A stretch of DNA of 64,000 bases from a virus (Duplodnaviria; Heunggongvirae; Uroviricota; Caudoviricetes), in IMG/VR virus record IMGVR_UViG_3300031087_000527, positions 145,384 through 209,383 of that record; one strand, 5' to 3'. A model generated the notes under the pieces. It saw only the letters and a program-made list of their open reading frames with translations. It made no database searches and was not told the DNA's origin. The number at the start of each line of letters is the position of its first letter. The stretch's first letter is position 1. Shown here piece after piece: positions 1-64,000 of the stretch. The translations under genes and the position numbers were made by a program.

Positions 1-747
1 CACTTTTTCTTTTCTTTCTAAAACCTGTTGGTCAGCATTTTCCTGAAGCTCTTTTCTCTCAGATTCGACCTTGTTCTCATAAGAAATCTTATAATAGATA
101 TGACCGTGAGACAGCGCCACGGTAACATTATTTATTCTTTTATCTTTGATGTAATCATTGTCCCGGAAAAATACATATTCCATCTTTTTCCAGATATTAA
201 TACCCAAACGGTCTTTTTTCTTCAGGGAAAACTTGCTTACCTCAAGCGGAACCGAATAGTTAAACACCTTACTTAACTTTTTGGTTTTAGGTGTTTCTGG
301 TTTTCCTGTAAACTTGCTGGGATTAGCATAGTATTTGCCGAGGTTTTTAAAGCTGTTTTTCCAGTCCTTACCTAAGCGCGTTACAATCTGAGAAATATTT
401 TTGTCATTAAGCTGCTGCCCTTCGGACAGCAACTGCTGATAGATCTCATTATGGTTTTCGATCAGGAAGGCTTTACATTTCAGAATAGATCCTTGAGTTT
501 TCTCGCCGCCGCTGTTGTCGGAGATAACTGCCTTCATGATGATACTGTTGGTGAGAAGGTTGAAGAAAGAGAAGTCTCTTTTTTCTTTAGGTAAGGCAAA
601 GATGCTTTCAGCCTCTTTGCCAAGGATAATGTTCAACATATTTTCGAGGTGCTTGTATCGCAGAACAGCTTTTTTCATTATGGCAACAAACTTCATATTT
701 TTTTCATGAAGTGAAAACGTTTTGAGTTGTTTTGTTTTTTCTGCCAT
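1..747 (-). CDS. TnpB-like (IS200/IS605 OrfB family) protein, N-terminal about 249 aa; the gene runs off the window start
   Basis: Minus-strand ATG at 747..745 preceded by AAAGGAGGG SD. Open frame to position 1 with no stop. The segment ...KVFNYSVPLEVSKFSLKKKDRLGINIWKK...KRINNVTVALSHGHIYYKISYE matches the pre-RuvC WED/bridge signature of TnpB (lpkiG...v.r..dg.wy.s), as in the 486-aa TnpB at 29917. The RuvC motifs would lie beyond the window. Confidence 0.55.
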   Translation of the reverse strand, partial: MAEKTKQLKTFSLHEKNMKFVAIMKKAVLRYKHLENMLNIILGKEAESIFALPKEKRDFSFFNLLTNSIIMKAVISDNSGGEKTQGSILKCKAFLIENHNEIYQQLLSEGQQLNDKNISQIVTRLGKDWKNSFKNLGKYYANPSKFTGKPETPKTKKLSKVFNYSVPLEVSKFSLKKKDRLGINIWKKMEYVFFRDNDYIKDKRINNVTVALSHGHIYYKISYENKVESERKELQENADQQVLERKEKV

Positions 748-921
748 AATGCCCTCCTTTTAGCTTTAACAATATTCTATAATTTAATAGCAATCAAATA
801 TTTGTTATGTTATTATAAGGCAGATGATCAGGCTTGTTCAGATTTTTAGTATACTGTTAAATACGCCAAGTCGTTAAAAGAGGCAACATCTTTTTATTAA
901 CTATCAACTTGGGGTATTATT

Positions 922-1521
922 ATGTCAAAAAACTATTCTTACTTCTGTTTATTTATCAGTAAAGCTGATGATGCTTTCTCTTTAGTTTCTCGCTCCTATG
1001 ACATTCTTTCTGCCAAAAAAGACACCCTTAAAGACGTAGGTTATAATGGTTCATCTGTTCGTTTGATTGAAAATGGGTCAACGGCATCAATTATTGACGC
1101 TATGATAGGTGAACGTGAAGCACTGCGTATAAATCACATAGGTAATCTCTATGAGCTGGATATCTATGGGGCGATTATGTCTGATCAGTTTAAGCCGTTC
1201 GATGCATGGACCGCTTTTCTTAGTGAGAAAGGTTTATTGCGTCAATGGATAGCGGGTGAGCTAAAAGCAGTTCAGGCTCAAAGTTATCGGGAGAGGTCGA
1301 AGGAGTTTGGCTACAGGTGTAAATACATTGAGGATGAATACTGTTTGGATAATCATAAAAAGATATGGAGTGGCTTAACGTATTTTGAAGGTCATGAGTA
1401 TGACAGGCATGGTGATTATTCCAAGTTTTATTATAAGCAACAAACACGATTTGTTTCTGTAGGTGCGTTCCTGTTAAATCAGTCATGGCGGAACCATGTT
1501 AACTGTAATATAGGCTTGTAA
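922..1521 (+). CDS. hypothetical protein (199 aa)
   Basis: Long ORF with ATG after GGGGT. No recognisable motif. Confidence 0.55.
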   Translation: MSKNYSYFCLFISKADDAFSLVSRSYDILSAKKDTLKDVGYNGSSVRLIENGSTASIIDAMIGEREALRINHIGNLYELDIYGAIMSDQFKPFDAWTAFLSEKGLLRQWIAGELKAVQAQSYRERSKEFGYRCKYIEDEYCLDNHKKIWSGLTYFEGHEYDRHGDYSKFYYKQQTRFVSVGAFLLNQSWRNHVNCNIGL

Positions 1522-1578
1522 GTTGTCTTTATTTCTTGTATTGCTCTGAGCAAAAAGGTATAATGTGCTCTAACTTTA

Positions 1579-1986
1579 ATGAAAGAGAAATTTATGTATA
1601 CTCAAAACGCAGAGCAGCTTGAAAAAAGTTTCAAGAAAGTCCTAGAAAAGCACGGTCTGAAAATAATGACAGGCCTTAATGTTGGTCATCTGCCTCTTGA
1701 GGATGGTATTCCTTATTTTGAGGTTTATAGATCTGAAGAGATTCGCCTAAGCGAAGGTCGTGAAATCGTTCAGGAAATGGCAAATGAAATGGATATTCAG
1801 ATGTTTTTCGCATCAGTTGAGAACTCTGATTATGACTGCTGTCTTAAAGGCTATATGGATTTGGACTTTGAGGATTTCAGTAAATATCCGGGAAGTTCTG
1901 TATCGGCGCTGTCTGATAGTCGTGATATTGTAGAATATATTGAAGAAGATCAATGTATTGGTAAAATGATTCGTCCTAATGCTTGA
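1579..1986 (+). CDS. hypothetical protein (135 aa; alternative start 1594)
   Basis: ORF downstream of a TATAAT box at about 1556. AAGAGAAA SD before the second ATG. Acidic protein. Confidence 0.6.
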   Translation: MKEKFMYTQNAEQLEKSFKKVLEKHGLKIMTGLNVGHLPLEDGIPYFEVYRSEEIRLSEGREIVQEMANEMDIQMFFASVENSDYDCCLKGYMDLDFEDFSKYPGSSVSALSDSRDIVEYIEEDQCIGKMIRPNA

Positions 1987-2065
1987 ATGTCATTTTGGTC
2001 TTTGATATGATGGTTTCGTTGAATCATCCTATGGCGGCAAGTTAATGTTAACATAGGAGATATTC

Positions 2066-2248
2066 ATGAACGAGTTAAATATGTTTGTTATGGATTTGGG
2101 TCATTTTGGTGTAATCATGGTTGTTGAGAAGGATGAGGTTGCTGCAAGGAAGTTAATGGAGCAGTATTATAACTATGATCCTGCAGAGGAAGTGGAAATG
2201 TTAGAGATAACGCAAGGTCTGGTTGTTTCCAACTATGGTGATTCGTAG
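2066..2248 (+). CDS. hypothetical small protein (60 aa)
   Basis: AGGAGA SD 7 nt upstream of the ATG. Confidence 0.55.
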   Translation: MNELNMFVMDLGHFGVIMVVEKDEVAARKLMEQYYNYDPAEEVEMLEITQGLVVSNYGDS

Positions 2249-2341
2249 TGTTATGACACCAGTCTTCGGGCTGGTGTTGTAAATTATAAAGTAAAAGCAT
2301 CGCTGTTGTTTTCAACTAATGAGACACATAAGGAGTAAGTT

Positions 2342-2632
2342 ATGGTAAAAGTTGATGGTAAAGAGTTCTTGCTTGAGTGGGCGCAAAAATATATTGAGCC
2401 AGCAAAGCGTTTGGTCGAAAATAATCCTGATGATGTTTCAGCTTTGGCATCCTTACGTCTTTACGAGATTGCGCTAGCTTCAATTAACCTGATGAGTAAG
2501 CCTGTTTTTCAGGAGCGCCGCTATCAGTTTATTGGCAAAAAGGAACTTGAGTATTGGGCGGATGTGGATCGTGGTGTATATTTGAACGTGCCTGAAAGTG
2601 AGAGACGTATTATTTATGTTCAGGAAAAGTAA
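2342..2632 (+). CDS. hypothetical protein (96 aa)
   Basis: AAGGAG SD. The ORF ends just before the tRNA promoter. Confidence 0.65.
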   Translation: MVKVDGKEFLLEWAQKYIEPAKRLVENNPDDVSALASLRLYEIALASINLMSKPVFQERRYQFIGKKELEYWADVDRGVYLNVPESERRIIYVQEK

Positions 2633-2642
2633 GAAATAAAAA

Positions 2643-2683
2643 GTAAAAAAAGAGTTGTACTTAAGAAAGAAGTTAGGTATACT
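2643..2683 (+). promoter_or_regulatory. sigma70-like promoter: A-tract, GAGTTGTACT (-35) and TATACT (-10), 17-nt spacer
   Basis: AAGTAAAAAAAGAGTTGTACTTAAG...TATACT, 9 nt upstream of tRNA-like gene 2693. The same motif occurs upstream of four other tRNA genes. Confidence 0.6.
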
Positions 2684-2692
2684 CTTTTTACT

Positions 2693-2774
2693 GCATAAGT
2701 AGCTCAGTTGGTAGAGCGGATACATGGTTTGACCATGAAATTGTGTAAAGGTTCGAGTCCTTTCTTATGCACCA
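2693..2774 (+). tRNA. tRNA-like gene with atypical anticodon arm (possibly Gln-like, loop GTTTGAC/TTG); may be a pseudo-tRNA
   Basis: Perfect acceptor stem GCATAAG/CTTATGC plus ACCA. Canonical D arm GCTC-AGTTGGTA-GAGC and T arm AAAGG-TTCGAGT-CCTTT. There are 29 nt between the D and T arms and only a CATG/CATG stem, so no canonical 5-bp/7-nt anticodon arm. Confidence 0.45.
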
Positions 2775-2775
2775 C

Positions 2776-2912
2776 ACGCGTAGTTCAATAGTAGAACGTC
2801 ACCTGACTATGAAGGGGAAACGCCCCGCAAAACACGTCAGGTTGGAAAAAGGCTGTATACGGCTGAGTATCTGTAAAGTAGGCTGCGGGAGCAAGACCCG
2901 TCGCGTGAACCA
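2776..2912 (+). ncRNA. 137-nt tRNA-ended structured RNA, reminiscent of the stable small RNAs embedded in T4 tRNA clusters
   Basis: 5' ACACGCG-TA-GTTC-AATAGTA-GAAC (acceptor plus D arm). 3' GCGGG-AGCAAGA-CCCGT (T-arm-like) then CGCGTGA-A-CCA, which pairs with the 5' end (6 of 7). Internal 7-bp stem ACCTGAC/GTCAGGT encloses a 28-nt loop with the hairpin GGGGaaacgCCCC. No ORF. Confidence 0.4.
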
Positions 2913-2952
2913 ATAAAAAATGGTTGTACTTCAGGTTTGAATAGGGTATGAT
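2913..2952 (+). promoter_or_regulatory. sigma70-like promoter (A-tract, GGTTGTACT -35, TATGAT -10) for tRNA-Phe
   Basis: AATAAAAAATGGTTGTACT, 17 nt, then TATGAT, ending 9 nt before tRNA G1 at 2962. Confidence 0.6.
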
Positions 2953-2961
2953 TGTTTTAAT

Positions 2962-3037
2962 GCATTTGTAGCTCAGTTGGTAGAGCACTGGATTGAAAAT
3001 CCGGGTGTCGCAGGTTCAAGTCCTGCTGAATGCACCA
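2962..3037 (+). tRNA. tRNA-Phe (anticodon GAA)
   Basis: Acceptor GCATTTG/TGAATGC. D arm GCTC-AGTTGGTA-GAGC. Anticodon stem CTGGA/TCCGG with loop TTGAAAA. T arm GCAGG-TTCAAGT-CCTGC. Encoded CCA. Confidence 0.85.
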
Positions 3038-3272
3038 ACCGCTTCTCGGTTCGACTCCGAGTAAGACGCAAAAGAAAATTGGCGAAAATTGTACATAAGT
3101 AACCAATGAGTATGGATTGGATTTGCTGAAAAGCAAGCGTTAAAGTCAAGTAGAGGCATCTACTATAATCGGTGGGAGTAATCCCGTGATTTGTCGCCCG
3201 GCGGCGATGTTGACGGATAGGGTTCGAGTCCCTGCAGCGGTGCTAATTTAATAAGCAAAGAGGCGAATAAAA

Positions 3273-3461
3273 ATGGCAAAATATAGTGTTCCTGTTTTTA
3301 TTATTATTCTGGCTTTGCTGATGTGTGTAGTTATGAGGCAAGAGCCTCTGTCTCAAAATGAAATCTCAGAGTATCATGGTCGTTGTATCAAGCATGGCGG
3401 AGAGCCAACGGATACACTGAGAGAAAACGGTAATGGCATTATTCAGGTTATTTGCCGTTAA
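3273..3461 (+). CDS. small membrane protein (62 aa, N-terminal TM helix)
   Basis: AAGAGGCGAA SD. Hydrophobic N-terminus VPVFIIILALLMCVV. TATAAT at about 3160 upstream. Confidence 0.55.
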   Translation: MAKYSVPVFIIILALLMCVVMRQEPLSQNEISEYHGRCIKHGGEPTDTLRENGNGIIQVICR

Positions 3462-3509
3462 CAGTTTGTAAGCTGTTAAATGAAAAATACAGCCTCAATG
3501 CTGTAATAT

Positions 3510-3585
3510 GGGAGTCAACTCTGGTTTGACAGCTCTGTTTGTAACTCAAGCATCTGGATCGGTTCGAATCCGATAACTTCCACCA
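3510..3585 (+). tRNA. tRNA-like gene, anticodon arm non-canonical (loop GTAACTC); identity undetermined
   Basis: Acceptor GGGAGTC/AACTTCC (6 of 7). T arm ATCGG-TTCGAAT-CCGAT. Encoded A-CCA. The D stem has only 3 bp and the anticodon stem TGTTT/AAGCA carries a G-T wobble. Confidence 0.4.
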
Positions 3586-3653
3586 AGCCTGTTAAATAGT
3601 GCTCTCAGCCTTCGGGAGAAGAGTTCCAGATGAGCGGGAACTAGCAGGCTACT

Positions 3654-3730
3654 GTTTAGTTGAGATTAGTGGTATATCGGGTAGGATCGCATTTCTATCG
3701 ACACTGGTTCGAATCCAGTACTGAACACCA
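3654..3730 (+). tRNA. tRNA-like gene, 77 nt, with no canonical anticodon stem
   Basis: Acceptor GTTTAGT/ACTGAAC (G-T wobble). T arm ACTGG-TTCGAAT-CCAGT. Encoded A-CCA. D-loop TAGTGGTAT. No 5-bp/7-nt anticodon arm can be drawn in ...GGTAGGATCGCATTTCTATCGAC. Confidence 0.4.
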
Positions 3731-3906
3731 AGAATGCCAGTTATTATCTGCAGGTAATACTGGAAGTCTGCGGCGTATTCTGGAGTTTGGCTTGGCGAGC
3801 TAAACTGAGGTCACTGCTACTGATATTATGGTAGACACACTCTCCACGCAGCTAGCCTGTTCCGGTCGTTGTAAAGCGGCCAGGATGTGGCGAAAATTGC
3901 CATTAT

Positions 3907-3994
3907 GTCTTGATGGTGGAATAGGTAGACACGCTGGTTTAAGATGCCAGTGCCTGTAATGGGCGTGAGGGTTCAAATCCCTCTTGAGACACCA
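3907..3994 (+). tRNA. tRNA-Leu (type II, long variable arm; anticodon loop TTAAGAT gives AAG, though TAA is possible)
   Basis: Acceptor GTCTTGA/TTGAGAC. D arm GTG-GAATAGGTAGA-CAC. Anticodon stem CTGGT/GCCAG. 16-nt variable hairpin. T arm GAGGG-TTCAAAT-CCCTC. A-CCA. Confidence 0.75.
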
Positions 3995-4054
3995 AAGTAG
4001 TATTTTTTCATATGAATGAATCCCATTAAAATTCAATTCTATGAGGAAAATATT

Positions 4055-4267
4055 ATGCGTTTATTAGATATAGTTCAGCCATTCCTTTCCGAAGATGCTG
4101 ATCTGGAAAGTGTTTTAAGTGATATCGATGTTAGGTTGCGTTTTGAATCAGAAATGACACATGGTTATGGTTCTTTCACTGATCGAATATTAACGGCAAC
4201 ACTTGAGGTGCGTTATCAAGGTGATGTGATCCATACACAAGAAGAATACGATATAAGCAGTAGTTAA
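4055..4267 (+). CDS. hypothetical protein (70 aa; the ORF extends upstream to 4016)
   Basis: GAGGAAAA SD before the internal ATG at 4055. Terminator hairpin follows. Confidence 0.5.
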   Translation: MRLLDIVQPFLSEDADLESVLSDIDVRLRFESEMTHGYGSFTDRILTATLEVRYQGDVIHTQEEYDISSS

Positions 4268-4271
4268 AAAT

Positions 4272-4298
4272 GAGAGTGCCTCCGGGCGCTCTTTTTTT
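4272..4298 (+). terminator. rho-independent terminator
   Basis: GAGTGCCTCCGGGCGCTC hairpin followed by TTTTTTT. Confidence 0.6.
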
Positions 4299-4376
4299 AT
4301 GTTTAGAATAATGATTTCCTTGTACGTGGTATGCGGGATGTGATAAAATAAATGCAATATTAACTGAGGAAAAGAA

Positions 4377-4793
4377 ATGACAAATAAAGAGATTTACGCG
4401 GAAGTAACAGCCTATAACGATATTCTCGTGGTGGAATATAAAACGGAAGACAGTAATGATATGGTTACCAGTCCTTACGATAAGCCCGGCAATCTTGGCT
4501 ACGTTATTGGCGATACTGGTCATGTGGCTATCTCTGAAGAAGCCTATGCGCTGCTGAGCGTGATTAAGCGCTCTGGTGATGCGATTGGTGATATTGATAT
4601 CTTTAAGCTGGATAAAGGTGGCTATGCGTTCTCTACGCTGGGTGGTATGTGTTCACTTATAGATCCAAGAATAGCAGAAGGAAGCAGAACCTATGTTGTT
4701 CCTCCACTGTCTTGCTTCCAAGTAATTGAAAACAATGTGCCAGAAGGGGCAAAAGAAGCTATCGATTCTCCTGATGATGACGAAAATGAGTAA
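4377..4793 (+). CDS. hypothetical protein with acidic C-terminal tail (138 aa)
   Basis: GAGGAAAAGAA SD. Ends ...DSPDDDENE. Followed by the hairpin AGGCAC...GTGCCT plus T-run (4815..4846). Confidence 0.7.
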   Translation: MTNKEIYAEVTAYNDILVVEYKTEDSNDMVTSPYDKPGNLGYVIGDTGHVAISEEAYALLSVIKRSGDAIGDIDIFKLDKGGYAFSTLGGMCSLIDPRIAEGSRTYVVPPLSCFQVIENNVPEGAKEAIDSPDDDENE

Positions 4794-4935
4794 TAAAACA
4801 TAAAATATCACCATAAAGGCACTTTAAAAGGTGCCTTTTTATTTTTGTCTATGCTACAATGTTGTCATATTATCCTGAATTGCTGAGCGATGCAGAAAGT
4901 GTAAGGCTTAATCCGCTCCAATGAAAAGAGAATCG

Positions 4936-5226
4936 ATGATGAATGCTGCCCTGTCTAACGAACTGATTGATAATCTTAATAGTCAGCTTAAAGTATTGCA
5001 TTTTCGCGCCACACCAGATTACATTAACGGCCTGTTTTCTGAAGAAGGTGTTAAGAAAACCATGATGGATGCGTATAGCGCAGGTGTGTTCTGTAATGCG
5101 ATTGCTGAAAAGATTACCGGGATGAAATGGCCTTCCGATAAAGATACCAAAGAAAAAGCGGAAGTGTTCTTCACTGCTTTAATTAAGGCTGTAGATGAAG
5201 ATAAAGACTTGATCTGGATTAACTAA
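4936..5226 (+). CDS. hypothetical protein, paralogue of the 5304..5621 product
   Basis: Start chosen by alignment with its paralogue (MMNAALSNELIDNLNSQL against MSEKLPAKLIADLNNRL). Shared C-terminal motif KITGMKWP..DKDTKEKAEVFFTALI. Confidence 0.6.
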   Translation: MMNAALSNELIDNLNSQLKVLHFRATPDYINGLFSEEGVKKTMMDAYSAGVFCNAIAEKITGMKWPSDKDTKEKAEVFFTALIKAVDEDKDLIWIN

Positions 5227-5303
5227 GCATAATAATGAGTCGTTCTTATGACTGAAAGATACTTTCAGTTTAATTTTAAAAGCTACCAATAAGAGAGTAA
5301 ACA

Positions 5304-5621
5304 ATGAGCGAAAAACTGCCTGCCAAACTGATTGCTGATCTGAATAACCGTCTTGCTAAAATTGGTGTTCGTGCGACCGAAGGTTTTTTAAACACGCTTC
5401 TGGATGGAACATACGTGAAGCAAAGCATGATTGAAATCAATGGTATTGATACTGCTGAACGTGAGATGTTCCAGGAGATTCTTGCACAGAAGCTGACTGG
5501 AATGGAATGGCCTTGCAATGCGGATTCAAAGGAGAAGGAAGATAAGTTCCTCAAAGCTCTTATTGATGGCGTGAATGCTGAGGATGGGCTAAGCTGGATT
5601 GATGAAGAAAAAACAGTTTAA
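5304..5621 (+). CDS. hypothetical protein, paralogue of the 4936..5226 product
   Basis: AAGAGAG SD. About 40% identity to the upstream neighbour (KLTGMEWPCNADSKEKEDKFLKALI). Confidence 0.7.
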   Translation: MSEKLPAKLIADLNNRLAKIGVRATEGFLNTLLDGTYVKQSMIEINGIDTAEREMFQEILAQKLTGMEWPCNADSKEKEDKFLKALIDGVNAEDGLSWIDEEKTV

Positions 5622-5682
5622 AAGTGTTGTGCATGAAAGGCTATTGAAGTAAAATAGCCTTCTACTCTACTACTGGATATCT

Positions 5683-6489
5683 ATGATGAAAATCGAAAAG
5701 CAAGTTGAGCTATTCTTTGTTGATCCTGCTGTGTTAAAACAGAGCAAAACGGTTATTATAGGCCATTTTACTTCGGCGCTGTCTATTCCTGATTGTGCGA
5801 AAGGATTTTTAACGATTACTGGAAACAGTGATGATAGCATCAAAAGCATTCATTTTTCCGAAGAGATTATTTTACCAGAATCAGATCGCTTCTACGGCGA
5901 GCCAGAACTGGCGTTTTTAAACTCACAAAGTCTGAACGATTTAATGAGAAACAATCAGCTTCGCGTTTTCAGTGATCTCTCGAATAGCAATATCATTTCA
6001 GAGGTCATGTTCCTTGAGGTCCCAGCTCTGATTGAGGGTCTGCGTTCTTATTTATTCTTTGGCTTTGCGGATGTGAATAATCCTCTGGTAAAAGCGAATC
6101 CATCAGTAGTGTTCTATACTGAGAAAGGAGAAATCAAAACGGGTGGTGTTGCTCCTCACCGGACAGGTGATCATATCGGCTATGCGACGAGCCGCAACTA
6201 TGCGTTTGGCTTTGGTCGTAAAATGAAGATGAGCTGCACTACATCAAAATTCTATCTGGAAGGCATGGATAAGTATAAACGTATGCTTTCTGATCCGACA
6301 CAAGAGAACAATCCAAATATTCGTAAAGTCTTTGCTCATTGTATGGAAGAGTATCTTGACCACATCCGCGCCCTGAATGTGGTGCTTGAAGAGGAAGGAA
6401 AAGGCTATCGTCCTTTCTGGTTAGATGAGGAACTAAGTGCTGAGCATGATGAGCTTTTCAACCGGGCGTTTGCTGTCCATAATAGTTAA
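5683..6489 (+). CDS. hypothetical protein (268 aa)
   Basis: Long ORF. Terminator hairpin AGCATTCGCAAGAGTGCTTTTTTTT follows. Confidence 0.7.
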   Translation: MMKIEKQVELFFVDPAVLKQSKTVIIGHFTSALSIPDCAKGFLTITGNSDDSIKSIHFSEEIILPESDRFYGEPELAFLNSQSLNDLMRNNQLRVFSDLSNSNIISEVMFLEVPALIEGLRSYLFFGFADVNNPLVKANPSVVFYTEKGEIKTGGVAPHRTGDHIGYATSRNYAFGFGRKMKMSCTTSKFYLEGMDKYKRMLSDPTQENNPNIRKVFAHCMEEYLDHIRALNVVLEEEGKGYRPFWLDEELSAEHDELFNRAFAVHNS

Positions 6490-6589
6490 GATGTGAGTTA
6501 AAAAAGAAGCATTCGCAAGAGTGCTTTTTTTTGTTTTTGTGGTTTTTGCAGGTTATAATGAAAACTTATTATTGGATAAGGATTTTATT

Positions 6590-6967
6590 ATGGTTGATTC
6601 TTGTTGTGAAAAAAATTACGGTCATTATATTATTGAAGAAGGCGATCTCTCCAGAGAAGCGTTAGATAAAATCTTTGGAGAAGATAACTACGAGTTAACT
6701 ATCGAAAAAAAATTTCAGAACTATAAAGAGACTGTGGATAAATGGTTCGGTGAAGGTTTTGAATATTTAAGAAAAACACCAAATGGAATTCTGGTGAGAC
6801 AGGTTGTAATGCGGCAAGGTGAGGTTTTAATGGTGGATATAAAACATTTTCAAAGAGAGATTTTTGAAAGAAAGTATATCTATACTTACAAAGTTAAAAC
6901 TCAGGATAAAGAAATTACACTTTGCGATTGCGATTGTCATGTTATAGGCTGTAATATGGATCACTAA
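6590..6967 (+). CDS. Cys-motif small protein (C-terminal CDCDCHVIGCN), first of three tandem paralogues
   Basis: AAGGA SD before the internal ATG. The upstream part of the track ORF overlaps a terminator and a TATAAT promoter. Shares EEGLDKIFG..NY and CxCxCHxxG motifs with the next two ORFs. Confidence 0.65.
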   Translation: MVDSCCEKNYGHYIIEEGDLSREALDKIFGEDNYELTIEKKFQNYKETVDKWFGEGFEYLRKTPNGILVRQVVMRQGEVLMVDIKHFQREIFERKYIYTYKVKTQDKEITLCDCDCHVIGCNMDH

Positions 6968-6982
6968 GAAGAGAAAATAAGA

Positions 6983-7318
6983 ATGAGAGAATGTTGTGAT
7001 TTATCAGGTATGAAATATATAGCTGAAAATAAAGAGCTTTCTGAAGAAGGGCTGGATAAAATTTTTGGCAAAGGAAACTATCAGGCGTTAACTCAGAAGA
7101 TACCTTACTCTAAAAAAGAAACAATGGATTTCATCTTTGGTGAAGGAAAATATATTTTTGTTGATGGTGGCATCAAAACGCTACAAGGAAATGCCATTCA
7201 TTTAATCAAAGATATTGATAGAGAGTTTGATTATATCTATAAGGTGATCGTAGATAACGTTGAACATGAGCTTTGCGGTTGCGATTGTCATGTTATCGGC
7301 TTAAATGTGATTCATTAA
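6983..7318 (+). CDS. Cys-motif small protein (CGCDCHVIGLN), paralogue
   Basis: AAGAGAAAA SD. Paralogue of 6590 and 7333. Confidence 0.7.
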   Translation: MRECCDLSGMKYIAENKELSEEGLDKIFGKGNYQALTQKIPYSKKETMDFIFGEGKYIFVDGGIKTLQGNAIHLIKDIDREFDYIYKVIVDNVEHELCGCDCHVIGLNVIH

Positions 7319-7332
7319 AATAGGTGGTTATA

Positions 7333-7542
7333 ATGGTTATGCCATGCTGTAGTATGTGTTATCAAAAGTATCTCAATCAAGATGGGACATTAAATGAAGA
7401 AGGTCTTAATGCGATTTATGGTAAGAACGCCTATAAAATCATTGAGGATGCAGAAAGTAAAAAGGTCATCCAGAAAGGATTTCAAAAAATAAAGCTGTGC
7501 TCCTGTATTTGTCATACAGTGGGTATGAATGTGATGCATTAA
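7333..7542 (+). CDS. Cys-motif small protein (CSCICHTVGMN), shortest paralogue
   Basis: AGGTGG SD. ATG at 7333 within the track ORF 7324. Confidence 0.55.
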   Translation: MVMPCCSMCYQKYLNQDGTLNEEGLNAIYGKNAYKIIEDAESKKVIQKGFQKIKLCSCICHTVGMNVMH

Positions 7543-7562
7543 TAAAAAGGTGCGAGAATAAT

Positions 7563-7886
7563 ATGAACGATAACGATGATTTGATTTCTGAAAAATATCT
7601 TGAAGCAGCTAAGAAAACCCTGACCGATGAAGAGGCGCTTGCTTTTGCGAAAAAGTTTAATATGACAAACTTTTCGCTCAATCCCAAAAATCTTAAGATT
7701 CGCATAAAAGCCTCAAGTCTTTCCTGTCCATTATGCCAGGGTAAAAATATTGAAGTGTATCGAATCAAAATAAGAGGCCATTACCAGGGAGACAGTCAGA
7801 ATATAGCACCTAAGATGAAGTGTCTGGATTGTGATGTCTGCTCTACTGTGTGGGGAGTGGCCCTTGCTGACCACTACTGTATTTAA
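7563..7886 (+). CDS. putative zinc-ribbon protein (107 aa)
   Basis: AAGGTG SD. CPLCQGK...CLDCDVC four-Cys arrangement. Confidence 0.6.
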   Translation: MNDNDDLISEKYLEAAKKTLTDEEALAFAKKFNMTNFSLNPKNLKIRIKASSLSCPLCQGKNIEVYRIKIRGHYQGDSQNIAPKMKCLDCDVCSTVWGVALADHYCI

Positions 7887-8005
7887 TACCTAAAATAACT
7901 CCTCGCCTCGGCGGGGATTTTCTATGGCTATGAAAAGGTTGTGCATGATCGTGCTTTGTTGTATAATGGCTATCTACTCTAATCAGAAAAGAAGGCGAAA
8001 GCTAA

Positions 8006-8401
8006 ATGGATATGATTGAAATCAGTGACATTAACGTTGATGTGGATGTGATTGACCGCATTAAGTTTAGAAAAGATAGCTATGTATCAGGTATGCTGTG
8101 CCGCAATGTGAGCTATCGTCATGCTGGCTTTATGTCATGGCTTGCGGTAAGAGTTATGGAGCTTTACAATAAAGCTGAAGCTAAATCGTTTGAAGTGAAT
8201 GACAATGCTATGGCCTCACGTGAGGACGCTCTCGATCTGAAAGCGCATACCAATGCGTTTATTGCTGAAATGAGAGAGTCTGGTATTCCTGCAGATGTTA
8301 TTTCGCATATGGAAAATGCATTGAATCGCGGTATTGCTATTATTGAAGCAAATCACAAAGCATGGAAAGAATCACTGACTAAAAAAGAGGCTCAGGCATG
8401 A
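8006..8401 (+). CDS. hypothetical protein (131 aa)
   Basis: SD AAGGCGAAAG. Overlaps the next gene by ATGA. Confidence 0.7.
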   Translation: MDMIEISDINVDVDVIDRIKFRKDSYVSGMLCRNVSYRHAGFMSWLAVRVMELYNKAEAKSFEVNDNAMASREDALDLKAHTNAFIAEMRESGIPADVISHMENALNRGIAIIEANHKAWKESLTKKEAQA

Positions 8402-8715
8402 TTGTTCAAAAGTTAATCTATAACGAAAAGCTGACACAGTTCTTCAAGAACTTCTTTGCGGGTGCGGTTAAGGCTGCCTACGTTTCATTCACTGAAGATG
8501 CAGGTGAAAGCGATGATGATCTGAGAAAAGAAAGCCAGAGAATTACAGATGAGCTGTCAAATATCAATCTTAGCCTTCCTATAAACGCCGTGGATTTTAA
8601 ATCGGTGATTGTCCTGGATATTTCAGGTGAATTGGTTGAGCTGACGATGGTGCATGAAGCAACGTCTATGATTTTTGCTAAAATTGATAAGGAAGATTGT
8701 ATTTTTATCAGTTAA
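8398..8715 (+). CDS. hypothetical protein (105 aa)
   Basis: Translationally coupled (ATGA overlap). Bidirectional terminator at about 8745. Confidence 0.7.
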   Translation: MIVQKLIYNEKLTQFFKNFFAGAVKAAYVSFTEDAGESDDDLRKESQRITDELSNINLSLPINAVDFKSVIVLDISGELVELTMVHEATSMIFAKIDKEDCIFIS

Positions 8716-8770
8716 AGGTTGATGACGTTTAGTGTATAAAGAACTCCTCTTGGTGAGGAGTTTTTCATTA

Positions 8771-9205
8771 TTACATTTTGAATTTACGCTGGAACTCTTC
8801 TTTTTGATTCAGGCTTCTTTTAATATCACTGATTACAGAGTTAGTTGGAACAATCCAGTCTCCCATAGAACCGATAGCATCATTTGTAACAACCAAATCT
8901 TTCATTACTTCAGCATACTTTGGTTGCGCTAAAAGTTTATCAACATTGCGCATCATATTTTCAAACTGTTCAGGGTATTTCTGCTCAGAAGGCGCATAAG
9001 GCGTGCCATGATCTCCCGGCTTATTTAAAATATAGGCAAGCTTAAAGCAGTCATATTTTTCGCCTTTACTGTCTATATAATCTTTTAGTAAATCGCCAAG
9101 ATTTTCAATAGGAATCGCTTCCTTCTTGAATAATTTCACTTGTTGCTCAAGCTCGGTTTTTTCTAAGTTTTTTTTGAAACTTTTTAATCTTTCTGAAAAG
9201 CTCAT
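8771..9205 (-). CDS. hypothetical protein (144 aa)
   Basis: Minus-strand ATG preceded by AAGGAAAT. Convergent with 8398..8715 across a shared hairpin. Confidence 0.7.
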   Translation of the reverse strand: MSFSERLKSFKKNLEKTELEQQVKLFKKEAIPIENLGDLLKDYIDSKGEKYDCFKLAYILNKPGDHGTPYAPSEQKYPEQFENMMRNVDKLLAQPKYAEVMKDLVVTNDAIGSMGDWIVPTNSVISDIKRSLNQKEEFQRKFKM

Positions 9206-9369
9206 TTTTTATTTCCTTAATGTAGTGTATAGTTACAATTTAAGAGCATTACAATATAAAGTAAAGCCATAGCTGAATGAAAAAAGAGTAATTCTGAGCG
9301 AGAAAATGAAGTATGGCTTAAAAAGTGCTTGCAATCGAGTTTCTGATTGGATAGAATGTTTTGTATAGC

Positions 9370-9444
9370 GTCCTGTTAGTTAAACGGATATAATCCCCTC
9401 CTCCTAAGAGGGAGTTGCAGGTTCGATTCCTGCACGGGACACCA
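9370..9444 (+). tRNA. tRNA-Arg (anticodon CCT)
   Basis: Acceptor GTCCTGT/ACGGGAC. D arm GTTA-AACGGATA-TAAT. Anticodon stem CCCTC/GAGGG with loop CTCCTAA. T arm GCAGG-TTCGATT-CCTGC. A-CCA. Confidence 0.8.
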
Positions 9445-9687
9445 CCGAGTGGTCTAATCAGCCACTAATCCTCCTCGGATGAAGAGAAGAGACGTGATTG
9501 TCTCAAGAGGCTTCTGGCAAGCAAGTTGTTTGCCCGGCATATAACCGTTAGAGATATCGTCTTGGTAGAGGCGTCAGTAAGAAGCGTGGAGAGGCTGTAT
9601 TAACTCTGTGAAGCGTGATTACCTACTGGATTAGCAGATCAGCCAGCATCGTATGACGCGGTGTGTGGGTTAAAGTGGCTAGTCAAT
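9445..9687 (+). ncRNA. 243-nt ORF-free spacer inside the tRNA cluster; candidate stable small RNA(s) or processing substrate
   Basis: No ORF longer than 40 codons on either strand. Nested hairpins occur immediately after the tRNA, such as CCGAG-GTGGtctaatcagCCAC-...-CTCGG. T4 tRNA clusters carry similar stable RNAs. Confidence 0.25.
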
Positions 9688-9762
9688 GATTTTTTAGCTC
9701 AACGGGTAGAGCATTGGCGGGAGAATCCGCTGACGACGTAGGTTCGAGTCCTGCAGAAATCA
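9688..9762 (+). tRNA. tRNA-like gene with 6-nt anticodon-region loop (GGCGG-GAGAAT-CCGCT); probably a pseudo-tRNA
   Basis: Acceptor GATTTTT/AGAAATC. D arm GCTC-AACGGGTA-GAGC. T arm GTAGG-TTCGAGT-CCTGC. No encoded CCA. Confidence 0.4.
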
Positions 9763-9892
9763 CCTGTTTTATTAGGTTGCGTCCGACAACGTGAGTGGAT
9801 GTGAAAGGTAATAGCACGTTTGGAGCGAAACCAGACTTTCCTATTATCGTTTAAGAGGTGGGCCGATACAACACCTAACCTGATAAGACTAT

Positions 9893-9968
9893 GCACTTGT
9901 AGCTCAGTTGGTAGAGCACTGGATTGAAGATCCGGGTGTCGGGGGTTCGAATCCCTCCGAGTGCACCA
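9893..9968 (+). tRNA. tRNA-Phe (anticodon GAA), second copy
   Basis: Acceptor GCACTTG/CGAGTGC. Same D arm and anticodon stem as 2962. Loop TTGAAGA. T arm GGGGG-TTCGAAT-CCCTC. A-CCA. Confidence 0.85.
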
Positions 9969-10095
9969 TTTTCTCTTCCTCTTATCATTTCAAAAATACC
10001 AATCTAATCTGAAAAGTCTTTACGATAACAATTTGATAAAAAATATTCAATATTGTAAGCTATTTTTAAATAATCATTAAATAGGCGAAACAAAT

Positions 10096-10314
10096 ATGAT
10101 CGTAAAAACTATATTTCTTATTTCTGTTTTTGGTGTTCATGGAAGCACTATTACAAACGTTCAGGTTATGCCTGATATGGCAACATGTAATACGGCGAAA
10201 GAGTTGGTTAATGATGTCAGCTATCAGCCAGAGAAACTGCGTGGTGAAGATTGGGGCAAATATATTTTTAAGCCACGTAAGATTGAATGTGTTGAAAAAG
10301 AAGTAAAGAAATAA
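10096..10314 (+). CDS. small secreted protein (72 aa, signal-peptide-like N-terminus)
   Basis: N-terminus MIVKTIFLISVFGVHGST is signal-peptide-like. Weak SD. Confidence 0.55.
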   Translation: MIVKTIFLISVFGVHGSTITNVQVMPDMATCNTAKELVNDVSYQPEKLRGEDWGKYIFKPRKIECVEKEVKK

Positions 10315-10356
10315 CTTAAATTATAAAAAATGGCTTATTTCGATAAGCCATTTTGC

Positions 10357-11310
10357 TTAATAAACATAATCAAGTTTAGGTTCTTCATGGAAAAGAGTTT
10401 CATAGTTTCTTTCTCGTGCTGATCTCACGAAGTGTTTCATCTTGTTGTAGTTAAATGGCTCTGTATACTCACGATCTTTGATTCGTTGAGATAATAATAA
10501 AGACTCGTTTCTATCCCAATAGGTATATTCAAGAGCATTTTTGCCAGTTTTATCAACCTGGTGAACATCTATTCCTGCGTTTACCAGCATTCTCGCTTTA
10601 TCAATATCAGCGCCAGCACCAAATAAGGCATTACGCCCCCACTCATCTATTTGATTGACATTAATACCTTTCTCAATCAGAGCGGTTAATAGCTGCAGGC
10701 TTCCATCTCTTTCATTACTATCTAAATAGAAAAGCATATTCCGCCCGTATTTATCTACCTGATGAATATTGATGCCATGCTCAACCAGAAATAAGCCTTT
10801 TTCTGCATCAAGAGTGAATAAACCATTACGTTGGGTTTTGGGGTTCACCTGATGTATATCGGCTCCATATTTAATATAAAGTTGGCCCATTTCTTTTTGA
10901 TTATCCAAGCAAAAAGATAGCTCATCAAAAACAGTCTGACCTTTTTTATTTTTCTGGTTAATGTTAATACCTTTCTCTAATAAATAGGTGGAGCTTTCAA
11001 TATTGGTGCTTTGGCTAAAAAGTGCATTTTCGCCATAGATATCAACATTATTAATGTCTGCACCATTTTCTATAAAGAGTTTTATTTTGGTTAACTCATC
11101 GGTTTTAGAAAATGGTGTAAATCCACTAGTTGTTCTGACATTAAAATCAAGAGGTTCAGGTTTGCCCAATCCCCATAGCGTTCTTTTTTGGCTTCTTTTA
11201 ATAATTTCTTCAGCGCTCGCATCAAACATAAAAATCTGATCTTCTCTCAGACCAGCAAACTCTCTGGCGCGGTTATCGAATACACGCATAACATCAGTTA
11301 GACTAAACAT
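10357..11310 (-). CDS. ankyrin-repeat protein (about 317 aa; the track ORF extends to 11343)
   Basis: Minus-strand ATG preceded by AAGGAGAT. At least six 33-aa repeats with the pattern G.(D/N)(I/V)(N/H)Q.D..G.N.LF. Confidence 0.8.
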   Translation of the reverse strand: MFSLTDVMRVFDNRAREFAGLREDQIFMFDASAEEIIKRSQKRTLWGLGKPEPLDFNVRTTSGFTPFSKTDELTKIKLFIENGADINNVDIYGENALFSQSTNIESSTYLLEKGININQKNKKGQTVFDELSFCLDNQKEMGQLYIKYGADIHQVNPKTQRNGLFTLDAEKGLFLVEHGINIHQVDKYGRNMLFYLDSNERDGSLQLLTALIEKGINVNQIDEWGRNALFGAGADIDKARMLVNAGIDVHQVDKTGKNALEYTYWDRNESLLLSQRIKDREYTEPFNYNKMKHFVRSARERNYETLFHEEPKLDYVY

Positions 11311-11435
11311 TGTAATCTCCTTTATTTTTCTAAACTGTATCATTTAGCAGAGGGTAAATCAAATTGACAACTATATAGATTTGCTATTTGAAAAGCATAA
11401 TGATATAGAGCGTAAATAATCGATGGAGAATAAAT

Positions 11436-11822
11436 ATGAGCCTTTTTAAACTTGTTTCAGTATTAGGAATCGCCTCATTGGTGTGTTTTGTTGGTAGTAA
11501 TGTATATTGGGATGGGAAGCAAAAAGAGTCAGCAAATAGAGTGATGAGTGCCTATATTGAGACTCATAAGAGTCAGATACTCAATCAGAAATCAACCGAT
11601 AGTCTGGCCTGTAATAAGCAAGAATGTCTGGCAAACTTCAGTTCATTAAAATCAGAAAATCTTCTGACGGAAAAAGATGAGCGTTTCTTTAAAGAAGGTC
11701 AGTATTACATTTTTAACAAGAAAGAAGATGGCACCATAGCTTATCGCATCATTAAAAGCAAAGATGAGGTTAAAGCCGATAGCGATGCGTTATCTTTGGT
11801 GGCTGTGCTGACAATCATGTAA
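11436..11822 (+). CDS. membrane-anchored protein (128 aa)
   Basis: GGAG SD. N-terminal TM/signal LVSVLGIASLVCFVG. Confidence 0.7.
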   Translation: MSLFKLVSVLGIASLVCFVGSNVYWDGKQKESANRVMSAYIETHKSQILNQKSTDSLACNKQECLANFSSLKSENLLTEKDERFFKEGQYYIFNKKEDGTIAYRIIKSKDEVKADSDALSLVAVLTIM

Positions 11823-11890
11823 TAGTCATTGATTGCGATAGCCCAAAGGTGTATAGTATAGAGCCATAAAACACAATAGACGAGGTTGAT

Positions 11891-12097
11891 ATGTTAGATC
11901 TGTGGGGAGAATGTGAGAGCGTGTTGGCTGATGAAAAAAGTAAAGATAAACGCAAGAAGCGCCAAGATGATTTGAGTAATGTCTCTCTTGATCTTGTTAG
12001 TTCGCCGGGATATGGTATGTCAGGTAAAGGCGCAGACTCAAACGCAACGCAAGCTATGATTGAAGATTATGCCTCAGATGAGTTGGATGGTTGGTAA
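11891..12097 (+). CDS. hypothetical acidic small protein (68 aa)
   Basis: GAGG SD. Bidirectional terminator 12120..12143 (AAAAGCGGCCTAGCCGCTTTTTTT). Confidence 0.5.
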   Translation: MLDLWGECESVLADEKSKDKRKKRQDDLSNVSLDLVSSPGYGMSGKGADSNATQAMIEDYASDELDGW

Positions 12098-12139
12098 ATC
12101 TTAATAAGTTATTAAATAAAAGCGGCCTAGCCGCTTTTT

Positions 12140-12607
12140 TTAACTTAAAGATAAAGATATTTTATATGTAGTCTTTTTATCTTTTGTGCAGCTTTTTAAG
12201 ATGCTAATAGTTTTATATGGATTATTATAAAATACAGTGCCTGCGGTGGACTCAACTAAACAGTTATTATTATTGTAATCTTTATAGTGAATATTGAAAT
12301 AAGTATTGTCTTTCTCAGGTGTGTTTGGGTTGCGGACCTGTGTGAAGGTGAAATATGTGCTATCAGAGTCTGTGTTTTTATCAAAAAAAGATCCATCGGT
12401 TGTTTCTTTTAAACTTGAGTCTTTTTGATCAAAATAAAAATAATGTTTTTTATTATCGTAAGGAACGTAAAAAGTATGGCTATATCCAATTCCCACGTCA
12501 GGCACAATGCTTAAATTTATTCTTTCATAAACAGGTGTTGCTGATAATACAGTGGAAGAAAATAATGATGCGGATAACAATAAACTGGTTAATATAATTC
12601 TATTCAT
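12140..12607 (-). CDS. secreted protein (155 aa, signal peptide, N/Y/T-rich)
   Basis: Minus-strand ATG preceded by AAGGAC. N-terminus MNRIILTSLLLSASLFSSTVLSA. Confidence 0.6.
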   Translation of the reverse strand: MNRIILTSLLLSASLFSSTVLSATPVYERINLSIVPDVGIGYSHTFYVPYDNKKHYFYFDQKDSSLKETTDGSFFDKNTDSDSTYFTFTQVRNPNTPEKDNTYFNIHYKDYNNNNCLVESTAGTVFYNNPYKTISILKSCTKDKKTTYKISLSLS

Positions 12608-12813
12608 ATTTGTCCTTTTAAAAGTAGTTTAAGTGTATAAAAATAGTATCAAATTTATGAAAAATGTAAATGCATTTAAAAGAGTAATGTTAAGATTTGA
12701 TAATGATTTAAGACAAGTCCTATAAGGTAAACTTAAACAAGATTAGTTTGATGAAAAATGTTTTAATCCATTGGAAAACATGATAAAGTATACGCACTTT
12801 TAAAGGAGATACT

Positions 12814-14718
12814 ATGACATATTCTGAACGTCTTAATGATATTGCAATCGTAAAGCTGGACACTGAAGGCTTCTCATCACTCGATAGCCGCACTAAACGT
12901 CTGGCTTATCATCTGTCAGAAGCGGGTATGTGGGGGAAAGTGATCGGGCTGACTCAGGGATCAAGCGCTAACCTTATCGTTATTCCTGCACTAATCCATA
13001 TGTATAAACATCTTGATAAAGAAACTGAAGCTTTTAAGCAGGTTCGTGATAGTTTATTTATGCTCTTTGCGCACGGTGGTCTTTATCATACCACAACAGG
13101 TGAAAAACTGACACTGCCTCTGGATAGTGAGCAATTTGATGTATTGTGTTCTAATGTTTACTGTTCATTAGCTGCCTTATCGATTGAAATATTTCTTTTT
13201 GAGAACGATACCTATAATCTACCTTTATACCGCACCGTTCAAAAAGACGGCGTAGATGTGGTTAAGCAGTCTGGTGTTAACTTCTATGCTGGCCTTACCA
13301 CCGAGGAAGTAATTGCTTTTCGCAAAGAAGCCTACCCGAAACATGATAATGATGAGATTCCACCTTACGGATTTAACGAGAAACTCCTAAAAAATCATCT
13401 CACGGGTGAGATTAAACGAGAAGTCATCTTCGCTGATGGTCTTTATGGTCGCTATGTTAAAGAAATCATTAAAGAGCTTAAGCTTGCTCTGAACTACACT
13501 GAAAATGAAAAACAACATGCCTCTATTGAGACACTGATTACCTTCTATGAGACGGGTGATGCTGCTGATTTTGATAAGCACTGTGTAGCGTGGACGCAAG
13601 ATCAGGATAGTTCGATTTATTTCGTAAATGGCTTGATTGAATCTTATAAAGATCCGCTAGGTGTGGCGTGTAACTTTGAGAGTTTGGTTGCGTTTAAAAA
13701 TCCAGCACAGACAGCTAAAGTGAAGCGTATCATTGATAATATCCAGTGGTTTGAGGATAATCTCCCGTTTGATAAGCGCTTTAAGAAAGATAAGGCTGTA
13801 GGGCTATCTGCGAGTTCTATCAATGTTATTTCTATGGCTGGAGAAACCTCTCCTGTGCTGCCTTTAGGGATTAACTTGCCTAACAGCGACTGGATTCGTA
13901 AAAAGTTTGGTTCTAAATCCGTTACGTTGTCTAACGTGGATTCCTCACGTAGTAGCTATGATGTGCCATTAACCAAAGCCTTGTATCTGGATAAATATCA
14001 GGATCTGATTAAGCGTTATGGCAATGAGACGGGCATCCTTCATACGGACTTGCATGAGATTGCTGGTCATGGTTCGGGCAAAGTGCTGGACGGCGTTAAC
14101 AGTGATGTTCTGTCTACGTATTACTCTGTCATTGAGGAATGCCGTGCGGATCTTGTGGCGCTTTACTATATCCCGGATGAGAAGCTAAAAGAGATTGGTG
14201 TGTTTGCTGAGGATGTCAATGTTCGCGATGCGGCAATGGCTAAGTATGTAGCGTATTTCACTAATGGCGCTATCGGTCAGTTGCGCCGTGTGCGTTTTGG
14301 CGCTGATCTGACACAAGCTCACTTCAGAAACCGCCAGGTTATCTCTACATGGTTGCTTGAAAAAGCGAAGCCTGAACAGATGGCGATGGTTGTGAAGGAT
14401 GGTCAGTATTTCATTGAAGTGAATGATCTGGATGGTGTTCGCGTTCTGGTTGGTCAGTTGCTGGCAGAGGTTCAGCGTATTAAATCGGAAGGCGATTTTA
14501 ACGCGGCTAAAGCCCTCGTAGAGACGTATGGCACCAAAGTTAATAGGTTGGTTCATAAAGAGGTGTTGGAGCGTGTGAGTGGCTTAGGATTGGCGACAGT
14601 GGTAGGCTTCATGACGCCGATTCTGACACCTAACGGCGATGATATTGTTATTGAATATCAGGAAGACTTCCTGACTCAGCAGATTGAGTTGTTTGAGAAA
14701 TATTTCCTGAAGAAATAA
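12814..14718 (+). CDS. dipeptidyl-peptidase III-like zinc metallopeptidase (MEROPS M49 family), 634 aa
   Basis: AAAGGAGAT SD. HEIAGHGSGK and EECRAD lie about 40 aa apart, matching the M49 signature pair HELLGHGSGK / EECRAE. Confidence 0.85.
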   Translation: MTYSERLNDIAIVKLDTEGFSSLDSRTKRLAYHLSEAGMWGKVIGLTQGSSANLIVIPALIHMYKHLDKETEAFKQVRDSLFMLFAHGGLYHTTTGEKLTLPLDSEQFDVLCSNVYCSLAALSIEIFLFENDTYNLPLYRTVQKDGVDVVKQSGVNFYAGLTTEEVIAFRKEAYPKHDNDEIPPYGFNEKLLKNHLTGEIKREVIFADGLYGRYVKEIIKELKLALNYTENEKQHASIETLITFYETGDAADFDKHCVAWTQDQDSSIYFVNGLIESYKDPLGVACNFESLVAFKNPAQTAKVKRIIDNIQWFEDNLPFDKRFKKDKAVGLSASSINVISMAGETSPVLPLGINLPNSDWIRKKFGSKSVTLSNVDSSRSSYDVPLTKALYLDKYQDLIKRYGNETGILHTDLHEIAGHGSGKVLDGVNSDVLSTYYSVIEECRADLVALYYIPDEKLKEIGVFAEDVNVRDAAMAKYVAYFTNGAIGQLRRVRFGADLTQAHFRNRQVISTWLLEKAKPEQMAMVVKDGQYFIEVNDLDGVRVLVGQLLAEVQRIKSEGDFNAAKALVETYGTKVNRLVHKEVLERVSGLGLATVVGFMTPILTPNGDDIVIEYQEDFLTQQIELFEKYFLKK

Positions 14719-14728
14719 GATACAGATT

Positions 14729-14750
14729 AAGCCTCTTCGGAGGCTTTTTG
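14729..14750 (+). terminator. rho-independent terminator (GCCTCTTCGGAGGC plus T-run)
   Basis: Identical 14-nt hairpin reused at 15261 and 39858. Confidence 0.7.
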
Positions 14751-14813
14751 TGCTTGCTTTACATGGTTGTTGTCGATATAATCGCGATAATCTTACTTTT
14801 AGGAATCATCATC

Positions 14814-15248
14814 ATGTTGGTAATCAATAAAGACGTGTCGAAAGTGAAAGCAATTGTGCAGAAACAGGCTGAGTATTTAAGAGGTTCAGCCAGTGATAAC
14901 TTCTTTCGTAAGAATCATTACTCGTTTTTTATGACTGATGAATATTTATGTGTATCTATGTTGATTGAGGAGCAGTGGTCAGGTTCTTGCTGGTCAGACG
15001 ATATGGATGAGCCAAAGTATTACGAAGAGAAAACCTCACTGGTCAAAAAAGCAATTCGTGTTTTACTATCTGCGATGCTGCCAAAGAAAAACAACGTTCA
15101 AATTGGTTCTTTGGTTGAGGATGTTTTCGAAAAAATGCGTCGAGATATGCATACTGAATACGGTTATTATGGCAACTACGAAACGACTAAGCGATACACT
15201 ATAAACATTTCGGATGTTTATGATTTATTAGGTGAGGAATTCACATAA
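14814..15248 (+). CDS. hypothetical protein (144 aa)
   Basis: The track ORF from 14748 overlaps the terminator and a TATAAT box. AGGAAT SD before the ATG at 14814. Confidence 0.6.
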   Translation: MLVINKDVSKVKAIVQKQAEYLRGSASDNFFRKNHYSFFMTDEYLCVSMLIEEQWSGSCWSDDMDEPKYYEEKTSLVKKAIRVLLSAMLPKKNNVQIGSLVEDVFEKMRRDMHTEYGYYGNYETTKRYTINISDVYDLLGEEFT

Positions 15249-15260
15249 CATCGAATAAAA

Positions 15261-15284
15261 AGCCTCTTCGGAGGCTTTTTATTT
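15261..15284 (+). terminator. rho-independent terminator (GCCTCTTCGGAGGC plus TTTTT)
   Basis: Same hairpin as 14729. Confidence 0.7.
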
Positions 15285-15352
15285 AATAAAAGAGTTGTTA
15301 TTGTTGTCATAAAATGGTATGATGGCTGTGTTATTTAAAGAGGGTTAAAGTG

Positions 15353-15475
15353 ATGACTGACGTAAAAGAGTTAGTGGCTAAGTTGTTAGAAGACGCAAAA
15401 CGTCTGCAGGAAGTTGAGCCTAATGCGGGAACGGCTAAGCGCATTGAAGAAGCTCAGGAATTTTTAAAATCATAA
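15353..15475 (+). CDS. small ORF (40 aa)
   Basis: AAGAGGG SD. Not in the ORF track because it is shorter than 60 aa. Translates MTDVKELVAKLLEDAKRLQEVEPNAGTAKRIEEAQEFLKS. Confidence 0.4.
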   Translation: MTDVKELVAKLLEDAKRLQEVEPNAGTAKRIEEAQEFLKS

Positions 15476-15512
15476 GCCCTGTAGGGTGAAACCAAATAAA
15501 AGAGGATTTAAC

Positions 15513-15653
15513 ATGTCGGATAATAAAGTAATGACTGAAAAAGAAGTGAACGAGCAATATCAGAAAGATGTTGCTGATTCTAAAAGCTACGGAGACGAAA
15601 TCCGTGCGCAAGTTCGTCGTGATACTGCACTTGAGAAACTGCGCTCAAAATAA
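15513..15653 (+). CDS. small ORF (46 aa)
   Basis: AAGAGGA SD. Translates MSDNKVMTEKEVNEQYQKDVADSKSYGDEIRAQVRRDTALEKLRSK. Confidence 0.45.
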   Translation: MSDNKVMTEKEVNEQYQKDVADSKSYGDEIRAQVRRDTALEKLRSK

Positions 15654-15684
15654 TATAAACTGAATATTCCCAGCCGAGGTGTGT

Positions 15685-15861
15685 ATGTTTTATGAAGGAA
15701 CTGGAGATTATGGTCCTCGCCGCACGGTAGAAGAGCAGAAAATCTATGATCGCTATTCAGAAGAGTCTGTAAAGGCCAAAACGTATGGTGAAGAGTATTG
15801 GGCTAAAGACCGTCGCGATCAGGCTCTGTCTCGTCTTCCATCCTATCAACGTTCTAAATAA
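15685..15861 (+). CDS. small ORF (58 aa)
   Basis: GAGGTG SD. ATG at 15685. Confidence 0.45.
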   Translation: MFYEGTGDYGPRRTVEEQKIYDRYSEESVKAKTYGEEYWAKDRRDQALSRLPSYQRSK

Positions 15862-15870
15862 GGTGAGATA

Positions 15871-16590
15871 ATGTCTGATATTGATGCAGTTCAAAATGTT
15901 CATGTGGCGAAATTCAAAGGCAATATTAATATGTATTGGCCTATGGAAAATGTAGCAATGGATAAAGTTGTGCGTAATGCGGGAAATAAAACATTGACGC
16001 CTGAGCATATTCTGCTTGGTGGTGGTGCGGGTGAGCATTCGGCGCTTGTTATTTATAGTGATGCGGTAGTGCTTCAGACACTGATTTATGACTCATTGTT
16101 TAATACGCCAGAGTCATGGGATGGTCATGATCTTGATGTGGTTGCGTTCTTTAAGAAAAATGAGCAGCTTCATGATAAGTATTCGTATGGCATTGAAAAC
16201 CCAATGTTCGATGCTATTCGTGGTAGTTGGAGTATGGACACAAATCAGTGGCCTTTACAATCATGGGCGAGCTTTATTGATAACCTTGATAAAGATGATT
16301 TACTGTCAGAAGACACTCCTGAGCGCGTAATGATCGATATGCTTGGCGTATTCGTTTTGGAGCAAATGCCGCTGGTATGCTTGGTGGACAACGATATTCG
16401 TGAGATGGCAGAGCTGTATCGTAATAATAAGGCATCGCTGCGTCCTTATATGAAGCAGGAATACATTGATAAACTGCTGAGCTATTTCACTGCGCCAGAG
16501 CGGGGAGAAATGTGTGGAACAATTCATGAAAATGGAGAGACGCGCTGGGGATACAACCTTTCTGCCTGGAAAAAAGATAATAATCAATAA
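15871..16590 (+). CDS. hypothetical protein (239 aa)
   Basis: AAGGTGAG SD 6 nt upstream. Confidence 0.8.
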   Translation: MSDIDAVQNVHVAKFKGNINMYWPMENVAMDKVVRNAGNKTLTPEHILLGGGAGEHSALVIYSDAVVLQTLIYDSLFNTPESWDGHDLDVVAFFKKNEQLHDKYSYGIENPMFDAIRGSWSMDTNQWPLQSWASFIDNLDKDDLLSEDTPERVMIDMLGVFVLEQMPLVCLVDNDIREMAELYRNNKASLRPYMKQEYIDKLLSYFTAPERGEMCGTIHENGETRWGYNLSAWKKDNNQ

Positions 16591-16635
16591 AAGGTATTGT
16601 GCATGATAAAGGAAGCTGCTATAGTGGCTTCATTG

Positions 16636-16852
16636 TCTTCTTAGCTCAGCGGTTAGAGCCGAGGCCGTAGATCACGGTGGTTGCGAGACGAGAAAATATC
16701 TACGTAAGCGATGCGTATCAGTTAAAGTCTGATAAGGCCCCAGCAGGAAGCCTTTAGCTCAATGGCAGAGCCGTGGCGGAGTTGTCCGTGGTCGTGTAGA
16801 TCCTCGTTTTAATAAGCAATGCGCACTGGTTCGAATCCAGTAGAGGACACCA
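16636..16852 (+). ncRNA. 217-nt composite tRNA-like locus: canonical tRNA 3' half whose acceptor partner lies 210 nt upstream, with two D-arm-like modules between
   Basis: 3' end ACTGG-TTCGAAT-CCAGT, AGAGGAC-A-CCA. The only complementary 5' acceptor, GTCTTCT, is at 16636. D-arm copies are TAGCTCAGCGGTTAGAGCC (16643) and TAGCTCAATGGCAGAGCC (16756). GTAGATC heptamer repeated. No standard anticodon arm. Confidence 0.4.
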
Positions 16853-16876
16853 TTATTTCGAAAAGGAAAAGCTGAT

Positions 16877-17134
16877 ATGAGCATGAAAGTTTCTGAATTT
16901 ATTGAATGGTTAAAAACACAGCCTCAAGATGCTGAGGTAATGGTAATTAGCCATACCAGTGGCTCAAGTTATTATGATCAAGGTGGAAATATTCAGGTCG
17001 TTGCCTTTAACCCTGAAGAGTCAGCGCCGGGCAAGTATGATCCTACATTTGAGATGGATGACTTTAGTGGAGATGGCTTTAAGAACTCGCAGTTCTATGG
17101 TCAGAAGCAACTTCTGCTTGGAAGTCATGAGTAA
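16877..17134 (+). CDS. hypothetical protein (85 aa)
   Basis: AAAGGAAAAG SD. Terminator GAAGGGACTACTTTTAGTAGTCCTTTTTTT follows. Confidence 0.7.
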   Translation: MSMKVSEFIEWLKTQPQDAEVMVISHTSGSSYYDQGGNIQVVAFNPEESAPGKYDPTFEMDDFSGDGFKNSQFYGQKQLLLGSHE

Positions 17135-17441
17135 GAGAAGAAGTTATGCGAAGGGACTACTTTTAGTAGTCCTTTTTTTATTTAAAAATCAAAAGCAGAA
17201 TATTATAATGAGCAATAAAAAAGTGCTGACGTGTGCTGACATTTTTGATTACGCAAGCCATTCTCATCATATGAAAGAAGTAAAAGAAAAGCGTGAATCG
17301 CTTAAAATTGAGTTCGCAAGTCTAGCTTGATTTCTACAGGATAAGATTATTCTAAAATAGAGGCAACATTTTGCTTGTGCATGATGTTGTCTTTTGCTAT
17401 ACTTTCTTCATAGAAAGTAATTATGATTAAAGAGGTTGGCG

Positions 17442-17657
17442 ATGTGTAAATCTTTCATGCTTTTTCTGATAAGTCTGTTATATATTATTGGTTTTTTTAA
17501 GCTGGTTGGTTTTCCTTTTGTGCCTTCAGTGGATCATAAAGGTTTAGAGATGCTGGCTTTTGTGTTCTACCTGTTCAGTGTTATTTATGCGGTCTTTTAT
17601 ATTGTGGTATCTCTGTTCACCTTTCGCGTGTCATCAGACGTTGAAGAAAAAAACTAA
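17442..17657 (+). CDS. small membrane protein (two TM helices)
   Basis: AAGAGG SD. Hydrophobic throughout. Confidence 0.55.
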   Translation: MCKSFMLFLISLLYIIGFFKLVGFPFVPSVDHKGLEMLAFVFYLFSVIYAVFYIVVSLFTFRVSSDVEEKN

Positions 17658-17668
17658 GAGGCTTCAAA

Positions 17669-18010
17669 ATGGATAAGTTTATCTCCCCATCAAAAGTTGT
17701 TATTGGTCAACCTCACGCGGCGGTATTTGCCCGTGGTGAGTTCTGCGATAAAGCAACTAACATTCAGTTTCAAGGTCTTAATGAAGAGCAAAAGCTTGCG
17801 GTTAAAGCTGCTGTTGTTTCATCAGATTGCCAAAATACAAAGCCATATATTCAAGGTGATTCCAATGATTGGCTTTTGATAGAGTTCTGGTCATCAGATA
17901 TGGTTGATGTGGCTCATGCCTGCGTTGTGCTTGCGAGAGTGGCAGGTTTGACTGAGGATCAGGTACCAGGCCTTTCTCATCCAGATTTTAAAGGCGTATT
18001 TGAAGTTTAA
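17669..18010 (+). CDS. hypothetical protein (113 aa)
   Basis: AAGAGG SD. Confidence 0.75.
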   Translation: MDKFISPSKVVIGQPHAAVFARGEFCDKATNIQFQGLNEEQKLAVKAAVVSSDCQNTKPYIQGDSNDWLLIEFWSSDMVDVAHACVVLARVAGLTEDQVPGLSHPDFKGVFEV

Positions 18011-18044
18011 ACATTTTTGACAACCACTTCTTCTAAGAGGATAT

Positions 18045-18557
18045 ATGGAAAACTCTTTATTTATTATTCAGCGTATTAATGGTTATGATTACGAAGGTGA
18101 AACCAAAACAATCATAGCGACACGTCATACGACGAAAAAAGCTATCGAAGAAGAAGTTGATCGTCTTAATAATTTCATGGATGGTGTAGAGATGCCAGAG
18201 CCAGGTAGTTCTTCATGGAACTATTTTGATTTTGAAGAGCTTTTTATATCGGCTGAGGGTGAGTATGAAAATTTTTTATTATCCAGCAAGAAAAATACTG
18301 TATTGAATATGGCTGGCTTAAAAAATGATATTAAACGTCGTTTTGATAAGACTTATTCTTATTACATGAGTGGCGAATATCGTTATTCAGATAAAACACT
18401 AGAGTCTTATCTGAAGGAGTCATATTCTCGCTTTCTTTCAGGTGACACGTATTTGTCAGACTTGTTGGATATTGCTGAGGAGCTTCAGCACAAAGGCTTT
18501 ATCAAGTCTGATGTGTCAGTGATCAGGGCATCGTTGTTTGTAGTTAAAGGCAAGTAA
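18045..18557 (+). CDS. hypothetical protein (170 aa)
   Basis: AAGAGGAT SD. Confidence 0.8.
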   Translation: MENSLFIIQRINGYDYEGETKTIIATRHTTKKAIEEEVDRLNNFMDGVEMPEPGSSSWNYFDFEELFISAEGEYENFLLSSKKNTVLNMAGLKNDIKRRFDKTYSYYMSGEYRYSDKTLESYLKESYSRFLSGDTYLSDLLDIAEELQHKGFIKSDVSVIRASLFVVKGK

Positions 18558-18638
18558 GTCCTTGTGAATGAGTAGAAATGCTCATTCACAATATATATAT
18601 AGCGTGATCAAAAAAACACGCGGTTGAACGAAAATAGC

Positions 18639-18677
18639 AAAAAAAGAGTTGTACTTAAAGATCCACTTTGCTATGAT
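18639..18677 (+). promoter_or_regulatory. sigma70-like promoter (A-tract, GAGTTGTACT, 17 nt, TATGAT)
   Basis: Conserved tRNA promoter motif upstream of tRNA-Arg(TCT). Confidence 0.6.
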
Positions 18678-18704
18678 TGTTTTATCGAGAGAGAACAATA
18701 TATT

Positions 18705-18781
18705 GCGTCCTTAGCTCAGCAGGATAGAGCAACGGCCTTCTAAGCCGTAGGTCATAGGTTCGAATCCTATAGGACGCGCCA
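18705..18781 (+). tRNA. tRNA-Arg (anticodon TCT)
   Basis: Acceptor GCGTCCT/AGGACGC. D arm GCTC-AGCAGGATA-GAGC. Anticodon stem ACGGC/GCCGT with loop CTTCTAA. T arm ATAGG-TTCGAAT-CCTAT. G-CCA. Confidence 0.9.
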
Positions 18782-18806
18782 CAAAAATAAATCTCACGAG
18801 GTCGAT

Positions 18807-19139
18807 ATGAAAATGTTTAAACGTTTTATTTTTGTGATGCTAATGGCATGTAGCTTTTCGAGCCTGGCTGACTATTATGAGTGTGATATTAGCAATGGCT
18901 CGGTAGGTTTTTGTGGATCGTGGGCGCAAGAAAAAAGTTATCCGGTTCAGGATCAGAGCGGAACATTTCATGACTGTGATATCAATAACGGGTCTGTGGG
19001 TTTCTGTGGTGGATGGAGCCAACGACAAAGTTTTCCGGTAAAGCAGTCAGATGGATCTTACAGTAAATGCGATATCAATAATGGCTCAGTGGGTTTCTGT
19101 GCTGGTTGGTATCAAGGCAAAGCATATATTCAAAAATAA
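18807..19139 (+). CDS. secreted small protein with three 35-aa Cys-pair repeats (CDInNGSVGFCgGW)
   Basis: Signal peptide MKMFKRFIFVMLMACSFSSLA. Internal triple repeat. Paralogue of 19194. Confidence 0.8.
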   Translation: MKMFKRFIFVMLMACSFSSLADYYECDISNGSVGFCGSWAQEKSYPVQDQSGTFHDCDINNGSVGFCGGWSQRQSFPVKQSDGSYSKCDINNGSVGFCAGWYQGKAYIQK

Positions 19140-19193
19140 AAAGTAAAGTCGGCTTTTGCCAAAAATTAATATAGTGATTCTTACGAGGCTGAA

Positions 19194-19526
19194 ATGGGAA
19201 TGTTTAAACGTTTTATATTAGTGATGTTAATGGCATGTAGTTTTTCAAGTTTTGCTGATTATTATGAATGCCAACTTGTGAGCGGTAGGCCTACTTCATG
19301 TGGCTCATGGGCAGATGCTCAAAACTATCCAGTGAAGCAAGAAGATGGTTTTTATAAGGATTGTAGCATTACGAGTGGAAGTGCGTCGATGTGTAGTGGC
19401 TGGAGTGATCGGGATACATTTCCTGTAAAAGATGATAGCGGTTTTTATCAAACTTGTTCACTGGTAAGTGGCAGGGCGACTACATGTAGCGGTTGGTATG
19501 ATGGTAAGGCTATTGTTGAACCATAA
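19194..19526 (+). CDS. secreted small protein, paralogue of 18807 (three Cys-pair repeats)
   Basis: Signal peptide MGMFKRFILVMLMACSFSSFA. Repeats C.L.SGR.T.C.GW. Confidence 0.8.
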   Translation: MGMFKRFILVMLMACSFSSFADYYECQLVSGRPTSCGSWADAQNYPVKQEDGFYKDCSITSGSASMCSGWSDRDTFPVKDDSGFYQTCSLVSGRATTCSGWYDGKAIVEP

Positions 19527-19529
19527 AAA

Positions 19530-19571
19530 GTAAAAAAAGCTGTTGTACTGAAAGAAAATAGTAGGTATAAT
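19530..19571 (+). promoter_or_regulatory. sigma70-like promoter (A-tract, CTGTTGTACT, 17 nt, TATAAT)
   Basis: Upstream of tRNA-Met. Confidence 0.6.
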
Positions 19572-19584
19572 AGCTTTACAAAAC

Positions 19585-19660
19585 GGCCCCTTAGCTCAGT
19601 GGTTAGAGCAGGCGACTCATAATCGCTTGGTCGCTGGTTCAAGTCCAGCAGGGGCCACCA
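19585..19660 (+). tRNA. tRNA-Met (anticodon CAT; elongator type, or Ile2 if lysidinylated)
   Basis: Acceptor GGCCCCT/AGGGGCC with G1-C72 paired. D arm GCTC-AGTGGTTA-GAGC. Anticodon stem GGCGA/TCGCT with loop CTCATAA. T arm GCTGG-TTCAAGT-CCAGC. A-CCA. Confidence 0.85.
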
Positions 19661-19755
19661 GCATTCATACTCTCTTTGAATGTATTTGATTGAAAGGTTT
19701 TTTACTGCTATAAAAGTTTGTTTAATAAAAAGGAAGCCACGAACTTCCTTTTCAT

Positions 19756-19842
19756 GCCTCAGTGGTGAAATAGGTAGACACAAGAGATTCAAAATCTCTC
19801 GCCTTCACGGGCGTACCAGTTCGATTCTGGTCTGAGGCACCA
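19756..19842 (+). tRNA. tRNA-Leu (anticodon CAA, type II)
   Basis: Acceptor GCCTCAG/CTGAGGC. D arm GTG-AAATAGGTAGA-CAC. Anticodon stem AGAGA/TCTCT with loop TTCAAAA. 15-nt variable hairpin. T arm ACCAG-TTCGATT-CTGGT. Preceded by the hairpin GGAAGCCACGAACTTCC plus TTTT. Confidence 0.85.
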
Positions 19843-19860
19843 ATAAAAGAGGGAAATACT

Positions 19861-20253
19861 ATGTTAACCCAAGAAAATGTAGCATTGATTCATAAAGCGA
19901 TTCCGTTATATGCTGAAAAAGTAAGGCTGGAGTCTGATATTGTTAGTGTGATGATTGATGATTCTGTGGAGCTTAAAGAGCGTGCGGAGCAGAATCAGAG
20001 AGTGCTTAAGGTGATTGCTCAAAAAGTGAATATCGCCTTTGAGAACCACGAAAGACCTCAGCTTGAAGGTCGTGAGCGCGTTCTGCTTATCGGAATGATG
20101 AGTTTTCTGATCAGAGAGATTGAAGCGCGTCAGATGATAAACGTAGCAGGTCATGACAATGTTGTTGCGGATGTTTTCAATCAAAAGATCGAGCGGAAGA
20201 TTAAAGAAATCAGAGGAATGATGGCTGATTTCAAAAAAGAAAAAATTTTATAA
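19861..20253 (+). CDS. hypothetical protein (130 aa)
   Basis: AAAGAGGGAAA SD. Confidence 0.8.
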   Translation: MLTQENVALIHKAIPLYAEKVRLESDIVSVMIDDSVELKERAEQNQRVLKVIAQKVNIAFENHERPQLEGRERVLLIGMMSFLIREIEARQMINVAGHDNVVADVFNQKIERKIKEIRGMMADFKKEKIL

Positions 20254-20345
20254 AAAGTGCTTGTGCAGCAAGAGAGAAGTGGATATAATGAGTCTCTAAG
20301 CTGAACAAAGCAATGAATATTAACGAGATAGAGGAGGTTAGATAA

Positions 20346-20465
20346 AAGGACTGGTTAGTGTCCAGTTCTCGATAATAGTAGCTAAGATCATTCGCATACC
20401 CTTAAGTCGAATGTAGCCGGATACGTAAAAGTGTATCTGATTATCGGTAGAGCACTAGATATTTT
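20346..20465 (+). ncRNA. candidate small RNA, repeat copy A (about 120 nt)
   Basis: TATAAT at about 20284 upstream. Hairpins GGACTGG..CCAGTTC and GGATACgtaaaagtGTATC. T-run at the 3' end. Copy B carries compensatory substitutions. Confidence 0.4.
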
Positions 20466-20562
20466 ATTCTTATATTATGATCTTATATTGATGATGAGCT
20501 TTGAGGCTGCTATGAGCCGTAAATCATAGAGTGGATTTAACTAACAGAGGGGGAGAATAGAT

Positions 20563-20682
20563 ATTAGGACTGGTTGGTGTCCAGTTCTCAGTGATAGTAG
20601 CTAAGACCATTCGCATAACCTTAAGTCGAATGTAGCTGGACACGTAAAAGTGTGTCTGATCACTGGTAGAGCACAAGATATT
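20563..20682 (+). ncRNA. candidate small RNA, repeat copy B (about 85% identical to A)
   Basis: GGACACgtaaaagtGTGTC: the T>C and A>G changes relative to copy A preserve the pairing. No ORF. Confidence 0.4.
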
Positions 20683-20945
20683 TAAAAACTTATTGATAAT
20701 TTTATATGATGAATATTTAGGAATAGGCGTCTACAGCCGTAAAGTAGAAAGCAATATTTGAACTCGTCTTGCTGATGCTATTAGGCGGATTGAGGTGGAT
20801 ATGAAGCCACAAATAATAGCAGAGAGCCACCTTCGGGTGGCTTTTCTTGTTTTAAAGAGAAAGTTTTGACAAAAGAAGCGCCGTAAGGTTTAATATAAGA
20901 ACAAATCAGCATCCTGTTTTAATATAAACTAAATAGGAGAAAAAT

Positions 20946-21266
20946 ATGAAAGAGTTAATCAAAAAAGAGTTAATGTTCATTGAAGAAAATGCTGATTTGC
21001 TGAGAAATAACTATGATCCTGTAATTTTTGATTTTGAAGGACATGAGCCAAAGTATTTGTGTATAATGGAGTTCGCGCCATTCTCTATGCAAATAAACGT
21101 CCGCATAGAACCAGAACTGTGTTTTTTGTTTTCTGAGAAAGGAAAAAGCAAGGTGGTAATAAGCAGGCAGTCCAGAGAAATGGATGAAGAAGAAGAAAAA
21201 ATCTTCAAAAGTTTCATTGGAAAAGTCTACGAGAGATCAAAAAATCAACATGATTCATGGTATTAA
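20946..21266 (+). CDS. hypothetical protein (106 aa)
   Basis: AATAGGAGAAAAA SD. Confidence 0.8.
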   Translation: MKELIKKELMFIEENADLLRNNYDPVIFDFEGHEPKYLCIMEFAPFSMQINVRIEPELCFLFSEKGKSKVVISRQSREMDEEEEKIFKSFIGKVYERSKNQHDSWY

Positions 21267-21336
21267 AACAAGAAAGGGGGCCAAGCCTCCTTTTTTATTG
21301 CATATTGATCAAAAAGTCTTCAGTTAGTTAAAAATA

Positions 21337-21377
21337 GTAAAAAAAGTGTTGTACTGAAAGGTGGTCTTTGCTATTAT
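21337..21377 (+). promoter_or_regulatory. sigma70-like promoter (A-tract, GTGTTGTACT, 17 nt, TATTAT)
   Basis: Upstream of the second tRNA-Arg(TCT). Confidence 0.55.
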
Positions 21378-21416
21378 TACTACATCGAAACGCGGTGTAG
21401 AGCGTAAGATAATATT

Positions 21417-21493
21417 GCTTCCTTAGCTCAGCAGGATAGAGCAACGGCCTTCTAAGCCGTAGGTCATAGGTTCGAATCCTATAGGATGCGCCA
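21417..21493 (+). tRNA. tRNA-Arg (anticodon TCT), second copy with T3:T70 acceptor mismatch
   Basis: Body identical to 18705. Acceptor GCTTCCT/AGGATGC has one mismatch. Confidence 0.75.
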
Positions 21494-21707
21494 GTTATGC
21501 GAGCCTACCTCTCTGTATAACATAAGTGATTATTGTGCTGTGTTTGAAACCGTGATCAATCGGGGCTGAGCTGATTTAAGAAAGATGCCTAATATTGCTT
21601 TCTAAGCTGAGTCTAAAATAATTGATAAGCCTTCATTTCACTATTTAAAACTTGTATAGGCGGCGAAACAAGTTAACTTAAAAAAGGAAGTTGCACCTTC
21701 CTTTAAT

Positions 21708-21793
21708 GCCTCAGTGGTGAAATCGGTAGACACAAGGGATTTAAAATCCCTCGGCTTAGCGCTGTACCAGTTCGAGTCTGGTCTGAGGCACCA
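21708..21793 (+). tRNA. tRNA-Leu (anticodon TAA, type II)
   Basis: Acceptor GCCTCAG/CTGAGGC. D arm GTG-AAATCGGTAGA-CAC. Anticodon stem AGGGA/TCCCT with loop TTTAAAA. T arm ACCAG-TTCGAGT-CTGGT. A-CCA. Preceded by the hairpin GGAAGTTGCACCTTCC plus TTT. Confidence 0.85.
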
Positions 21794-21865
21794 AACAATA
21801 TACGCGCTGCGTAAATTGAGTAGGAGATATGTCATGCCAACGTATTCTCTTACTGATCGATTAAT

Positions 21866-21955
21866 GGTGAAGTGGTAGAGAGGCTTAATACACTGTCCTG
21901 CTAAGACAGAGTGTGGGAAACCGCACCGAGGGTTCGAATCCCTCCTTCACCGCCA
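21866..21955 (+). tRNA. tRNA-Ser (anticodon GCT, type II)
   Basis: Acceptor GGTGAAG/CTTCACC. D arm GTA-GAGAGGCTTAA-TAC. Anticodon stem CTGTC/GACAG with loop CTGCTAA. 18-nt variable arm. T arm GAGGG-TTCGAAT-CCCTC. G-CCA. Confidence 0.85.
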
Positions 21956-22037
21956 AATAAAGAAAAAGCTTGTGCATAATGTCAATAATCGCTATACTCT
22001 TATCACTGAAACAAAATCACCTATATCAAGGAATAAA

Positions 22038-22307
22038 ATGAAAAACTCTACTTTTGCTGCTATCCTGTTTACTCTGGCTGCTACTGTTGCTGTATCGGGC
22101 TGCGATAAAAAGATCGACAACGCACTGATCGGTGTAAACCAGTGTAACGTCGTTCAGGAAAAGAATGCGGATGGCTCATTAGGCAAAACCAATACCATCT
22201 GTAAAAAAGCCAGTATTAACGAGTTGATTGCATCTATTTCTGAAAGCAAAAAGCAAGGCGGAAAAGGCATCGTCTCTGTAGATGTCAATGGACACAAACT
22301 TATGTAA
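22038..22307 (+). CDS. small lipoprotein (signal peptide with lipobox AVSGC)
   Basis: AAGGAAT SD. N-terminus MKNSTFAAILFTLAATVAVSGCDKK. Terminator 22315..22342. Confidence 0.7.
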   Translation: MKNSTFAAILFTLAATVAVSGCDKKIDNALIGVNQCNVVQEKNADGSLGKTNTICKKASINELIASISESKKQGGKGIVSVDVNGHKLM

Positions 22308-22443
22308 TAGATAAAAGGGCCGCTTCGAGCGGTCTTTTTTTATTTTAAAATGACAATAAATAGCTTGTGCAAGATCGGTGTTAAGAGTATACTTTCTTTA
22401 TTGAAGTGAACCTTACCTAAAAACTCTCGCAGGAATGACGAAA

Positions 22444-22788
22444 ATGAAAAAACTGATTGCTATCGTTGTTGGTGCTGTTCTGTGTGTATCTTCTGTTTCT
22501 ACTGCTCAGGCAACTGATAAAGCGATTATTTATGGCGCTCTCGGTGCGATTGCCGGATATGTGATTGGCTCTCAAATGTCAGATCGTAATGATAACCGAA
22601 ATGACAGCCGCCGTAATGATAACTATCGTTATGAGCAGCGTCAACGCCAGCAACAGATGCAAATGAATCAGGATCCGTCTATTGCCTATTTCACGAATGA
22701 TGGTTGCCCCGTGCGCCGCTATCAACAAACTGACTGGAATGGTAGCTCTCGTGTTGTTCTGGTGAATGAGTGCCGCCGTCAGAACTAA
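22444..22788 (+). CDS. small secreted protein (signal peptide), paralogue of 22866
   Basis: N-terminus MKKLIAIVVGAVLCVSSVSTAQA. C-terminal DGCPV...VLVNECRRQN resembles its paralogue. Confidence 0.7.
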   Translation: MKKLIAIVVGAVLCVSSVSTAQATDKAIIYGALGAIAGYVIGSQMSDRNDNRNDSRRNDNYRYEQRQRQQQMQMNQDPSIAYFTNDGCPVRRYQQTDWNGSSRVVLVNECRRQN

Positions 22789-22865
22789 TAAAACCTCTTG
22801 TGCAGAGGCGTAAGTTCAACTATACTACGCCTCTTATAATATTGATTACTCATTTAAGGAAAAAC

Positions 22866-23198
22866 ATGAAAAAGATGACTGTTGTTGCTCTGGCGGCTGT
22901 GTTGGCTCTGACTTCAGTTACGGCTGATGCGAAGTCTCGCTCACGATCTAAATCGTCCTCATGGACTAAGCATTTGGCTATCGCAGGCGGTGCTGCAGCT
23001 GTAGGTTATATGATGGGGCGTTCTTCTGGTAGCAGCACAGAACCACTTGAGCCAGTTCGTCAGAATCAGGATTACAACGCGCAACAGCCGCAAAAAACCT
23101 CTGATGGCTGCGTGTTGAAAAACTCAATCGAGACGATGGAAGATGGTAGCTTGCACAACGTCACTGTTAAAGAGTGTAACGACGATTACAGTTATTAA
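22866..23198 (+). CDS. small secreted protein (signal peptide), paralogue of 22444
   Basis: AAGGAAAAA SD. N-terminus MKKMTVVALAAVLALTSVTADA. C-terminal DGCVL...VTVKECNDD. Confidence 0.7.
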   Translation: MKKMTVVALAAVLALTSVTADAKSRSRSKSSSWTKHLAIAGGAAAVGYMMGRSSGSSTEPLEPVRQNQDYNAQQPQKTSDGCVLKNSIETMEDGSLHNVTVKECNDDYSY

Positions 23199-23245
23199 TC
23201 TACAGGGCGGCTAAAAACCGCCTTGTTTTATAAGGAGCGTTTCAA

Positions 23246-23494
23246 ATGAATTGGTTTTGGATTGTCGTAAAGAATATGCATCGTGGTGTTATTCTGGTGC
23301 CACTTTACCTTACTGAGCGTGTCTGCCACTATGTTGGCGAAGGTCTGGTGAGTTTTTCATGTGGAGTAGAAAAGCTACGTAAAAACCTCCAAGTTAAGCT
23401 CCCTGTTTATGGCAAGGAGTTTATCGAAGCTGAAGATCGCAAAGAGCGTCAAAAAGCAGAGGCGCAACTGAAAAGTCAGGAATGGGATGAGTAA
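23246..23494 (+). CDS. hypothetical protein (82 aa)
   Basis: AAGGAG SD. Terminator 23499..23522 (GCCGCCTTCGGGCGG plus T-run). Confidence 0.65.
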   Translation: MNWFWIVVKNMHRGVILVPLYLTERVCHYVGEGLVSFSCGVEKLRKNLQVKLPVYGKEFIEAEDRKERQKAEAQLKSQEWDE

Positions 23495-23599
23495 AAGATA
23501 AGCCGCCTTCGGGCGGTTTTTTAGTAAAAACCCTTGCGCATGTTGTCATTGTTTGTTATGATGTTCTCATATTGTGATGAACAACTAAGAGATAAGACG

Positions 23600-24241
23600 A
23601 TGCGTTATTTTGAGAAAAAAGACTTTACTCAGTTCTGCGAGAAAGCTGAATCTTTTGGTCAGGTTTTGGCTGAAAAAGAAGAGAACCGTATTTCCGCTCT
23701 CAAAACTCATAATACCTATACGAATGAAATGCGTCAGGGGATTCTTGATTGCCGTTCAAAAGCTATGGGCCGCGTGTTTATGAAAGGTGTGCTGACTGAA
23801 TATTGGGCCACTCAAGATGGCATGATTGTCAAAGCGGATAAAATTACTCATTCTTGGGGTGTAAGAGGCGATTCTGTTCGTAAGGTAAAGACGTTTAGCT
23901 GCTGTACCCGTTTCCACAAATCGTCTTCTATCGCATTAGCAGTATTGATGGCGAAAGTTTTTCTGCTTCCCGAAGGTGATTCAATGAAAGCATACACGGT
24001 TCGCCTTAAAGATGGTAACTGGTGGAACTGTAAACTTGAAAACCTTGAGTTGGTAAAGAAGGGTAGCATGGGGGCCGCCATAAAGAAATCTGTAAAAGTG
24101 ATGAGGAACGGAAAGTTTTATGCCGCCTTTGAAAGTGTTTCAGTATGTGCCGCTCAGCTTCGCATTCCTCGTCGCCGTATGAGTGAGATGCTGGCTACAG
24201 GTAAGCAAGTAAATGGTTTTACTGTTGAGCGTTTTTCCTAA
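23600..24241 (+). CDS. hypothetical protein (213 aa)
   Basis: AAGAGATAAG SD before the ATG at 23600. The upstream part of the track ORF is probably promoter sequence. Confidence 0.7.
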   Translation: MRYFEKKDFTQFCEKAESFGQVLAEKEENRISALKTHNTYTNEMRQGILDCRSKAMGRVFMKGVLTEYWATQDGMIVKADKITHSWGVRGDSVRKVKTFSCCTRFHKSSSIALAVLMAKVFLLPEGDSMKAYTVRLKDGNWWNCKLENLELVKKGSMGAAIKKSVKVMRNGKFYAAFESVSVCAAQLRIPRRRMSEMLATGKQVNGFTVERFS

Positions 24242-24258
24242 CAAATAAGGAGTTATCT

Positions 24259-24726
24259 ATGTGGAAATATATTTCTGGCACTGAAAAAGACTTTGTTGGT
24301 TCTCCAGATTGGGCAACGCAACGGCTGGACACCGATAAGGGAGAGCCTCAGACGCCACAGGAAGCGTTTGTAGCGTGGATCGGTGATATTGGCGGCAAAC
24401 GTATGGTTAAAGACCAGTTTAGCCCTGAGCGCGAGTTTGATGGCAACTATGGCTATCGCAACTTCATCAGCGCAGAACGTGTAAAGCTGAATGTAGCTGA
24501 ACCGACATTTCTGCCTGTTGAGCCTCAAGAGAAAGATCTTTATAAGAAGGTAAAAGAAGATGTCTCTGTAAATACCGCAGGCGGAAAGATTGATTACCTC
24601 AAAGGCGAACATGTATCTTATGGTGGCGACATTACCATGTTTGGAAAAGTATGGTCTGTTATTTCGATCAGTGATAATGAAGACTATATGGGATTTGTTT
24701 CACCGGATATGCTGGAAGATATTTAA
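24259..24726 (+). CDS. hypothetical protein (155 aa)
   Basis: AAGGAG SD. Convergent terminator shared with the chemotaxis-protein gene. Confidence 0.8.
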   Translation: MWKYISGTEKDFVGSPDWATQRLDTDKGEPQTPQEAFVAWIGDIGGKRMVKDQFSPEREFDGNYGYRNFISAERVKLNVAEPTFLPVEPQEKDLYKKVKEDVSVNTAGGKIDYLKGEHVSYGGDITMFGKVWSVISISDNEDYMGFVSPDMLEDI

Positions 24727-24755
24727 CAAAAGAAAAGCCTCTAACGAGGCTTTTT

Positions 24756-25820
24756 TTATGCGGCTGTTCTGTGTTCCTTTTCAATATCATCAAGATCATG
24801 TCGAATATTGTTTAGCGTTTTAGCTGTCTCCTCGGAGTAAGTCGTATTCTCATAGACAGCCATGATGATATTATCAATAGAGTTCTTCATACATTCTATT
24901 TTCATTCGTTGCTCTTTGGATGATGTGCTAATTGTAGAAAGTGCCAGATTAGTTCGCTCTATCATTGTCAGCATTTCATGGATGTAAGCCGCGTTTTTAT
25001 TGTTGAGTTTGAATGTATCTTCTATTTGAGAGGATGTATCATTCACAAGTGCCTTGATTTCCTGAGCAGAATCCGCACAGCTTTTGGCTAACAATCTCAC
25101 TTCATTAGCTACAATTGAAAATCCTCTGCCGTGATCGCCCGCTCTTGCAGCTTCAATAGAGGCATTCAGAGAAAGAAGATTAGTTTTAAAAGCCATCTCA
25201 CTAATAAAGTCGGATATCTTTTTAATCTCCAAAGACTGGTCCTTTATGGTGCTTGTAGAGTTTGTCATAAGTGAAACATTCTCTATGGCTTCCTGAACAC
25301 CAGCAAGCGTCATGGAAGCTAATGAAAAGGCCTGATTGGACTCCTGTTCATTGTGTGAGGCGACCTGATAAAGCTCATTCACGCTGTATGCGGTTTTCTC
25401 AACAGCACGGCTCTGTGTTTCATTTCTGGAGAGTAGTGCGAGATTGCCTTTATCCAGTGAGATAAGACTGTCATTAAGACGCTGTGAGGCTTCCTGCTGC
25501 TGAGTTGCCCATTGGCTTAACATTTCTCTGACTACATCAAGATCAGGAGAGCAAAATGCGCTCTTACAGAAGTCTTTATTGCTAAGGTTATGAATATCTT
25601 TACGTAATAAGGCTAATGGGTTAATCAGATTAACCGTAATGTAATGCCGAATAAAAAGTGACGCAGGTAATAGCAAAAAAGGAATAGCGGAAAATAATAT
25701 CAGAGATGTTGATATATCTCCGGTTAAATAAAATACAAAAGGAATAAAAGCATAAAATGAAAAAATAAATAATACCGATGAAGCAACAGCCCTAACAGAA
25801 ATATCTCTTATGTGTTTCAT
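24756..25820 (-). CDS. methyl-accepting chemotaxis protein-like transducer (two N-terminal TM helices, coiled-coil signalling domain)
   Basis: Minus-strand ATG preceded by AAGGAT. Highly conserved MCP signalling core FKTNLLSLNASIEAARAGDHGRGFSIVANEVRLLAKSCADSAQEI. No large periplasmic ligand-binding domain. Confidence 0.85.
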   Translation of the reverse strand: MKHIRDISVRAVASSVLFIFSFYAFIPFVFYLTGDISTSLILFSAIPFLLLPASLFIRHYITVNLINPLALLRKDIHNLSNKDFCKSAFCSPDLDVVREMLSQWATQQQEASQRLNDSLISLDKGNLALLSRNETQSRAVEKTAYSVNELYQVASHNEQESNQAFSLASMTLAGVQEAIENVSLMTNSTSTIKDQSLEIKKISDFISEMAFKTNLLSLNASIEAARAGDHGRGFSIVANEVRLLAKSCADSAQEIKALVNDTSSQIEDTFKLNNKNAAYIHEMLTMIERTNLALSTISTSSKEQRMKIECMKNSIDNIIMAVYENTTYSEETAKTLNNIRHDLDDIEKEHRTAA

Positions 25821-26155
25821 ATTAATATCCTTATAGAAGTTTTATAATCAATAACATAGAAAAAATAATTAATAAACTCACTGCATGGCATTCTGATTAC
25901 TTTGCTTAAAATACAAATATATAAATCGGAATAAATCAAATAAGCAGAACATCTAGCTGTTAAATATTTTTATTTTTATGTTTAGGTTATTATTTAGCCT
26001 AGTAATGGGGGTTAATAGGTGTATCTCGGATAATCGAAGGCATGATAATCACAGAGAAAATAGATTAATAAAATCACTGTATTTCTAGGATAATTCCCAA
26101 TATTGAAATCAATATTGGCATATGGTATAGTAACGCAATATTAACAGGAGGCCTT

Positions 26156-26458
26156 ATGAATGAATTTGCTGAAATGAAGAAGCATAAAAATGAGCTTATG
26201 GCTGATATAGAAAGCTCGTTTCAAAAAATGAACATGAAGTTTGATGCTCACACTATTGAAATGGATAGAATGCTTAGAAATCATGGTGAGAGCATGTCGG
26301 CTTCATTTGACAGGCATCATGAGGCAATAGAGCAGAAGTTTTCCGATCAGCGTGAGAATGTCTCTAAAATGATGCGAAAGTTATCATGGCAAACCACGGC
26401 GTGGTTAGTTGGTATCTTTGCCATGTGGTTTTTTATCTTTTATAATTTTGGAGTGTAA
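26156..26458 (+). CDS. tail-anchored membrane protein (100 aa)
   Basis: AGGAGG SD. C-terminal TM segment WLVGIFAMWFFIFY. Confidence 0.75.
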   Translation: MNEFAEMKKHKNELMADIESSFQKMNMKFDAHTIEMDRMLRNHGESMSASFDRHHEAIEQKFSDQRENVSKMMRKLSWQTTAWLVGIFAMWFFIFYNFGV

Positions 26459-26459
26459 T

Positions 26460-26600
26460 ATGGTTAAGAGGCTAAATGGAGAAGATGTCAGGAAAATCAT
26501 GTTGGCTAATGCGAAAGTATTAGTGTCTGAACAATATAGAGCGCCTGCAGATGAGCTTAATGGAAAGCGGAGAGTAAATAAAAATAAAAAAGGGCCGTAG
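26460..26600 (+). CDS. small basic ORF (46 aa)
   Basis: GGAGTG SD. Terminator GGGCCGTAGCCC plus T-run follows. Confidence 0.4.
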   Translation: MVKRLNGEDVRKIMLANAKVLVSEQYRAPADELNGKRRVNKNKKGP

Positions 26601-26608
26601 CCCTTTTT

Positions 26609-27289
26609 TTATTGTTTAGCAGCTTCCCATAGTTTTTGATTTTCTTCAGTGAGGTCGGTTAAGTCTCGTATTTCTTTATAATAATCACAGGCATCTTCAT
26701 TGATTTCAGAAACCAGCATCAAGATAATTTCAGGATTAGGAGCATCTTTAATGCCTGAAATGTCCATTTTGAAGGAGACGGTGCTTTCTGTTTGTTCAAT
26801 CAGGATATTACGATGAAGTTTGGAAACGTATTCATTAGCTGCTTCATCTTTTGCTTTCTCGGTATTATGAATTCTATATTGAGGATTAATATTTTTGTCT
26901 TTAAAGTTGATTTTTGCGATATAACCGGCAGCTTCCTTCTCAAGGGAATCATCTTTCTTAACGACTTTTCCATAGCGGTAATCCATATCATACGAGTCCC
27001 AAATAGTAGAAATCTTGATAGATTTTACTGCTGAGCAAGTTTTAAAATCATCGCTGACTTTAAAGGTATAGCGATCACAGTCTTTCGAGCAAATGTTGCT
27101 AAAAATCTTTTCGGCATCTTTCTTGAAGTTTCCGCCTGCATCATAAGAGTAGATATATGAATTATAGTTAACAAAAGAATAGCTTTTGTGTGATGGACTC
27201 AGGCAGAAAAACAAGACAAAAGCGAAAACGGTAATCAGTAAGACAACAATACTGACTCTGGTTGCGCGGTTACAATCATTATAAGACAT
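26609..27289 (-). CDS. membrane-anchored protein (226 aa)
   Basis: Minus-strand ATG at 27289 preceded by GAGGTG. N-terminal TM segment VSIVVLLITVFAFVLFFCL. Confidence 0.7.
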   Translation of the reverse strand: MSYNDCNRATRVSIVVLLITVFAFVLFFCLSPSHKSYSFVNYNSYIYSYDAGGNFKKDAEKIFSNICSKDCDRYTFKVSDDFKTCSAVKSIKISTIWDSYDMDYRYGKVVKKDDSLEKEAAGYIAKINFKDKNINPQYRIHNTEKAKDEAANEYVSKLHRNILIEQTESTVSFKMDISGIKDAPNPEIILMLVSEINEDACDYYKEIRDLTDLTEENQKLWEAAKQ

Positions 27290-27430
27290 AGACACCTCGA
27301 TGTTTAAAAGAAGTAGTATTATAGCCTTTACACCTATCATGTTCAACATATTAATGTCGTAAAAAATGATTGAGTTCTACACTGATAACGTGATATAATC
27401 ATTGCCTACTTTTTACAAACAGGAGAGCCT

Positions 27431-28426
27431 ATGTCACATTTTACCGTTATTGTTGCTGGTGATGTTAATCTTAAGAAAGCATTAGCGCCTTTCGAGGAAC
27501 AGTCGTCCGATCCTGAAAACTCACCTTATTTTGAATTCGAAAATAAGAGTGAGTCTTCTCAAGAGCGAGAGGATTACAAAAACAAAACTACGCAAATCGT
27601 TGAGCTGGATGGTGTAAAATACCATCGTTCTGATGATGTTGTTCGCAGATTTGAAAAGTCTATCAAAAGCGAGAGTTCACCTTTCGGTGAGACAGTGCTT
27701 GAACTTCCTGAAGGTGCTAGACTTTATGAGGGTGCAGTTTCAGAAATCTATCCAACATTTGAAAGCTATCTTAGAGATTATTGTGGTTATGGATATTCAG
27801 AAGAACTTGATGCTTATGGATATTGGCATAACCCTAATGCAAAATGGGATTGGTATCAGGTAGGCGGTCGCTGGACAGGATATTTTAAAGGTAAACTGGG
27901 TGTGGGTGGAGAACAAGGCCGTCCTGGTCTGATGACGGAAGCTGCTGAGGCAGGTCGCTATGATGTTATCCGTTTGAAAGATATTGACTTTGAAGGTATG
28001 GAGGCTGAGGCTATTGCTGAGGCAAACGCAACCTATGATAAGATTGAGTCTATTTTGAAAGGCCGTCAATATCCGTCATGGACAGAGATCAGGGAAAAGC
28101 ATGGTGCGGATATTGATGCAGCAAGAAATGAATATCATAATCATCCGGTTGTTAAGGATTTTAATGAAGCTCGTTTTGATTTTTGGGGTGATTTTTATGA
28201 AATCTTTGGCAATAGCCGTGAGGAATATGTTGAGAGACAGCGTAAATCAATCATCACGCCGTTTGCTTTCCTGAAGGATGGTGTATGGTCTGAAAAGGGA
28301 CAAATGGGCTGGTTTGGTATGGCGATGGATGAAAAAGCTCAGAAAGACTGGAATGATGAGTTCTACAATATGCTGCGTGGCCTTCCTGAAGACACCCTGT
28401 TAACAGCAGTTGACTGTCATATCTAA
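27431..28426 (+). CDS. hypothetical protein (331 aa), family sharing the C-terminal motif ...TAVDCHI with 32567..33061
   Basis: AGGAGAG SD. Paralogous N-terminus (MSHFTVIVAG) and C-terminus (FAFLKDGVWS...LTAVDCHI). Confidence 0.85.
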   Translation: MSHFTVIVAGDVNLKKALAPFEEQSSDPENSPYFEFENKSESSQEREDYKNKTTQIVELDGVKYHRSDDVVRRFEKSIKSESSPFGETVLELPEGARLYEGAVSEIYPTFESYLRDYCGYGYSEELDAYGYWHNPNAKWDWYQVGGRWTGYFKGKLGVGGEQGRPGLMTEAAEAGRYDVIRLKDIDFEGMEAEAIAEANATYDKIESILKGRQYPSWTEIREKHGADIDAARNEYHNHPVVKDFNEARFDFWGDFYEIFGNSREEYVERQRKSIITPFAFLKDGVWSEKGQMGWFGMAMDEKAQKDWNDEFYNMLRGLPEDTLLTAVDCHI

Positions 28427-28549
28427 ATCAATAAAGGCTCCTTCGGGAGCTTTTGTCATGCTTAAATGATTAGGTTTGATTATTGATGTATGTTGCTATC
28501 ATTTAACGTAGAATAAAAACAATATTAATATAGATAATGAGGATTTAAG

Positions 28550-29740
28550 ATGGGATCATTTAATACCACGTGCGCTATCAGTCGGGCTACAATTCTTCAA
28601 GGCAATAATGTGCGTTTGTTTTATGTTGTATCAGAAGGCAAGTCAATGGGCAAAGGCTGTGAGTGCTATCCTTGGGATAACTTTAAGCTTATTGGCGGCG
28701 TAGGTATTCCTGCGAAATATGCAGATTACAATAACTATGAATTTGACGAAAACTCTTTGTTTGCCCGATATATTCATGATCAGATTAAGTCTGAATACTC
28801 AGAGAATGTCTCTGTTGAAGGTAAGGAGTACAATCCCTATCATGATCACATGGATGTCAATATCAAGGATTTAACATGGCAGAAGATTCAGGACATGATT
28901 CATAGTGGAAGATTGTTCCTTAATGGTTGTCAAGGAGAAAAATGTTTCGTAGCGTCCTTTGCTATTCATGAATCTGTTTATCAGGTAATGATTGAATCCA
29001 AAGAAAGTATCGATGAAAAGCTTAAGGAAGTAATGGGGAGCTATAACGATATGGTTGGCTTCAGAGAGGCTGTTGAGAAAAATAAGGCACGATTAGCGGC
29101 AGATTTTGAATCTGGAAAGATTACTTATGAACAGCAAACGGATATTGCTAATCAAATAGCGTGTGAAAGCATGAAGCAGTTAAACGCAAACAAGATCAAG
29201 TTTGGTATGGCTGGTCAGGCAACATCAAACGTAGGCGGCCCACAGCTTCACAGAGACATCATTGCTTTTGCTAAAAGTAATGGATTTGATAAAGCTGAAA
29301 AAGAAATATTTCGTGCCTTGCTGGAAACCGAAAATATGCTGAACACAATGTATGTTCAAAATGTTATGATTCGTCCGGTTATGACTTCAGGACAGTGTGG
29401 TGAGCCAAAGGACAGTGCTATTTTTTTGCGCAAGTTGGCTAACGCTGTAGAGAATATCAAGAGTAAATGGCACGATGAGTATGGCGTAAAGGTTGATGTA
29501 TGCAAAGAGTCTAAAGAGTGGCAACAGGTTAAGCTATCAGATATTAAAACTGAATGGGAAGAAACTTTAGACATTGAAGACGAGGAATATGCCTACCTTT
29601 GTGAGATCATTGAAGGTAAAGATAAACTAATTATCTCTCCAGAAGAATGGGATAACGGTGAGTTTTTCTATGATGTGCTTGCTGATGTAATCGGTGAAAG
29701 TCTGGATACCAGTATTGAACTTCATATCTTAAACCAGTAA
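28550..29740 (+). CDS. hypothetical protein (396 aa)
   Basis: GAGGAT SD. Terminator 29754..29784. Confidence 0.85.
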   Translation: MGSFNTTCAISRATILQGNNVRLFYVVSEGKSMGKGCECYPWDNFKLIGGVGIPAKYADYNNYEFDENSLFARYIHDQIKSEYSENVSVEGKEYNPYHDHMDVNIKDLTWQKIQDMIHSGRLFLNGCQGEKCFVASFAIHESVYQVMIESKESIDEKLKEVMGSYNDMVGFREAVEKNKARLAADFESGKITYEQQTDIANQIACESMKQLNANKIKFGMAGQATSNVGGPQLHRDIIAFAKSNGFDKAEKEIFRALLETENMLNTMYVQNVMIRPVMTSGQCGEPKDSAIFLRKLANAVENIKSKWHDEYGVKVDVCKESKEWQQVKLSDIKTEWEETLDIEDEEYAYLCEIIEGKDKLIISPEEWDNGEFFYDVLADVIGESLDTSIELHILNQ

Positions 29741-29836
29741 ATCATTATCTAAAAAAGAGAGCGCCTTGCAGGGCGCTTTTTTATACATTAAGTATCGTGC
29801 TTTTTTCTTTCATGTGGTGAAACAGTTAAAATTATA

Positions 29837-29850
29837 GCAACGAACGCAAC
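29837..29850. repeat. left inverted repeat GCAACGAACGCAAC flanking tnpB
   Basis: Exact reverse complement of GTTGCGTTCGTTGC at 31409..31422. Confidence 0.6.
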
Positions 29851-29916
29851 ATATTAAACATGTTTGATTTTTCTTCTTTTTTATTATAGTATCCTTTTAT
29901 AAATTACGGGGATATT

Positions 29917-31377
29917 ATGACGCAGACTTACTTTATTAAACACGATTATGACAGAACAGTTCAGCCGTTCTGGAATGAACAGTGTCTTAAAATATCTCAA
30001 AACCTTTTTCTCCCCTGCACCGAAAATAATATCCCTAATTTTAAAACTCATTACCTCTCTTCTTTGATCCGTAAGCTTACACCCGTTCATTCTTATCACT
30101 TTCCTTTATTCTTTAAATCTTATGTTATGTCTGCGCCTGATATTGTGGTTAAAGCCGTAAGGAAAGTGCGCTTTTATTTTACCTCGACTGAACAAAGACT
30201 TAAATATGAGCAAATGATGATGGTTGCTCGCAGAGCCTACAATCTTGCGGTTGATATGTGTAATAACAGAGAATTTATCGATGAGCAGGGGAAACCTGTT
30301 GATATCAGAATTCCCATCAGAGATAAAGTAAAAAAAGAAAGTGCTGAAAATAATTATGTTTTTGACACTAATGTCTGCGATCAGGCTGTCAGGATAGCTA
30401 AGTCTGAGTTTATCACTCTCTGTAAAAATAACAAAAAGAAGAAGAATACAACATTATTCACGAGTTTCTCACGACTAGGCTTCAAAAGCCGTAAAGACAA
30501 AAAACAGACCTTTTCCCATCCCCGGATGGGAAAAGAGGGTTCCGTCTGTATAAAATCGTTGGGAAGCATCAGGCTGACGGAAAAGCTGCCTGATGAATGC
30601 TATGGCAAAAATGTTGAGGTAACAATGGAGTATGGCAGATGGTTCATCTGCGTCCAGAAAAATATAGAGATAAAAGGAAACCGTTTAGATTGTTCCGAAA
30701 GCCAAGGGCCAAATAAAACGGTTTCTGAAAAAGAAGTGAAAGTGATTGCTCTTGATCCGGGAAGCAGGACGTTTTTAACAGGATTCAGCGAGAAAGAAGT
30801 TATCGTTTATGGTAAGGATTATTCTATAAAATGCTTACTACCATTGGCAAAGAAGATGCGTGAGCTGTATTCTTTGCGTGAGAGGTTAAAGAAGCATGAG
30901 CTATACAGAAAGGAAAGCCTGGATAATCCGCAGTGGATAAACGATACGTTTAGGCATATAGAAAACAGCCTGAATAGGCTGTCCTGTAAGCGTCAGGATC
31001 TTGTTAATCATCTGCACAGGACTGTAGTTTATGATATAGTGATGAGCTACGATGTGATTTATCTTCCTGATTTCGAAACCAAGTCTATGGTAAAGACTAA
31101 GGGGAGAAGAATAGGCCGTAAAGCTGTTCATAACATGCTTTCTCTGAGTCATTATATTTTTAAGGAATTTCTGCTGTGGACAGCAAAGAAATACGGTAAG
31201 GAAGTCATTATCGTTAACGAGAGTTATACGAGTAAAACCCAAAGCTGGAACGGAGTGGTAAATGAAAAGCTGGGATCATCGAGGTTGATGAAAGACGGCA
31301 AAAGAATAATAAACAGAGATATCAATGGTGCAAGGAATATTTACCTGAAGCACATATCTCAGTTAACTAACATTTAG
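29917..31377 (+). CDS. tnpB: TnpB-like RuvC nuclease (IS200/IS605 OrfB family), zinc-finger cysteines absent; alternative start 30127 gives 416 aa
   Basis: N-terminal VRKVRFYFTSTEQ (KFRLYPT.EQ-like). RuvC-I VIALDPGSRTF. RuvC-II YLPDFETKSM. RuvC-III NRDINGARNI. Where CxxC...CxxC is expected the sequence reads TSKTQSWNG...MKDGKRI with no cysteine. Confidence 0.85.
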   Translation: MTQTYFIKHDYDRTVQPFWNEQCLKISQNLFLPCTENNIPNFKTHYLSSLIRKLTPVHSYHFPLFFKSYVMSAPDIVVKAVRKVRFYFTSTEQRLKYEQMMMVARRAYNLAVDMCNNREFIDEQGKPVDIRIPIRDKVKKESAENNYVFDTNVCDQAVRIAKSEFITLCKNNKKKKNTTLFTSFSRLGFKSRKDKKQTFSHPRMGKEGSVCIKSLGSIRLTEKLPDECYGKNVEVTMEYGRWFICVQKNIEIKGNRLDCSESQGPNKTVSEKEVKVIALDPGSRTFLTGFSEKEVIVYGKDYSIKCLLPLAKKMRELYSLRERLKKHELYRKESLDNPQWINDTFRHIENSLNRLSCKRQDLVNHLHRTVVYDIVMSYDVIYLPDFETKSMVKTKGRRIGRKAVHNMLSLSHYIFKEFLLWTAKKYGKEVIIVNESYTSKTQSWNGVVNEKLGSSRLMKDGKRIINRDINGARNIYLKHISQLTNI

Positions 31378-31437
31378 GTGCTTCGCCTTAGCCGGAACTG
31401 CGAATGCTGTTGCGTTCGTTGCGGGTTTAATGAAGAG
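31375..31437 (+). repeat. tnpB 3'-flanking conserved element (right-end or omega-RNA-like), copy 1
   Basis: Starts at the tnpB stop codon: TAGGTGCTTCGCCTTAGCCGGAACTGCGAATGCTGTTGCGTTCGTTGCGGGTTTAATGAAGAG. Contains the right inverted repeat. Related copies at 43312 and 37870. Confidence 0.6.
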
Positions 31438-31486
31438 TCAGGTAAAAGTAAAGATGATGGCAGCTATAATCAACAAAGTCGTGCAA

Positions 31487-31522
31487 TAAAAAAGCCTCCT
31501 ATGGAGGCCTTTATTTGTTTTG
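31487..31522. terminator. bidirectional rho-independent terminator (AAAAAGCCTCCTATGGAGGCCTTTATTTGTTTT)
   Basis: Hairpin flanked by an A-run and a T-run, between the convergent tnpB unit and the SPFH gene. Confidence 0.6.
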
Positions 31523-31529
31523 ATAAGGA

Positions 31530-32432
31530 TTAGTTATCGAGAGAGATAACGGGCATAGTAGGCCTGTCAGAAACGATAACTACCATGAGTTTTTCCACAA
31601 TGCGTTTCTTCTCAGCATCCTCAAAAGACACACCGATCTCACTTTGGATGTTAGCAATAGCATCCTTCACGGTTAATACAGCAGCATCAACAATGGCGCG
31701 GCGACTCTCTGCCATTTTTTCAGCTTGCTGACGCATCAGCATAGGCTGAGCGATTTCTGGCGCATAAGCGATCTTAGTAATGCTGGCGCTGATAATAACC
31801 ACACCGATTTCTTTTAAACGTGTATTAATGCTTTCAATCAGCTTGGTTGAAAACGAACCTAAGTTGTTGCTCAGGGTTTCTTCATCAGCCACATTGCTGT
31901 CAAATGCATGTTGAGTAACAATCGTTCTCAGTTCACTCTCGCTGGCGTTGCGAATAAAATCATCTGGCTTCTCAGCATTATAATGGAACGGAGCAGCCTG
32001 TTCAACACGGTAGTTGACCACCATAGAGACATTCAAGGGAATACCCTTTTTGTCATTGATTTTGGTTTCCTGAGTTTCAAAGGTATTAATCTTGGTGCTG
32101 ATTTTCTCAAAGGAGAAGAAAGGATTGACGAATGTAACACCTTCACCCATAAGTGTGCCTCGGTATTTACCTAAGAAGCTGGCAACCACTTTCTGATTGG
32201 GGGAGATAATGATAAAGCTGTTAAAGAAGAAAATAGCAGCAATGATGCCAGAAATAAAAGCCGTAGAACCATACAGAATAGAGATTTCTTCACGGAATTC
32301 ATTATAGCCATAAGGCACCTGAACCTGAGCGTGCATAACAGCGTAGACGGTAATCGCAATGAAGATAAGTGTCAGCACAACGCCAAGATAGGCTGCACTC
32401 AGATTGGTTTTTTCATCTTTCAAAATATTCAT
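31530..32432 (-). CDS. SPFH/band-7 (stomatin/prohibitin-like) membrane protein
   Basis: Minus-strand ATG preceded by GGAG. N-terminal TM helix, then an SPFH-like core (...VASFLGKYRGTLMGEGVTFVNPFF...NVSMVVNYRV...). Confidence 0.8.
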   Translation of the reverse strand: MNILKDEKTNLSAAYLGVVLTLIFIAITVYAVMHAQVQVPYGYNEFREEISILYGSTAFISGIIAAIFFFNSFIIISPNQKVVASFLGKYRGTLMGEGVTFVNPFFSFEKISTKINTFETQETKINDKKGIPLNVSMVVNYRVEQAAPFHYNAEKPDDFIRNASESELRTIVTQHAFDSNVADEETLSNNLGSFSTKLIESINTRLKEIGVVIISASITKIAYAPEIAQPMLMRQQAEKMAESRRAIVDAAVLTVKDAIANIQSEIGVSFEDAEKKRIVEKLMVVIVSDRPTMPVISLDN

Positions 32433-32566
32433 TATGGCAAAGCTCCTGATTAGTAAATAGAGACAGCATTATAGCGACTCTTATGGTGCTTTTCAATGTA
32501 AATATGACTAAGAAACTTGATAAAGTGAAGAAAATGCGTGAAAATAAAATAAAAAAGGAAAACGAT

Positions 32567-33061
32567 ATGCATTATGCTCTAATGGTAGTTTTAGAAAAAG
32601 ACATTGTAAAACAAATGGAAAAGTTCAAAGAAGCTGAGGATAATCCTGAATCAAAATGGGATAACTATGGATTAGGTCGCCGTTTCAGAAGCTACTTCTC
32701 TAAAAAGGATGGCACAAACTTTTGCGTATCTAAGGTCTGCGAAATCGACATAGAAAAAATGAAGGCGGAAATGATAGAAGTCGCTAAGAAAGAGTATGGC
32801 ATTTTTGAGGTGATAAACTTTGAAAGCGAAGAAAGAAAGCGAGAAGCTATTATTAATATGTTAGGTTCTTACATGACAGAAGAAGATTATATCAGCCAGC
32901 GATCAAGAGAGTTTTTAACACCTTATGCTTTCCTTCGTAGCGGAGAGTGGTATGATGCTAAACGCTCAGGATCGCATGAGAAGTGGATAGAAGATTTTCA
33001 AAAAATATTTGAAGACCTTCCTCCTGAAACTGAGTTGGCGGTTTTTGACTGTCATATTTAA
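32567..33061 (+). CDS. hypothetical protein (164 aa), paralogue of 27431..28426 (C-terminal ...LAVFDCHI)
   Basis: AAAGGAAAAC SD before the ATG at 32567. The N-terminus MHYALMVVLEKD aligns with MSHFTVIVAGDV. Confidence 0.7.
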   Translation: MHYALMVVLEKDIVKQMEKFKEAEDNPESKWDNYGLGRRFRSYFSKKDGTNFCVSKVCEIDIEKMKAEMIEVAKKEYGIFEVINFESEERKREAIINMLGSYMTEEDYISQRSREFLTPYAFLRSGEWYDAKRSGSHEKWIEDFQKIFEDLPPETELAVFDCHI

Positions 33062-33067
33062 AAAGTG

Positions 33068-33095
33068 CTTGCTATTGATATCTTGTTGGTATAAT
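33068..33095 (+). promoter_or_regulatory. promoter with extended -10 (TTGctaTTGATA ... TGgTATAAT)
   Basis: Drives the ORF-free transcript 33102..33374. Confidence 0.45.
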
Positions 33096-33101
33096 ATGGC
33101 T

Positions 33102-33374
33102 ATGTTGATGCAGACTGGAACGTGTTAAACGGGTATCAATGTCGGGCGAGAGCCTCCCAGCCTGTGAGCGGGATATTGAAAGAGTAGGCCAGATTTTGAG
33201 ATAACTTTATTTTGCCAGTGCCGAGAATGAGGCCCTAAAAGCACGTCGGACGTTGAGCCGGAAGAGCGGAAGTCATTCACCGCAATCGCTATGGGAAGCG
33301 AGAGAGTGTACGAATAATCACGGGCAAACCTAAAGTTATCTCAGAACAAATAAGACGCTTCGGCGTCTTTTTTG
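33102..33374 (+). ncRNA. candidate structured ncRNA of about 270 nt, bounded by its own promoter and terminator
   Basis: No ORF longer than 11 codons. Locally GC-rich. 12-bp long-range pairing GAGATAACTTTA (33198) with TAAAGTTATCTC (33331). Ends with AAGACGCTTCGGCGTCTTTTTTG. Confidence 0.45.
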
Positions 33375-33430
33375 TTGTGCATAAACCATCGTTGTGTTAA
33401 AATCATGTTCTACTTTAAAAAGGAATCCTC

Positions 33431-33673
33431 ATGAAAGAGAAAATCATGTTAGTGTTAGGCCTGATGTGTCTCATCGGTGGTGTAATTGTCAGTTTTCAGA
33501 TATTTCCTGAGTCATTCAAGCAAGTAAATGACATCCTCGCATCTTTATTAATGAGTGTTGCAGGCGTAGCATTAGGCGCAACGTCTTTCGGTATAGTATT
33601 GGTTTCTCAAGCCTTTTTTGATGCTTTTGTGAGCGATATGAAATCCAATATAGCGTCGTCAAAAACATCCTAA
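33431..33673 (+). CDS. small membrane protein (two TM helices)
   Basis: AAGGAAT SD. Confidence 0.7.
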   Translation: MKEKIMLVLGLMCLIGGVIVSFQIFPESFKQVNDILASLLMSVAGVALGATSFGIVLVSQAFFDAFVSDMKSNIASSKTS

Positions 33674-33796
33674 GTGTTTGAATATATGGCGCATTTTAAA
33701 TATCTAAGACCTATTTATTGCTTGATTGTCAGGTGCTAAAGGTATATAATGCTTCTTATTGAAAGTGATGAAATCTGATAACTTATCGAGGTAAAA

Positions 33797-34099
33797 ATGA
33801 AAATCTCTAAGCTGAAACCTGGTGATGTTGTTTTCTCTGTTGAAAAGACAAAGATGGGTAATACTACGCTTAAAACCGTTTCTGTATTCCGCGTATCTAT
33901 TAAAGAAGTTCATGAGACACATGTTATTGCTTCATGGAATGGCAATAAACCTCGTCGTTTTGGTCTGGCGGCTGTGAGTAAGTGGAAAGAAAAGGAACCT
34001 GTAAGAATCCAGATTCGTCCTTGCTATTACCGTCTGGCAACAAAAGAAGAAATTGCTCAGATGGAAAAAGAAAAGGCTGAGAAAAAGCAGATTAACTAA
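33797..34099 (+). CDS. hypothetical protein (100 aa)
   Basis: GAGG SD. Terminator AAAGGAGGCAAACCTCCTTTTG. Confidence 0.75.
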   Translation: MKISKLKPGDVVFSVEKTKMGNTTLKTVSVFRVSIKEVHETHVIASWNGNKPRRFGLAAVSKWKEKEPVRIQIRPCYYRLATKEEIAQMEKEKAEKKQIN

Positions 34100-34151
34100 T
34101 CATAAAGGAGGCAAACCTCCTTTTGTATCACTTTATGTTTGAGGAAATATC

Positions 34152-34604
34152 ATGGCTACGTTTACGCCGATTGAGCGTCCGGTTATCAAGAATCAGCTTG
34201 AGTATACGCTTCAGGAATGTCATACGGATGTTAATGAACATGACGCCTGGGCGGGACCTGTTGTTTACATTGCCGATGAAGTCTCAACAAAAGAAGAAGC
34301 TGAGATTTTCCTGCGCTGCCTGCAGATTTGTATTGAGAAGTTCAATGGATCACGCACACGTTATGGTGAGCCTTACGACTCGGTAGATTTTGAAGCAGAA
34401 GAGTTCGAAGATGAATTTGATGAAATTGAGCATGATACCTCAGATAATGTCATTCGTTTCTCAAAAGATGGGAAAGATTATTTTATCGGTTATGATTTTG
34501 ATATGGGGATGCCTACCGAAGATGCGCGATACTTCGCGGGTGTGAAGTTTGTTAGTGCTATTTTCTACGATGAAAATGGCAACATGTTTAATGTAGAAAT
34601 GTAA
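34152..34604 (+). CDS. hypothetical acidic protein (150 aa)
   Basis: GAGGAAAT SD. Terminator GGCTGCCTCTGGGCGGCC plus T-run. Confidence 0.8.
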   Translation: MATFTPIERPVIKNQLEYTLQECHTDVNEHDAWAGPVVYIADEVSTKEEAEIFLRCLQICIEKFNGSRTRYGEPYDSVDFEAEEFEDEFDEIEHDTSDNVIRFSKDGKDYFIGYDFDMGMPTEDARYFAGVKFVSAIFYDENGNMFNVEM

Positions 34605-34656
34605 GCCAAGGCTGCCTCTGGGCGGCCTTTTTATTAACTAAATACAGGAGTTTTTT

Positions 34657-34908
34657 ATGACGAAAAAGAAAGTTCCCAAAACAATGATTATTAGTGGGAA
34701 AGTGAGTGATCTCTTTTTCATGACGATAAAAGATGAAAATGGGCAAGTCATCGCTGATTATGATGGTTATGTTCCATCTTTTGTTCCTAATGATGGTTCT
34801 GATTATATTTTGATGGAAATTGATATTGAAAATGGTCTGATTTTAGGCTGGCGTAATCCGACAGAGAGTGAGCAATTTCAGGATTTGATAAAGAATCATA
34901 AAGGATAA
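34657..34908 (+). CDS. hypothetical protein (83 aa)
   Basis: CAGGAG SD. Bidirectional terminator AAAAAGGCCAGAAATGGCCTTTCTTTT. Confidence 0.7.
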   Translation: MTKKKVPKTMIISGKVSDLFFMTIKDENGQVIADYDGYVPSFVPNDGSDYILMEIDIENGLILGWRNPTESEQFQDLIKNHKG

Positions 34909-34933
34909 AAAAAGGCCAGAAATGGCCTTTCTT

Positions 34934-35356
34934 TTAACGGATTTTAGGGCTGCTTGAATAAGGTATGCTGATAGTAGATGACGGCTGGTTGTAGCGGTCT
35001 CTGGCTTCTTTAAGTCTTGATGAAAAAGAAAGTTGGGGTTTATTTTGACTTACAGATGCCGCTGCAGGTTGTCTGATGTTTTCGTTATTTTTAGAAGAGT
35101 TTGGATTTACTGAGTCAAATATTTTACCTTGGGTTATATAAGGCTTTGTCTTTATATCTGTCATGTCTTTTGCTAGAATGTCATCGTGATTAGCTTGATA
35201 GATTTCATCTTTATTTGCTTCTTTGTAAATAACATCCATATTCTGCTGCCGAATAATGGTATCAACAGAGAATAAAGCCATATCAAGTTCCCTATTATGC
35301 TCATTCAAAGGTGGAACTTCTGCAAGGTTAAATCGCTTATACAGTGGAGCTGACAT
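34934..35356 (-). CDS. hypothetical protein (140 aa)
   Basis: Minus-strand ATG preceded by AAAGGATT. Confidence 0.65.
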   Translation of the reverse strand: MSAPLYKRFNLAEVPPLNEHNRELDMALFSVDTIIRQQNMDVIYKEANKDEIYQANHDDILAKDMTDIKTKPYITQGKIFDSVNPNSSKNNENIRQPAAASVSQNKPQLSFSSRLKEARDRYNQPSSTISIPYSSSPKIR

Positions 35357-35484
35357 AAAAAATCCTTTCTTTAAGTAGTTTCTTTAATTGTAGAGTAGAT
35401 TGAATTTTAGTCAAGCAAAAAAGCTTGTGCATCAGGTGCTTTTGCGCTATAATGACAACTATTAAATTTAAAAGGAAGGCTATA

Positions 35485-36378
35485 ATGAGAGATATTAATC
35501 AAACCATGAATAAGAACTTCATTCGGACGTTTAAGCTTCCGATTGCGGTAGATCGTGAGCCTTATTTCTCTTATTTTCTTAACCTTCTTGATCCTTATTA
35601 CGACACTCTTCGTAAGTTTGAACTGTTCAAAAAAGCGTATGATGTTCATGGTGAGTTGATGTTCAAGCATAACGCAAACAAGCTCGATGAAACGCTTAAA
35701 TATCTAAGCCAAAAGCCAGAGTATGCGCGTTTTGCTAAAATGGATATGAAGCCTTTTCAGAAAAAGCTGTCTATTCCTAAAAAAGAACTCTACACCACAG
35801 GTAATGAAGGCCGCGTCTATATCAGTATTGATTTGGTTAAGGCAAACTTCCAGTCTCTTAAACTTGTTGAGCCAACTCTCTTTGATGGTCATACGACTTT
35901 CAATGATTTTGCCGTAAGTCGTGGCTTTGATGAAGTGTTGCTTAACAGTAAGATCACTCGTCAAGTCATTTTTGGTGGCCTTTCTCCGGCGCGTCAGCAA
36001 AGTATTCAGCAGTTTATGATGGAAAACATTATTGCTGATCTGATGCGTAAAGGCTTCAATAAAGATGGTATTTATAGCCTGTCTTCTGATGAGATGATTT
36101 TTGAGGATGTTGGCTATAATCTTGAAGATATTAAAGATACGGCATCAGCGTTAGGCTATGAAGTCCGTGTAGAACGTTTTGACCTAGTGAAACCATTTGA
36201 GAAGGCTTACTTTGTAAAAGAAGGTCATGATGGTTCACGCGAGTTTAAGATGGTGACCACAGCAGTAATGGCTGAGTTCATTAAGAAATATGAAGGTCGC
36301 CCCCTGGAAGATATTGATCTTTATTTCTACGATGAGAATAAACGGCTATCTAAGTTTATTGAAACAAGTATTTTCTAA
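35485..36378 (+). CDS. hypothetical protein (297 aa)
   Basis: AAAGGAAGG SD before the ATG at 35485. Confidence 0.8.
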   Translation: MRDINQTMNKNFIRTFKLPIAVDREPYFSYFLNLLDPYYDTLRKFELFKKAYDVHGELMFKHNANKLDETLKYLSQKPEYARFAKMDMKPFQKKLSIPKKELYTTGNEGRVYISIDLVKANFQSLKLVEPTLFDGHTTFNDFAVSRGFDEVLLNSKITRQVIFGGLSPARQQSIQQFMMENIIADLMRKGFNKDGIYSLSSDEMIFEDVGYNLEDIKDTASALGYEVRVERFDLVKPFEKAYFVKEGHDGSREFKMVTTAVMAEFIKKYEGRPLEDIDLYFYDENKRLSKFIETSIF

Positions 36379-36424
36379 AAATACTTTTGATAAGTTAAAA
36401 CCACTATTAAAAAGAGGATTTAAA

Positions 36425-37048
36425 ATGATTAAAGAAATGCTGCCAGTAAACCGTGGGCGTGTCGATGATGCGGATGCGGTGTTTTATAAAGAAAAGACAG
36501 GCCGTGACATCACTAAAACGGAACTTCGTCTATTGCCTTTGCTTCACCACATGTATATGACAACCGATCCCGTAAATGGAAATCGTATCAATCAGGAAGA
36601 GCATGTCATTTTGACAGCAATGAAAGATGCAGGCTTTATTGAATTTGGTCGCGCTCGCCGTATGGTCGGTTTTTACGATGTGAAGATGAGTAAAGAGTCA
36701 TGGAATGTGATCGTTAAAATGCTGTATGACACTTATGCGGCTAAAGTTAAAGAACAGCCTGAGATTAAAGGCTCTTATCAGGATTTGGTTGGTCGTGAGA
36801 TTGATCGCGATGAAATGACGGCTATTTTCAAGCTTTGCTATGCTGTTATGAATGGTGGCTATATTGATGAAAATGATCTCACTCAAAAAGTAATGGCGGC
36901 ATTCAATCGCTTCAGTAAAAAAGGTTTGATTTACTTTGCACCGCGAGGCCCGGAAGCTGAACGTTATAATGTAGCTATCACTGAAGTGATGTGGTATGCG
37001 ATTAACGAGGTGTTATTTGAAAACGTGGTAAAGAAAGAAGTAGAATGA
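36425..37048 (+). CDS. hypothetical protein (207 aa)
   Basis: AAAGAGGAT SD before the ATG at 36425. Confidence 0.75.
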   Translation: MIKEMLPVNRGRVDDADAVFYKEKTGRDITKTELRLLPLLHHMYMTTDPVNGNRINQEEHVILTAMKDAGFIEFGRARRMVGFYDVKMSKESWNVIVKMLYDTYAAKVKEQPEIKGSYQDLVGREIDRDEMTAIFKLCYAVMNGGYIDENDLTQKVMAAFNRFSKKGLIYFAPRGPEAERYNVAITEVMWYAINEVLFENVVKKEVE

Positions 37049-37089
37049 AATTAAAAAAGAAAAGGGAGCATAGCTCCCTTTTTTATTAA

Positions 37090-37290
37090 TTAACGATTAC
37101 TGTCATGATTTACAAACAGGCTTGAGTCGCCCTGAACTTCACCACGCTGTGCCTGATGTTGAACAAAAGCTTGATAGCTCTGAGTTGTCTGCATGTTCTC
37201 ATCACCGTTGCCCTGTGTTGCCTGAGCTGCGAATGAACCTGTAAGTAAAGCGATAGCTAAAGCGGAAACTGCAATTTTAGTGTTTTTCAT
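37090..37290 (-). CDS. small secreted protein (signal peptide)
   Basis: Minus-strand ATG preceded by AAGGAAAAC. N-terminus MKNTKIAVSALAIALLTGSFAAQA. Confidence 0.65.
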   Translation of the reverse strand: MKNTKIAVSALAIALLTGSFAAQATQGNGDENMQTTQSYQAFVQHQAQRGEVQGDSSLFVNHDSNR

Positions 37291-37606
37291 GTTGTTTTCC
37301 TTTTATGAAGTTAAAATATTATGTGATGTGCATCACATTTGTATAAGAATGATACGCTATGATTATAGAATGATCAAGGCCTTATGTTTGATGGAGATAG
37401 TCAAAAAAACTGAAGTGAAATGATCAAATAGTGCTATACATTGAGAATGAAAGTTGATATAGTGAGTCTACTGATTTGAAGAGAGGTAAAGCTATGTGGT
37501 CTTACTATTTCATGTCCTACTCAATTCAGCCAGCCGAGCAGGTTGTGTCTGAAAATAAACGTGTATCTTTTTGGCGTAAGTTTTTTAACTAACTAAGAGG
37601 TGTAAT

Positions 37607-37825
37607 ATGGCATATCCTAATAAACCACAGAATCAAAAACAGCGTCAGTCTCAGTCCAACAATCGTTCCCGTTCCTCTTCAGGTTCTCGTTCGAGTGGTG
37701 GTGGTTATAATAGCGGCCTGTATGATGGCTATGATTCGAATGATTATGGTAGCCGTGACGATGGTTGTAGCAATAGCTATTCGTCGAATAGCGATTCAAG
37801 TGGTTCGTGTGGTTCTTCAGATTAA
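37607..37825 (+). CDS. low-complexity Ser/Gly/Asn/Asp-rich small protein with basic N-terminus
   Basis: AAGAGGTG SD. ...RSRSSSGSRSSGGGYNSGLYDGYDSNDYGSRDDG... Confidence 0.6.
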   Translation: MAYPNKPQNQKQRQSQSNNRSRSSSGSRSSGGGYNSGLYDGYDSNDYGSRDDGCSNSYSSNSDSSGSCGSSD

Positions 37826-37869
37826 AAAATAGTTGAATGTCATGTTCTGGACTGCTATACTGTCATTAC

Positions 37870-37921
37870 GGTGAGGTTAGCCGGAACATGAAAGTAAATT
37901 TAATTAAATGAGGTTAGTAAA
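37870..37921 (+). repeat. partial copy of the tnpB-flank element, forming the 5' leader of a small basic protein gene
   Basis: GGTGAGGTTAGCCGGAAC...AAAGTAAATTTAATTAAATGAGG resembles copy 1 (GCCTTAGCCGGAAC...GGGTTTAATGAAGAG). Confidence 0.4.
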
Positions 37922-38071
37922 ATGCAAGGCTCTGCTGGCGTTCGTGTAGAAAAGTTTGGTAAAGATAAACGTGACAGTCGTGGTGGTGAGTTCGGTGGTA
38001 AACAGGATTCACGTAAAAAAGGCAAAGTTCAACGTGGAAAACGTCGTGATGACGAGCAAAGCGGTTTCTAA
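37922..38071 (+). CDS. small basic protein (49 aa), paralogue of 43402..43551
   Basis: GAGGTTAG SD. MQGSAGVRVEKFGKDKRDSRGG...KVQRGKRRDDEQSGF shares VRVEKFxK with its paralogue. Terminator GGCTGCTTCGGCAGCC follows. Confidence 0.55.
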   Translation: MQGSAGVRVEKFGKDKRDSRGGEFGGKQDSRKKGKVQRGKRRDDEQSGF

Positions 38072-38144
38072 GCTGTAAGGGCTGCTTCGGCAGCCTTCTC
38101 TTAAATAGTCTGAATTGGTATATTTAAACTATTAGGAGAGAAAA

Positions 38145-38570
38145 ATGATTAAAGTAGATTACGAACACTCTGAGAATTTTATTGACGAAAATGATATCTT
38201 CGTTGGTTTTAATACAGAGTTCCAATGCTGTGAAAACTTCGGTTGGTATTTTAAAGATAACGACTGTATCGACGATGCTCAGGCGTTGTCAGAGAATGAA
38301 GATGTTGTAAGTAAGATTGACTTTGATATGGAAGGATGGGTGTTTGATACCTCCTACTGTGAATGCAAATACTACGATACAAAGACATTTACTTCTGTTG
38401 ATGCTGTAGTCTTTCGTATAATCAAAGAAGCTCAAGAAAAGTTTCTGTTCTTGTTTAATGTAGGTAATGGCATGTATGCGCACGATTTTTTCTTCGGTGC
38501 ATGCAAAGATGCCCACGCCAATAAAGCATTAAGTGATAATCAAGTGATTATTGAACAAGGTTCAGTATAA
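38145..38570 (+). CDS. hypothetical protein (141 aa)
   Basis: TAGGAGAGAAAA SD. Terminator 38577..38599. Confidence 0.8.
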   Translation: MIKVDYEHSENFIDENDIFVGFNTEFQCCENFGWYFKDNDCIDDAQALSENEDVVSKIDFDMEGWVFDTSYCECKYYDTKTFTSVDAVVFRIIKEAQEKFLFLFNVGNGMYAHDFFFGACKDAHANKALSDNQVIIEQGSV

Positions 38571-38616
38571 ACAATAAAGCACCGAAAGGTGCTTTTTTTA
38601 CATCAGGAGAAAAAAT

Positions 38617-38913
38617 ATGATCGAACAAATGATGAGTATTAAGCATATTTATGCGGATATTGAGAAAAAAGAAAAAGAAGCTCGCTTACAAATATCCGAA
38701 AATAGCAAAGGTATTCAAGAAATAGCGGCTCTTTATGAGCCAGAGCGTATTTCTCTAATCAAAGAAGCGCAGTCCGCCTTAAAAGAACATGGCTTCCTAT
38801 GGGATACGAAAAACTTAAGTGTTATAATGGTCAAGTTTAAACCTCTTTCATGGCGTGATCATGTTTTCTTTGTTGAGCGACATATCGGTCGATGCCTTAC
38901 CAATGTAGCTTAA
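38617..38913 (+). CDS. hypothetical protein (98 aa)
   Basis: CAGGAGAAAAA SD. Confidence 0.75.
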   Translation: MIEQMMSIKHIYADIEKKEKEARLQISENSKGIQEIAALYEPERISLIKEAQSALKEHGFLWDTKNLSVIMVKFKPLSWRDHVFFVERHIGRCLTNVA

Positions 38914-39007
38914 ATAGTCATGTTAATTATACTAAACAGGAAAAGATATTTTGCTTATCATTTTCTATAATAGTATAATATACTAAACAACAAATGAGGA
39001 TACTACT

Positions 39008-39367
39008 ATGTTAAAGCCATCTGTTTCTGCAAATGATCTGAAAGTAAAAAATGAGGCCATCGAGAATGAAAAATACAGCAGCCTCAACGCCGCATTTAAT
39101 AATATCGAGACGAAGCTTAAAAATAAGATGGAAACAATGAAGCAGGCTATTAGCTCTGGAGAGGTTGTAGCTCATGTTAAAATGACTAGGCCGCTGCGTG
39201 AAAATGATCTGAAGGAACTTCAGGATGCTTATCATGGATCAGGATTCTCGGTTGAGATGAAACGGGAAGAAGAACTGCAGGATTATACAGGTCAGCCTAA
39301 CAGATTTGGCAACTATATTCCTGCAGAGTATGACACTGTTTACGTGCTTACAGTCAGGATGATATAA
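39008..39367 (+). CDS. hypothetical protein (119 aa)
   Basis: TGAGGAT SD. Terminator 39371..39393. Confidence 0.75.
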   Translation: MLKPSVSANDLKVKNEAIENEKYSSLNAAFNNIETKLKNKMETMKQAISSGEVVAHVKMTRPLRENDLKELQDAYHGSGFSVEMKREEELQDYTGQPNRFGNYIPAEYDTVYVLTVRMI

Positions 39368-39442
39368 AAAAGGCCCTACGGGGCTTTTTTGCTTTTTGTA
39401 TTTCATGTGGTAAAATGCTTGTATTAATAATAGGAGAGAGAT

Positions 39443-39592
39443 ATGTCAGAGCATTATGTGCTAACACAAGAAGAGCTTGAGCAACTAACGGAGATTGCTC
39501 AGGAGACTTCAGTAGAAGTTCCTCATGGTCTAAGTCGTGAGGAAAGGCGTGAATGGTCAAAAAAAGAGCTTGAAGCTAAAAAAGATGCCTGA
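39443..39592 (+). CDS. small ORF (49 aa)
   Basis: TAGGAGAGAG SD. Its stop overlaps the next ATG (ATGCCTGA). Confidence 0.5.
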   Translation: MSEHYVLTQEELEQLTEIAQETSVEVPHGLSREERREWSKKELEAKKDA

Positions 39593-39857
39593 TATACTGA
39601 AATCTATTAAGTCAGATCAGGTGTTTAATATGCAAAAGGTGAAATGTGTAGAGTCAGGCAATAAGAAATATGAAATGGTTTTAGAATACGGAGAAACCTT
39701 AAACACGATTTCTTTGTCGGTATCAGAAAAAGGCGAGCAAGTAGTTCGTTACCTGAATCAGTTTTTGAGAAATGTGTCGGATACTGATGTGTTTAAAACC
39801 ATGTTGAAACATAACTTAGGCGAAGCGGAGAGTGCTGAGCTTATCGGTCAAATCTAA
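39585..39857 (+). CDS. hypothetical protein (90 aa)
   Basis: Translationally coupled ATG inside the GTG-initiated track ORF 39537. Confidence 0.55.
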   Translation: MPDILKSIKSDQVFNMQKVKCVESGNKKYEMVLEYGETLNTISLSVSEKGEQVVRYLNQFLRNVSDTDVFKTMLKHNLGEAESAELIGQI

Positions 39858-39877
39858 GCCTCTTCGGAGGCTTTTTT
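39858..39877 (+). terminator. rho-independent terminator (GCCTCTTCGGAGGC plus TTTTTT), third identical copy
   Basis: Same hairpin as 14729 and 15261. Abuts the 3' end of the minus-strand ferredoxin gene. Confidence 0.65.
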
Positions 39878-40115
39878 AATAGATGGCTATTTCGATATCG
39901 GTCTTAGGCACCGTACAGCAAAGAAGGAACTCGCCTGATGGTTTATAAGCCAAGTCATCTTTGACCATCATAATCTCTCCTGAGATCAGTTTGCTGTGGC
40001 AAGCGCCACAAAATCCATCCATGCAATTAAACTCTACAATGATTTCTTTAGCTAAAAGATAGTGAAGCAACGATGTGTGATTAAAGTCGGTTATTTTGAC
40101 ATGAATGTTTCTCAT
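39876..40115 (-). CDS. plant-type [2Fe-2S] ferredoxin-like protein (79 aa)
   Basis: Minus-strand ATG preceded by GAGGAG. Cys pattern C-x4-C-x2-C...29 aa...C (CMDGFCGACH ... LLCC). Confidence 0.75.
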   Translation of the reverse strand: MRNIHVKITDFNHTSLLHYLLAKEIIVEFNCMDGFCGACHSKLISGEIMMVKDDLAYKPSGEFLLCCTVPKTDIEIAIY

Positions 40116-40209
40116 ACGTACTCCTCATTAAGTATTCATAGTATAACACGCTTTCCAGCCAACTAAAAACCAAAATAAAAAAGATTTCGCTATGCAATCA
40201 TAGTTCGTA

Positions 40210-40440
40210 ATGCTAGAATGGCTTTTCAAATCAAGGAATAGGGCAAGGCTAAAAATGACATTTGGAAACGTGGAGTGTTCTTGGTTCAAGATAATGTTGT
40301 TGTTTGCATCGTTTTTAATAGGTGGCTTCATGGCTATAGATGCTCCGGCAATTAACGTTGCTGATAATGTTATTCGCTTTCTTCAAGGAGGTTCTATTTC
40401 TTTTGTGATCTGCTGTGTGATCATGGCTTTCATGCCGTAA
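40210..40440 (+). CDS. small membrane protein (76 aa)
   Basis: AGGGCAAGG SD. Two hydrophobic segments. Terminator 40471..40491. Confidence 0.5.
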   Translation: MLEWLFKSRNRARLKMTFGNVECSWFKIMLLFASFLIGGFMAIDAPAINVADNVIRFLQGGSISFVICCVIMAFMP

Positions 40441-40601
40441 ACATAAAAAATGAAACATTAGTTTATATTAAGCACCTTCGGGTGCTTTTTTATTTGTATT
40501 ATTAAAATACATTAAAAATAATTATGTATAGCTATTGTTATATTGTATTTTTTTTATTACTTTCGAATTGTATTTCATTAACAATAAGGAAGAAAGTATA
40601 A

Positions 40602-41162
40602 ATGAAGATTTTTATTAGGAATAGAAAGTTAAAAGGATTTTCTTTGTTAGAGTTATTATTGGTTTTAGGAATAATAGCGGCGCTAATAGTGGCGGCTTTT
40701 ATTGTTTATCCTAAAGTAAGAACTTCGCAAATAGTTGACGCTGAATCTAAAAATATTGCGACCATTAGAGCAGGATTACTGGCTTTATATTCATCCACAA
40801 CGAATATAACAACAGTAAATAATACAGTAGGAATAAATGCGCAAATATTTCCTGATAATATGTTAGTTCAAAGTGGTGGAACAGTATCAGATGTGGTTAA
40901 TGGTTTTAAAGGTAAAGTAAAGTTGTCTGCTACAAATTATGCTTCCTATGGTAAGGTTGTGTTCAATATAAGTTATGCCAACGTCCCTCAAGATGCTTGC
41001 GTTAAGCTTGTAACAGCAGTTGCTCCAAGTATGTCTATGGTTAACATAGGCGGTAGTTATGCTAAAAGTGATTTATCTAATGTTGACTGGAGTGTGGCAA
41101 ATGCAGCGACAGCATGTAACTCTGCCGGAACAAGCTCAACGATTGTTTTTTCATTTTATTAA
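40602..41162 (+). CDS. type IV pilin/pseudopilin-like protein (class III prepilin signal)
   Basis: AAGGAAGAAAG SD. N-terminus MKIFIRNRKLKG|FSLLELLLVLGIIAALIVAAFIVYP matches the prepilin peptidase site G/F-x-x-x-E followed by a hydrophobic helix. Confidence 0.8.
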   Translation: MKIFIRNRKLKGFSLLELLLVLGIIAALIVAAFIVYPKVRTSQIVDAESKNIATIRAGLLALYSSTTNITTVNNTVGINAQIFPDNMLVQSGGTVSDVVNGFKGKVKLSATNYASYGKVVFNISYANVPQDACVKLVTAVAPSMSMVNIGGSYAKSDLSNVDWSVANAATACNSAGTSSTIVFSFY

Positions 41163-41273
41163 ATCCTTAATCATGATTATTTCTAAAAGGCATACTTTCG
41201 CGGTGTGCCTTTTTATTTGCGATTAGAATATTATTTATGTTATTATGCTATTACTATATAAGAGGGTATAAAA

Positions 41274-41822
41274 ATGAATACGACAACGAAAAAGCGTCCT
41301 AAAATAACTGAAGAGTTTGTTTATGCGAAATCTGAAGGTGAGCTGTTAGTAGAGGAGATGGAAAAACTGTCGGCTGCAGGTGTTGAACGTAGCAGTATGG
41401 GGCGCAATCATCCAAATGAGCGCGAGTTGCCAGTGAGAAAAAATGCTGACGGCTTGATTGATGTTCATTCATTTATTTCTGAAGCGCATTTTGAAGGCTA
41501 TATCAAGAAAGAGCTGGATCGTCCGGGCTTGTTCCCACTAAAGAAAAAATGGAATGTTGGTGGCACAGGTGCTGATGGCTATGGTGGGGAAACTGTTATA
41601 GAAGCTGAGCGCGAGCCTAAGTATCCTGAAGCTCTGTTAGATATTCTTGAGTTATTGCGTCCGAATATGACGGCTATACAGATTGAGCGCGTATTGTCTG
41701 GTTTGGAGTATTCAGAGCATACAGATACTGAAGTTGGCTATTACTACGACAAACACGATGTCATGATTCATGAGTATGAAACGCAAAGTTTACTTGAATC
41801 GCTGAAAAAGACATTCGGTTAA
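41274..41822 (+). CDS. hypothetical protein (182 aa), paralogue of 41901
   Basis: AAGAGGG SD. Shared C-terminal domain (KKW.VGG...). Confidence 0.85.
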   Translation: MNTTTKKRPKITEEFVYAKSEGELLVEEMEKLSAAGVERSSMGRNHPNERELPVRKNADGLIDVHSFISEAHFEGYIKKELDRPGLFPLKKKWNVGGTGADGYGGETVIEAEREPKYPEALLDILELLRPNMTAIQIERVLSGLEYSEHTDTEVGYYYDKHDVMIHEYETQSLLESLKKTFG

Positions 41823-41900
41823 AGTATTGCTAAAATAGTAATAGAAAAGCATATCAGTTTCTGGTATGCTTTTTTTATTGCATAAAACAAAGAGGTTAGC

Positions 41901-42263
41901 ATGATTGATATTAATAGCATTAAATATGCCGAAGAATTGGAAAAACTAGTTGAGGAAGAGTTGGGACGTAAAGTGTTCCCAATTGAAAAGAAATGGGTTT
42001 CCGGCGGTGTGGTTCGAGGTTGGACTGGTACTGAGTCTCGTATTCCTGCTGAAGCAGAGCCTTTACATGATCCAGAAGAATGGATTGATGTGCTTGAGGT
42101 GATTTGTCCTAATATTAATTTCCTCCAGTATAAGCGTCTGGAAAGTAGAGGCCTGTGGGATGAAGATACTGATAGTAGAAATGATTACTATGAATGCGAA
42201 GAATACAAGATCAAACGTCTGAATACCGAAAATCTCTTAGATGCCTTGAAATCCATTTTTTAA
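41901..42263 (+). CDS. hypothetical protein (120 aa), shorter paralogue of 41274
   Basis: AAAGAGG SD. Aligns with the C-terminal half of 41274. Confidence 0.8.
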   Translation: MIDINSIKYAEELEKLVEEELGRKVFPIEKKWVSGGVVRGWTGTESRIPAEAEPLHDPEEWIDVLEVICPNINFLQYKRLESRGLWDEDTDSRNDYYECEEYKIKRLNTENLLDALKSIF

Positions 42264-42274
42264 GTGAGAAAACC

Positions 42275-42718
42275 ATGAACATTAAAGTTGTCTTCATCGT
42301 TGGCTTACCCGGAGCAGGGAAGACAACTTTACTAAAACAAATGGGTGATGGTTTTTGTATTGATGATTTATCCATTAACCTGGATAAATTGGATAACTTT
42401 AAACAGAATCCAGAACCAGTCCTGTATATTGCTGATCCGACTCTATGCATGGCTACTCAGGAAAGGGCTGAAACTTCTTTGAAGAAGATGCTGGGTTCAG
42501 ATTTTACTGTTGAGTCATTTCAATGGTGCTTCTTTGAAAATGATTTAGAGGCTTGCTGGGCAAATGTTGAAGCGCGTCAAGATAAAAGGAAAATCGATAT
42601 TCATTTCGTGAAGCATCTCTTTCGCTGCTATGCTGAGAACTATGATCTGGATAAGCAAGAGCTAATTCCCGTTTACAAAGGAAATCAAAATGTTTCTAAA
42701 AAATCCAGAAAAATATAG
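42275..42718 (+). CDS. P-loop NTPase / nucleotide-kinase-like protein (147 aa)
   Basis: Walker A VVFIVGLPGAGKTTLLKQ. Start at 42275 within the track ORF 42194. Confidence 0.75.
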   Translation: MNIKVVFIVGLPGAGKTTLLKQMGDGFCIDDLSINLDKLDNFKQNPEPVLYIADPTLCMATQERAETSLKKMLGSDFTVESFQWCFFENDLEACWANVEARQDKRKIDIHFVKHLFRCYAENYDLDKQELIPVYKGNQNVSKKSRKI

Positions 42719-43118
42719 CTATACATTAACTCTGGTTGATTCTGATATGCCTGATTATAAAGGAGAAGACTATATCAGGGATTTCTTCTCGGTTGATGGG
42801 AATCTATTAATAACACAACACGATCATAATGATAAAATGATTAGTCCAGACGCTATGTTGTGGGCGACACCTTATACACGTCATGAGGTTAAAACCATTC
42901 ATGATATCAAAGCGGCTTTATCTTTAAAAAGTATTTTTGTGGATGACTGCTATGATGAATCAGTGATTCTTTCAGACCTCTCAGAGTCAGACACTTTTAT
43001 CACACTCTTTGGAGACAGGCCTGTAAGCGACTTGTCGGATGATACAATTGCGTATTACGTTAAAGGCAAGCCCATAAAAGTAAGCGCGTCTGAGTTTTTT
43101 GAGGAAGTATTGGCTTAA
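42690..43118 (+). CDS. hypothetical protein (142 aa)
   Basis: AAAGGAAAT SD. Overlaps the previous gene by 29 nt. Confidence 0.7.
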   Translation: MFLKNPEKYSYTLTLVDSDMPDYKGEDYIRDFFSVDGNLLITQHDHNDKMISPDAMLWATPYTRHEVKTIHDIKAALSLKSIFVDDCYDESVILSDLSESDTFITLFGDRPVSDLSDDTIAYYVKGKPIKVSASEFFEEVLA

Positions 43119-43259
43119 AAACAAGCAAACTAACACGATGATCTCAAATAATGCTTGAACCACAAAAAGGCGATTGCTATACTTATTTCACTGGTTAGGG
43201 CGCACGCCCATGTTTTTTAAAAGAAGATTGAAGCAACTAACACAACAAAATGCGGTAAT

Positions 43260-43288
43260 TTAATATAAAATTTGCAATTTTATATTAA
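43260..43288. repeat. perfect 29-bp palindrome TTAATATAAAATTTGCAATTTTATATTAA
   Basis: 13-bp arms around TGCA, 23 nt upstream of tnpB-flank element copy 3. Confidence 0.7.
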
Positions 43289-43311
43289 ATATATTATATC
43301 TTTTACTACAA

Positions 43312-43383
43312 TAGGTGCTTGGCCTTAATCGGAACTGCGATTTTAACAGGTTTTGTTGTGATCGTTGCGATTTAAATCAAGAG
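43312..43383 (+). repeat. solo copy of the tnpB-flank element (no tnpB), leader of a small basic protein gene
   Basis: TAGGTGCTTGGCCTTAATCGGAACTGCGATTTTAACAGGTTTTGTTGTGATCGTTGCGATTTAAATCAAGAG is collinear with 31375..31437, including the TAGGTGCTT start and the GTTG.G..CGTTGCG core. Confidence 0.6.
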
Positions 43384-43401
43384 ATAAATAAGGACGATAA
43401 A

Positions 43402-43551
43402 ATGTTAAACTCTTCTTCTATCCGCGTAGAGAAATTTGAGAAATCGAAGAAAATGGCTCGCAAAGAAGTCGTAGCTAAGCGAGATAATAAAAAATTGAAT
43501 AAGGTTGTTCGCGGTCGTCGTGAAGAACTAGAGCTTGAAGATGTTTATTAA
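43402..43551 (+). CDS. small basic protein (49 aa), paralogue of 37922..38071
   Basis: AAGGACGAT SD. MLNSSSIRVEKFEKSKKMARKEVVAKRDNKKLNKVVRGRREELELEDVY. Terminator GGTCGCTTAGCGGCC plus T-run. Confidence 0.6.
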   Translation: MLNSSSIRVEKFEKSKKMARKEVVAKRDNKKLNKVVRGRREELELEDVY

Positions 43552-43642
43552 AATAAAGGTCGCTTAGCGGCCTTTTTTATTGCTTTGGATTTCTGAAATC
43601 TGTATAATGACAACCATGTTAATGAACTCTATGGTGATTATG

Positions 43643-44266
43643 ATGGAAAAAGAACAATTTGGTGTTAGCCCTTCACATTGGGCAGGACTCAGTGAAGAAG
43701 AGCGCGAGCTTTATCGCATTATTCGTCCTATGCGCACTTGCAATTATAGTGTGACCGTCGAGCTTCATAATGTTAAGCGTGAGCTTGCGCGTCAAGCTGA
43801 GCAGGCGGAGTTGGATGGTGGCGTGTTTAACCTGAATCCTGATTTCCAGCGCGGACATGTATGGTCCCTTGAAAAACAGATTGGCTATGTAGAGAACCTG
43901 CTTCGGGGAACGGCTCCAATTGAAATCAAGTTCAACTGTGCTAAGTTTCATGATTTTAACGCTGAGGCGACGGGAATGCATGGCTATGATATGGTCTGTG
44001 TTGATGGCCTGCAGCGTTTAACCGCCGTTGTGGATTTCATGGATGGCAAGTTCAAGCTTTTTGATGGGCGATATGATGAAACATCACTGCTTAAAACAGC
44101 CTTTTCACCACGCCGTAAGCATCTCCTGTTCCAGATCTATGATGTGAAAGACTATGGTGATTTGATTCAGTTCTATCTGGATCTTAACACAGGCGGTGTG
44201 GTTCATGAAGAAAGTGAGCTTAATCGAGTGAGAAAGCTTCAACAGGATTATCAGTCAAGTAAATAA
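43643..44266 (+). CDS. DUF262 / ParB-like nuclease-domain protein
   Basis: TATAAT upstream. Motifs PDFQRGHVW and DGLQRLTA match the DUF262 (GmrSD N-terminal, ParB-like) signature. Confidence 0.75.
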   Translation: MEKEQFGVSPSHWAGLSEEERELYRIIRPMRTCNYSVTVELHNVKRELARQAEQAELDGGVFNLNPDFQRGHVWSLEKQIGYVENLLRGTAPIEIKFNCAKFHDFNAEATGMHGYDMVCVDGLQRLTAVVDFMDGKFKLFDGRYDETSLLKTAFSPRRKHLLFQIYDVKDYGDLIQFYLDLNTGGVVHEESELNRVRKLQQDYQSSK

Positions 44267-44296
44267 CTAAAAAGGCGAGGGATCGCCTTTTTATTT

Positions 44297-44866
44297 TTAG
44301 ATTTCGATGTTTTTGTTTGCGCAGAAAGTAATAAGTTGCTTATTAACCTGAAGCCATAAAGCATACTCTTTTGGTATATAAGCAAGATAAGTAATCGGAC
44401 TTTCTTTTATATTCAGTATTCTTGCACTAATAAAATCATTTTCAACAATAGTACTTTCTGATTTAAGTTTCTTGGCATGGGCTACAACGCGATTAAATAA
44501 GCTCTTATCTTTCTTATAATCTTCTATGTCTTCCTCAGAAAATGCAAACAAATGCACGCCTGACTCACAGGCTTTCTGTGGATAATCTTCATAGGGCTTG
44601 CCCATTAAAGCTGTTGCGCTTTCATCAGTAGGCAAATCCTCTTTAAATGCCTCAAACAAATCAAAATCACTATGATTAAGATACGTAAAGCCATCACCAT
44701 TAACAATGATGCTGCTAAGACCGTCATGAGATATTTTTGAAGAAAAAAGAACGCTGCGATGTGATTGCTCAGGATCTTTTTGATATTCATTAAAGAACTC
44801 TGCAGGATCGAAAGATTTAAGCACGTGTAAATCATTGTCTTTGATTGTAAATAAAATGGTATTCAT
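44297..44866 (-). CDS. hypothetical protein (189 aa)
   Basis: Minus-strand ATG at 44866 preceded by AAGGAGAT. Second gene of a minus-strand pair. Confidence 0.7.
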   Translation of the reverse strand: MNTILFTIKDNDLHVLKSFDPAEFFNEYQKDPEQSHRSVLFSSKISHDGLSSIIVNGDGFTYLNHSDFDLFEAFKEDLPTDESATALMGKPYEDYPQKACESGVHLFAFSEEDIEDYKKDKSLFNRVVAHAKKLKSESTIVENDFISARILNIKESPITYLAYIPKEYALWLQVNKQLITFCANKNIEI

Positions 44867-44922
44867 GATATATCTCCTTTTAAGTATGTTGAGTATAAAA
44901 TAAGCAAAGGTTAAAAACAAAT

Positions 44923-46383
44923 TTACTTATTTGGAGAAAAGAGTAGGTTTTCAATTTTCATTAAACGCTTGGGCATTTCAGGATCGAAAAAGAGACTATC
45001 AGCTATTCGTGCGCAAAACTCATGAGGTGTCATAAAGTAGTTATAGTGATGAGGATTACGGCAATCAATCTCTTTTTTTATAGTGTGAGTAAATGAAGAA
45101 ATATCCACATCAAAATAATGGTAATAAGATAAATCAATGTCGAGTATTTCTGAAATGAAAGGTTCGTATTGTATTAAAGCTTGTATTTTTTCCATCAGTT
45201 TACTTTCAGCATTTAATATTTTTTGTATGGCAGAAAAATAAAGGCGATACATTAGAATATTAGAAGGTGAAATTTTAAGTGTTATTGATGAGAGATTTAA
45301 ATAAAGAGAATTTTTATTTCTTTCATTAAGCTCTAATGCTTCAGGCAAGAATCGCGCTATAAGCTCCTCTAAGCGGTTCTTAAACATCTCGTAAGGCTTT
45401 GTGTTATTATTTGATAACGTGCTCGCTATGAACGTTTTAAAGACGTTGCTGAGGCCAAACTGATTGGCGTGGTCGGATGCCATTATAAAATCATCCGGGA
45501 CAGTGCGATTTTCTCGGATTGATTCAAGTAAGTAATAGTCGAGAGCATGGAATCGTTCATGATGATAGGTTCTTTGAAGTTGCTCAATAAAGTCTTGTTT
45601 TTCATTAAAGGCATGAGCAATACATTTAAGGTTAAGTCCGACTTTACCACACTGGAATGCGCCATGATCCTGATTAAAGTTCTTAGCTGTATTATAAATA
45701 AGAAAGTTTTTATCTGTGTTGAGATGAAGATGAATATTACCATACAGGCCAACACGGTGATGACTTTGATAAAGCTCAGCGAGACTGCTAAAAGCACGGT
45801 TAATATCATCAAATGCTTCATTGGTTATGCTGTAATGCTCCGGTGCATGGATAGAGCCAAATTGATAGCGATGAAGTAGATTATAGGCTTTGAGACTATT
45901 ATCCGAAAAAGAAGAGTAGTGCTCCGAAGTTGCTTTTATTTGTTGATGAAGGTAGGCATCATCATAATCCTGAGTCGTTTGGGTCAGCAGAGTGTTGGTT
46001 TCAAAAATGGATTTTTTCAAATAATAATGGGCATTTTTGTAGTTCTCTTTAAATAAAATATAGAAAGAAGATTCTCGTTCTTTAATTAATGTCAGCATTT
46101 CAGTAATAGATTGGCTTTGTATTATAAGGTGAGCTAACTTTTCATCTTTTTTCTGAACTTCTGATAAGTGACTGTAGCTGAGTTTATTATGAGCAAGAGG
46201 TAAAAGGTTATATTGAAAAAAGTAAGATTTTACAAAAAGAGATTTGGCAAGATTAAATCCTCGGAGACCAAAGAGCTTAATCAGGTTAGTTAAGTCTGTT
46301 TTGTTATCCTGAGAATAAATAGCAAAAGCGGATTCCATTGTGTTAAGATAATGCTCAAGATAATAGTTTTTAATAACGTGCAT
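44923..46383 (-). CDS. hypothetical protein (486 aa)
   Basis: Minus-strand ATG at 46383 preceded by AAAGGAG. Confidence 0.8.
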   Translation of the reverse strand: MHVIKNYYLEHYLNTMESAFAIYSQDNKTDLTNLIKLFGLRGFNLAKSLFVKSYFFQYNLLPLAHNKLSYSHLSEVQKKDEKLAHLIIQSQSITEMLTLIKERESSFYILFKENYKNAHYYLKKSIFETNTLLTQTTQDYDDAYLHQQIKATSEHYSSFSDNSLKAYNLLHRYQFGSIHAPEHYSITNEAFDDINRAFSSLAELYQSHHRVGLYGNIHLHLNTDKNFLIYNTAKNFNQDHGAFQCGKVGLNLKCIAHAFNEKQDFIEQLQRTYHHERFHALDYYLLESIRENRTVPDDFIMASDHANQFGLSNVFKTFIASTLSNNNTKPYEMFKNRLEELIARFLPEALELNERNKNSLYLNLSSITLKISPSNILMYRLYFSAIQKILNAESKLMEKIQALIQYEPFISEILDIDLSYYHYFDVDISSFTHTIKKEIDCRNPHHYNYFMTPHEFCARIADSLFFDPEMPKRLMKIENLLFSPNK

Positions 46384-46486
46384 AACACTCCTTTTCTTGT
46401 TATCATAGCGTAGCATAAAATAGATGGTCTTCAAAATATTTTGAGGCAGATCGCAGAACAGAAAATCTTAGAGATAGAGGTATTTA

Positions 46487-47056
46487 ATGGTAAATCAGGA
46501 AAAAGTAAGAAAAATTTTACTAGACAACTGCGCAGGAAACGTTGAGGCGCAACGATACTTTACGTTATTCTTAAGAGTGGAAAAGCTGCTTGGTGAAGAG
46601 AAAGATCGGTGGCTTAAAGAAGATACCGAGTATTTATCTCTTATGAAGAAGTCGGCACTTTATGTCGATAAGAATGCCTTTGGAGGGATTGTTGTCTTTG
46701 TATTGGCCTGCATCCTCGCTAATCTTATTATTATGCCTATTTTTCCGTTAGTTTTAGGTTTTCATGTGAGTGGGTGGCTTTATGGATTTCTGACAGTAGT
46801 GAGTGGTTTGGGGCTTCAAACATTCTTGGCTCTACGATTTAGAAGACTGAGTGTTTTAGCGTTGCTGGTTCAGTTTGAAAACAGAGAAATGAGTAAAGGC
46901 TTTTTTGAGAAAATGTTGGATGCTGTCCCGGAAGATAAGCTTCAGGATAAGAAAGATATGGCTGATATTTTGGCTAAATATTCCTATCAGTATAATGGTG
47001 TCAAACAATACAAGCATCTACTCGCTTACAAGATAATGAATAACAGGTCTATGTAG
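46487..47056 (+). CDS. membrane protein (189 aa, about 3 TM segments)
   Basis: GAGG SD. Hydrophobic core GIVVFVLACILANLIIMPIFPLVLGF. Confidence 0.7.
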   Translation: MVNQEKVRKILLDNCAGNVEAQRYFTLFLRVEKLLGEEKDRWLKEDTEYLSLMKKSALYVDKNAFGGIVVFVLACILANLIIMPIFPLVLGFHVSGWLYGFLTVVSGLGLQTFLALRFRRLSVLALLVQFENREMSKGFFEKMLDAVPEDKLQDKKDMADILAKYSYQYNGVKQYKHLLAYKIMNNRSM

Positions 47057-47094
47057 TGATTTTAAAAAATAACAAAACATAAAGAGGTAAAAAT

Positions 47095-47283
47095 ATGGCA
47101 GCACGTCCTTTGAAGTTTGACAATGAAAACATGTCTAAGTGTAGTAATGCGATTGTGGATGAATCAGGGACCGTAGTTTTTCCTGCTGGTTTTTATACTG
47201 CTAAAGGAAATCTTGGCAGAGTCGTACTATTGGATCTAATTAGGCGGAAAGGTTTAAGGTTCTTGGAGAACGATGAAAAATAA
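47095..47283 (+). CDS. hypothetical small protein (62 aa)
   Basis: AAAGAGG SD. Terminator AAAAGGAGAGTAATCTCCTTTTTT. Confidence 0.6.
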   Translation: MAARPLKFDNENMSKCSNAIVDESGTVVFPAGFYTAKGNLGRVVLLDLIRRKGLRFLENDEK

Positions 47284-47378
47284 CAGAAAAGGAGAGTAAT
47301 CTCCTTTTTTACGTCTAAATAAAGCTGGAACTAAAGCATGAAAAAAGGTATAATTGGTTAAATAATTCAGAGGTTTCT

Positions 47379-47924
47379 ATGCTTGAAATAATCACTTATC
47401 ATGATGCTAAATCACAAGGAATGAGTAAATTTTTTAGTGGAAAAATGTGTCGTAATGGGCATGTGGCTGAACGCTATATTGGTTCACGTTCTTGCGTGAT
47501 ATGTGCTTATAACAATGAAAAGAAGCACAAAGAGAATAATCCTGAGAAGACTACGGCAAGACGTAAGGCATATCGTGAGAAAAACCATGAGCGTCTTTTG
47601 GATGCAGATAAGTTGTATAGAGAAAGTCATAAAACACAAAGAGCTTATCATCGAAAAAACTATAAGAAAAGAAATCTTGAAAGGACGCCTCGTTGGTTTG
47701 GTGAGTTTGACGAGTTTGTTTTGATGGAGGCTGTGGTGTTGTGTAGGCAGCGTCAAAAAGAAACAGGATTTGAATGGCATGTGGATCACATGTATCCATT
47801 AAATGCTAAAAAAGTGAGTGGGCTTCATTGTGCGGAAAACTTTCAGGTTATTCCTGCTGTGATGAATGAATCAAAACAAAATAAACTGATAATGACTGAA
47901 CGTTGTCAATGGCTGAGAGGATAA
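47379..47924 (+). CDS. HNH endonuclease
   Basis: CRNGH...C.IC zinc-binding pair. HNH core FEWHVDHMYPLNAKKVSGLHCAENFQVIPAVMNESKQNK. Confidence 0.85.
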   Translation: MLEIITYHDAKSQGMSKFFSGKMCRNGHVAERYIGSRSCVICAYNNEKKHKENNPEKTTARRKAYREKNHERLLDADKLYRESHKTQRAYHRKNYKKRNLERTPRWFGEFDEFVLMEAVVLCRQRQKETGFEWHVDHMYPLNAKKVSGLHCAENFQVIPAVMNESKQNKLIMTERCQWLRG

Positions 47925-47928
47925 ACGA

Positions 47929-49113
47929 ATGTCTCAAAATATTTATGATCCAAGATATGAAACTAATGTGCCTTGTTTTAATAAGACACAAGTAAAGGCG
48001 TTTGTCTTGAATAATGAAGTTAACAAAGTAAGGCATTGGTTTGCTAATGGTCGTCCTCATAAGCGTCTTGCGGGTGAGGCTATGTATGAAGCTATTCATC
48101 AGGATAACGCTGAAATCATAGATTTGGTCTATCAATCTGGATGGGTAAGTAAAGAAAAGTTCTTATTTGAAGTTTTGGGTAAATGTGAGGTTCGCTATAC
48201 ACAGGATAATGAGAAGAAAGAGTATTATCCTCAAGTAAGAGAGTGGGCAGCTAAAACACTTATGGCGGAAATAGATCGCAAAAGCTTAAAAGATAAAGTG
48301 TTTAAAGAGCTTGTGTTTATGCTGAGTAAAACCAATAGCGATGAGGATGCTCGCAAGATCGGAATCGATTATACTATAAAAATGGCTCGTGAAGAAGCAC
48401 AGTCTATTGGGATTGGCCTTTTATGGAATCTGAAGTTGGTTGATGAAGGTGTAAGGGATAGGGCTAAAAAAGGGCTGGAAGGTAATGTGAAGGCTAAAAA
48501 GCAGAGTATGGATTACTTTGAGACTTTGCTTTTCATGGTCGAGCGAGGAACGCCTATGCCAACCAACCTGTTAAAAGCAATTGTAATGTATGGAAATCGT
48601 TTAGGTTTTGACTTCGTGAAACCTTATTCAGAAAAGTTATTTTCATTAGATTCAGTTGTGATTGATTCTCCGAAAAACGTTGGGCTTTTGGTGACCGAGC
48701 TTGGGGTATGGCAAGAGGATAAGTGTATTTCTCTTGAAGATGTTGGGCGTATGCTTTCACTTTTGATTAAAAGTGGATTAAAAAACACAGTAGTGATTAA
48801 GCGTAAAGATGTAATGATCGATGAGGAAACGGGCAAGGAAGCGGAGCACTACGATTATTTTGAGGTTCGCCGTGGTGTAGTGGGATCCGTGGAGCGAGTA
48901 AATAGCGTGCGTCAAAACTGCCGTCCTAATCAGAATGTTTTTTATGAACATGGTTTTTTAAGTAAGGGCGACAATAATGATGAGGTGGTTATTGATATTC
49001 GTGAATATGTTTTTATTGATCATGATGATACATCAATCTACAAAACCCGGCCTGTTACTGAAGCAGAAAAACAGGCATCGATTGCTGAGTTTGAAGCCTT
49101 AAGATTTAAATAA
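47929..49113 (+). CDS. hypothetical protein (394 aa)
   Basis: AGAGGATAAAC SD. Confidence 0.85.
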   Translation: MSQNIYDPRYETNVPCFNKTQVKAFVLNNEVNKVRHWFANGRPHKRLAGEAMYEAIHQDNAEIIDLVYQSGWVSKEKFLFEVLGKCEVRYTQDNEKKEYYPQVREWAAKTLMAEIDRKSLKDKVFKELVFMLSKTNSDEDARKIGIDYTIKMAREEAQSIGIGLLWNLKLVDEGVRDRAKKGLEGNVKAKKQSMDYFETLLFMVERGTPMPTNLLKAIVMYGNRLGFDFVKPYSEKLFSLDSVVIDSPKNVGLLVTELGVWQEDKCISLEDVGRMLSLLIKSGLKNTVVIKRKDVMIDEETGKEAEHYDYFEVRRGVVGSVERVNSVRQNCRPNQNVFYEHGFLSKGDNNDEVVIDIREYVFIDHDDTSIYKTRPVTEAEKQASIAEFEALRFK

Positions 49114-49176
49114 TGGTTGTGCAGCATATGAGTAGATGTTAGAGTGCTAAATATATTATAAAATAAAGAGGTATGT

Positions 49177-49899
49177 ATGAGTTTAAACGCACAAGAGTTA
49201 TCGTTTCTGAATGCCGTAGGCCCACGTCCTGCTATCAATAAAATGGGACTGTTGAAATTTGTAAGTGATGTCTATCCTGAGCAGGGCATGAGCGTCTTTG
49301 AGAAGAAACTGCTGACTAAGCGGAAGGTTAAAACTAAAATCATTGTAACCTCACTGAAAGTGCAGGAGGCTATGATTAAACGTCTTTTTGATGGTGAGCT
49401 TGAGTTTAAGAAGATAGGGGCAATAGCATGGAGCGAGAATTATGCGCCTGCCTTAAAAAAGGTTGAAAGTTTCAATGCGTTCCGTGAGAAAAACGATAGC
49501 TTATCTTTAGTTGACTTTATTTTGGAAGCAATCAAAGAAGGTGATCATTCGGAGATGTTTCGTGAAGACTGGCCTTTTACGGTCCAATATCAAAAAGGTG
49601 AATGTTATTTTGAAGTTAATCAAGAGACGCCTGAATTTGATGAATATGAAACATCTCATCAGCAGGAAGAGCGCCTGATTAACATTTTCAACAGTTATTT
49701 CCACGCATGGACAACCAAACTGGATAAATATCGTGATTTGCTGAAAACGCTTAAAGGTATGGAAGAGAGCGTAGGTTTGGATGCGAAGATCAAGGATAAA
49801 ATTATTAGCAACTATCTTGATTCTCTGCAGACGCCCTCACATGCTGAGCAGTTTAAAGATAAAATAACGCTTCGCGAGTTTGTTTTGAAATATGCTTGA
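49177..49899 (+). CDS. hypothetical protein (240 aa)
   Basis: AAAGAGG SD. Bidirectional terminator 49916..49940 (GCCACCTCCGGGTGGC). Confidence 0.8.
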   Translation: MSLNAQELSFLNAVGPRPAINKMGLLKFVSDVYPEQGMSVFEKKLLTKRKVKTKIIVTSLKVQEAMIKRLFDGELEFKKIGAIAWSENYAPALKKVESFNAFREKNDSLSLVDFILEAIKEGDHSEMFREDWPFTVQYQKGECYFEVNQETPEFDEYETSHQQEERLINIFNSYFHAWTTKLDKYRDLLKTLKGMEESVGLDAKIKDKIISNYLDSLQTPSHAEQFKDKITLREFVLKYA

Positions 49900-49941
49900 A
49901 TGAAGGCAAGATGATAAAGCCACCTCCGGGTGGCTTTTTAC

Positions 49942-50703
49942 TTATGATTTAGCGTCATGCCAGAGTTTTATGTCTGCCTGCTGTTTCATTAGCTCAGGCG
50001 TCTTTTCTAATATCTCATCATTAATTGTATTCAACAGGTTTTCAAAAGTCGCCATAGGCACAGACACTATCGTATCAGCAGTCTCAACAATAACGCCTTC
50101 GCGGGAAGGTTTTAAGACAATATTGCTTGCCACTTTTAAGTTTGATTGAACATCAAGATAGTGATTATATTTTTCATATCGAGTTTTTACAATTTTCTGA
50201 TAATCTTCTTCTCTTTGAGTTGGTGCGAAAACAGGGAAAACAGGGAAAAGGCTGTTTTTAGGAAGCATAAAGGTCAAATCAGGTTTGCCATCATTAAATG
50301 AAACGATTGCAATGTAGTTATCCACTACAACTTTACCTTCTTCGACATCACGCTGTGTGGCAATAATATAATCATCACGACTGGAAGATGTCATTACAGG
50401 TGTAAGGCGAACAAGCTTAACGTCTCTGGACAAAATGGGCTTATCAATGAAATACCTTTCACATCCCTCATGGCAAGGAGTCTGTAAAAGATCTTTAGCT
50501 TCATTAAAAAGTACCTGCTCATTTCTGTAGTCAGATGATGAGGTGTTAATAAAGCGATTAGCAGGCCTGTCATAAATATTTCCTATAGCAAAACAAATTA
50601 ATCCTAAGAAGGTTAAAGTCGGGCCAAGCCAAGCGAAAATTGATAGACGTAAGCGGAATGACTTTTTATTTTCCAGCTTGGTGTAAACATTATCTTTATC
50701 CAT
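49942..50703 (-). CDS. membrane-anchored protein (253 aa)
   Basis: Minus-strand ATG at 50703 preceded by AAAAGGTAAC. TM segment LSIFAWLGPTLTFLGLICFAIG. Confidence 0.7.
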   Translation of the reverse strand: MDKDNVYTKLENKKSFRLRLSIFAWLGPTLTFLGLICFAIGNIYDRPANRFINTSSSDYRNEQVLFNEAKDLLQTPCHEGCERYFIDKPILSRDVKLVRLTPVMTSSSRDDYIIATQRDVEEGKVVVDNYIAIVSFNDGKPDLTFMLPKNSLFPVFPVFAPTQREEDYQKIVKTRYEKYNHYLDVQSNLKVASNIVLKPSREGVIVETADTIVSVPMATFENLLNTINDEILEKTPELMKQQADIKLWHDAKS

Positions 50704-50827
50704 TGAAGTTACCTTTTTTGTGTGAACTGATATGTTATAATAATCTAAAGTGAGATTCAATTTTACTTGCTAAGGTGAGTCGTGTGGTGTAAATATTAAG
50801 CAGAAAAGAGGACGGAATAATAAGATA

Positions 50828-51331
50828 ATGGGATTAAAATGTAGTCATCAAGCCTTTAGAGGAACATACGGTGAGTTTCACCGATTTAGACAGGTTGTGG
50901 CAAATGCTGCAGGCGGGTCTATGCCTCCTCACTATAAATCAAAAGGAAAGGGCTTATTTGATTTTGATGAGTATGGACAGCTTATTGTTGATGATGAGCT
51001 TGAAGATCATGAGGTTTATCTCCCTGAAGACATTAGGCAGGATGATAAAAATATAGGTCTGTTTGTATTTCTGCTTCATTCCGATTATGACGGTGATATC
51101 TCTCCAGATATGTGTTTTTTAGTGGCTGACAGTTTGCAGAAGCTGTTACCTGTGATAAAAACAACAAACTATCCTTTCATCCCCAAAAAGAAAATACCTG
51201 ATTTGACAATAAAAGGTGTTGTACAGAGCATAGAACAATGGCATAATGAGAGCTACGGTGAGATTGCCGAAAATTTTATACGTGGTTGCCGAAGAGCGGC
51301 AGATGCTAACGAGCCTTTATTATTTGATTAG
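50828..51331 (+). CDS. hypothetical protein (167 aa)
   Basis: AAAGAGGACGG SD. Confidence 0.7.
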   Translation: MGLKCSHQAFRGTYGEFHRFRQVVANAAGGSMPPHYKSKGKGLFDFDEYGQLIVDDELEDHEVYLPEDIRQDDKNIGLFVFLLHSDYDGDISPDMCFLVADSLQKLLPVIKTTNYPFIPKKKIPDLTIKGVVQSIEQWHNESYGEIAENFIRGCRRAADANEPLLFD

Positions 51332-51336
51332 GAGTT

Positions 51337-51690
51337 TTGATGGAACAGTTCTATGTAGTCAGTGTCAAACACACTCTGAAAACCTGTGATTTTATCTTGT
51401 TGTGGGGGCCGGATGCGCGTGGCTATACGCACAGTCTGGAGCGTGCTGGGAAATATACCCGTGAAGAAATTATGTCGCAACAGGATTACTATAATAACGG
51501 TAAGCATACGATAGCTGTTCCTTGCTCTGTGATTGACTCTCTTAAAACCACAACAGATGAACAGGAAGAGTTTCCCGGTCATGGTATCATGCATATCAAA
51601 GATAATTGGGATCAGCTTCTTGATAAGGTTATTGCTAAGCCACTTGCTGATCCGGTGATTAACTATCGTCGAGCCATGAAAGTGGTGTAA
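51337..51690 (+). CDS. hypothetical protein (117 aa)
   Basis: TAGGAG SD. Terminator AAAAAGGCCAGTCCAACTGGTCTTTTTTATT. Confidence 0.8.
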   Translation: MMEQFYVVSVKHTLKTCDFILLWGPDARGYTHSLERAGKYTREEIMSQQDYYNNGKHTIAVPCSVIDSLKTTTDEQEEFPGHGIMHIKDNWDQLLDKVIAKPLADPVINYRRAMKVV

Positions 51691-51782
51691 AACATAAAAA
51701 GGCCAGTCCAACTGGTCTTTTTTATTGCTTATCATTTCAAAGATCTATAAAATAGCGCCAATAAATCTATTTAAGGAAAATC

Positions 51783-52556
51783 ATGAGTAAGAATCCAGTG
51801 GTAGCATTCTTTTTTGATCATATCAATAAGCAGGGTAATGAAGTCCGTCAGCACTTCTCACAAGTAAAGAAAGATTCAATGTTTTTCCATGTTAATATTA
51901 TTGGTAATAAAGGAGAGGATCCGGCATGTTTCTTTGCTTACCATTTCAGCGATAAGTTAATAGAAGAAGCTGATTTCTTGAATATGGTTGAAGATCCTTT
52001 CCGAACAGGCGTCAGGGCTATTACTATCAGTCAGGAAGAAAAGAATGCATTTTCTGAGAGTTTCTATAGAGTGAATACTGAACAAATGCCTGATTGGGAG
52101 TATCGGAGAGGTGCTTATCAGGAGCTTTTAGATGCACCAGTGTTGCATGTAGAGCAAGGTGTTGAAGGTCTTATAGATGCTGTGGCTAACTATATGCACA
52201 TGGATAAACATGACCTCGGTTCTGGTATGTATCATCGTAAGCCAGAGAATATTTCTTTAGAGGTTATCTATCAAAAAACAGATGATAACTTTAAATGGGG
52301 CGATATTACAGCGCGAGTTGTGTTTAATGGTGAGGTGATTGGTCATTATAATCGTGGCGGTCGCTATATGGATACCTACACCTATTACACGCATGATCGT
52401 GCTAAATGGAATGCGATGATGGATTATATTGTGAAGGAATACAATATTACGCCGGAAGAAGATTATTCTTTGTTTGAGTTCAGCAAAGAGGATGATATTT
52501 ATACGCTTGCTCATATTCCAGGTTATCACGATGTAGAGGAATCTGACAATGACTAA
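51783..52556 (+). CDS. hypothetical protein (257 aa)
   Basis: AAGGAAAAT SD. Confidence 0.85.
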   Translation: MSKNPVVAFFFDHINKQGNEVRQHFSQVKKDSMFFHVNIIGNKGEDPACFFAYHFSDKLIEEADFLNMVEDPFRTGVRAITISQEEKNAFSESFYRVNTEQMPDWEYRRGAYQELLDAPVLHVEQGVEGLIDAVANYMHMDKHDLGSGMYHRKPENISLEVIYQKTDDNFKWGDITARVVFNGEVIGHYNRGGRYMDTYTYYTHDRAKWNAMMDYIVKEYNITPEEDYSLFEFSKEDDIYTLAHIPGYHDVEESDND

Positions 52557-52674
52557 GATCTTAGCGGCCTGTTCTCGTTCCGCTACGGCTAATGAGAAGG
52601 CGTTTGCCTTTGGCATGATGGTTGGTGTATTTATGGGGGCAGTAATCGGAATAGGTGCTTGTCTTACAGTATAG
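52549..52674 (+). CDS. small hydrophobic peptide (41 aa)
   Basis: ATG overlaps the previous stop (ATGACTAA). MTKILAACSRSATANEKAFAFGMMVGVFMGAVIGIGACLTV. Terminator GCTGCTTCGGCAGC follows. Confidence 0.4.
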   Translation: MTKILAACSRSATANEKAFAFGMMVGVFMGAVIGIGACLTV

Positions 52675-52778
52675 CAAAGAAGCTGCTTCGGCAGCTTCTT
52701 TTATTGGTATTGGATAAATTTGATTATTTTTGTCGCTATAAAATAAAATAGAAGTAAATTTAAATAAAAGGATAAAAT

Positions 52779-53429
52779 ATGGATGGTTCTACAGCTATTT
52801 TTGATTTTGAGAAAATGTTGGAAAATGAAAGGGCTAAATATAATCGAATGAAAGAAAAAGAAATAATGGAACGAATTGATTTTCTTGAGAAAAATAAGAT
52901 TGAACAAAACGCTCATTATTTTTTGGAAACCAGATTTTGGGGTTTGTTTTTATTATTAAGCTTAATGTTAACAACGCTTTCAGTCAGTTTAATTGTGGTT
53001 TTTCTGACAAAATTATTATTTCATTCATTTGGGGCTACTGTATTTTCTTCTTTTTTAGGCGTGTTGCTTGGCGCATGGTTAAGTATTTTACTATTTGAAA
53101 AAGTTAAGGTAAAAGCTAAAGATAAGTATGAAGTTAAGAAGCTTAAAAAACTGAGGAAAAATATGAATAGTAAGCCTGATTTTTTTGACGAGTCATTCTT
53201 GTCATCGACAGCATCACCTGAGTTGATAGTTGCATTCGAAAAAGAAATGGGCAGGCAATACCTGATTGAGATGTATGTAGCTAATAATGGAGAGGAACTT
53301 ACCAATCAAATGCTGATGGATCATTTTAACAAGAGAGATAGAATCGCTCAGGAAGAAAATAATCTCAGGATACTGTATGAGGACTGCATTAAAAAAGTAG
53401 AAGGTAAACATCTTTTTTGTGCTAAATAG
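52779..53429 (+). CDS. membrane protein (216 aa, central pair of TM helices), paralogue of 53499
   Basis: AAAAGGATAAAAT SD. Conserved C-terminus LIEMYVANNGEEL...LYEDCIKKVE. Confidence 0.8.
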   Translation: MDGSTAIFDFEKMLENERAKYNRMKEKEIMERIDFLEKNKIEQNAHYFLETRFWGLFLLLSLMLTTLSVSLIVVFLTKLLFHSFGATVFSSFLGVLLGAWLSILLFEKVKVKAKDKYEVKKLKKLRKNMNSKPDFFDESFLSSTASPELIVAFEKEMGRQYLIEMYVANNGEELTNQMLMDHFNKRDRIAQEENNLRILYEDCIKKVEGKHLFCAK

Positions 53430-53498
53430 AATATGGGCAATGTATTCGTCGAGTCGAAATATTTTATATTTCCTATAAACAAATATTAAGAGGCCGTA

Positions 53499-54098
53499 AT
53501 GTCTAAGTTTAAAATAATATTGGAAAGAGATAAAGAGGATTACAGGGATGAAAAAGGTCGGGAAATAATAAAACAAATAGATTTTTACAAGAATAATAAT
53601 GTAAAGATTAAAGTCGTAGACTTTTTAAATAACCGATTTCCGAACGATTTTATACAGTTTTTTTTAATATTAGGAATTTTTATTCCAGTTAATCTTTTGA
53701 TGTGCAGTATTATGTATTTATTGTTCAAAAATCAAATGGCTATATCTTTATCCATATTGCTTACGTCTATCATTAGTTTTGTAAGTTTACATTTGGTGAG
53801 TATAAAAGCGAAAGACAAAGAAAAGATAGATAATCTAGAAAGTTATTTTGATCAAGAAAATAATTTTTTAAATGATGAGTTTATGAAAATGCCCGCATCT
53901 CAAGATTTACTTGGTGCGTTTAAAAAAGAAATGGGCAAACAAGCATTGATTGAGGCTTATGTCGCAAATAAAGGTGAAGAGCTAAGCAATGAGCAAATAA
54001 TAGCTTATTATGAAAAGCTAGAGAGTGAAGATCTTGATAAAAACAAAGAGTTTAGATTGCTCTATGAGGACTGTATCAAAAAAGTGGAACTCTGCTAA
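53499..54098 (+). CDS. membrane protein (199 aa), paralogue of 52779
   Basis: AAGAGG SD. LIEAYVANKGEEL...LYEDCIKKVE. Confidence 0.8.
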   Translation: MSKFKIILERDKEDYRDEKGREIIKQIDFYKNNNVKIKVVDFLNNRFPNDFIQFFLILGIFIPVNLLMCSIMYLLFKNQMAISLSILLTSIISFVSLHLVSIKAKDKEKIDNLESYFDQENNFLNDEFMKMPASQDLLGAFKKEMGKQALIEAYVANKGEELSNEQIIAYYEKLESEDLDKNKEFRLLYEDCIKKVELC

Positions 54099-54294
54099 AA
54101 ATTATCATTAATTGAATAATTCTCAACAGCAACAAGATTATATAATAAAAAAGAGGCTTTCGTTTACTCTACAAGGACTGTGTTCAGAAAAGGGAGCTTT
54201 ACTAAAAACCTCAATACGCTTTTTTCATTTAACGCTTGTGCATCATCTCAATAGCTGATATTATGTTGTCATACAAACAGTAAAGAGGTGTATC

Positions 54295-54558
54295 ATGGTT
54301 GAGATTCCTAAGTTAAAAGTAGGCGATAAGGTGCTGGTAAAATGGCACAATGGTTTATATCCTGAAGAAGGCGTGTTTATGCTGGAAGAGTATATGTTCT
54401 GCTTAGGATACTTTGAGTCAGAGGATCATCGTACAATGCATCGGTTCACGCCCCTGTCTGATCTCATGCAACCTGCAGATGACCGTACAGCCCATATGTC
54501 AAACATTGGCAGCTATCCTATCGAGGTTGTGCCTATGTTTGAGCTTGTATCTGAATAA
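54295..54558 (+). CDS. hypothetical protein (87 aa)
   Basis: AAAGAGGTG SD. Confidence 0.75.
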   Translation: MVEIPKLKVGDKVLVKWHNGLYPEEGVFMLEEYMFCLGYFESEDHRTMHRFTPLSDLMQPADDRTAHMSNIGSYPIEVVPMFELVSE

Positions 54559-54606
54559 TCTATAAAGCCCTTTAATGAGCTTTTACTCTATCTAAAAGGA
54601 AAAAAT

Positions 54607-54822
54607 ATGCACAGTAAAACCAATGTTGTTGAAAATCCAGAACAAGACGTTGCAGTTTCTTTTGAGTATCGCGGCTATATCGTCAAGCATGTAACGCTCA
54701 AAGAGTTTGGTGTGCTGAACTGGATGTTTGAGCCTCTGGATAAGATCCATGATGGCGAGCGTGAGTGGCGCGTATCTGAAGAGATGGTCATTGAAGCCAT
54801 TGACGAGTATTCTGAAGACTAA
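54607..54822 (+). CDS. hypothetical protein (71 aa)
   Basis: AAAAGGAAAAAAT SD. Confidence 0.7.
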   Translation: MHSKTNVVENPEQDVAVSFEYRGYIVKHVTLKEFGVLNWMFEPLDKIHDGEREWRVSEEMVIEAIDEYSED

Positions 54823-54882
54823 GGTTGTTCTCTGAAGCTGAGCTTGATATAATAAGCTATACTACTAATAAGAGGATGTATC

Positions 54883-55074
54883 ATGAAGCAAGCTGTTTTG
54901 AATAAAACGCCAGAAGGTAATGGTTATGAAGTGCATTACAATGGCAATACGATTTTGAAATCTACTTATCGGGATGCATGGCGTCTCGTTAATGGCCTGT
55001 TAATGTCTGGAGAGATTGACTCCATCGATAACAAAGAAGTGCCGGAACAATCAGTATTTGTCCGAGCAGCATAA
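54883..55074 (+). CDS. hypothetical protein (63 aa)
   Basis: AAGAGGATG SD. Terminator 55093..55118 (GGCCGCGCTGCGGCC). Confidence 0.7.
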   Translation: MKQAVLNKTPEGNGYEVHYNGNTILKSTYRDAWRLVNGLLMSGEIDSIDNKEVPEQSVFVRAA

Positions 55075-55181
55075 TCAATAAAATACTTATATAAAGGCCG
55101 CGCTGCGGCCTTTTTTTATAAATAATTTGCTCAAGTTTCAATCAAAGGTTATGATGGCTCAATGAATATAAGGAGACAAAT

Positions 55182-56288
55182 ATGCTTGCATTTGGTAAAA
55201 AGACAATGTTCAAAGAACAGGCTGTGGCTACGAGTAGAGCGAAAATAAAACGTAATTTTTTGAAGAATTTTTGCGTTGGGACTATGGTTTTAGTTTGTGG
55301 ACTGGTCTCTTATGATGTTGGTGTTACAGCATCAAATATTAACCATATAAATAATATGGCTGAATATAAGATACAAAATCAGAAATCTCTGGATAATTAC
55401 AGTACCTTTAAAGATCGAGTGATGGCAGTTCCTTATTCGGATGCGCAGTTCAAAAAAGATTTAACCACATTTGAATATATGTATGGTTATAAAGGCTCGG
55501 ATAGCCCCGTTTATAAAAAAATAATAGAGGATGAGAAAAAAAGTTTAAACGTATTATTATATCAAAACTTAGCTAAGGATAATGCTAACAATTTCTATTC
55601 TGATTTATACACTATGACTAAAAGTTATACATTAAAAGATTATATAAATAGAAACAGTGTCGGTCATAAAAAATTTACAGATGATGTCTCAAAGGTGCAA
55701 GGTAAGCATGAAATAGCAGCCATCAAGTATGAAGATGTATTTAATATGAATCAGAAAGAAAGGATTGCTAATATGGCATCCCAAACACTAGGATATTATT
55801 ATAGTAATATCGATAATAAAATGTATCAAAACTTCAGAAATTTACTGGTCGAAAAAGGTTTTAGTGCTAATGCTTATTTTCCTGATAAGGAAAAAGCAGG
55901 AAAATACCATGACCTTTATTATGATTATTTGTATAACTATGAGATGTCTTCTGAAAAGTTGGCTATAAGACAGGATTTCTATGATGATGTTTATAAAAAT
56001 AATCAAACTATCAGGCAATATTATGAGCAAGGCGATTTCAAAAAACTGCGAGAGCTATTTAAAATAGGTAATGGTTTTGCTCAAATAGCAATAACTGATT
56101 ATATCAATGACACAAAAGAAAATAGCAATTTGGGAGAGCCTTTTTATCATCGTTTAGCTCAGCACTTCGAAATGCATCCTGATCTTAAAAAACCCGCTAA
56201 GGTTTACGAAGAGTATACTGGTTCAACTTCTCCAGAAAAGAAAGGCCTCTATGACAGAAGTATTGATACATTTTTGTATATGCCATGA
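55182..56288 (+). CDS. signal-anchored paralogue 1 of 6 (368 aa): basic N-terminus, one TM helix, about 300-aa extracytoplasmic domain
   Basis: AAGGAGACAAAT SD. Motifs VPYSDAQFKKDL, YY..GD.KKLRELFKIGNGF and YTGS.SPEK shared with the next five ORFs. Confidence 0.85.
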   Translation: MLAFGKKTMFKEQAVATSRAKIKRNFLKNFCVGTMVLVCGLVSYDVGVTASNINHINNMAEYKIQNQKSLDNYSTFKDRVMAVPYSDAQFKKDLTTFEYMYGYKGSDSPVYKKIIEDEKKSLNVLLYQNLAKDNANNFYSDLYTMTKSYTLKDYINRNSVGHKKFTDDVSKVQGKHEIAAIKYEDVFNMNQKERIANMASQTLGYYYSNIDNKMYQNFRNLLVEKGFSANAYFPDKEKAGKYHDLYYDYLYNYEMSSEKLAIRQDFYDDVYKNNQTIRQYYEQGDFKKLRELFKIGNGFAQIAITDYINDTKENSNLGEPFYHRLAQHFEMHPDLKKPAKVYEEYTGSTSPEKKGLYDRSIDTFLYMP

Positions 56289-56410
56289 AGATATTTTTTT
56301 CTATTAAATTCTTAAAGAACCACTCGTTGGTTCTTTTTGTTTACATAATAAATTTGGTATATTATCAGCAAAAATAGTATTATTACACTATGATAAAATG
56401 AGGACTATCT

Positions 56411-57502
56411 ATGCTAAAGTTTGGCAATAAAACACTATTCAATCAAAAAATCGCTAGGTCAGAAAAATCTGTTATAAAAAGAAAAACATGGAAGCATATT
56501 GCTGCAGGCGTACTCTGCTTATTTGGAGGAATGGCTACCTATGATGTGGCTGTGACGGCGTCAAACATTAGTCATGTTAATAAAATGGTTGAATACAAGA
56601 TAGCGGACAATGCCTCACTTGATAACTACAGTTCTTTTAAGGCCAGAGTGATGGCTGTACCTTATTCGGATGCGCAGTTCAAAAAAGATTTGAAGACCTT
56701 TGAGTATATATATGGTTACAAAGGCAATGAGAATGTTGTTTTCAAACACTATATGTGGCGTGATCGCGCAGTTGGAAGTAATGTTGAATTGAATGCTATG
56801 CTTGTGATGAATGTTAGGTTTGATAATCCTGGGGAGCTTTATAAAGACATCTATAACTTTACAAAAGGGCGTGATGTTAAGGAGATGACTGATGGAAGAG
56901 AAAATGATTTTTACGGAAAAATTAATGATATTTATAACCAGCATATACCATTTAAAAAGGTTTTTAATAATGCTCAGATGATGAAGTCGATAAGAGCAAA
57001 CATGTCGCTAGGATCTTCTTATAGCTATATTCATAGTGAAAGTAAAATGTATGACAATCTTAGCCAGTTGCTGGTTGAACAGGGGTTTAATCCTCAATCC
57101 TATTTTGCCAGTAAAGAAGATGTCAGAAAAGTGGAATCTATTATTGGTCTTTCTACTAGTGCTGAAAATAAAGTTATATTTGAAAACTATGCTCATCAGG
57201 TAGACAAAAATAACAGAGATTTACGAGCTTATTACGAAAAAGGGGATCTGAAAAAGTTAAGAGAGCTATTCAAAATAGGAAATGGTTTCTCCAAAGTAGT
57301 GGTTTCTGATTATATTGATGGCATGAAAAAAGATTACAATATAGGATATTCTTTTTCATCTTATCTATATCAGAATGAAAGTTTGGGTACAATTAATTTC
57401 CTGAAGCCTGCTGAGTTGTATTCTAAATATACTGGCTCATTAACACCAGAAAAAGAAAAAATATATAAAAAAGATATATTGGATATTTGGTATAGACCAT
57501 AA
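56411..57502 (+). CDS. signal-anchored paralogue 2 of 6 (363 aa)
   Basis: Closest to paralogue 1. A stretch longer than 30 nt, CCTTATTCGGATGCGCAGTTCAAAAAAGATTT, is identical at the DNA level. Confidence 0.85.
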   Translation: MLKFGNKTLFNQKIARSEKSVIKRKTWKHIAAGVLCLFGGMATYDVAVTASNISHVNKMVEYKIADNASLDNYSSFKARVMAVPYSDAQFKKDLKTFEYIYGYKGNENVVFKHYMWRDRAVGSNVELNAMLVMNVRFDNPGELYKDIYNFTKGRDVKEMTDGRENDFYGKINDIYNQHIPFKKVFNNAQMMKSIRANMSLGSSYSYIHSESKMYDNLSQLLVEQGFNPQSYFASKEDVRKVESIIGLSTSAENKVIFENYAHQVDKNNRDLRAYYEKGDLKKLRELFKIGNGFSKVVVSDYIDGMKKDYNIGYSFSSYLYQNESLGTINFLKPAELYSKYTGSLTPEKEKIYKKDILDIWYRP

Positions 57503-57511
57503 GAGGCTAAA

Positions 57512-58585
57512 ATGTTAAAAACTAAAAATATTTTTTATAGAACTATCAGCTATGCTAAAACAAATAGCAGTAAAATCAATAAAGCGTCTCTCCTTAAGAG
57601 AGTTGCTTTAGGTGTCTCACTTTCTATTGCTGCTATAGCCTCTTGGGATGTGGCGGTTAACCTGACCAATATTAAACATGTTGCTGACATGGTTGACTAT
57701 AAAGTGTATAACAACGCTCAGACAAACAACTATTCAAATTTTAAGTCTAAAATGGAGGCTGTTCCTTATTCAGATGAGGATTTTAACCGAGATCTAAACA
57801 TATTTAAGTTAACCTATATTGATGGTAATAAATCTTTTAGAAATACAATAAACTATGGCGATGGTCTTGATACACTTTTACTGCTTAAATACACTTACAC
57901 TGATCCTGTTGGTTATTTAAAAGAGATGTCTTTTGTGAATCAGGAGTCTGTTGATAATCTAAATAATCACAACCCAAGATCAAAACTTAACGCAGAAAAA
58001 ATACAGCGTATTACAGATAAATATAAAATAAAAAGCGATGGGTTTTCTTACGCTGACGATTTACAAGTAAAGAAGCGTGCTAAATCTATATTTGTTGTGA
58101 TGAATAGTGATTTAAATATTGCTGCTGATAATACGTATGCGCCTATTTATGGCAACTTTGAAAGATTATTAAGCGAACATGATATAAACAAAAACATGTA
58201 TTTATGGAGATCAGCTTATATCAAAATGAAGTTTGGAAAAATAAGCGCAAAAGAATATCAGAGTGAACAAGATAAAATAGATAGAGGCGTTGCATTAAAT
58301 ATTGAAACATTAAAGCAATACTATAAGAATGGCGATTTGGATAAGCTAAGGGGAGTATTCCGTTTTGGTAATGCTTTTACTTCTGTAGCAGTAGATCAAT
58401 CTCTAAAAGAAAATGCGCATATAGGCATCCCCATATCTGCTCTGCTTATGACATATTTTGATAATGACTATGATTATTACGATACTATGCAAGAAGGTGC
58501 TAAGGCATATCAGAAGATGACTGGAACACTAACGCCTGAAAAAGAATCGCTTTACGGTAAAGACGATTTTATTCTATGGCACTAA
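57512..58585 (+). CDS. signal-anchored paralogue 3 of 6 (357 aa)
   Basis: 9-nt spacer from the previous gene. VPYSDEDF, YYKNGDLDKLRGVFRFGNAF, TGTLTPEK. Confidence 0.85.
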   Translation: MLKTKNIFYRTISYAKTNSSKINKASLLKRVALGVSLSIAAIASWDVAVNLTNIKHVADMVDYKVYNNAQTNNYSNFKSKMEAVPYSDEDFNRDLNIFKLTYIDGNKSFRNTINYGDGLDTLLLLKYTYTDPVGYLKEMSFVNQESVDNLNNHNPRSKLNAEKIQRITDKYKIKSDGFSYADDLQVKKRAKSIFVVMNSDLNIAADNTYAPIYGNFERLLSEHDINKNMYLWRSAYIKMKFGKISAKEYQSEQDKIDRGVALNIETLKQYYKNGDLDKLRGVFRFGNAFTSVAVDQSLKENAHIGIPISALLMTYFDNDYDYYDTMQEGAKAYQKMTGTLTPEKESLYGKDDFILWH

Positions 58586-58600
58586 ATAAGGGTTAAATAA

Positions 58601-59653
58601 ATGCTTAAAGTAAAAAGTATATTTAATAATGATATAGCCTATAAAGAGAGATCGGCTAAGGTCAGTAAGACTTCTGTTGTTAAAAAAGTAATAGTAGGCG
58701 CAATGTTTACCGTGGCAGGCATTGCTGCATGTGATGTAGCTATATTAAGTGGTGATGTTGCGAAAGTAAATACAGTGGCAAATTACAAAGTAAATCATTA
58801 TAAATCGTTGTCTTCGTATAGCACGTTTAAAGAAAAAATAGACGCTGTTCCTTATACAGATGCGCAGTTTAATCAGGATTTAAAGGTTCTTGATGCTATC
58901 TATAATCATCAGGACAACGTTATGTATAACAAAGTAATGAGCAGCGCTAGTGGGGCTTATGGCTCTTTTTTAGGTATGATGGTGTTAGGAAGTGGTAAGT
59001 ATATTGATCAGGCTGCCACGTATAATAAGCTGCTCCCCTTAACAAAAGATATGCCTGAAAAGGAACTGAAAGATGTAAATCCTGAAATATATAGAGCATT
59101 TGCCTTGGATGAGGCTGTTAAAAAGGATAAAGTAAAGTGGGCTATGAATTCGCTAGCTTCTCTTAAAATGAGTGTGAGCTATGCCTCTTTTGGTGAGGGT
59201 ATAGATTTGAATAAAGGGCTTTATGAAAACATGGAGCGTTATTTCAAAGAAAAAGGATTTGGTGAAAATATTCTTTTCATATCGCCTGACCTTGCTCTTT
59301 CACGAGGTGATAGAAGTAAAGATATTCAAAATTTTTATACGAAGGCAAAAGAATCCACTCAGAAAGCGAATACTGAACTTGAAAGTATTTACCGTTCTGG
59401 TGATAAGGCGAAGCTGAAAGAGCTGCTCCAGATGGCTTATGCTTTCCAATATCGCATAGCGGGAGAGATAGCTCAGAAAACATATAATGTAGGCTGGGTT
59501 GAGCCGCCTCTTTCATTTCAGCTTATGGGAAATGCTGAAAATGGTTATGGTTTAGCGAAAAGTATAAAATGGATTGCTCAGAAAAATGGCGATTATACGC
59601 CTGAAAACGCTATATATTATGATAATGATTTCTTTTTTTCGTTATATTACTAA
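58601..59653 (+). CDS. signal-anchored paralogue 4 of 6 (350 aa)
   Basis: 15-nt spacer. VPYTDAQF, YRSGDKAKLKELLQMAYAF, GDYTPEN. Confidence 0.85.
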   Translation: MLKVKSIFNNDIAYKERSAKVSKTSVVKKVIVGAMFTVAGIAACDVAILSGDVAKVNTVANYKVNHYKSLSSYSTFKEKIDAVPYTDAQFNQDLKVLDAIYNHQDNVMYNKVMSSASGAYGSFLGMMVLGSGKYIDQAATYNKLLPLTKDMPEKELKDVNPEIYRAFALDEAVKKDKVKWAMNSLASLKMSVSYASFGEGIDLNKGLYENMERYFKEKGFGENILFISPDLALSRGDRSKDIQNFYTKAKESTQKANTELESIYRSGDKAKLKELLQMAYAFQYRIAGEIAQKTYNVGWVEPPLSFQLMGNAENGYGLAKSIKWIAQKNGDYTPENAIYYDNDFFFSLYY

Positions 59654-59664
59654 GGAAATAAGAT

Positions 59665-60717
59665 ATGTTAAAAACAAAAGGTATGTTTGAGCAAAAATAT
59701 ACATATTCTAATGCATCAAAAAATAAAATCGCAAAGGCTTCATTGTTAAAACGTGTTGCTTTAGGTGTTGGCTTGACTATTGCGGCAATTACATCATGGG
59801 ATTTGGCTCTAATCAATACATATGCTGTTAAAATAAATGACTTAGCAGACTATAAGGTGAGTCATTATGCTGGCTTAACAAGCTATGATAACTTTAAAAA
59901 ACAGATAGAGACTGTGCCTTATTCGGATGCGCAATTTGACTATGATTTAAAGACATTAGACTATCTCTATGGGCATAAAGATAACCTCATGTATAGAAAA
60001 ATGATTAGCTACTCAAATAGTGGATATGGTTCTTTTTTAGTCTCTGCTATAGTTAATAACTTTGAACATAAAGATCCACATAAGACATATAAAAAACTAT
60101 TACAAGAAACGGCAAGTATGCCTAATACAAAAGAAATACCATCTAATCTTTATTCTTTTACCAGTAGAGATATAACCCCTGAGAATAATAAAGATATCGC
60201 AAGAGTAAGGATGTCAAGCCTTTTCAAGTTGGGTAATAGTTATGGCTCTTTTGGTCCGAGTATAACTATAAACAGAGCAATATATGATAATATGAATACG
60301 TATTTAAAAGAGAAAGGATATAAAGAGAATCTGTTATTTATCGATCCTAATCTTTCTTATAATCGAGAAGAGCTGACGAAAACAAAATCACAGTCAATTA
60401 AATATCTTGAAGAAATAAGGCATTCTCAAGATAAAGCAAATGCTGAGATAGAAAAGTATTATCGATCAGGAGATTTGGTAAAACTTAAGGAGCTATTTAA
60501 AATGGCTCATGCTTTCACTTACAATATCGTTGAACAGCCTATGTCTTATATAAATAAAAATGCGCCATCCTCAAACCTAATATCTTCTATATTATTCGAC
60601 AGGATATATAATGGATCTGTAATTTACGATAGTGCTGGTTTTATTTCTAAGGTTAAAGGTGAGTATACTCCTGAGAAGTCTGTCTATTATGAAAACCCCT
60701 TTGGCCTTTATTACTGA
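59665..60717 (+). CDS. signal-anchored paralogue 5 of 6 (350 aa)
   Basis: 11-nt spacer. VPYSDAQF, YYRSGDLVKLKELFKMAHAF, GEYTPEK. Confidence 0.85.
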   Translation: MLKTKGMFEQKYTYSNASKNKIAKASLLKRVALGVGLTIAAITSWDLALINTYAVKINDLADYKVSHYAGLTSYDNFKKQIETVPYSDAQFDYDLKTLDYLYGHKDNLMYRKMISYSNSGYGSFLVSAIVNNFEHKDPHKTYKKLLQETASMPNTKEIPSNLYSFTSRDITPENNKDIARVRMSSLFKLGNSYGSFGPSITINRAIYDNMNTYLKEKGYKENLLFIDPNLSYNREELTKTKSQSIKYLEEIRHSQDKANAEIEKYYRSGDLVKLKELFKMAHAFTYNIVEQPMSYINKNAPSSNLISSILFDRIYNGSVIYDSAGFISKVKGEYTPEKSVYYENPFGLYY

Positions 60718-60726
60718 GGAAATACA

Positions 60727-61830
60727 ATGATTACACTAAAAAGAAAAGAGAATATTTTTGATAAAGATATATCACATAAAAACAACTCAGTGGTCAAATC
60801 TAAAGGTTTTTTCAAGAAATCCTTTATATCATTGTCATTGCTTTGTCTGACGGCTGTATCCTTAGATATAGGAACGTCAGTATCTAATGGCGTAAAGATG
60901 TCAAACTTTGCTGATAGTAGAGCAGCTTACTTTGAAAGCGTTGAAACCTATTCAGCATTCAAAAATAAGGCTGATGCCGTTCCTTATTCTAAGAGTGATT
61001 TTGAGAAAGATATGGCGTTATTCAAGTTTATTTATTTGGATTCTCGCAACAATACATTATTTACGTATATGAATGAAACAAATACTTTTGATGCCTTTGT
61101 TCGAGCAAAATATAAATATAATGGAATAGATAATACTAAACATCTGGCAGCGCTTATGGGGATGCTTTCAAAAGATCAATATTTTTCTGAAGGGAATGAA
61201 AATATACAAAGTCTACAGAATAATATTAGTCTTTATCAAGATAAACTAAAAAATAATTTGAGCAAAAAAGAATCTCTCGATTATGTGCAATATTCTTTTT
61301 CAACAAGAGATGGTTATACGAAAGATCCATCCTTATCTGAAAAAATGTATAATAACATAATACAGTATTCTAATAAGCAAGGACTGGATGCCAATCTCTT
61401 TATGTTAAACCCCACTCAATCTCAGAAGTATGTTGAGCTTAAAAACTCTTTAGCTTATGGCTACACGAAAGATGATGCCTTTATTAAAAAGACGTTTAAT
61501 GAAATAAATGAACTTAAAGAGGCTAGAAGTATTGGACTTCAAGAAATGATAACAGCTTACGATAAGCATGACTATGATAAACTGTATACAATGTTTAAGA
61601 CGTTTAATGCTTTTTATACGATTATCTCTAAGGACAGGCCTCAAAACACAAGTCCTGAAATTGAAACCTATCTGACAAGTAAAATCTATATTTCAGAGAA
61701 GGATAGAATGGATTGGGCTATTACAAATAATGTTGATAAGGTTTATCGAATTCTAAATGAAAACCAGAAAGGAACGATATACGGTGATGACGAAGAATCC
61801 AGTCTGCGCGGGTGGTTTGTGGCTTTTTAA
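60727..61830 (+). CDS. signal-anchored paralogue 6 of 6 (367 aa), most divergent
   Basis: 9-nt spacer. VPYSKSDF. Same TM topology. Confidence 0.8.
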   Translation: MITLKRKENIFDKDISHKNNSVVKSKGFFKKSFISLSLLCLTAVSLDIGTSVSNGVKMSNFADSRAAYFESVETYSAFKNKADAVPYSKSDFEKDMALFKFIYLDSRNNTLFTYMNETNTFDAFVRAKYKYNGIDNTKHLAALMGMLSKDQYFSEGNENIQSLQNNISLYQDKLKNNLSKKESLDYVQYSFSTRDGYTKDPSLSEKMYNNIIQYSNKQGLDANLFMLNPTQSQKYVELKNSLAYGYTKDDAFIKKTFNEINELKEARSIGLQEMITAYDKHDYDKLYTMFKTFNAFYTIISKDRPQNTSPEIETYLTSKIYISEKDRMDWAITNNVDKVYRILNENQKGTIYGDDEESSLRGWFVAF

Positions 61831-61976
61831 AAATAAAAAAACAGGAAAATTTCTTATTATTTGACAAAGTTTATTTAACTCCTAAATTATTATTAATAAA
61901 TATTTATCCATTATTTAAAAATATGGAATGGTGTTTTAACTTATTTTATTACTAATACTACCAATCAGGAGTTTAT

Positions 61977-63947
61977 ATGAAAAACTTGCTACAAAGTTTA
62001 TTTATCACTGCCAATACACTAACAACAACCAAAGATATATCCTATGTTATGCGAGGTGATGATAATAATTACTATATTTTCCTTGAGATTTATAACTTTA
62101 ATGATCAAGATAAAATGACGCTTAGGCTTCTTAAACAAGAGAGTATTCATAACGATATTTTACTGCTTGAGATTGAAGATAAGGAAAAAGAAATATCAGA
62201 TTTTAGCAATGATACGTATGGCTTGTCTGATTTGGTTAAAGAAAAAAATAAAAAAATAAATATTGATAGCGTTGGAAAAAATAAAAAATGCTATCTTATT
62301 TTAAAAGATGACTGTGAGCAGAGAATAAAAAAAGAGTTTTTAAATATATTGGTAATAATACAGAAATACCAATCAAAATGTCTTGATTGCGAAGATGCCT
62401 TAATATTTATCCCTTTTGAAGAGAAGTTTGATAATAATGAAATAAGAAAAGATGTTGGTTCTAATAAAGGCTGTAGGTTTATAGAAAAATCAGGTCAGCC
62501 GTTCTATTTTGAATCTTGCTCCGAGGCGCAATACTCATGGATAAATGCGCTTGTTTACCAATACCCAAACCAAAGAATACAGTCAAAAATATTACTTAAT
62601 GCTTTGAATCTTTCTTTCTTTTCTAATGAGACTGAAAAGAAAGATGAGGTTCCTTTTATGGCTATTATTAGTAAAGATCATGGGGCTAGTGGATTTATTG
62701 ATACGTTAAGCTATGGATCAAAAGAAAAGATACCTGAAGGAGAAGTATTTAGTGGAAAATATAGTATAAATAATGAAAGTGCGCACTATATTAATCCATT
62801 AGATATTTGTTTTGGGCATGATAAGCCATTAGGAGCTGAGATGTTCACAATTAGTCAGGTTTTATCATATATAACAGGCAATGAAATTCATGCTGGACTA
62901 TTGCTGGATATTGTTGAGAGTCTATATATACCCAAATATGTAAAAACAGAAAGTATACCGGAAATCAAAACACTCCTTTTAAAAGAAGGTGAGAATAGTG
63001 AAGAAATTTCATGGATAGAAATAAGAAATATTCTTGCGCGTTCTGGTAAGAACGAATTATTTGCGTGGTATGCGCATAAGCAAGCGATGCCTACACTTAA
63101 GGATTTTATGAATGCTTTAGGTAAGAAAAGAGATGGTGAATTTAAAGTCTTCGATAAAGATTTTGAGAGGGCAATTTTAAAAGCCGAAAAAATTCTTAAA
63201 AATAATGTATTCGCCTCATGTGCTACGAATATTAATATAGATTATAGAGAGCATATAACGCATATGATTCTCTCTAAAAATGAAAAAGAAGCTGAATTGG
63301 GCTATATTGTTGCCTCATCCCATCTTTTTAAACAATTTTTACTTAACTCATATGATGATGTTTCTAATATAAATGAAGATTGTAAGCCAATTATGAGAAA
63401 ATATATTAATAAGTTTAAAAATGCAGCAAAGCGTGTAGTGCTAGATGACGCAGATATAGCTTTTTCAAAAAGGAGCAATAATTCGCTTCAACACATTATA
63501 AATATTTTTGCAAGAGAGGCTCGTAAGTGTAAAATGGATTTGACTATTTTATTAAGTGAAGAAGACTATAAAAATGAAAAATGCGATGAGTTTAAACAGT
63601 TTATTACGTCTTCTTTCAAAATAACCTGTCATGAAGATAAAAACAGCATTTATTCAACACCAATCCTTTCAAATAAAAATAAGGATATAGTATTAAATAG
63701 TTATTTCGACACTAAATCAGGAGAGATAAATCCAGTGCTTTATTTTAATCTTTCTCCAGTAGAGTATTGGGCTGTAACTACAATACGAACAGAAGTTAAC
63801 TTGAGAAATAAGCTATACGCTATAACTTCAGTGGGAAAAGCCAGAAAAATACTTGCTGATGCTTATCCAGAAGGGCTTTTAATGGCTCAATATAATGAAG
63901 ATTACAACGAAAATGAAGTCTTAGAGTATCTGCTTCAACGAGTATAA
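61977..63947 (+). CDS. large hypothetical protein (656 aa) downstream of the six-paralogue array
   Basis: CAGGAG SD after a 146-nt AT-rich spacer. Terminator 63955..63976 (GGCCACCTAGTGGCC plus T-run). Confidence 0.85.
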   Translation: MKNLLQSLFITANTLTTTKDISYVMRGDDNNYYIFLEIYNFNDQDKMTLRLLKQESIHNDILLLEIEDKEKEISDFSNDTYGLSDLVKEKNKKINIDSVGKNKKCYLILKDDCEQRIKKEFLNILVIIQKYQSKCLDCEDALIFIPFEEKFDNNEIRKDVGSNKGCRFIEKSGQPFYFESCSEAQYSWINALVYQYPNQRIQSKILLNALNLSFFSNETEKKDEVPFMAIISKDHGASGFIDTLSYGSKEKIPEGEVFSGKYSINNESAHYINPLDICFGHDKPLGAEMFTISQVLSYITGNEIHAGLLLDIVESLYIPKYVKTESIPEIKTLLLKEGENSEEISWIEIRNILARSGKNELFAWYAHKQAMPTLKDFMNALGKKRDGEFKVFDKDFERAILKAEKILKNNVFASCATNINIDYREHITHMILSKNEKEAELGYIVASSHLFKQFLLNSYDDVSNINEDCKPIMRKYINKFKNAAKRVVLDDADIAFSKRSNNSLQHIINIFAREARKCKMDLTILLSEEDYKNEKCDEFKQFITSSFKITCHEDKNSIYSTPILSNKNKDIVLNSYFDTKSGEINPVLYFNLSPVEYWAVTTIRTEVNLRNKLYAITSVGKARKILADAYPEGLLMAQYNEDYNENEVLEYLLQRV

Positions 63948-64000
63948 ATTGCTGAGGCCACCTAGTGGCCTTTTTGTCGTTCTATAAAATCAGTAACACA

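What the first reader, a model, noticed from the sequence alone, without database searches (positions are those of the whole stretch)
55182..63947. Six tandem, diverging paralogues of a signal-anchored protein, followed by a 656-aa ORF
Six consecutive genes of 350 to 368 aa are separated by only 9 to 15 nt, except 122 nt between the first two. Each encodes a basic N-terminus, a single TM helix and an extracytoplasmic domain of about 300 aa with conserved AVPYSDAQF, YY.xGDxxKL(R/K)ELF(K/Q)xGNxF and (Y)TG(S/T)LTPEK motifs. Pairwise identity ranges from about 60% (copies 1 and 2, with a 33-nt identical DNA tract) to under 25% (copy 6). This looks like an actively duplicating and diversifying cell-envelope-targeted family, with possible roles in superinfection exclusion, receptor masking or anti-defence. 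I do not recognise the family.
Basis: seen in the sequence. Interest (0 to 1): 0.7.

Follow-up and report, generated by a model that had tools for sequence, protein, structure and literature searches.

The report
Orphan membrane-anchored protein array in jumbo phage
Six neighbouring genes in an uncultured giant phage encode old, individually conserved copies of a protein that is anchored in the host inner membrane and points into the periplasm; it has no known relative in sequence or fold, so it is a genuine but functionally uncharacterised phage accessory family, not evidence of a new kind of system.

Summary
Six + strand genes (350-368 aa; gaps of 122, 9, 15, 11 and 9 nt) are true paralogues, followed by a 656-aa ORF. 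Corrections: copies 1 and 2 are 43% identical, not about 60%, and the identical tract is 32 nt.

Every family member has a basic N-terminus, one hydrophobic helix and an all-alpha domain of about 310 aa (AF2 pLDDT 83.6). The charge bias predicts N-in/C-out in 34 of 34 members.

The family is an orphan. It has 23 representatives among 1.84 billion proteins, no Pfam, PHROG, PADLOC or NCBIfam hit, no PDB or BFVD fold match, and no cultured phage or GTDB genome.

The host replicon is an uncultured T4-superfamily jumbo phage, collinear with Rak2-like phage CBB.

Copy number varies (6, 5, 3+2, 3, 1), but "actively duplicating" is not supported. Copies 2-6 have 1:1 orthologues (100% bootstrap) and dN/dS is 0.19-0.27, never above 1 locally. 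Copy 1 and the 656-aa ORF are hairpin-bounded cassettes gained or lost at terminator junctions. The 656-aa ORF has a 638-aa paralogue beyond the window and is absent from one relative, so it is not an obligate partner.

Function is inferred only: most likely periplasm-facing binding proteins for envelope takeover or exclusion.

The parts
55093..55117 (+). GGCC-core hairpin terminator that ends the upstream small-gene operon. It forms the left boundary of the variable segment.
   Evidence: Terminator scan found 9 pairs, 6 of them G-C, plus a T-run. It belongs to the AGGCC-N5-11-GGCCTTTT hairpin family, which has 3 matches in the window against 0.01 expected. The same hairpin directly precedes the copy 2 leader in L001 and L013.
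55118..56338 (+). Copy 1 cassette: leader, copy 1 ORF and its own terminator. It is present in the window lineage and absent from L001 and L013.
   Evidence: In L001 and L013 the hairpin T-run joins directly to GTTTACATAATAAATTTGG, the sequence that follows this cassette in the window.
55182..56288 (+). Copy 1 (368 aa), bitopic family member.
   Evidence: ORF list; HMM E = 2.9e-136; sister to the whole copy 2 orthogroup with 100% bootstrap; a 95% identical orthologue, P0002, exists on another contig.
56314..56338 (+). Intrinsic-terminator-like hairpin after copy 1.
   Evidence: AAAGAACCACTCGTTGGTTCTTT followed by a T-run.
56339..56410 (+). Conserved leader and promoter region of the copy 2-6 operon, containing TTGGTA-N18-TATTAT at 56354-56383.
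   Evidence: 19-nt and 34-nt blocks are identical in the window, L001 and L013, although dS in the adjacent gene is 0.75. The promoter-like site was found.
56411..57502 (+). Copy 2 (363 aa). This copy was used for the structure model.
   Evidence: AF2 model with pLDDT 83.6 and pTM 0.81; all-alpha; helix 24-71 runs through the anchor. It has 1:1 orthologues in L001 and L013. dN/dS is 0.22.
57512..58585 (+). Copy 3 (357 aa).
   Evidence: dN/dS 0.27 and 84.6% identity to the L001 orthologue.
58601..59653 (+). Copy 4 (350 aa).
   Evidence: sister to copy 5 with 100% bootstrap; dN/dS 0.19.
59665..60717 (+). Copy 5 (350 aa), the most divergent copy from its orthologue.
   Evidence: 59.4% identity to the L001 orthologue, dS 1.08, dN/dS 0.27; its orthogroup has 100% bootstrap support.
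60727..61830 (+). Copy 6 (367 aa), the deepest-branching paralogue.
   Evidence: 17-21% identity to the other copies. It groups with the distant 311-342-aa subgroup at 94% bootstrap. dN/dS is 0.24.
61831..61976 (+). Spacer with no terminator, holding a TTGACA-N16-TAAATT promoter-like site at 61861-61888.
   Evidence: The homologous spacer in L013 keeps TTGACA.
61977..63947 (+). 656-aa ORF, an unrelated orphan family and first of a tandem pair. The second member (638 aa) lies beyond the window.
   Evidence: 38% identity to the 638-aa ORF, E = 8e-138. Only 7 clusters exist in 5.8 billion proteins, none with a Pfam domain. No family or PDB hit. The AF2 model is unreliable at pLDDT 42.5. The gene is absent from L001 and L008 and single in L013.
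63954..63974 (+). GGCC-core hairpin terminator. It forms the right boundary of the window's part of the variable segment.
   Evidence: The equivalent hairpin directly follows the array in L001 and follows the single 656 homologue in L013.
52779..54098 (+). Neighbouring tandem pair of TM proteins (216 aa and 199 aa, 36% identical). This is a third variable-copy family in the same region and is unrelated to the array family.
   Evidence: Copies: window 2, L001 2, L013 1, L008 0. dN/dS is 0.31-0.40.

Best explanation
The six genes are an old, lineage-specific expansion of an orphan phage protein family. They sit in a hyperplastic accessory region of an uncultured T4-superfamily jumbo phage related to Rak2-like and KVP40-like phages, probably infecting Enterobacterales. 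Each product is a bitopic inner-membrane protein. It has a basic cytoplasmic tail of about 29 residues, one moderately hydrophobic helix, and a cysteine-free, aromatic-rich all-alpha domain of about 310 residues facing the periplasm (N-in/C-out). That domain has three conserved helical blocks (residues 70-94, 209-233 and 275-299) that form a common scaffold. Two variable regions (about 120-208 and 234-274) differ almost completely between paralogues. Shown here: the architecture, the orphan status, the phage context, the age of the copies, purifying selection on every copy, and copy-number change through hairpin-bounded cassettes. Inferred: copies 2-6 are one operon transcribed from a conserved sigma-70-like promoter by host RNA polymerase early in infection, and copy 1 is a separate unit. 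Also inferred: the proteins insert into the host inner membrane, and each paralogue uses its variable surface to bind a different periplasmic or envelope target. The purpose would be envelope takeover or protection of the infected cell, for example exclusion of other phages at the DNA-entry step, which is functionally analogous to T4 Imm and Sp. Retention of five or six non-redundant copies argues for subfunctionalised specificities and against simple dosage.
Against: No experiment or homology links the family to exclusion or to any other function. The anchor is only marginally hydrophobic on the Hessa scale (+2 to +4 kcal/mol over 19 residues, 26-47% G/A/S/T), so release into the periplasm (SAR-like) or even failure to insert cannot be excluded. 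No dedicated topology predictor could be run. There is no sign of an ongoing arms race, because dN/dS is never above 1. An exact T4 late-promoter consensus, TATAAATA, lies 58 nt upstream of copy 1. It is not enriched in the window, but it leaves late expression open for that copy. Known exclusion proteins (Imm 83 aa, Sp 97 aa) are much smaller and single-copy.
Confidence: 0.35

Rival explanations
1. Lysis-timing components. The topology matches T4 holin T (short cytoplasmic N-terminus, one TMD, large periplasmic domain), and a weakly hydrophobic anchor resembles the SAR domain of antiholin RI. The paralogues could be holin/antiholin-type sensors that tune lysis or lysis inhibition.
For: N-in/C-out single-pass topology. 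The anchor is rich in G/A/S/T (up to 47%) and marginal on the Hessa scale.
Against: There is no hit to Pfam Phage_holin_T or any holin family at E <= 1. The periplasmic domain is about twice the size of T's and has an unmatched all-alpha fold. No endolysin or spanin lies nearby. Five or six conserved, non-redundant copies are not expected of a lysis clock.
Confidence: 0.1
2. Morphogenesis or virion-associated proteins. They could be membrane-tethered assembly factors, or packaged or decoration proteins of the giant virion, with paralogues filling distinct structural positions.
For: Jumbo phages often carry paralogous structural families. Each copy is strongly conserved and none is dispensable across three lineages. 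A TATAAATA late-promoter-like sequence lies upstream of copy 1.
Against: There is no similarity to any structural PHROG, Pfam or PDB entry. The array lies in a tRNA-rich accessory region collinear with a non-structural region of CBB. Copy number varies from 1 to 6 between relatives, which does not fit fixed stoichiometry. TATAAATA is not enriched: 12 matches against 7.6 expected, with one intergenic + strand site.
Confidence: 0.12
3. Protection of the infected cell from non-phage envelope attack, or counter-defence against membrane-associated host immunity. The array would be a battery of immunity-like binders in the periplasm, analogous to tandem arrays of T6SS or colicin immunity genes, or inhibitors of envelope-located abortive-infection effectors.
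For: Tandem arrays of diverged paralogues with variable surfaces on a common scaffold are typical of immunity-gene clusters (established knowledge). The predicted location is periplasmic. Surface charge varies between copies.
Against: There is no PADLOC or Pfam hit. The domain is two to three times larger than typical immunity proteins. No cognate toxin or defence gene lies nearby.
Confidence: 0.12
4. Selfish or neutral repeated ORFans with no function for the phage, kept only by recombination at repeated regulatory hairpins.
For: Copy 1 and the 656/638-aa genes behave as hairpin-bounded cassettes. GC is lower than in the neighbours.
Against: Every copy is under purifying selection with intact orthologues in three diverged genomes. 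The architecture is kept down to 15% identity.
Confidence: 0.03

Closest known systems
T4 superinfection-exclusion proteins Imm and Sp (Spackle)
   Same: They are phage-encoded, made from host-type promoters, located in the inner membrane or periplasm, non-enzymatic and accessory. Sp is an all-alpha periplasmic binder. This comparison rests on established knowledge, not on a test run here.
   Different: Imm (83 aa) and Sp (97 aa) are small and single-copy. The array family has no sequence or fold similarity to them. Its domain is about 310 aa, and 5-6 paralogues occur per genome.
T4 holin T and antiholin RI
   Same: T has the same N-in, single-TMD, large-periplasmic-domain topology. RI has a weakly hydrophobic, releasable N-terminal anchor.
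   Different: There is no Pfam match to the holin T family. The fold is all-alpha and unmatched. The family is multi-copy and has no adjacent lysis genes.
PeSL (promoter-early stem-loop) cassettes in hyperplastic regions of T4-type phages (PMC2839356, PMC4122927)
   Same: ORFan genes differ between close relatives and are bounded by conserved stem-loop terminators followed by sigma-70-like promoters. The indel junctions fall exactly at the hairpin T-run. The window's recurrent TTGTGC-N17-TATAAT fits the KVP40/nt-1 consensus TTGYVH-N17-TAWWAT.
   Different: Only 3-4 strict hairpin-plus-promoter composites occur in the window. The promoter-like sequences next to copy 1 do not fit the consensus. 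Copies 2-6 have no internal hairpins and form a plain operon.
Lineage-specific paralogous ORFan families of jumbo phages, e.g. the accessory tRNA-rich region of Rak2-like phage CBB (PMC5259590)
   Same: The genomic neighbourhood is of the same type and is collinear with CBB at 270-295 kb.
   Different: CBB and all 50,697 annotated phage records lack this family.

Membership tests
T4 holin T family (Pfam Phage_holin_T) | Sequence match to the family profile | tested here: not met
   No Pfam-A family at E <= 1 for five copies. Copy 2 has only a sub-threshold hit to an unrelated family (polysialyltransferase, 15.6 bits against a cut-off of 23.3).
T4 holin T family (Pfam Phage_holin_T) | N-in single TMD with a large periplasmic C-terminal domain | tested here: met
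   One hydrophobic segment near residues 21-50 in all members. K+R count is 5.2 on the N-side against 0.9 on the C-side, in 34 of 34 members.
T4 holin T family (Pfam Phage_holin_T) | Single gene linked to lysis functions | tested here: not met
   There are 5-6 copies. No endolysin, spanin or antiholin appears in any of the fetched loci.
T4 Imm / Sp superinfection-exclusion proteins | Sequence or fold similarity to Imm or Sp | tested here: not met
T4 Imm / Sp superinfection-exclusion proteins | Blocks DNA entry or the tail lysozyme of superinfecting phage | not testable with these tools
   This needs expression and phage-challenge assays.
SAR (signal-anchor-release) domain proteins | N-terminal TMD rich in weakly hydrophobic Gly/Ala/Ser/Thr that can exit the membrane | tested here: inconclusive
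   G/A/S/T makes up 26-47% of the 19-residue core. The Hessa sum is -0.1 to +4.4 kcal/mol (+2 to +4.4 in all but two distant members). An acidic residue is conserved at the C-terminal end of the helix. Release itself cannot be computed.
SAR (signal-anchor-release) domain proteins | Attached lysozyme or known antiholin domain | tested here: not met
   No muramidase, transglycosylase or RI family hit. No conserved catalytic Glu is among the invariant columns.
PeSL-mediated cassettes of T4-type hyperplastic regions | Gene present or absent between close relatives, with the junction at a conserved stem-loop | tested here: met
   Copy 1 and the 656/638-aa genes are indels whose junctions fall at GGCC-core hairpin T-runs in the window, L001, L013 and L002. 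The hairpin family has 3 matches against 0.01 expected.
PeSL-mediated cassettes of T4-type hyperplastic regions | Stem-loop immediately followed by a consensus early promoter (TTGYVH-N17-TAWWAT for the KVP40 type) | tested here: inconclusive
   After the hairpins come TTGCTC-N17-TATGAT (copy 1) and TTGGYA-N18-TATTAT (copy 2), which are close to but not within the consensus. Only 3-4 strict composites occur in the window.
Phage structural protein families | Homology to a known virion protein, or a location in a conserved late module | tested here: not met
   No PHROG, Pfam, PDB or BFVD match. The region is collinear with the non-structural tRNA-rich region of CBB. Copy number is variable.
Bacterial lipoproteins | Conserved lipobox [LVI][ASTVI][GAS]C at the end of the hydrophobic segment | tested here: not met
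   Only copy 4 has IAAC. The other copies have Y, W or L at the Cys position (alignment).

The most novel reading that the evidence does not exclude
The family is a new fold class of phage-encoded, inner-membrane-anchored periplasmic proteins. They would work as a multi-paralogue 'envelope guard', each copy recognising a different incoming-phage component or host envelope machine through its variable helical surface. Together they would give a giant phage with a long infection cycle broad-spectrum exclusion or envelope control. The invariant Phe in the cytoplasmic tail and the aromatic C-terminus kept in nearly all members could be docking motifs for partners on each side of the membrane.
Probability: 0.25. 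Interest if true: 0.6.

Novelty: new member of a known kind. Interest (0 to 1): 0.38.

Why it matters
The protein family has not been described. It has no relative in Pfam, PHROGs, PADLOC, NCBIfam, the PDB or BFVD, yet AlphaFold models it confidently. That makes it a tractable target for finding a new periplasmic activity of giant phages. Three properties make it easy to test by expression in Serratia or E. coli: the clean architecture, the retention of 5-6 non-redundant copies under purifying selection, and restriction to one uncultured clade of Enterobacterales-associated jumbo phages. The locus also gives a clear example, outside the classical T4-like phages, of gene cassettes gained and lost at conserved terminator hairpins. 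As it stands, however, it is one more orphan paralogue family in a jumbo-phage accessory region. That is a common situation, and no new mechanism is demonstrated.

Tried and rejected
- **Annotated collections:** nucleotide and protein searches of phages, plasmids and complete E. coli genomes found no match for the array, even with distant members as queries.
- **Family libraries:** Pfam, PHROGs, PADLOC and NCBIfam gave nothing. The only hit, polysialyltransferase for copy 2 at 15.6 bits against a cut-off of 23.3, was rejected as noise.
- **Solved structures:** the PDB sequence-profile search returned only chance hits with E >= 0.012.
- **Other genes in L003:** the 342-aa and 308-aa genes were tested as possible divergent copies and rejected.
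- **T4 late promoter:** TATAAATA is not enriched and has a single intergenic site, so it was not used as evidence of timing.
- **T4 early GTTTAC and MotA-box motifs:** they are too rare to be informative.
- **656-aa ORF as an ATPase:** by eye it shows VirB4/HerA-like motifs (INPLD, VVLDDAD, REARK). No profile hit supports this, there is no P-loop, and the AF2 model has pLDDT 42.5, so it was not fold-searched. It remains an untested lead.
- **Positive selection:** dN/dS stays below 1 whole-gene and in 25-codon windows.
- **Lipoprotein and cleaved-signal readings:** no lipobox or AxA site is conserved.
- **Broad alignment A3:** it was too degenerate for the genome and metagenome scans. A2 was used instead.


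Full report
**Observation**

They encode 368, 363, 357, 350, 350 and 367 aa on the + strand. The gaps are 122, 9, 15, 11 and 9 nt, and a 146-nt spacer and a 656-aa ORF at 61977-63947 follow.

The ORFs are true paralogues. An alignment has 21 invariant columns and contains the quoted AVPYSD, YY..GD..KLRELF and TG.LTPEK motifs. Each ORF scores E = 1e-108 to 1e-153 against the family HMM, and no further copy exists elsewhere in the window.

Two details needed correction. Copies 1 and 2 are 43% identical, not about 60%. Copies 4 and 5 are 40% identical, and copy 6 is 17-21% identical to the rest. The identical DNA tract is 32 nt and encodes PYSDAQFKKDL.

**Replicon**

Near-identity searches against annotated phages, plasmids and complete E. 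coli genomes found nothing. The window carries 12 scattered tRNA genes, a TnpB-like ORF, an ankyrin protein, an MCP-signalling protein, an M49 peptidase and an SPFH protein.

Two window proteins match PHROGs at E = 1e-64 and 1e-75. One of them has homologues at 31-38% identity in 97 phage records. These are the Rak2-like jumbo phages (CBB, GAP32, Serratia phage BF, Erwinia phages) and the KVP40-like vibriophages.

Two anchors lie about 23 kb apart in the window and about 24 kb apart in CBB. The equivalent CBB stretch is a tRNA-studded run of small hypothetical genes. The window is therefore an accessory region of an uncultured T4-superfamily jumbo phage.

Relatives of the family occur only on phage-like contigs. 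These include a 227-kb contig binned with a metagenome-derived Serratia assembly from an insect-gut enrichment (PMC10665472 found), a contig in an NCBI record labelled Shigella flexneri, and an IMG/VR viral genome of 341,648 bp. None of 185,579 GTDB species genomes encodes a relative.

**Protein architecture**

In all 35 family members collected, one segment near residues 21-50 is the only strongly hydrophobic stretch. Its Kyte-Doolittle 19-residue score is 1.5-2.3, and nothing elsewhere exceeds 1.2.

The 15 residues before that segment hold 5.2 K/R on average, against 0.9 after it. This bias is present in 34 of 34 full-length members. It predicts a cytoplasmic N-terminus and a periplasmic C-terminal domain.

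The segment is only marginally hydrophobic on the Hessa scale (+2 to +4 kcal/mol) and 26-47% Gly/Ala/Ser/Thr. An uncleaved anchor is the simplest reading, but a releasable SAR-type segment cannot be excluded. No lipobox or signal-peptidase site is conserved.

AlphaFold2 on a 22-sequence alignment gave a confident model of copy 2 (pLDDT 83.6, pTM 0.81). It is entirely alpha-helical, and a 48-residue helix (24-71) runs from the anchor into the domain. The ectodomains contain no cysteine, are 13-16% aromatic, and have pI values from 5.7 to 8.9.

**Orphan status**

The six copies have no significant match in Pfam, PHROGs, PADLOC or NCBIfam, and PDB sequences give only chance hits.

A word-indexed search of 5.8 billion proteins found 17 clusters. 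An exhaustive HMMER search of 1.84 billion representatives found 23, one of them spurious. A distant subgroup of 311-342 aa keeps the same architecture and the VPY(S/T)D and LR.LFK..N boxes.

**Evolution**

Copy number differs between loci:

| Locus or genome | Copies |
|---|---|
| Window and the identical ENA contig (L002) | 6 |
| L001 and L013 | 5 |
| 341.6-kb IMG/VR genome, syntenic position (L008) | 3 |
| Same genome, second locus about 26 kb away | 2 |
| Distant subgroup (L010, L012) | 3 |
| L016, L017 | 1 |

A neighbour-joining tree shows that copies 2-6 each have a 1:1 orthologue in L001 and L013 with 100% bootstrap support. Copy 1 is sister to the whole copy 2 orthogroup. Copies 4 and 5 are sisters. 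The two-copy locus is a separate lineage-specific duplication. Copy 6 groups with the distant subgroup at 94%. The array is therefore old.

Between the window and L001, the copies are 59-85% identical with dN/dS of 0.19-0.27. Most real neighbouring genes are 69-99% identical with dN/dS of 0.02-0.21.

Pooled 25-codon windows give dN/dS of 0.12-0.46 and never exceed 1. Three blocks are conserved (residues 70-94, 209-233 and 275-299). Two regions (120-208 and 234-274) are only 12-19% identical between paralogues.

This pattern fits subfunctionalised copies of a common scaffold. It does not fit active duplication or an ongoing arms race.

**Locus mechanics**

In L001 and L013, the T-run of the upstream hairpin joins directly to GTTTACATAATAAATTTGG. 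In the window that sequence follows copy 1 and its own terminator. Copy 1 (55118-56338) is therefore a discrete [ORF + hairpin] cassette.

The leader before copy 2 is nearly invariant in three genomes, although dS in the gene is 0.75. It contains TTGGYA-N18-TATTAT.

The 656-aa ORF has a 638-aa paralogue (38% identity) just beyond the window. Each of the two is followed by a GGCC-core hairpin. L013 has one copy of this gene, and L001 and L008 have none.

The hairpin pattern AGGCC-N5-11-GGCCTTTT occurs three times in the window against 0.01 expected. Two of those sites bracket the array plus the 656-aa ORF.

The 216/199-aa TM pair upstream is a third family with variable copy number. All three variable families have lower GC than their conserved neighbours.

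This behaviour resembles PeSL-mediated shuffling in the hyperplastic regions of T4-type phages (PMC2839356, PMC4122927). The window's recurrent promoter, gcTTGTGCA-N17-TATA(A/C)T, fits the KVP40-type consensus. Only a few strict hairpin-plus-promoter composites exist, however, so this is a resemblance and not a demonstrated membership.

**The 656-aa ORF**

It belongs to a separate narrow family of 7 clusters, none with a Pfam domain. It has no hit in any library or in PDB sequences. One weak tblastn match (24% identity) falls on a hypothetical protein of a Dolichospermum phage. The AlphaFold model is unreliable at pLDDT 42.5.

Motifs that look VirB4/HerA-like by eye remain an untested lead. 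The gene is not an obligate partner of the array.

**Interpretation**

The following are shown:

- a real, ancient, purifying-selected array of bitopic N-in/C-out proteins;
- an all-alpha periplasmic domain with no match in the PDB or BFVD;
- restriction to one uncultured clade of jumbo phages;
- a location in a plastic accessory region.

The following are inferred: early expression from host-type promoters, insertion into the host inner membrane, and paralogue-specific binding of periplasmic or envelope targets. The most likely purpose is envelope takeover or exclusion, which is functionally analogous to T4 Imm and Sp but unrelated to them in sequence or fold.

Rivals cannot be excluded without experiments. 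They are lysis control, a virion or assembly role, and immunity-like protection or counter-defence. A non-functional reading is largely refuted by selection.

Confidence in the descriptive part is high, about 0.9. Confidence in the functional reading is about 0.35.

**Verdict**

This is a genuine and clean finding, and the protein family is undescribed. The phenomenon itself, an orphan paralogue family in a jumbo-phage hyperplastic region, is familiar, and no new mechanism is demonstrated. Interest is moderate.

Noticed in passing
L004, L009 and the window's own lineage (contig sizes reported); IMG/VR UViG: The family sits on very large contigs: 1,021,904 bp (JGI Ga0122742_100002), 982,256 bp (NCBI ACARGJ010000001.1, labelled Shigella flexneri) and 866,249 bp (window lineage). 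By matching coordinates, the 341,648-bp IMG/VR 'viral genome' maps to about 500.8-842.5 kb inside the 1.02-Mb contig. It is therefore an internal segment, not a concatemer unit. These could be megabase-scale phage-like genomes, host-flanked elements or misassemblies.
   Followed up: partly
window 9688-9764 (+): ARAGORN calls a tRNA with a four-base anticodon (agaa) and no assigned amino acid. It lies between tRNA-Arg(cct) and a second tRNA-Phe(gaa). It could be a frameshift-suppressor-like or degenerate tRNA. The window holds 12 tRNA genes in all, including duplicated Phe(gaa) and Arg(tct).
   Followed up: no
window, about 12 intergenic sites (e.g. 7939, 17375, 20261, 21970, 22365, 22798, 35425, 54236): A strongly recurrent phage-specific promoter-like consensus, gcTTGTGCA-N17-TATA(A/C)T. 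TTGTGCA occurs in 9 intergenic regions out of 14 occurrences in total. It fits the KVP40/nt-1 early-promoter consensus TTGYVH-N17-TAWWAT. It is absent immediately upstream of copies 1 and 2.
   Followed up: partly
window 29917-31377 (+): A 486-aa ORF with a Cas12f1-like TNB domain (TnpB-type, E = 5e-12) inside the phage genome.
   Followed up: no
window 52779-53429 and 53499-54098 (+): A second tandem paralogue pair (216 and 199 aa, 36% identity) with a central hydrophobic region and a shared C-terminal LYEDCIKKVE motif. Copy number varies between relatives (2, 2, 1, 0), and its dN/dS of 0.31-0.40 is the highest among real genes in the region.
   Followed up: partly
window 61977-63947 and L002 17770-19686: The 656/638-aa pair carries motifs that by eye recall VirB4/TraC/HerA-type ATPases (INPLDICFG, RVVLDDAD, REARKCKMDL) but has no P-loop. 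No profile or structural support could be obtained.
   Followed up: partly
window 52779-63947 compared with 12814-52556: All three variable-copy families have lower GC (0.28-0.36; GC3 0.24-0.31) than the conserved neighbouring genes (0.38-0.43; GC3 0.32-0.42). This suggests a different origin or a different mutational regime.
   Followed up: no
window 10357-11343 (-), 12814-14718 (+), 24756-25820 (-), 31530-32432 (-): Unusual cargo for a phage: an ankyrin-repeat protein, an M49 (DPP III-like) peptidase, a protein with a methyl-accepting chemotaxis signalling domain, and an SPFH/Band 7 protein.
   Followed up: no
all family members (alignments A2 and A3); window copies at residue 10 and the last 2-6 residues: An invariant Phe at position 10 (K-x-[ILM]-F) sits in the otherwise fast-evolving, low-confidence cytoplasmic tail. 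Nearly all members end in an aromatic-rich C-terminus (YY, WYRP, VAF, LYW, TVW), even at 15% identity. These may be docking motifs, but they are unexplained.
   Followed up: no
window 55431-55462 and 56660-56691: A 32-nt tract is identical, synonymous positions included, between copies 1 and 2, which are otherwise 43% identical in protein. It could be a short gene-conversion tract or a nucleotide-level constraint over the PYSDAQFKKDL box.
   Followed up: partly
L009 2315-2860 (-); L003/L009 about 12084-13964: The related giant phage encodes a Bundlin/PilS-type pilin-like protein and two adjacent cREC_REC receiver-domain proteins close to its two-copy locus.
   Followed up: no
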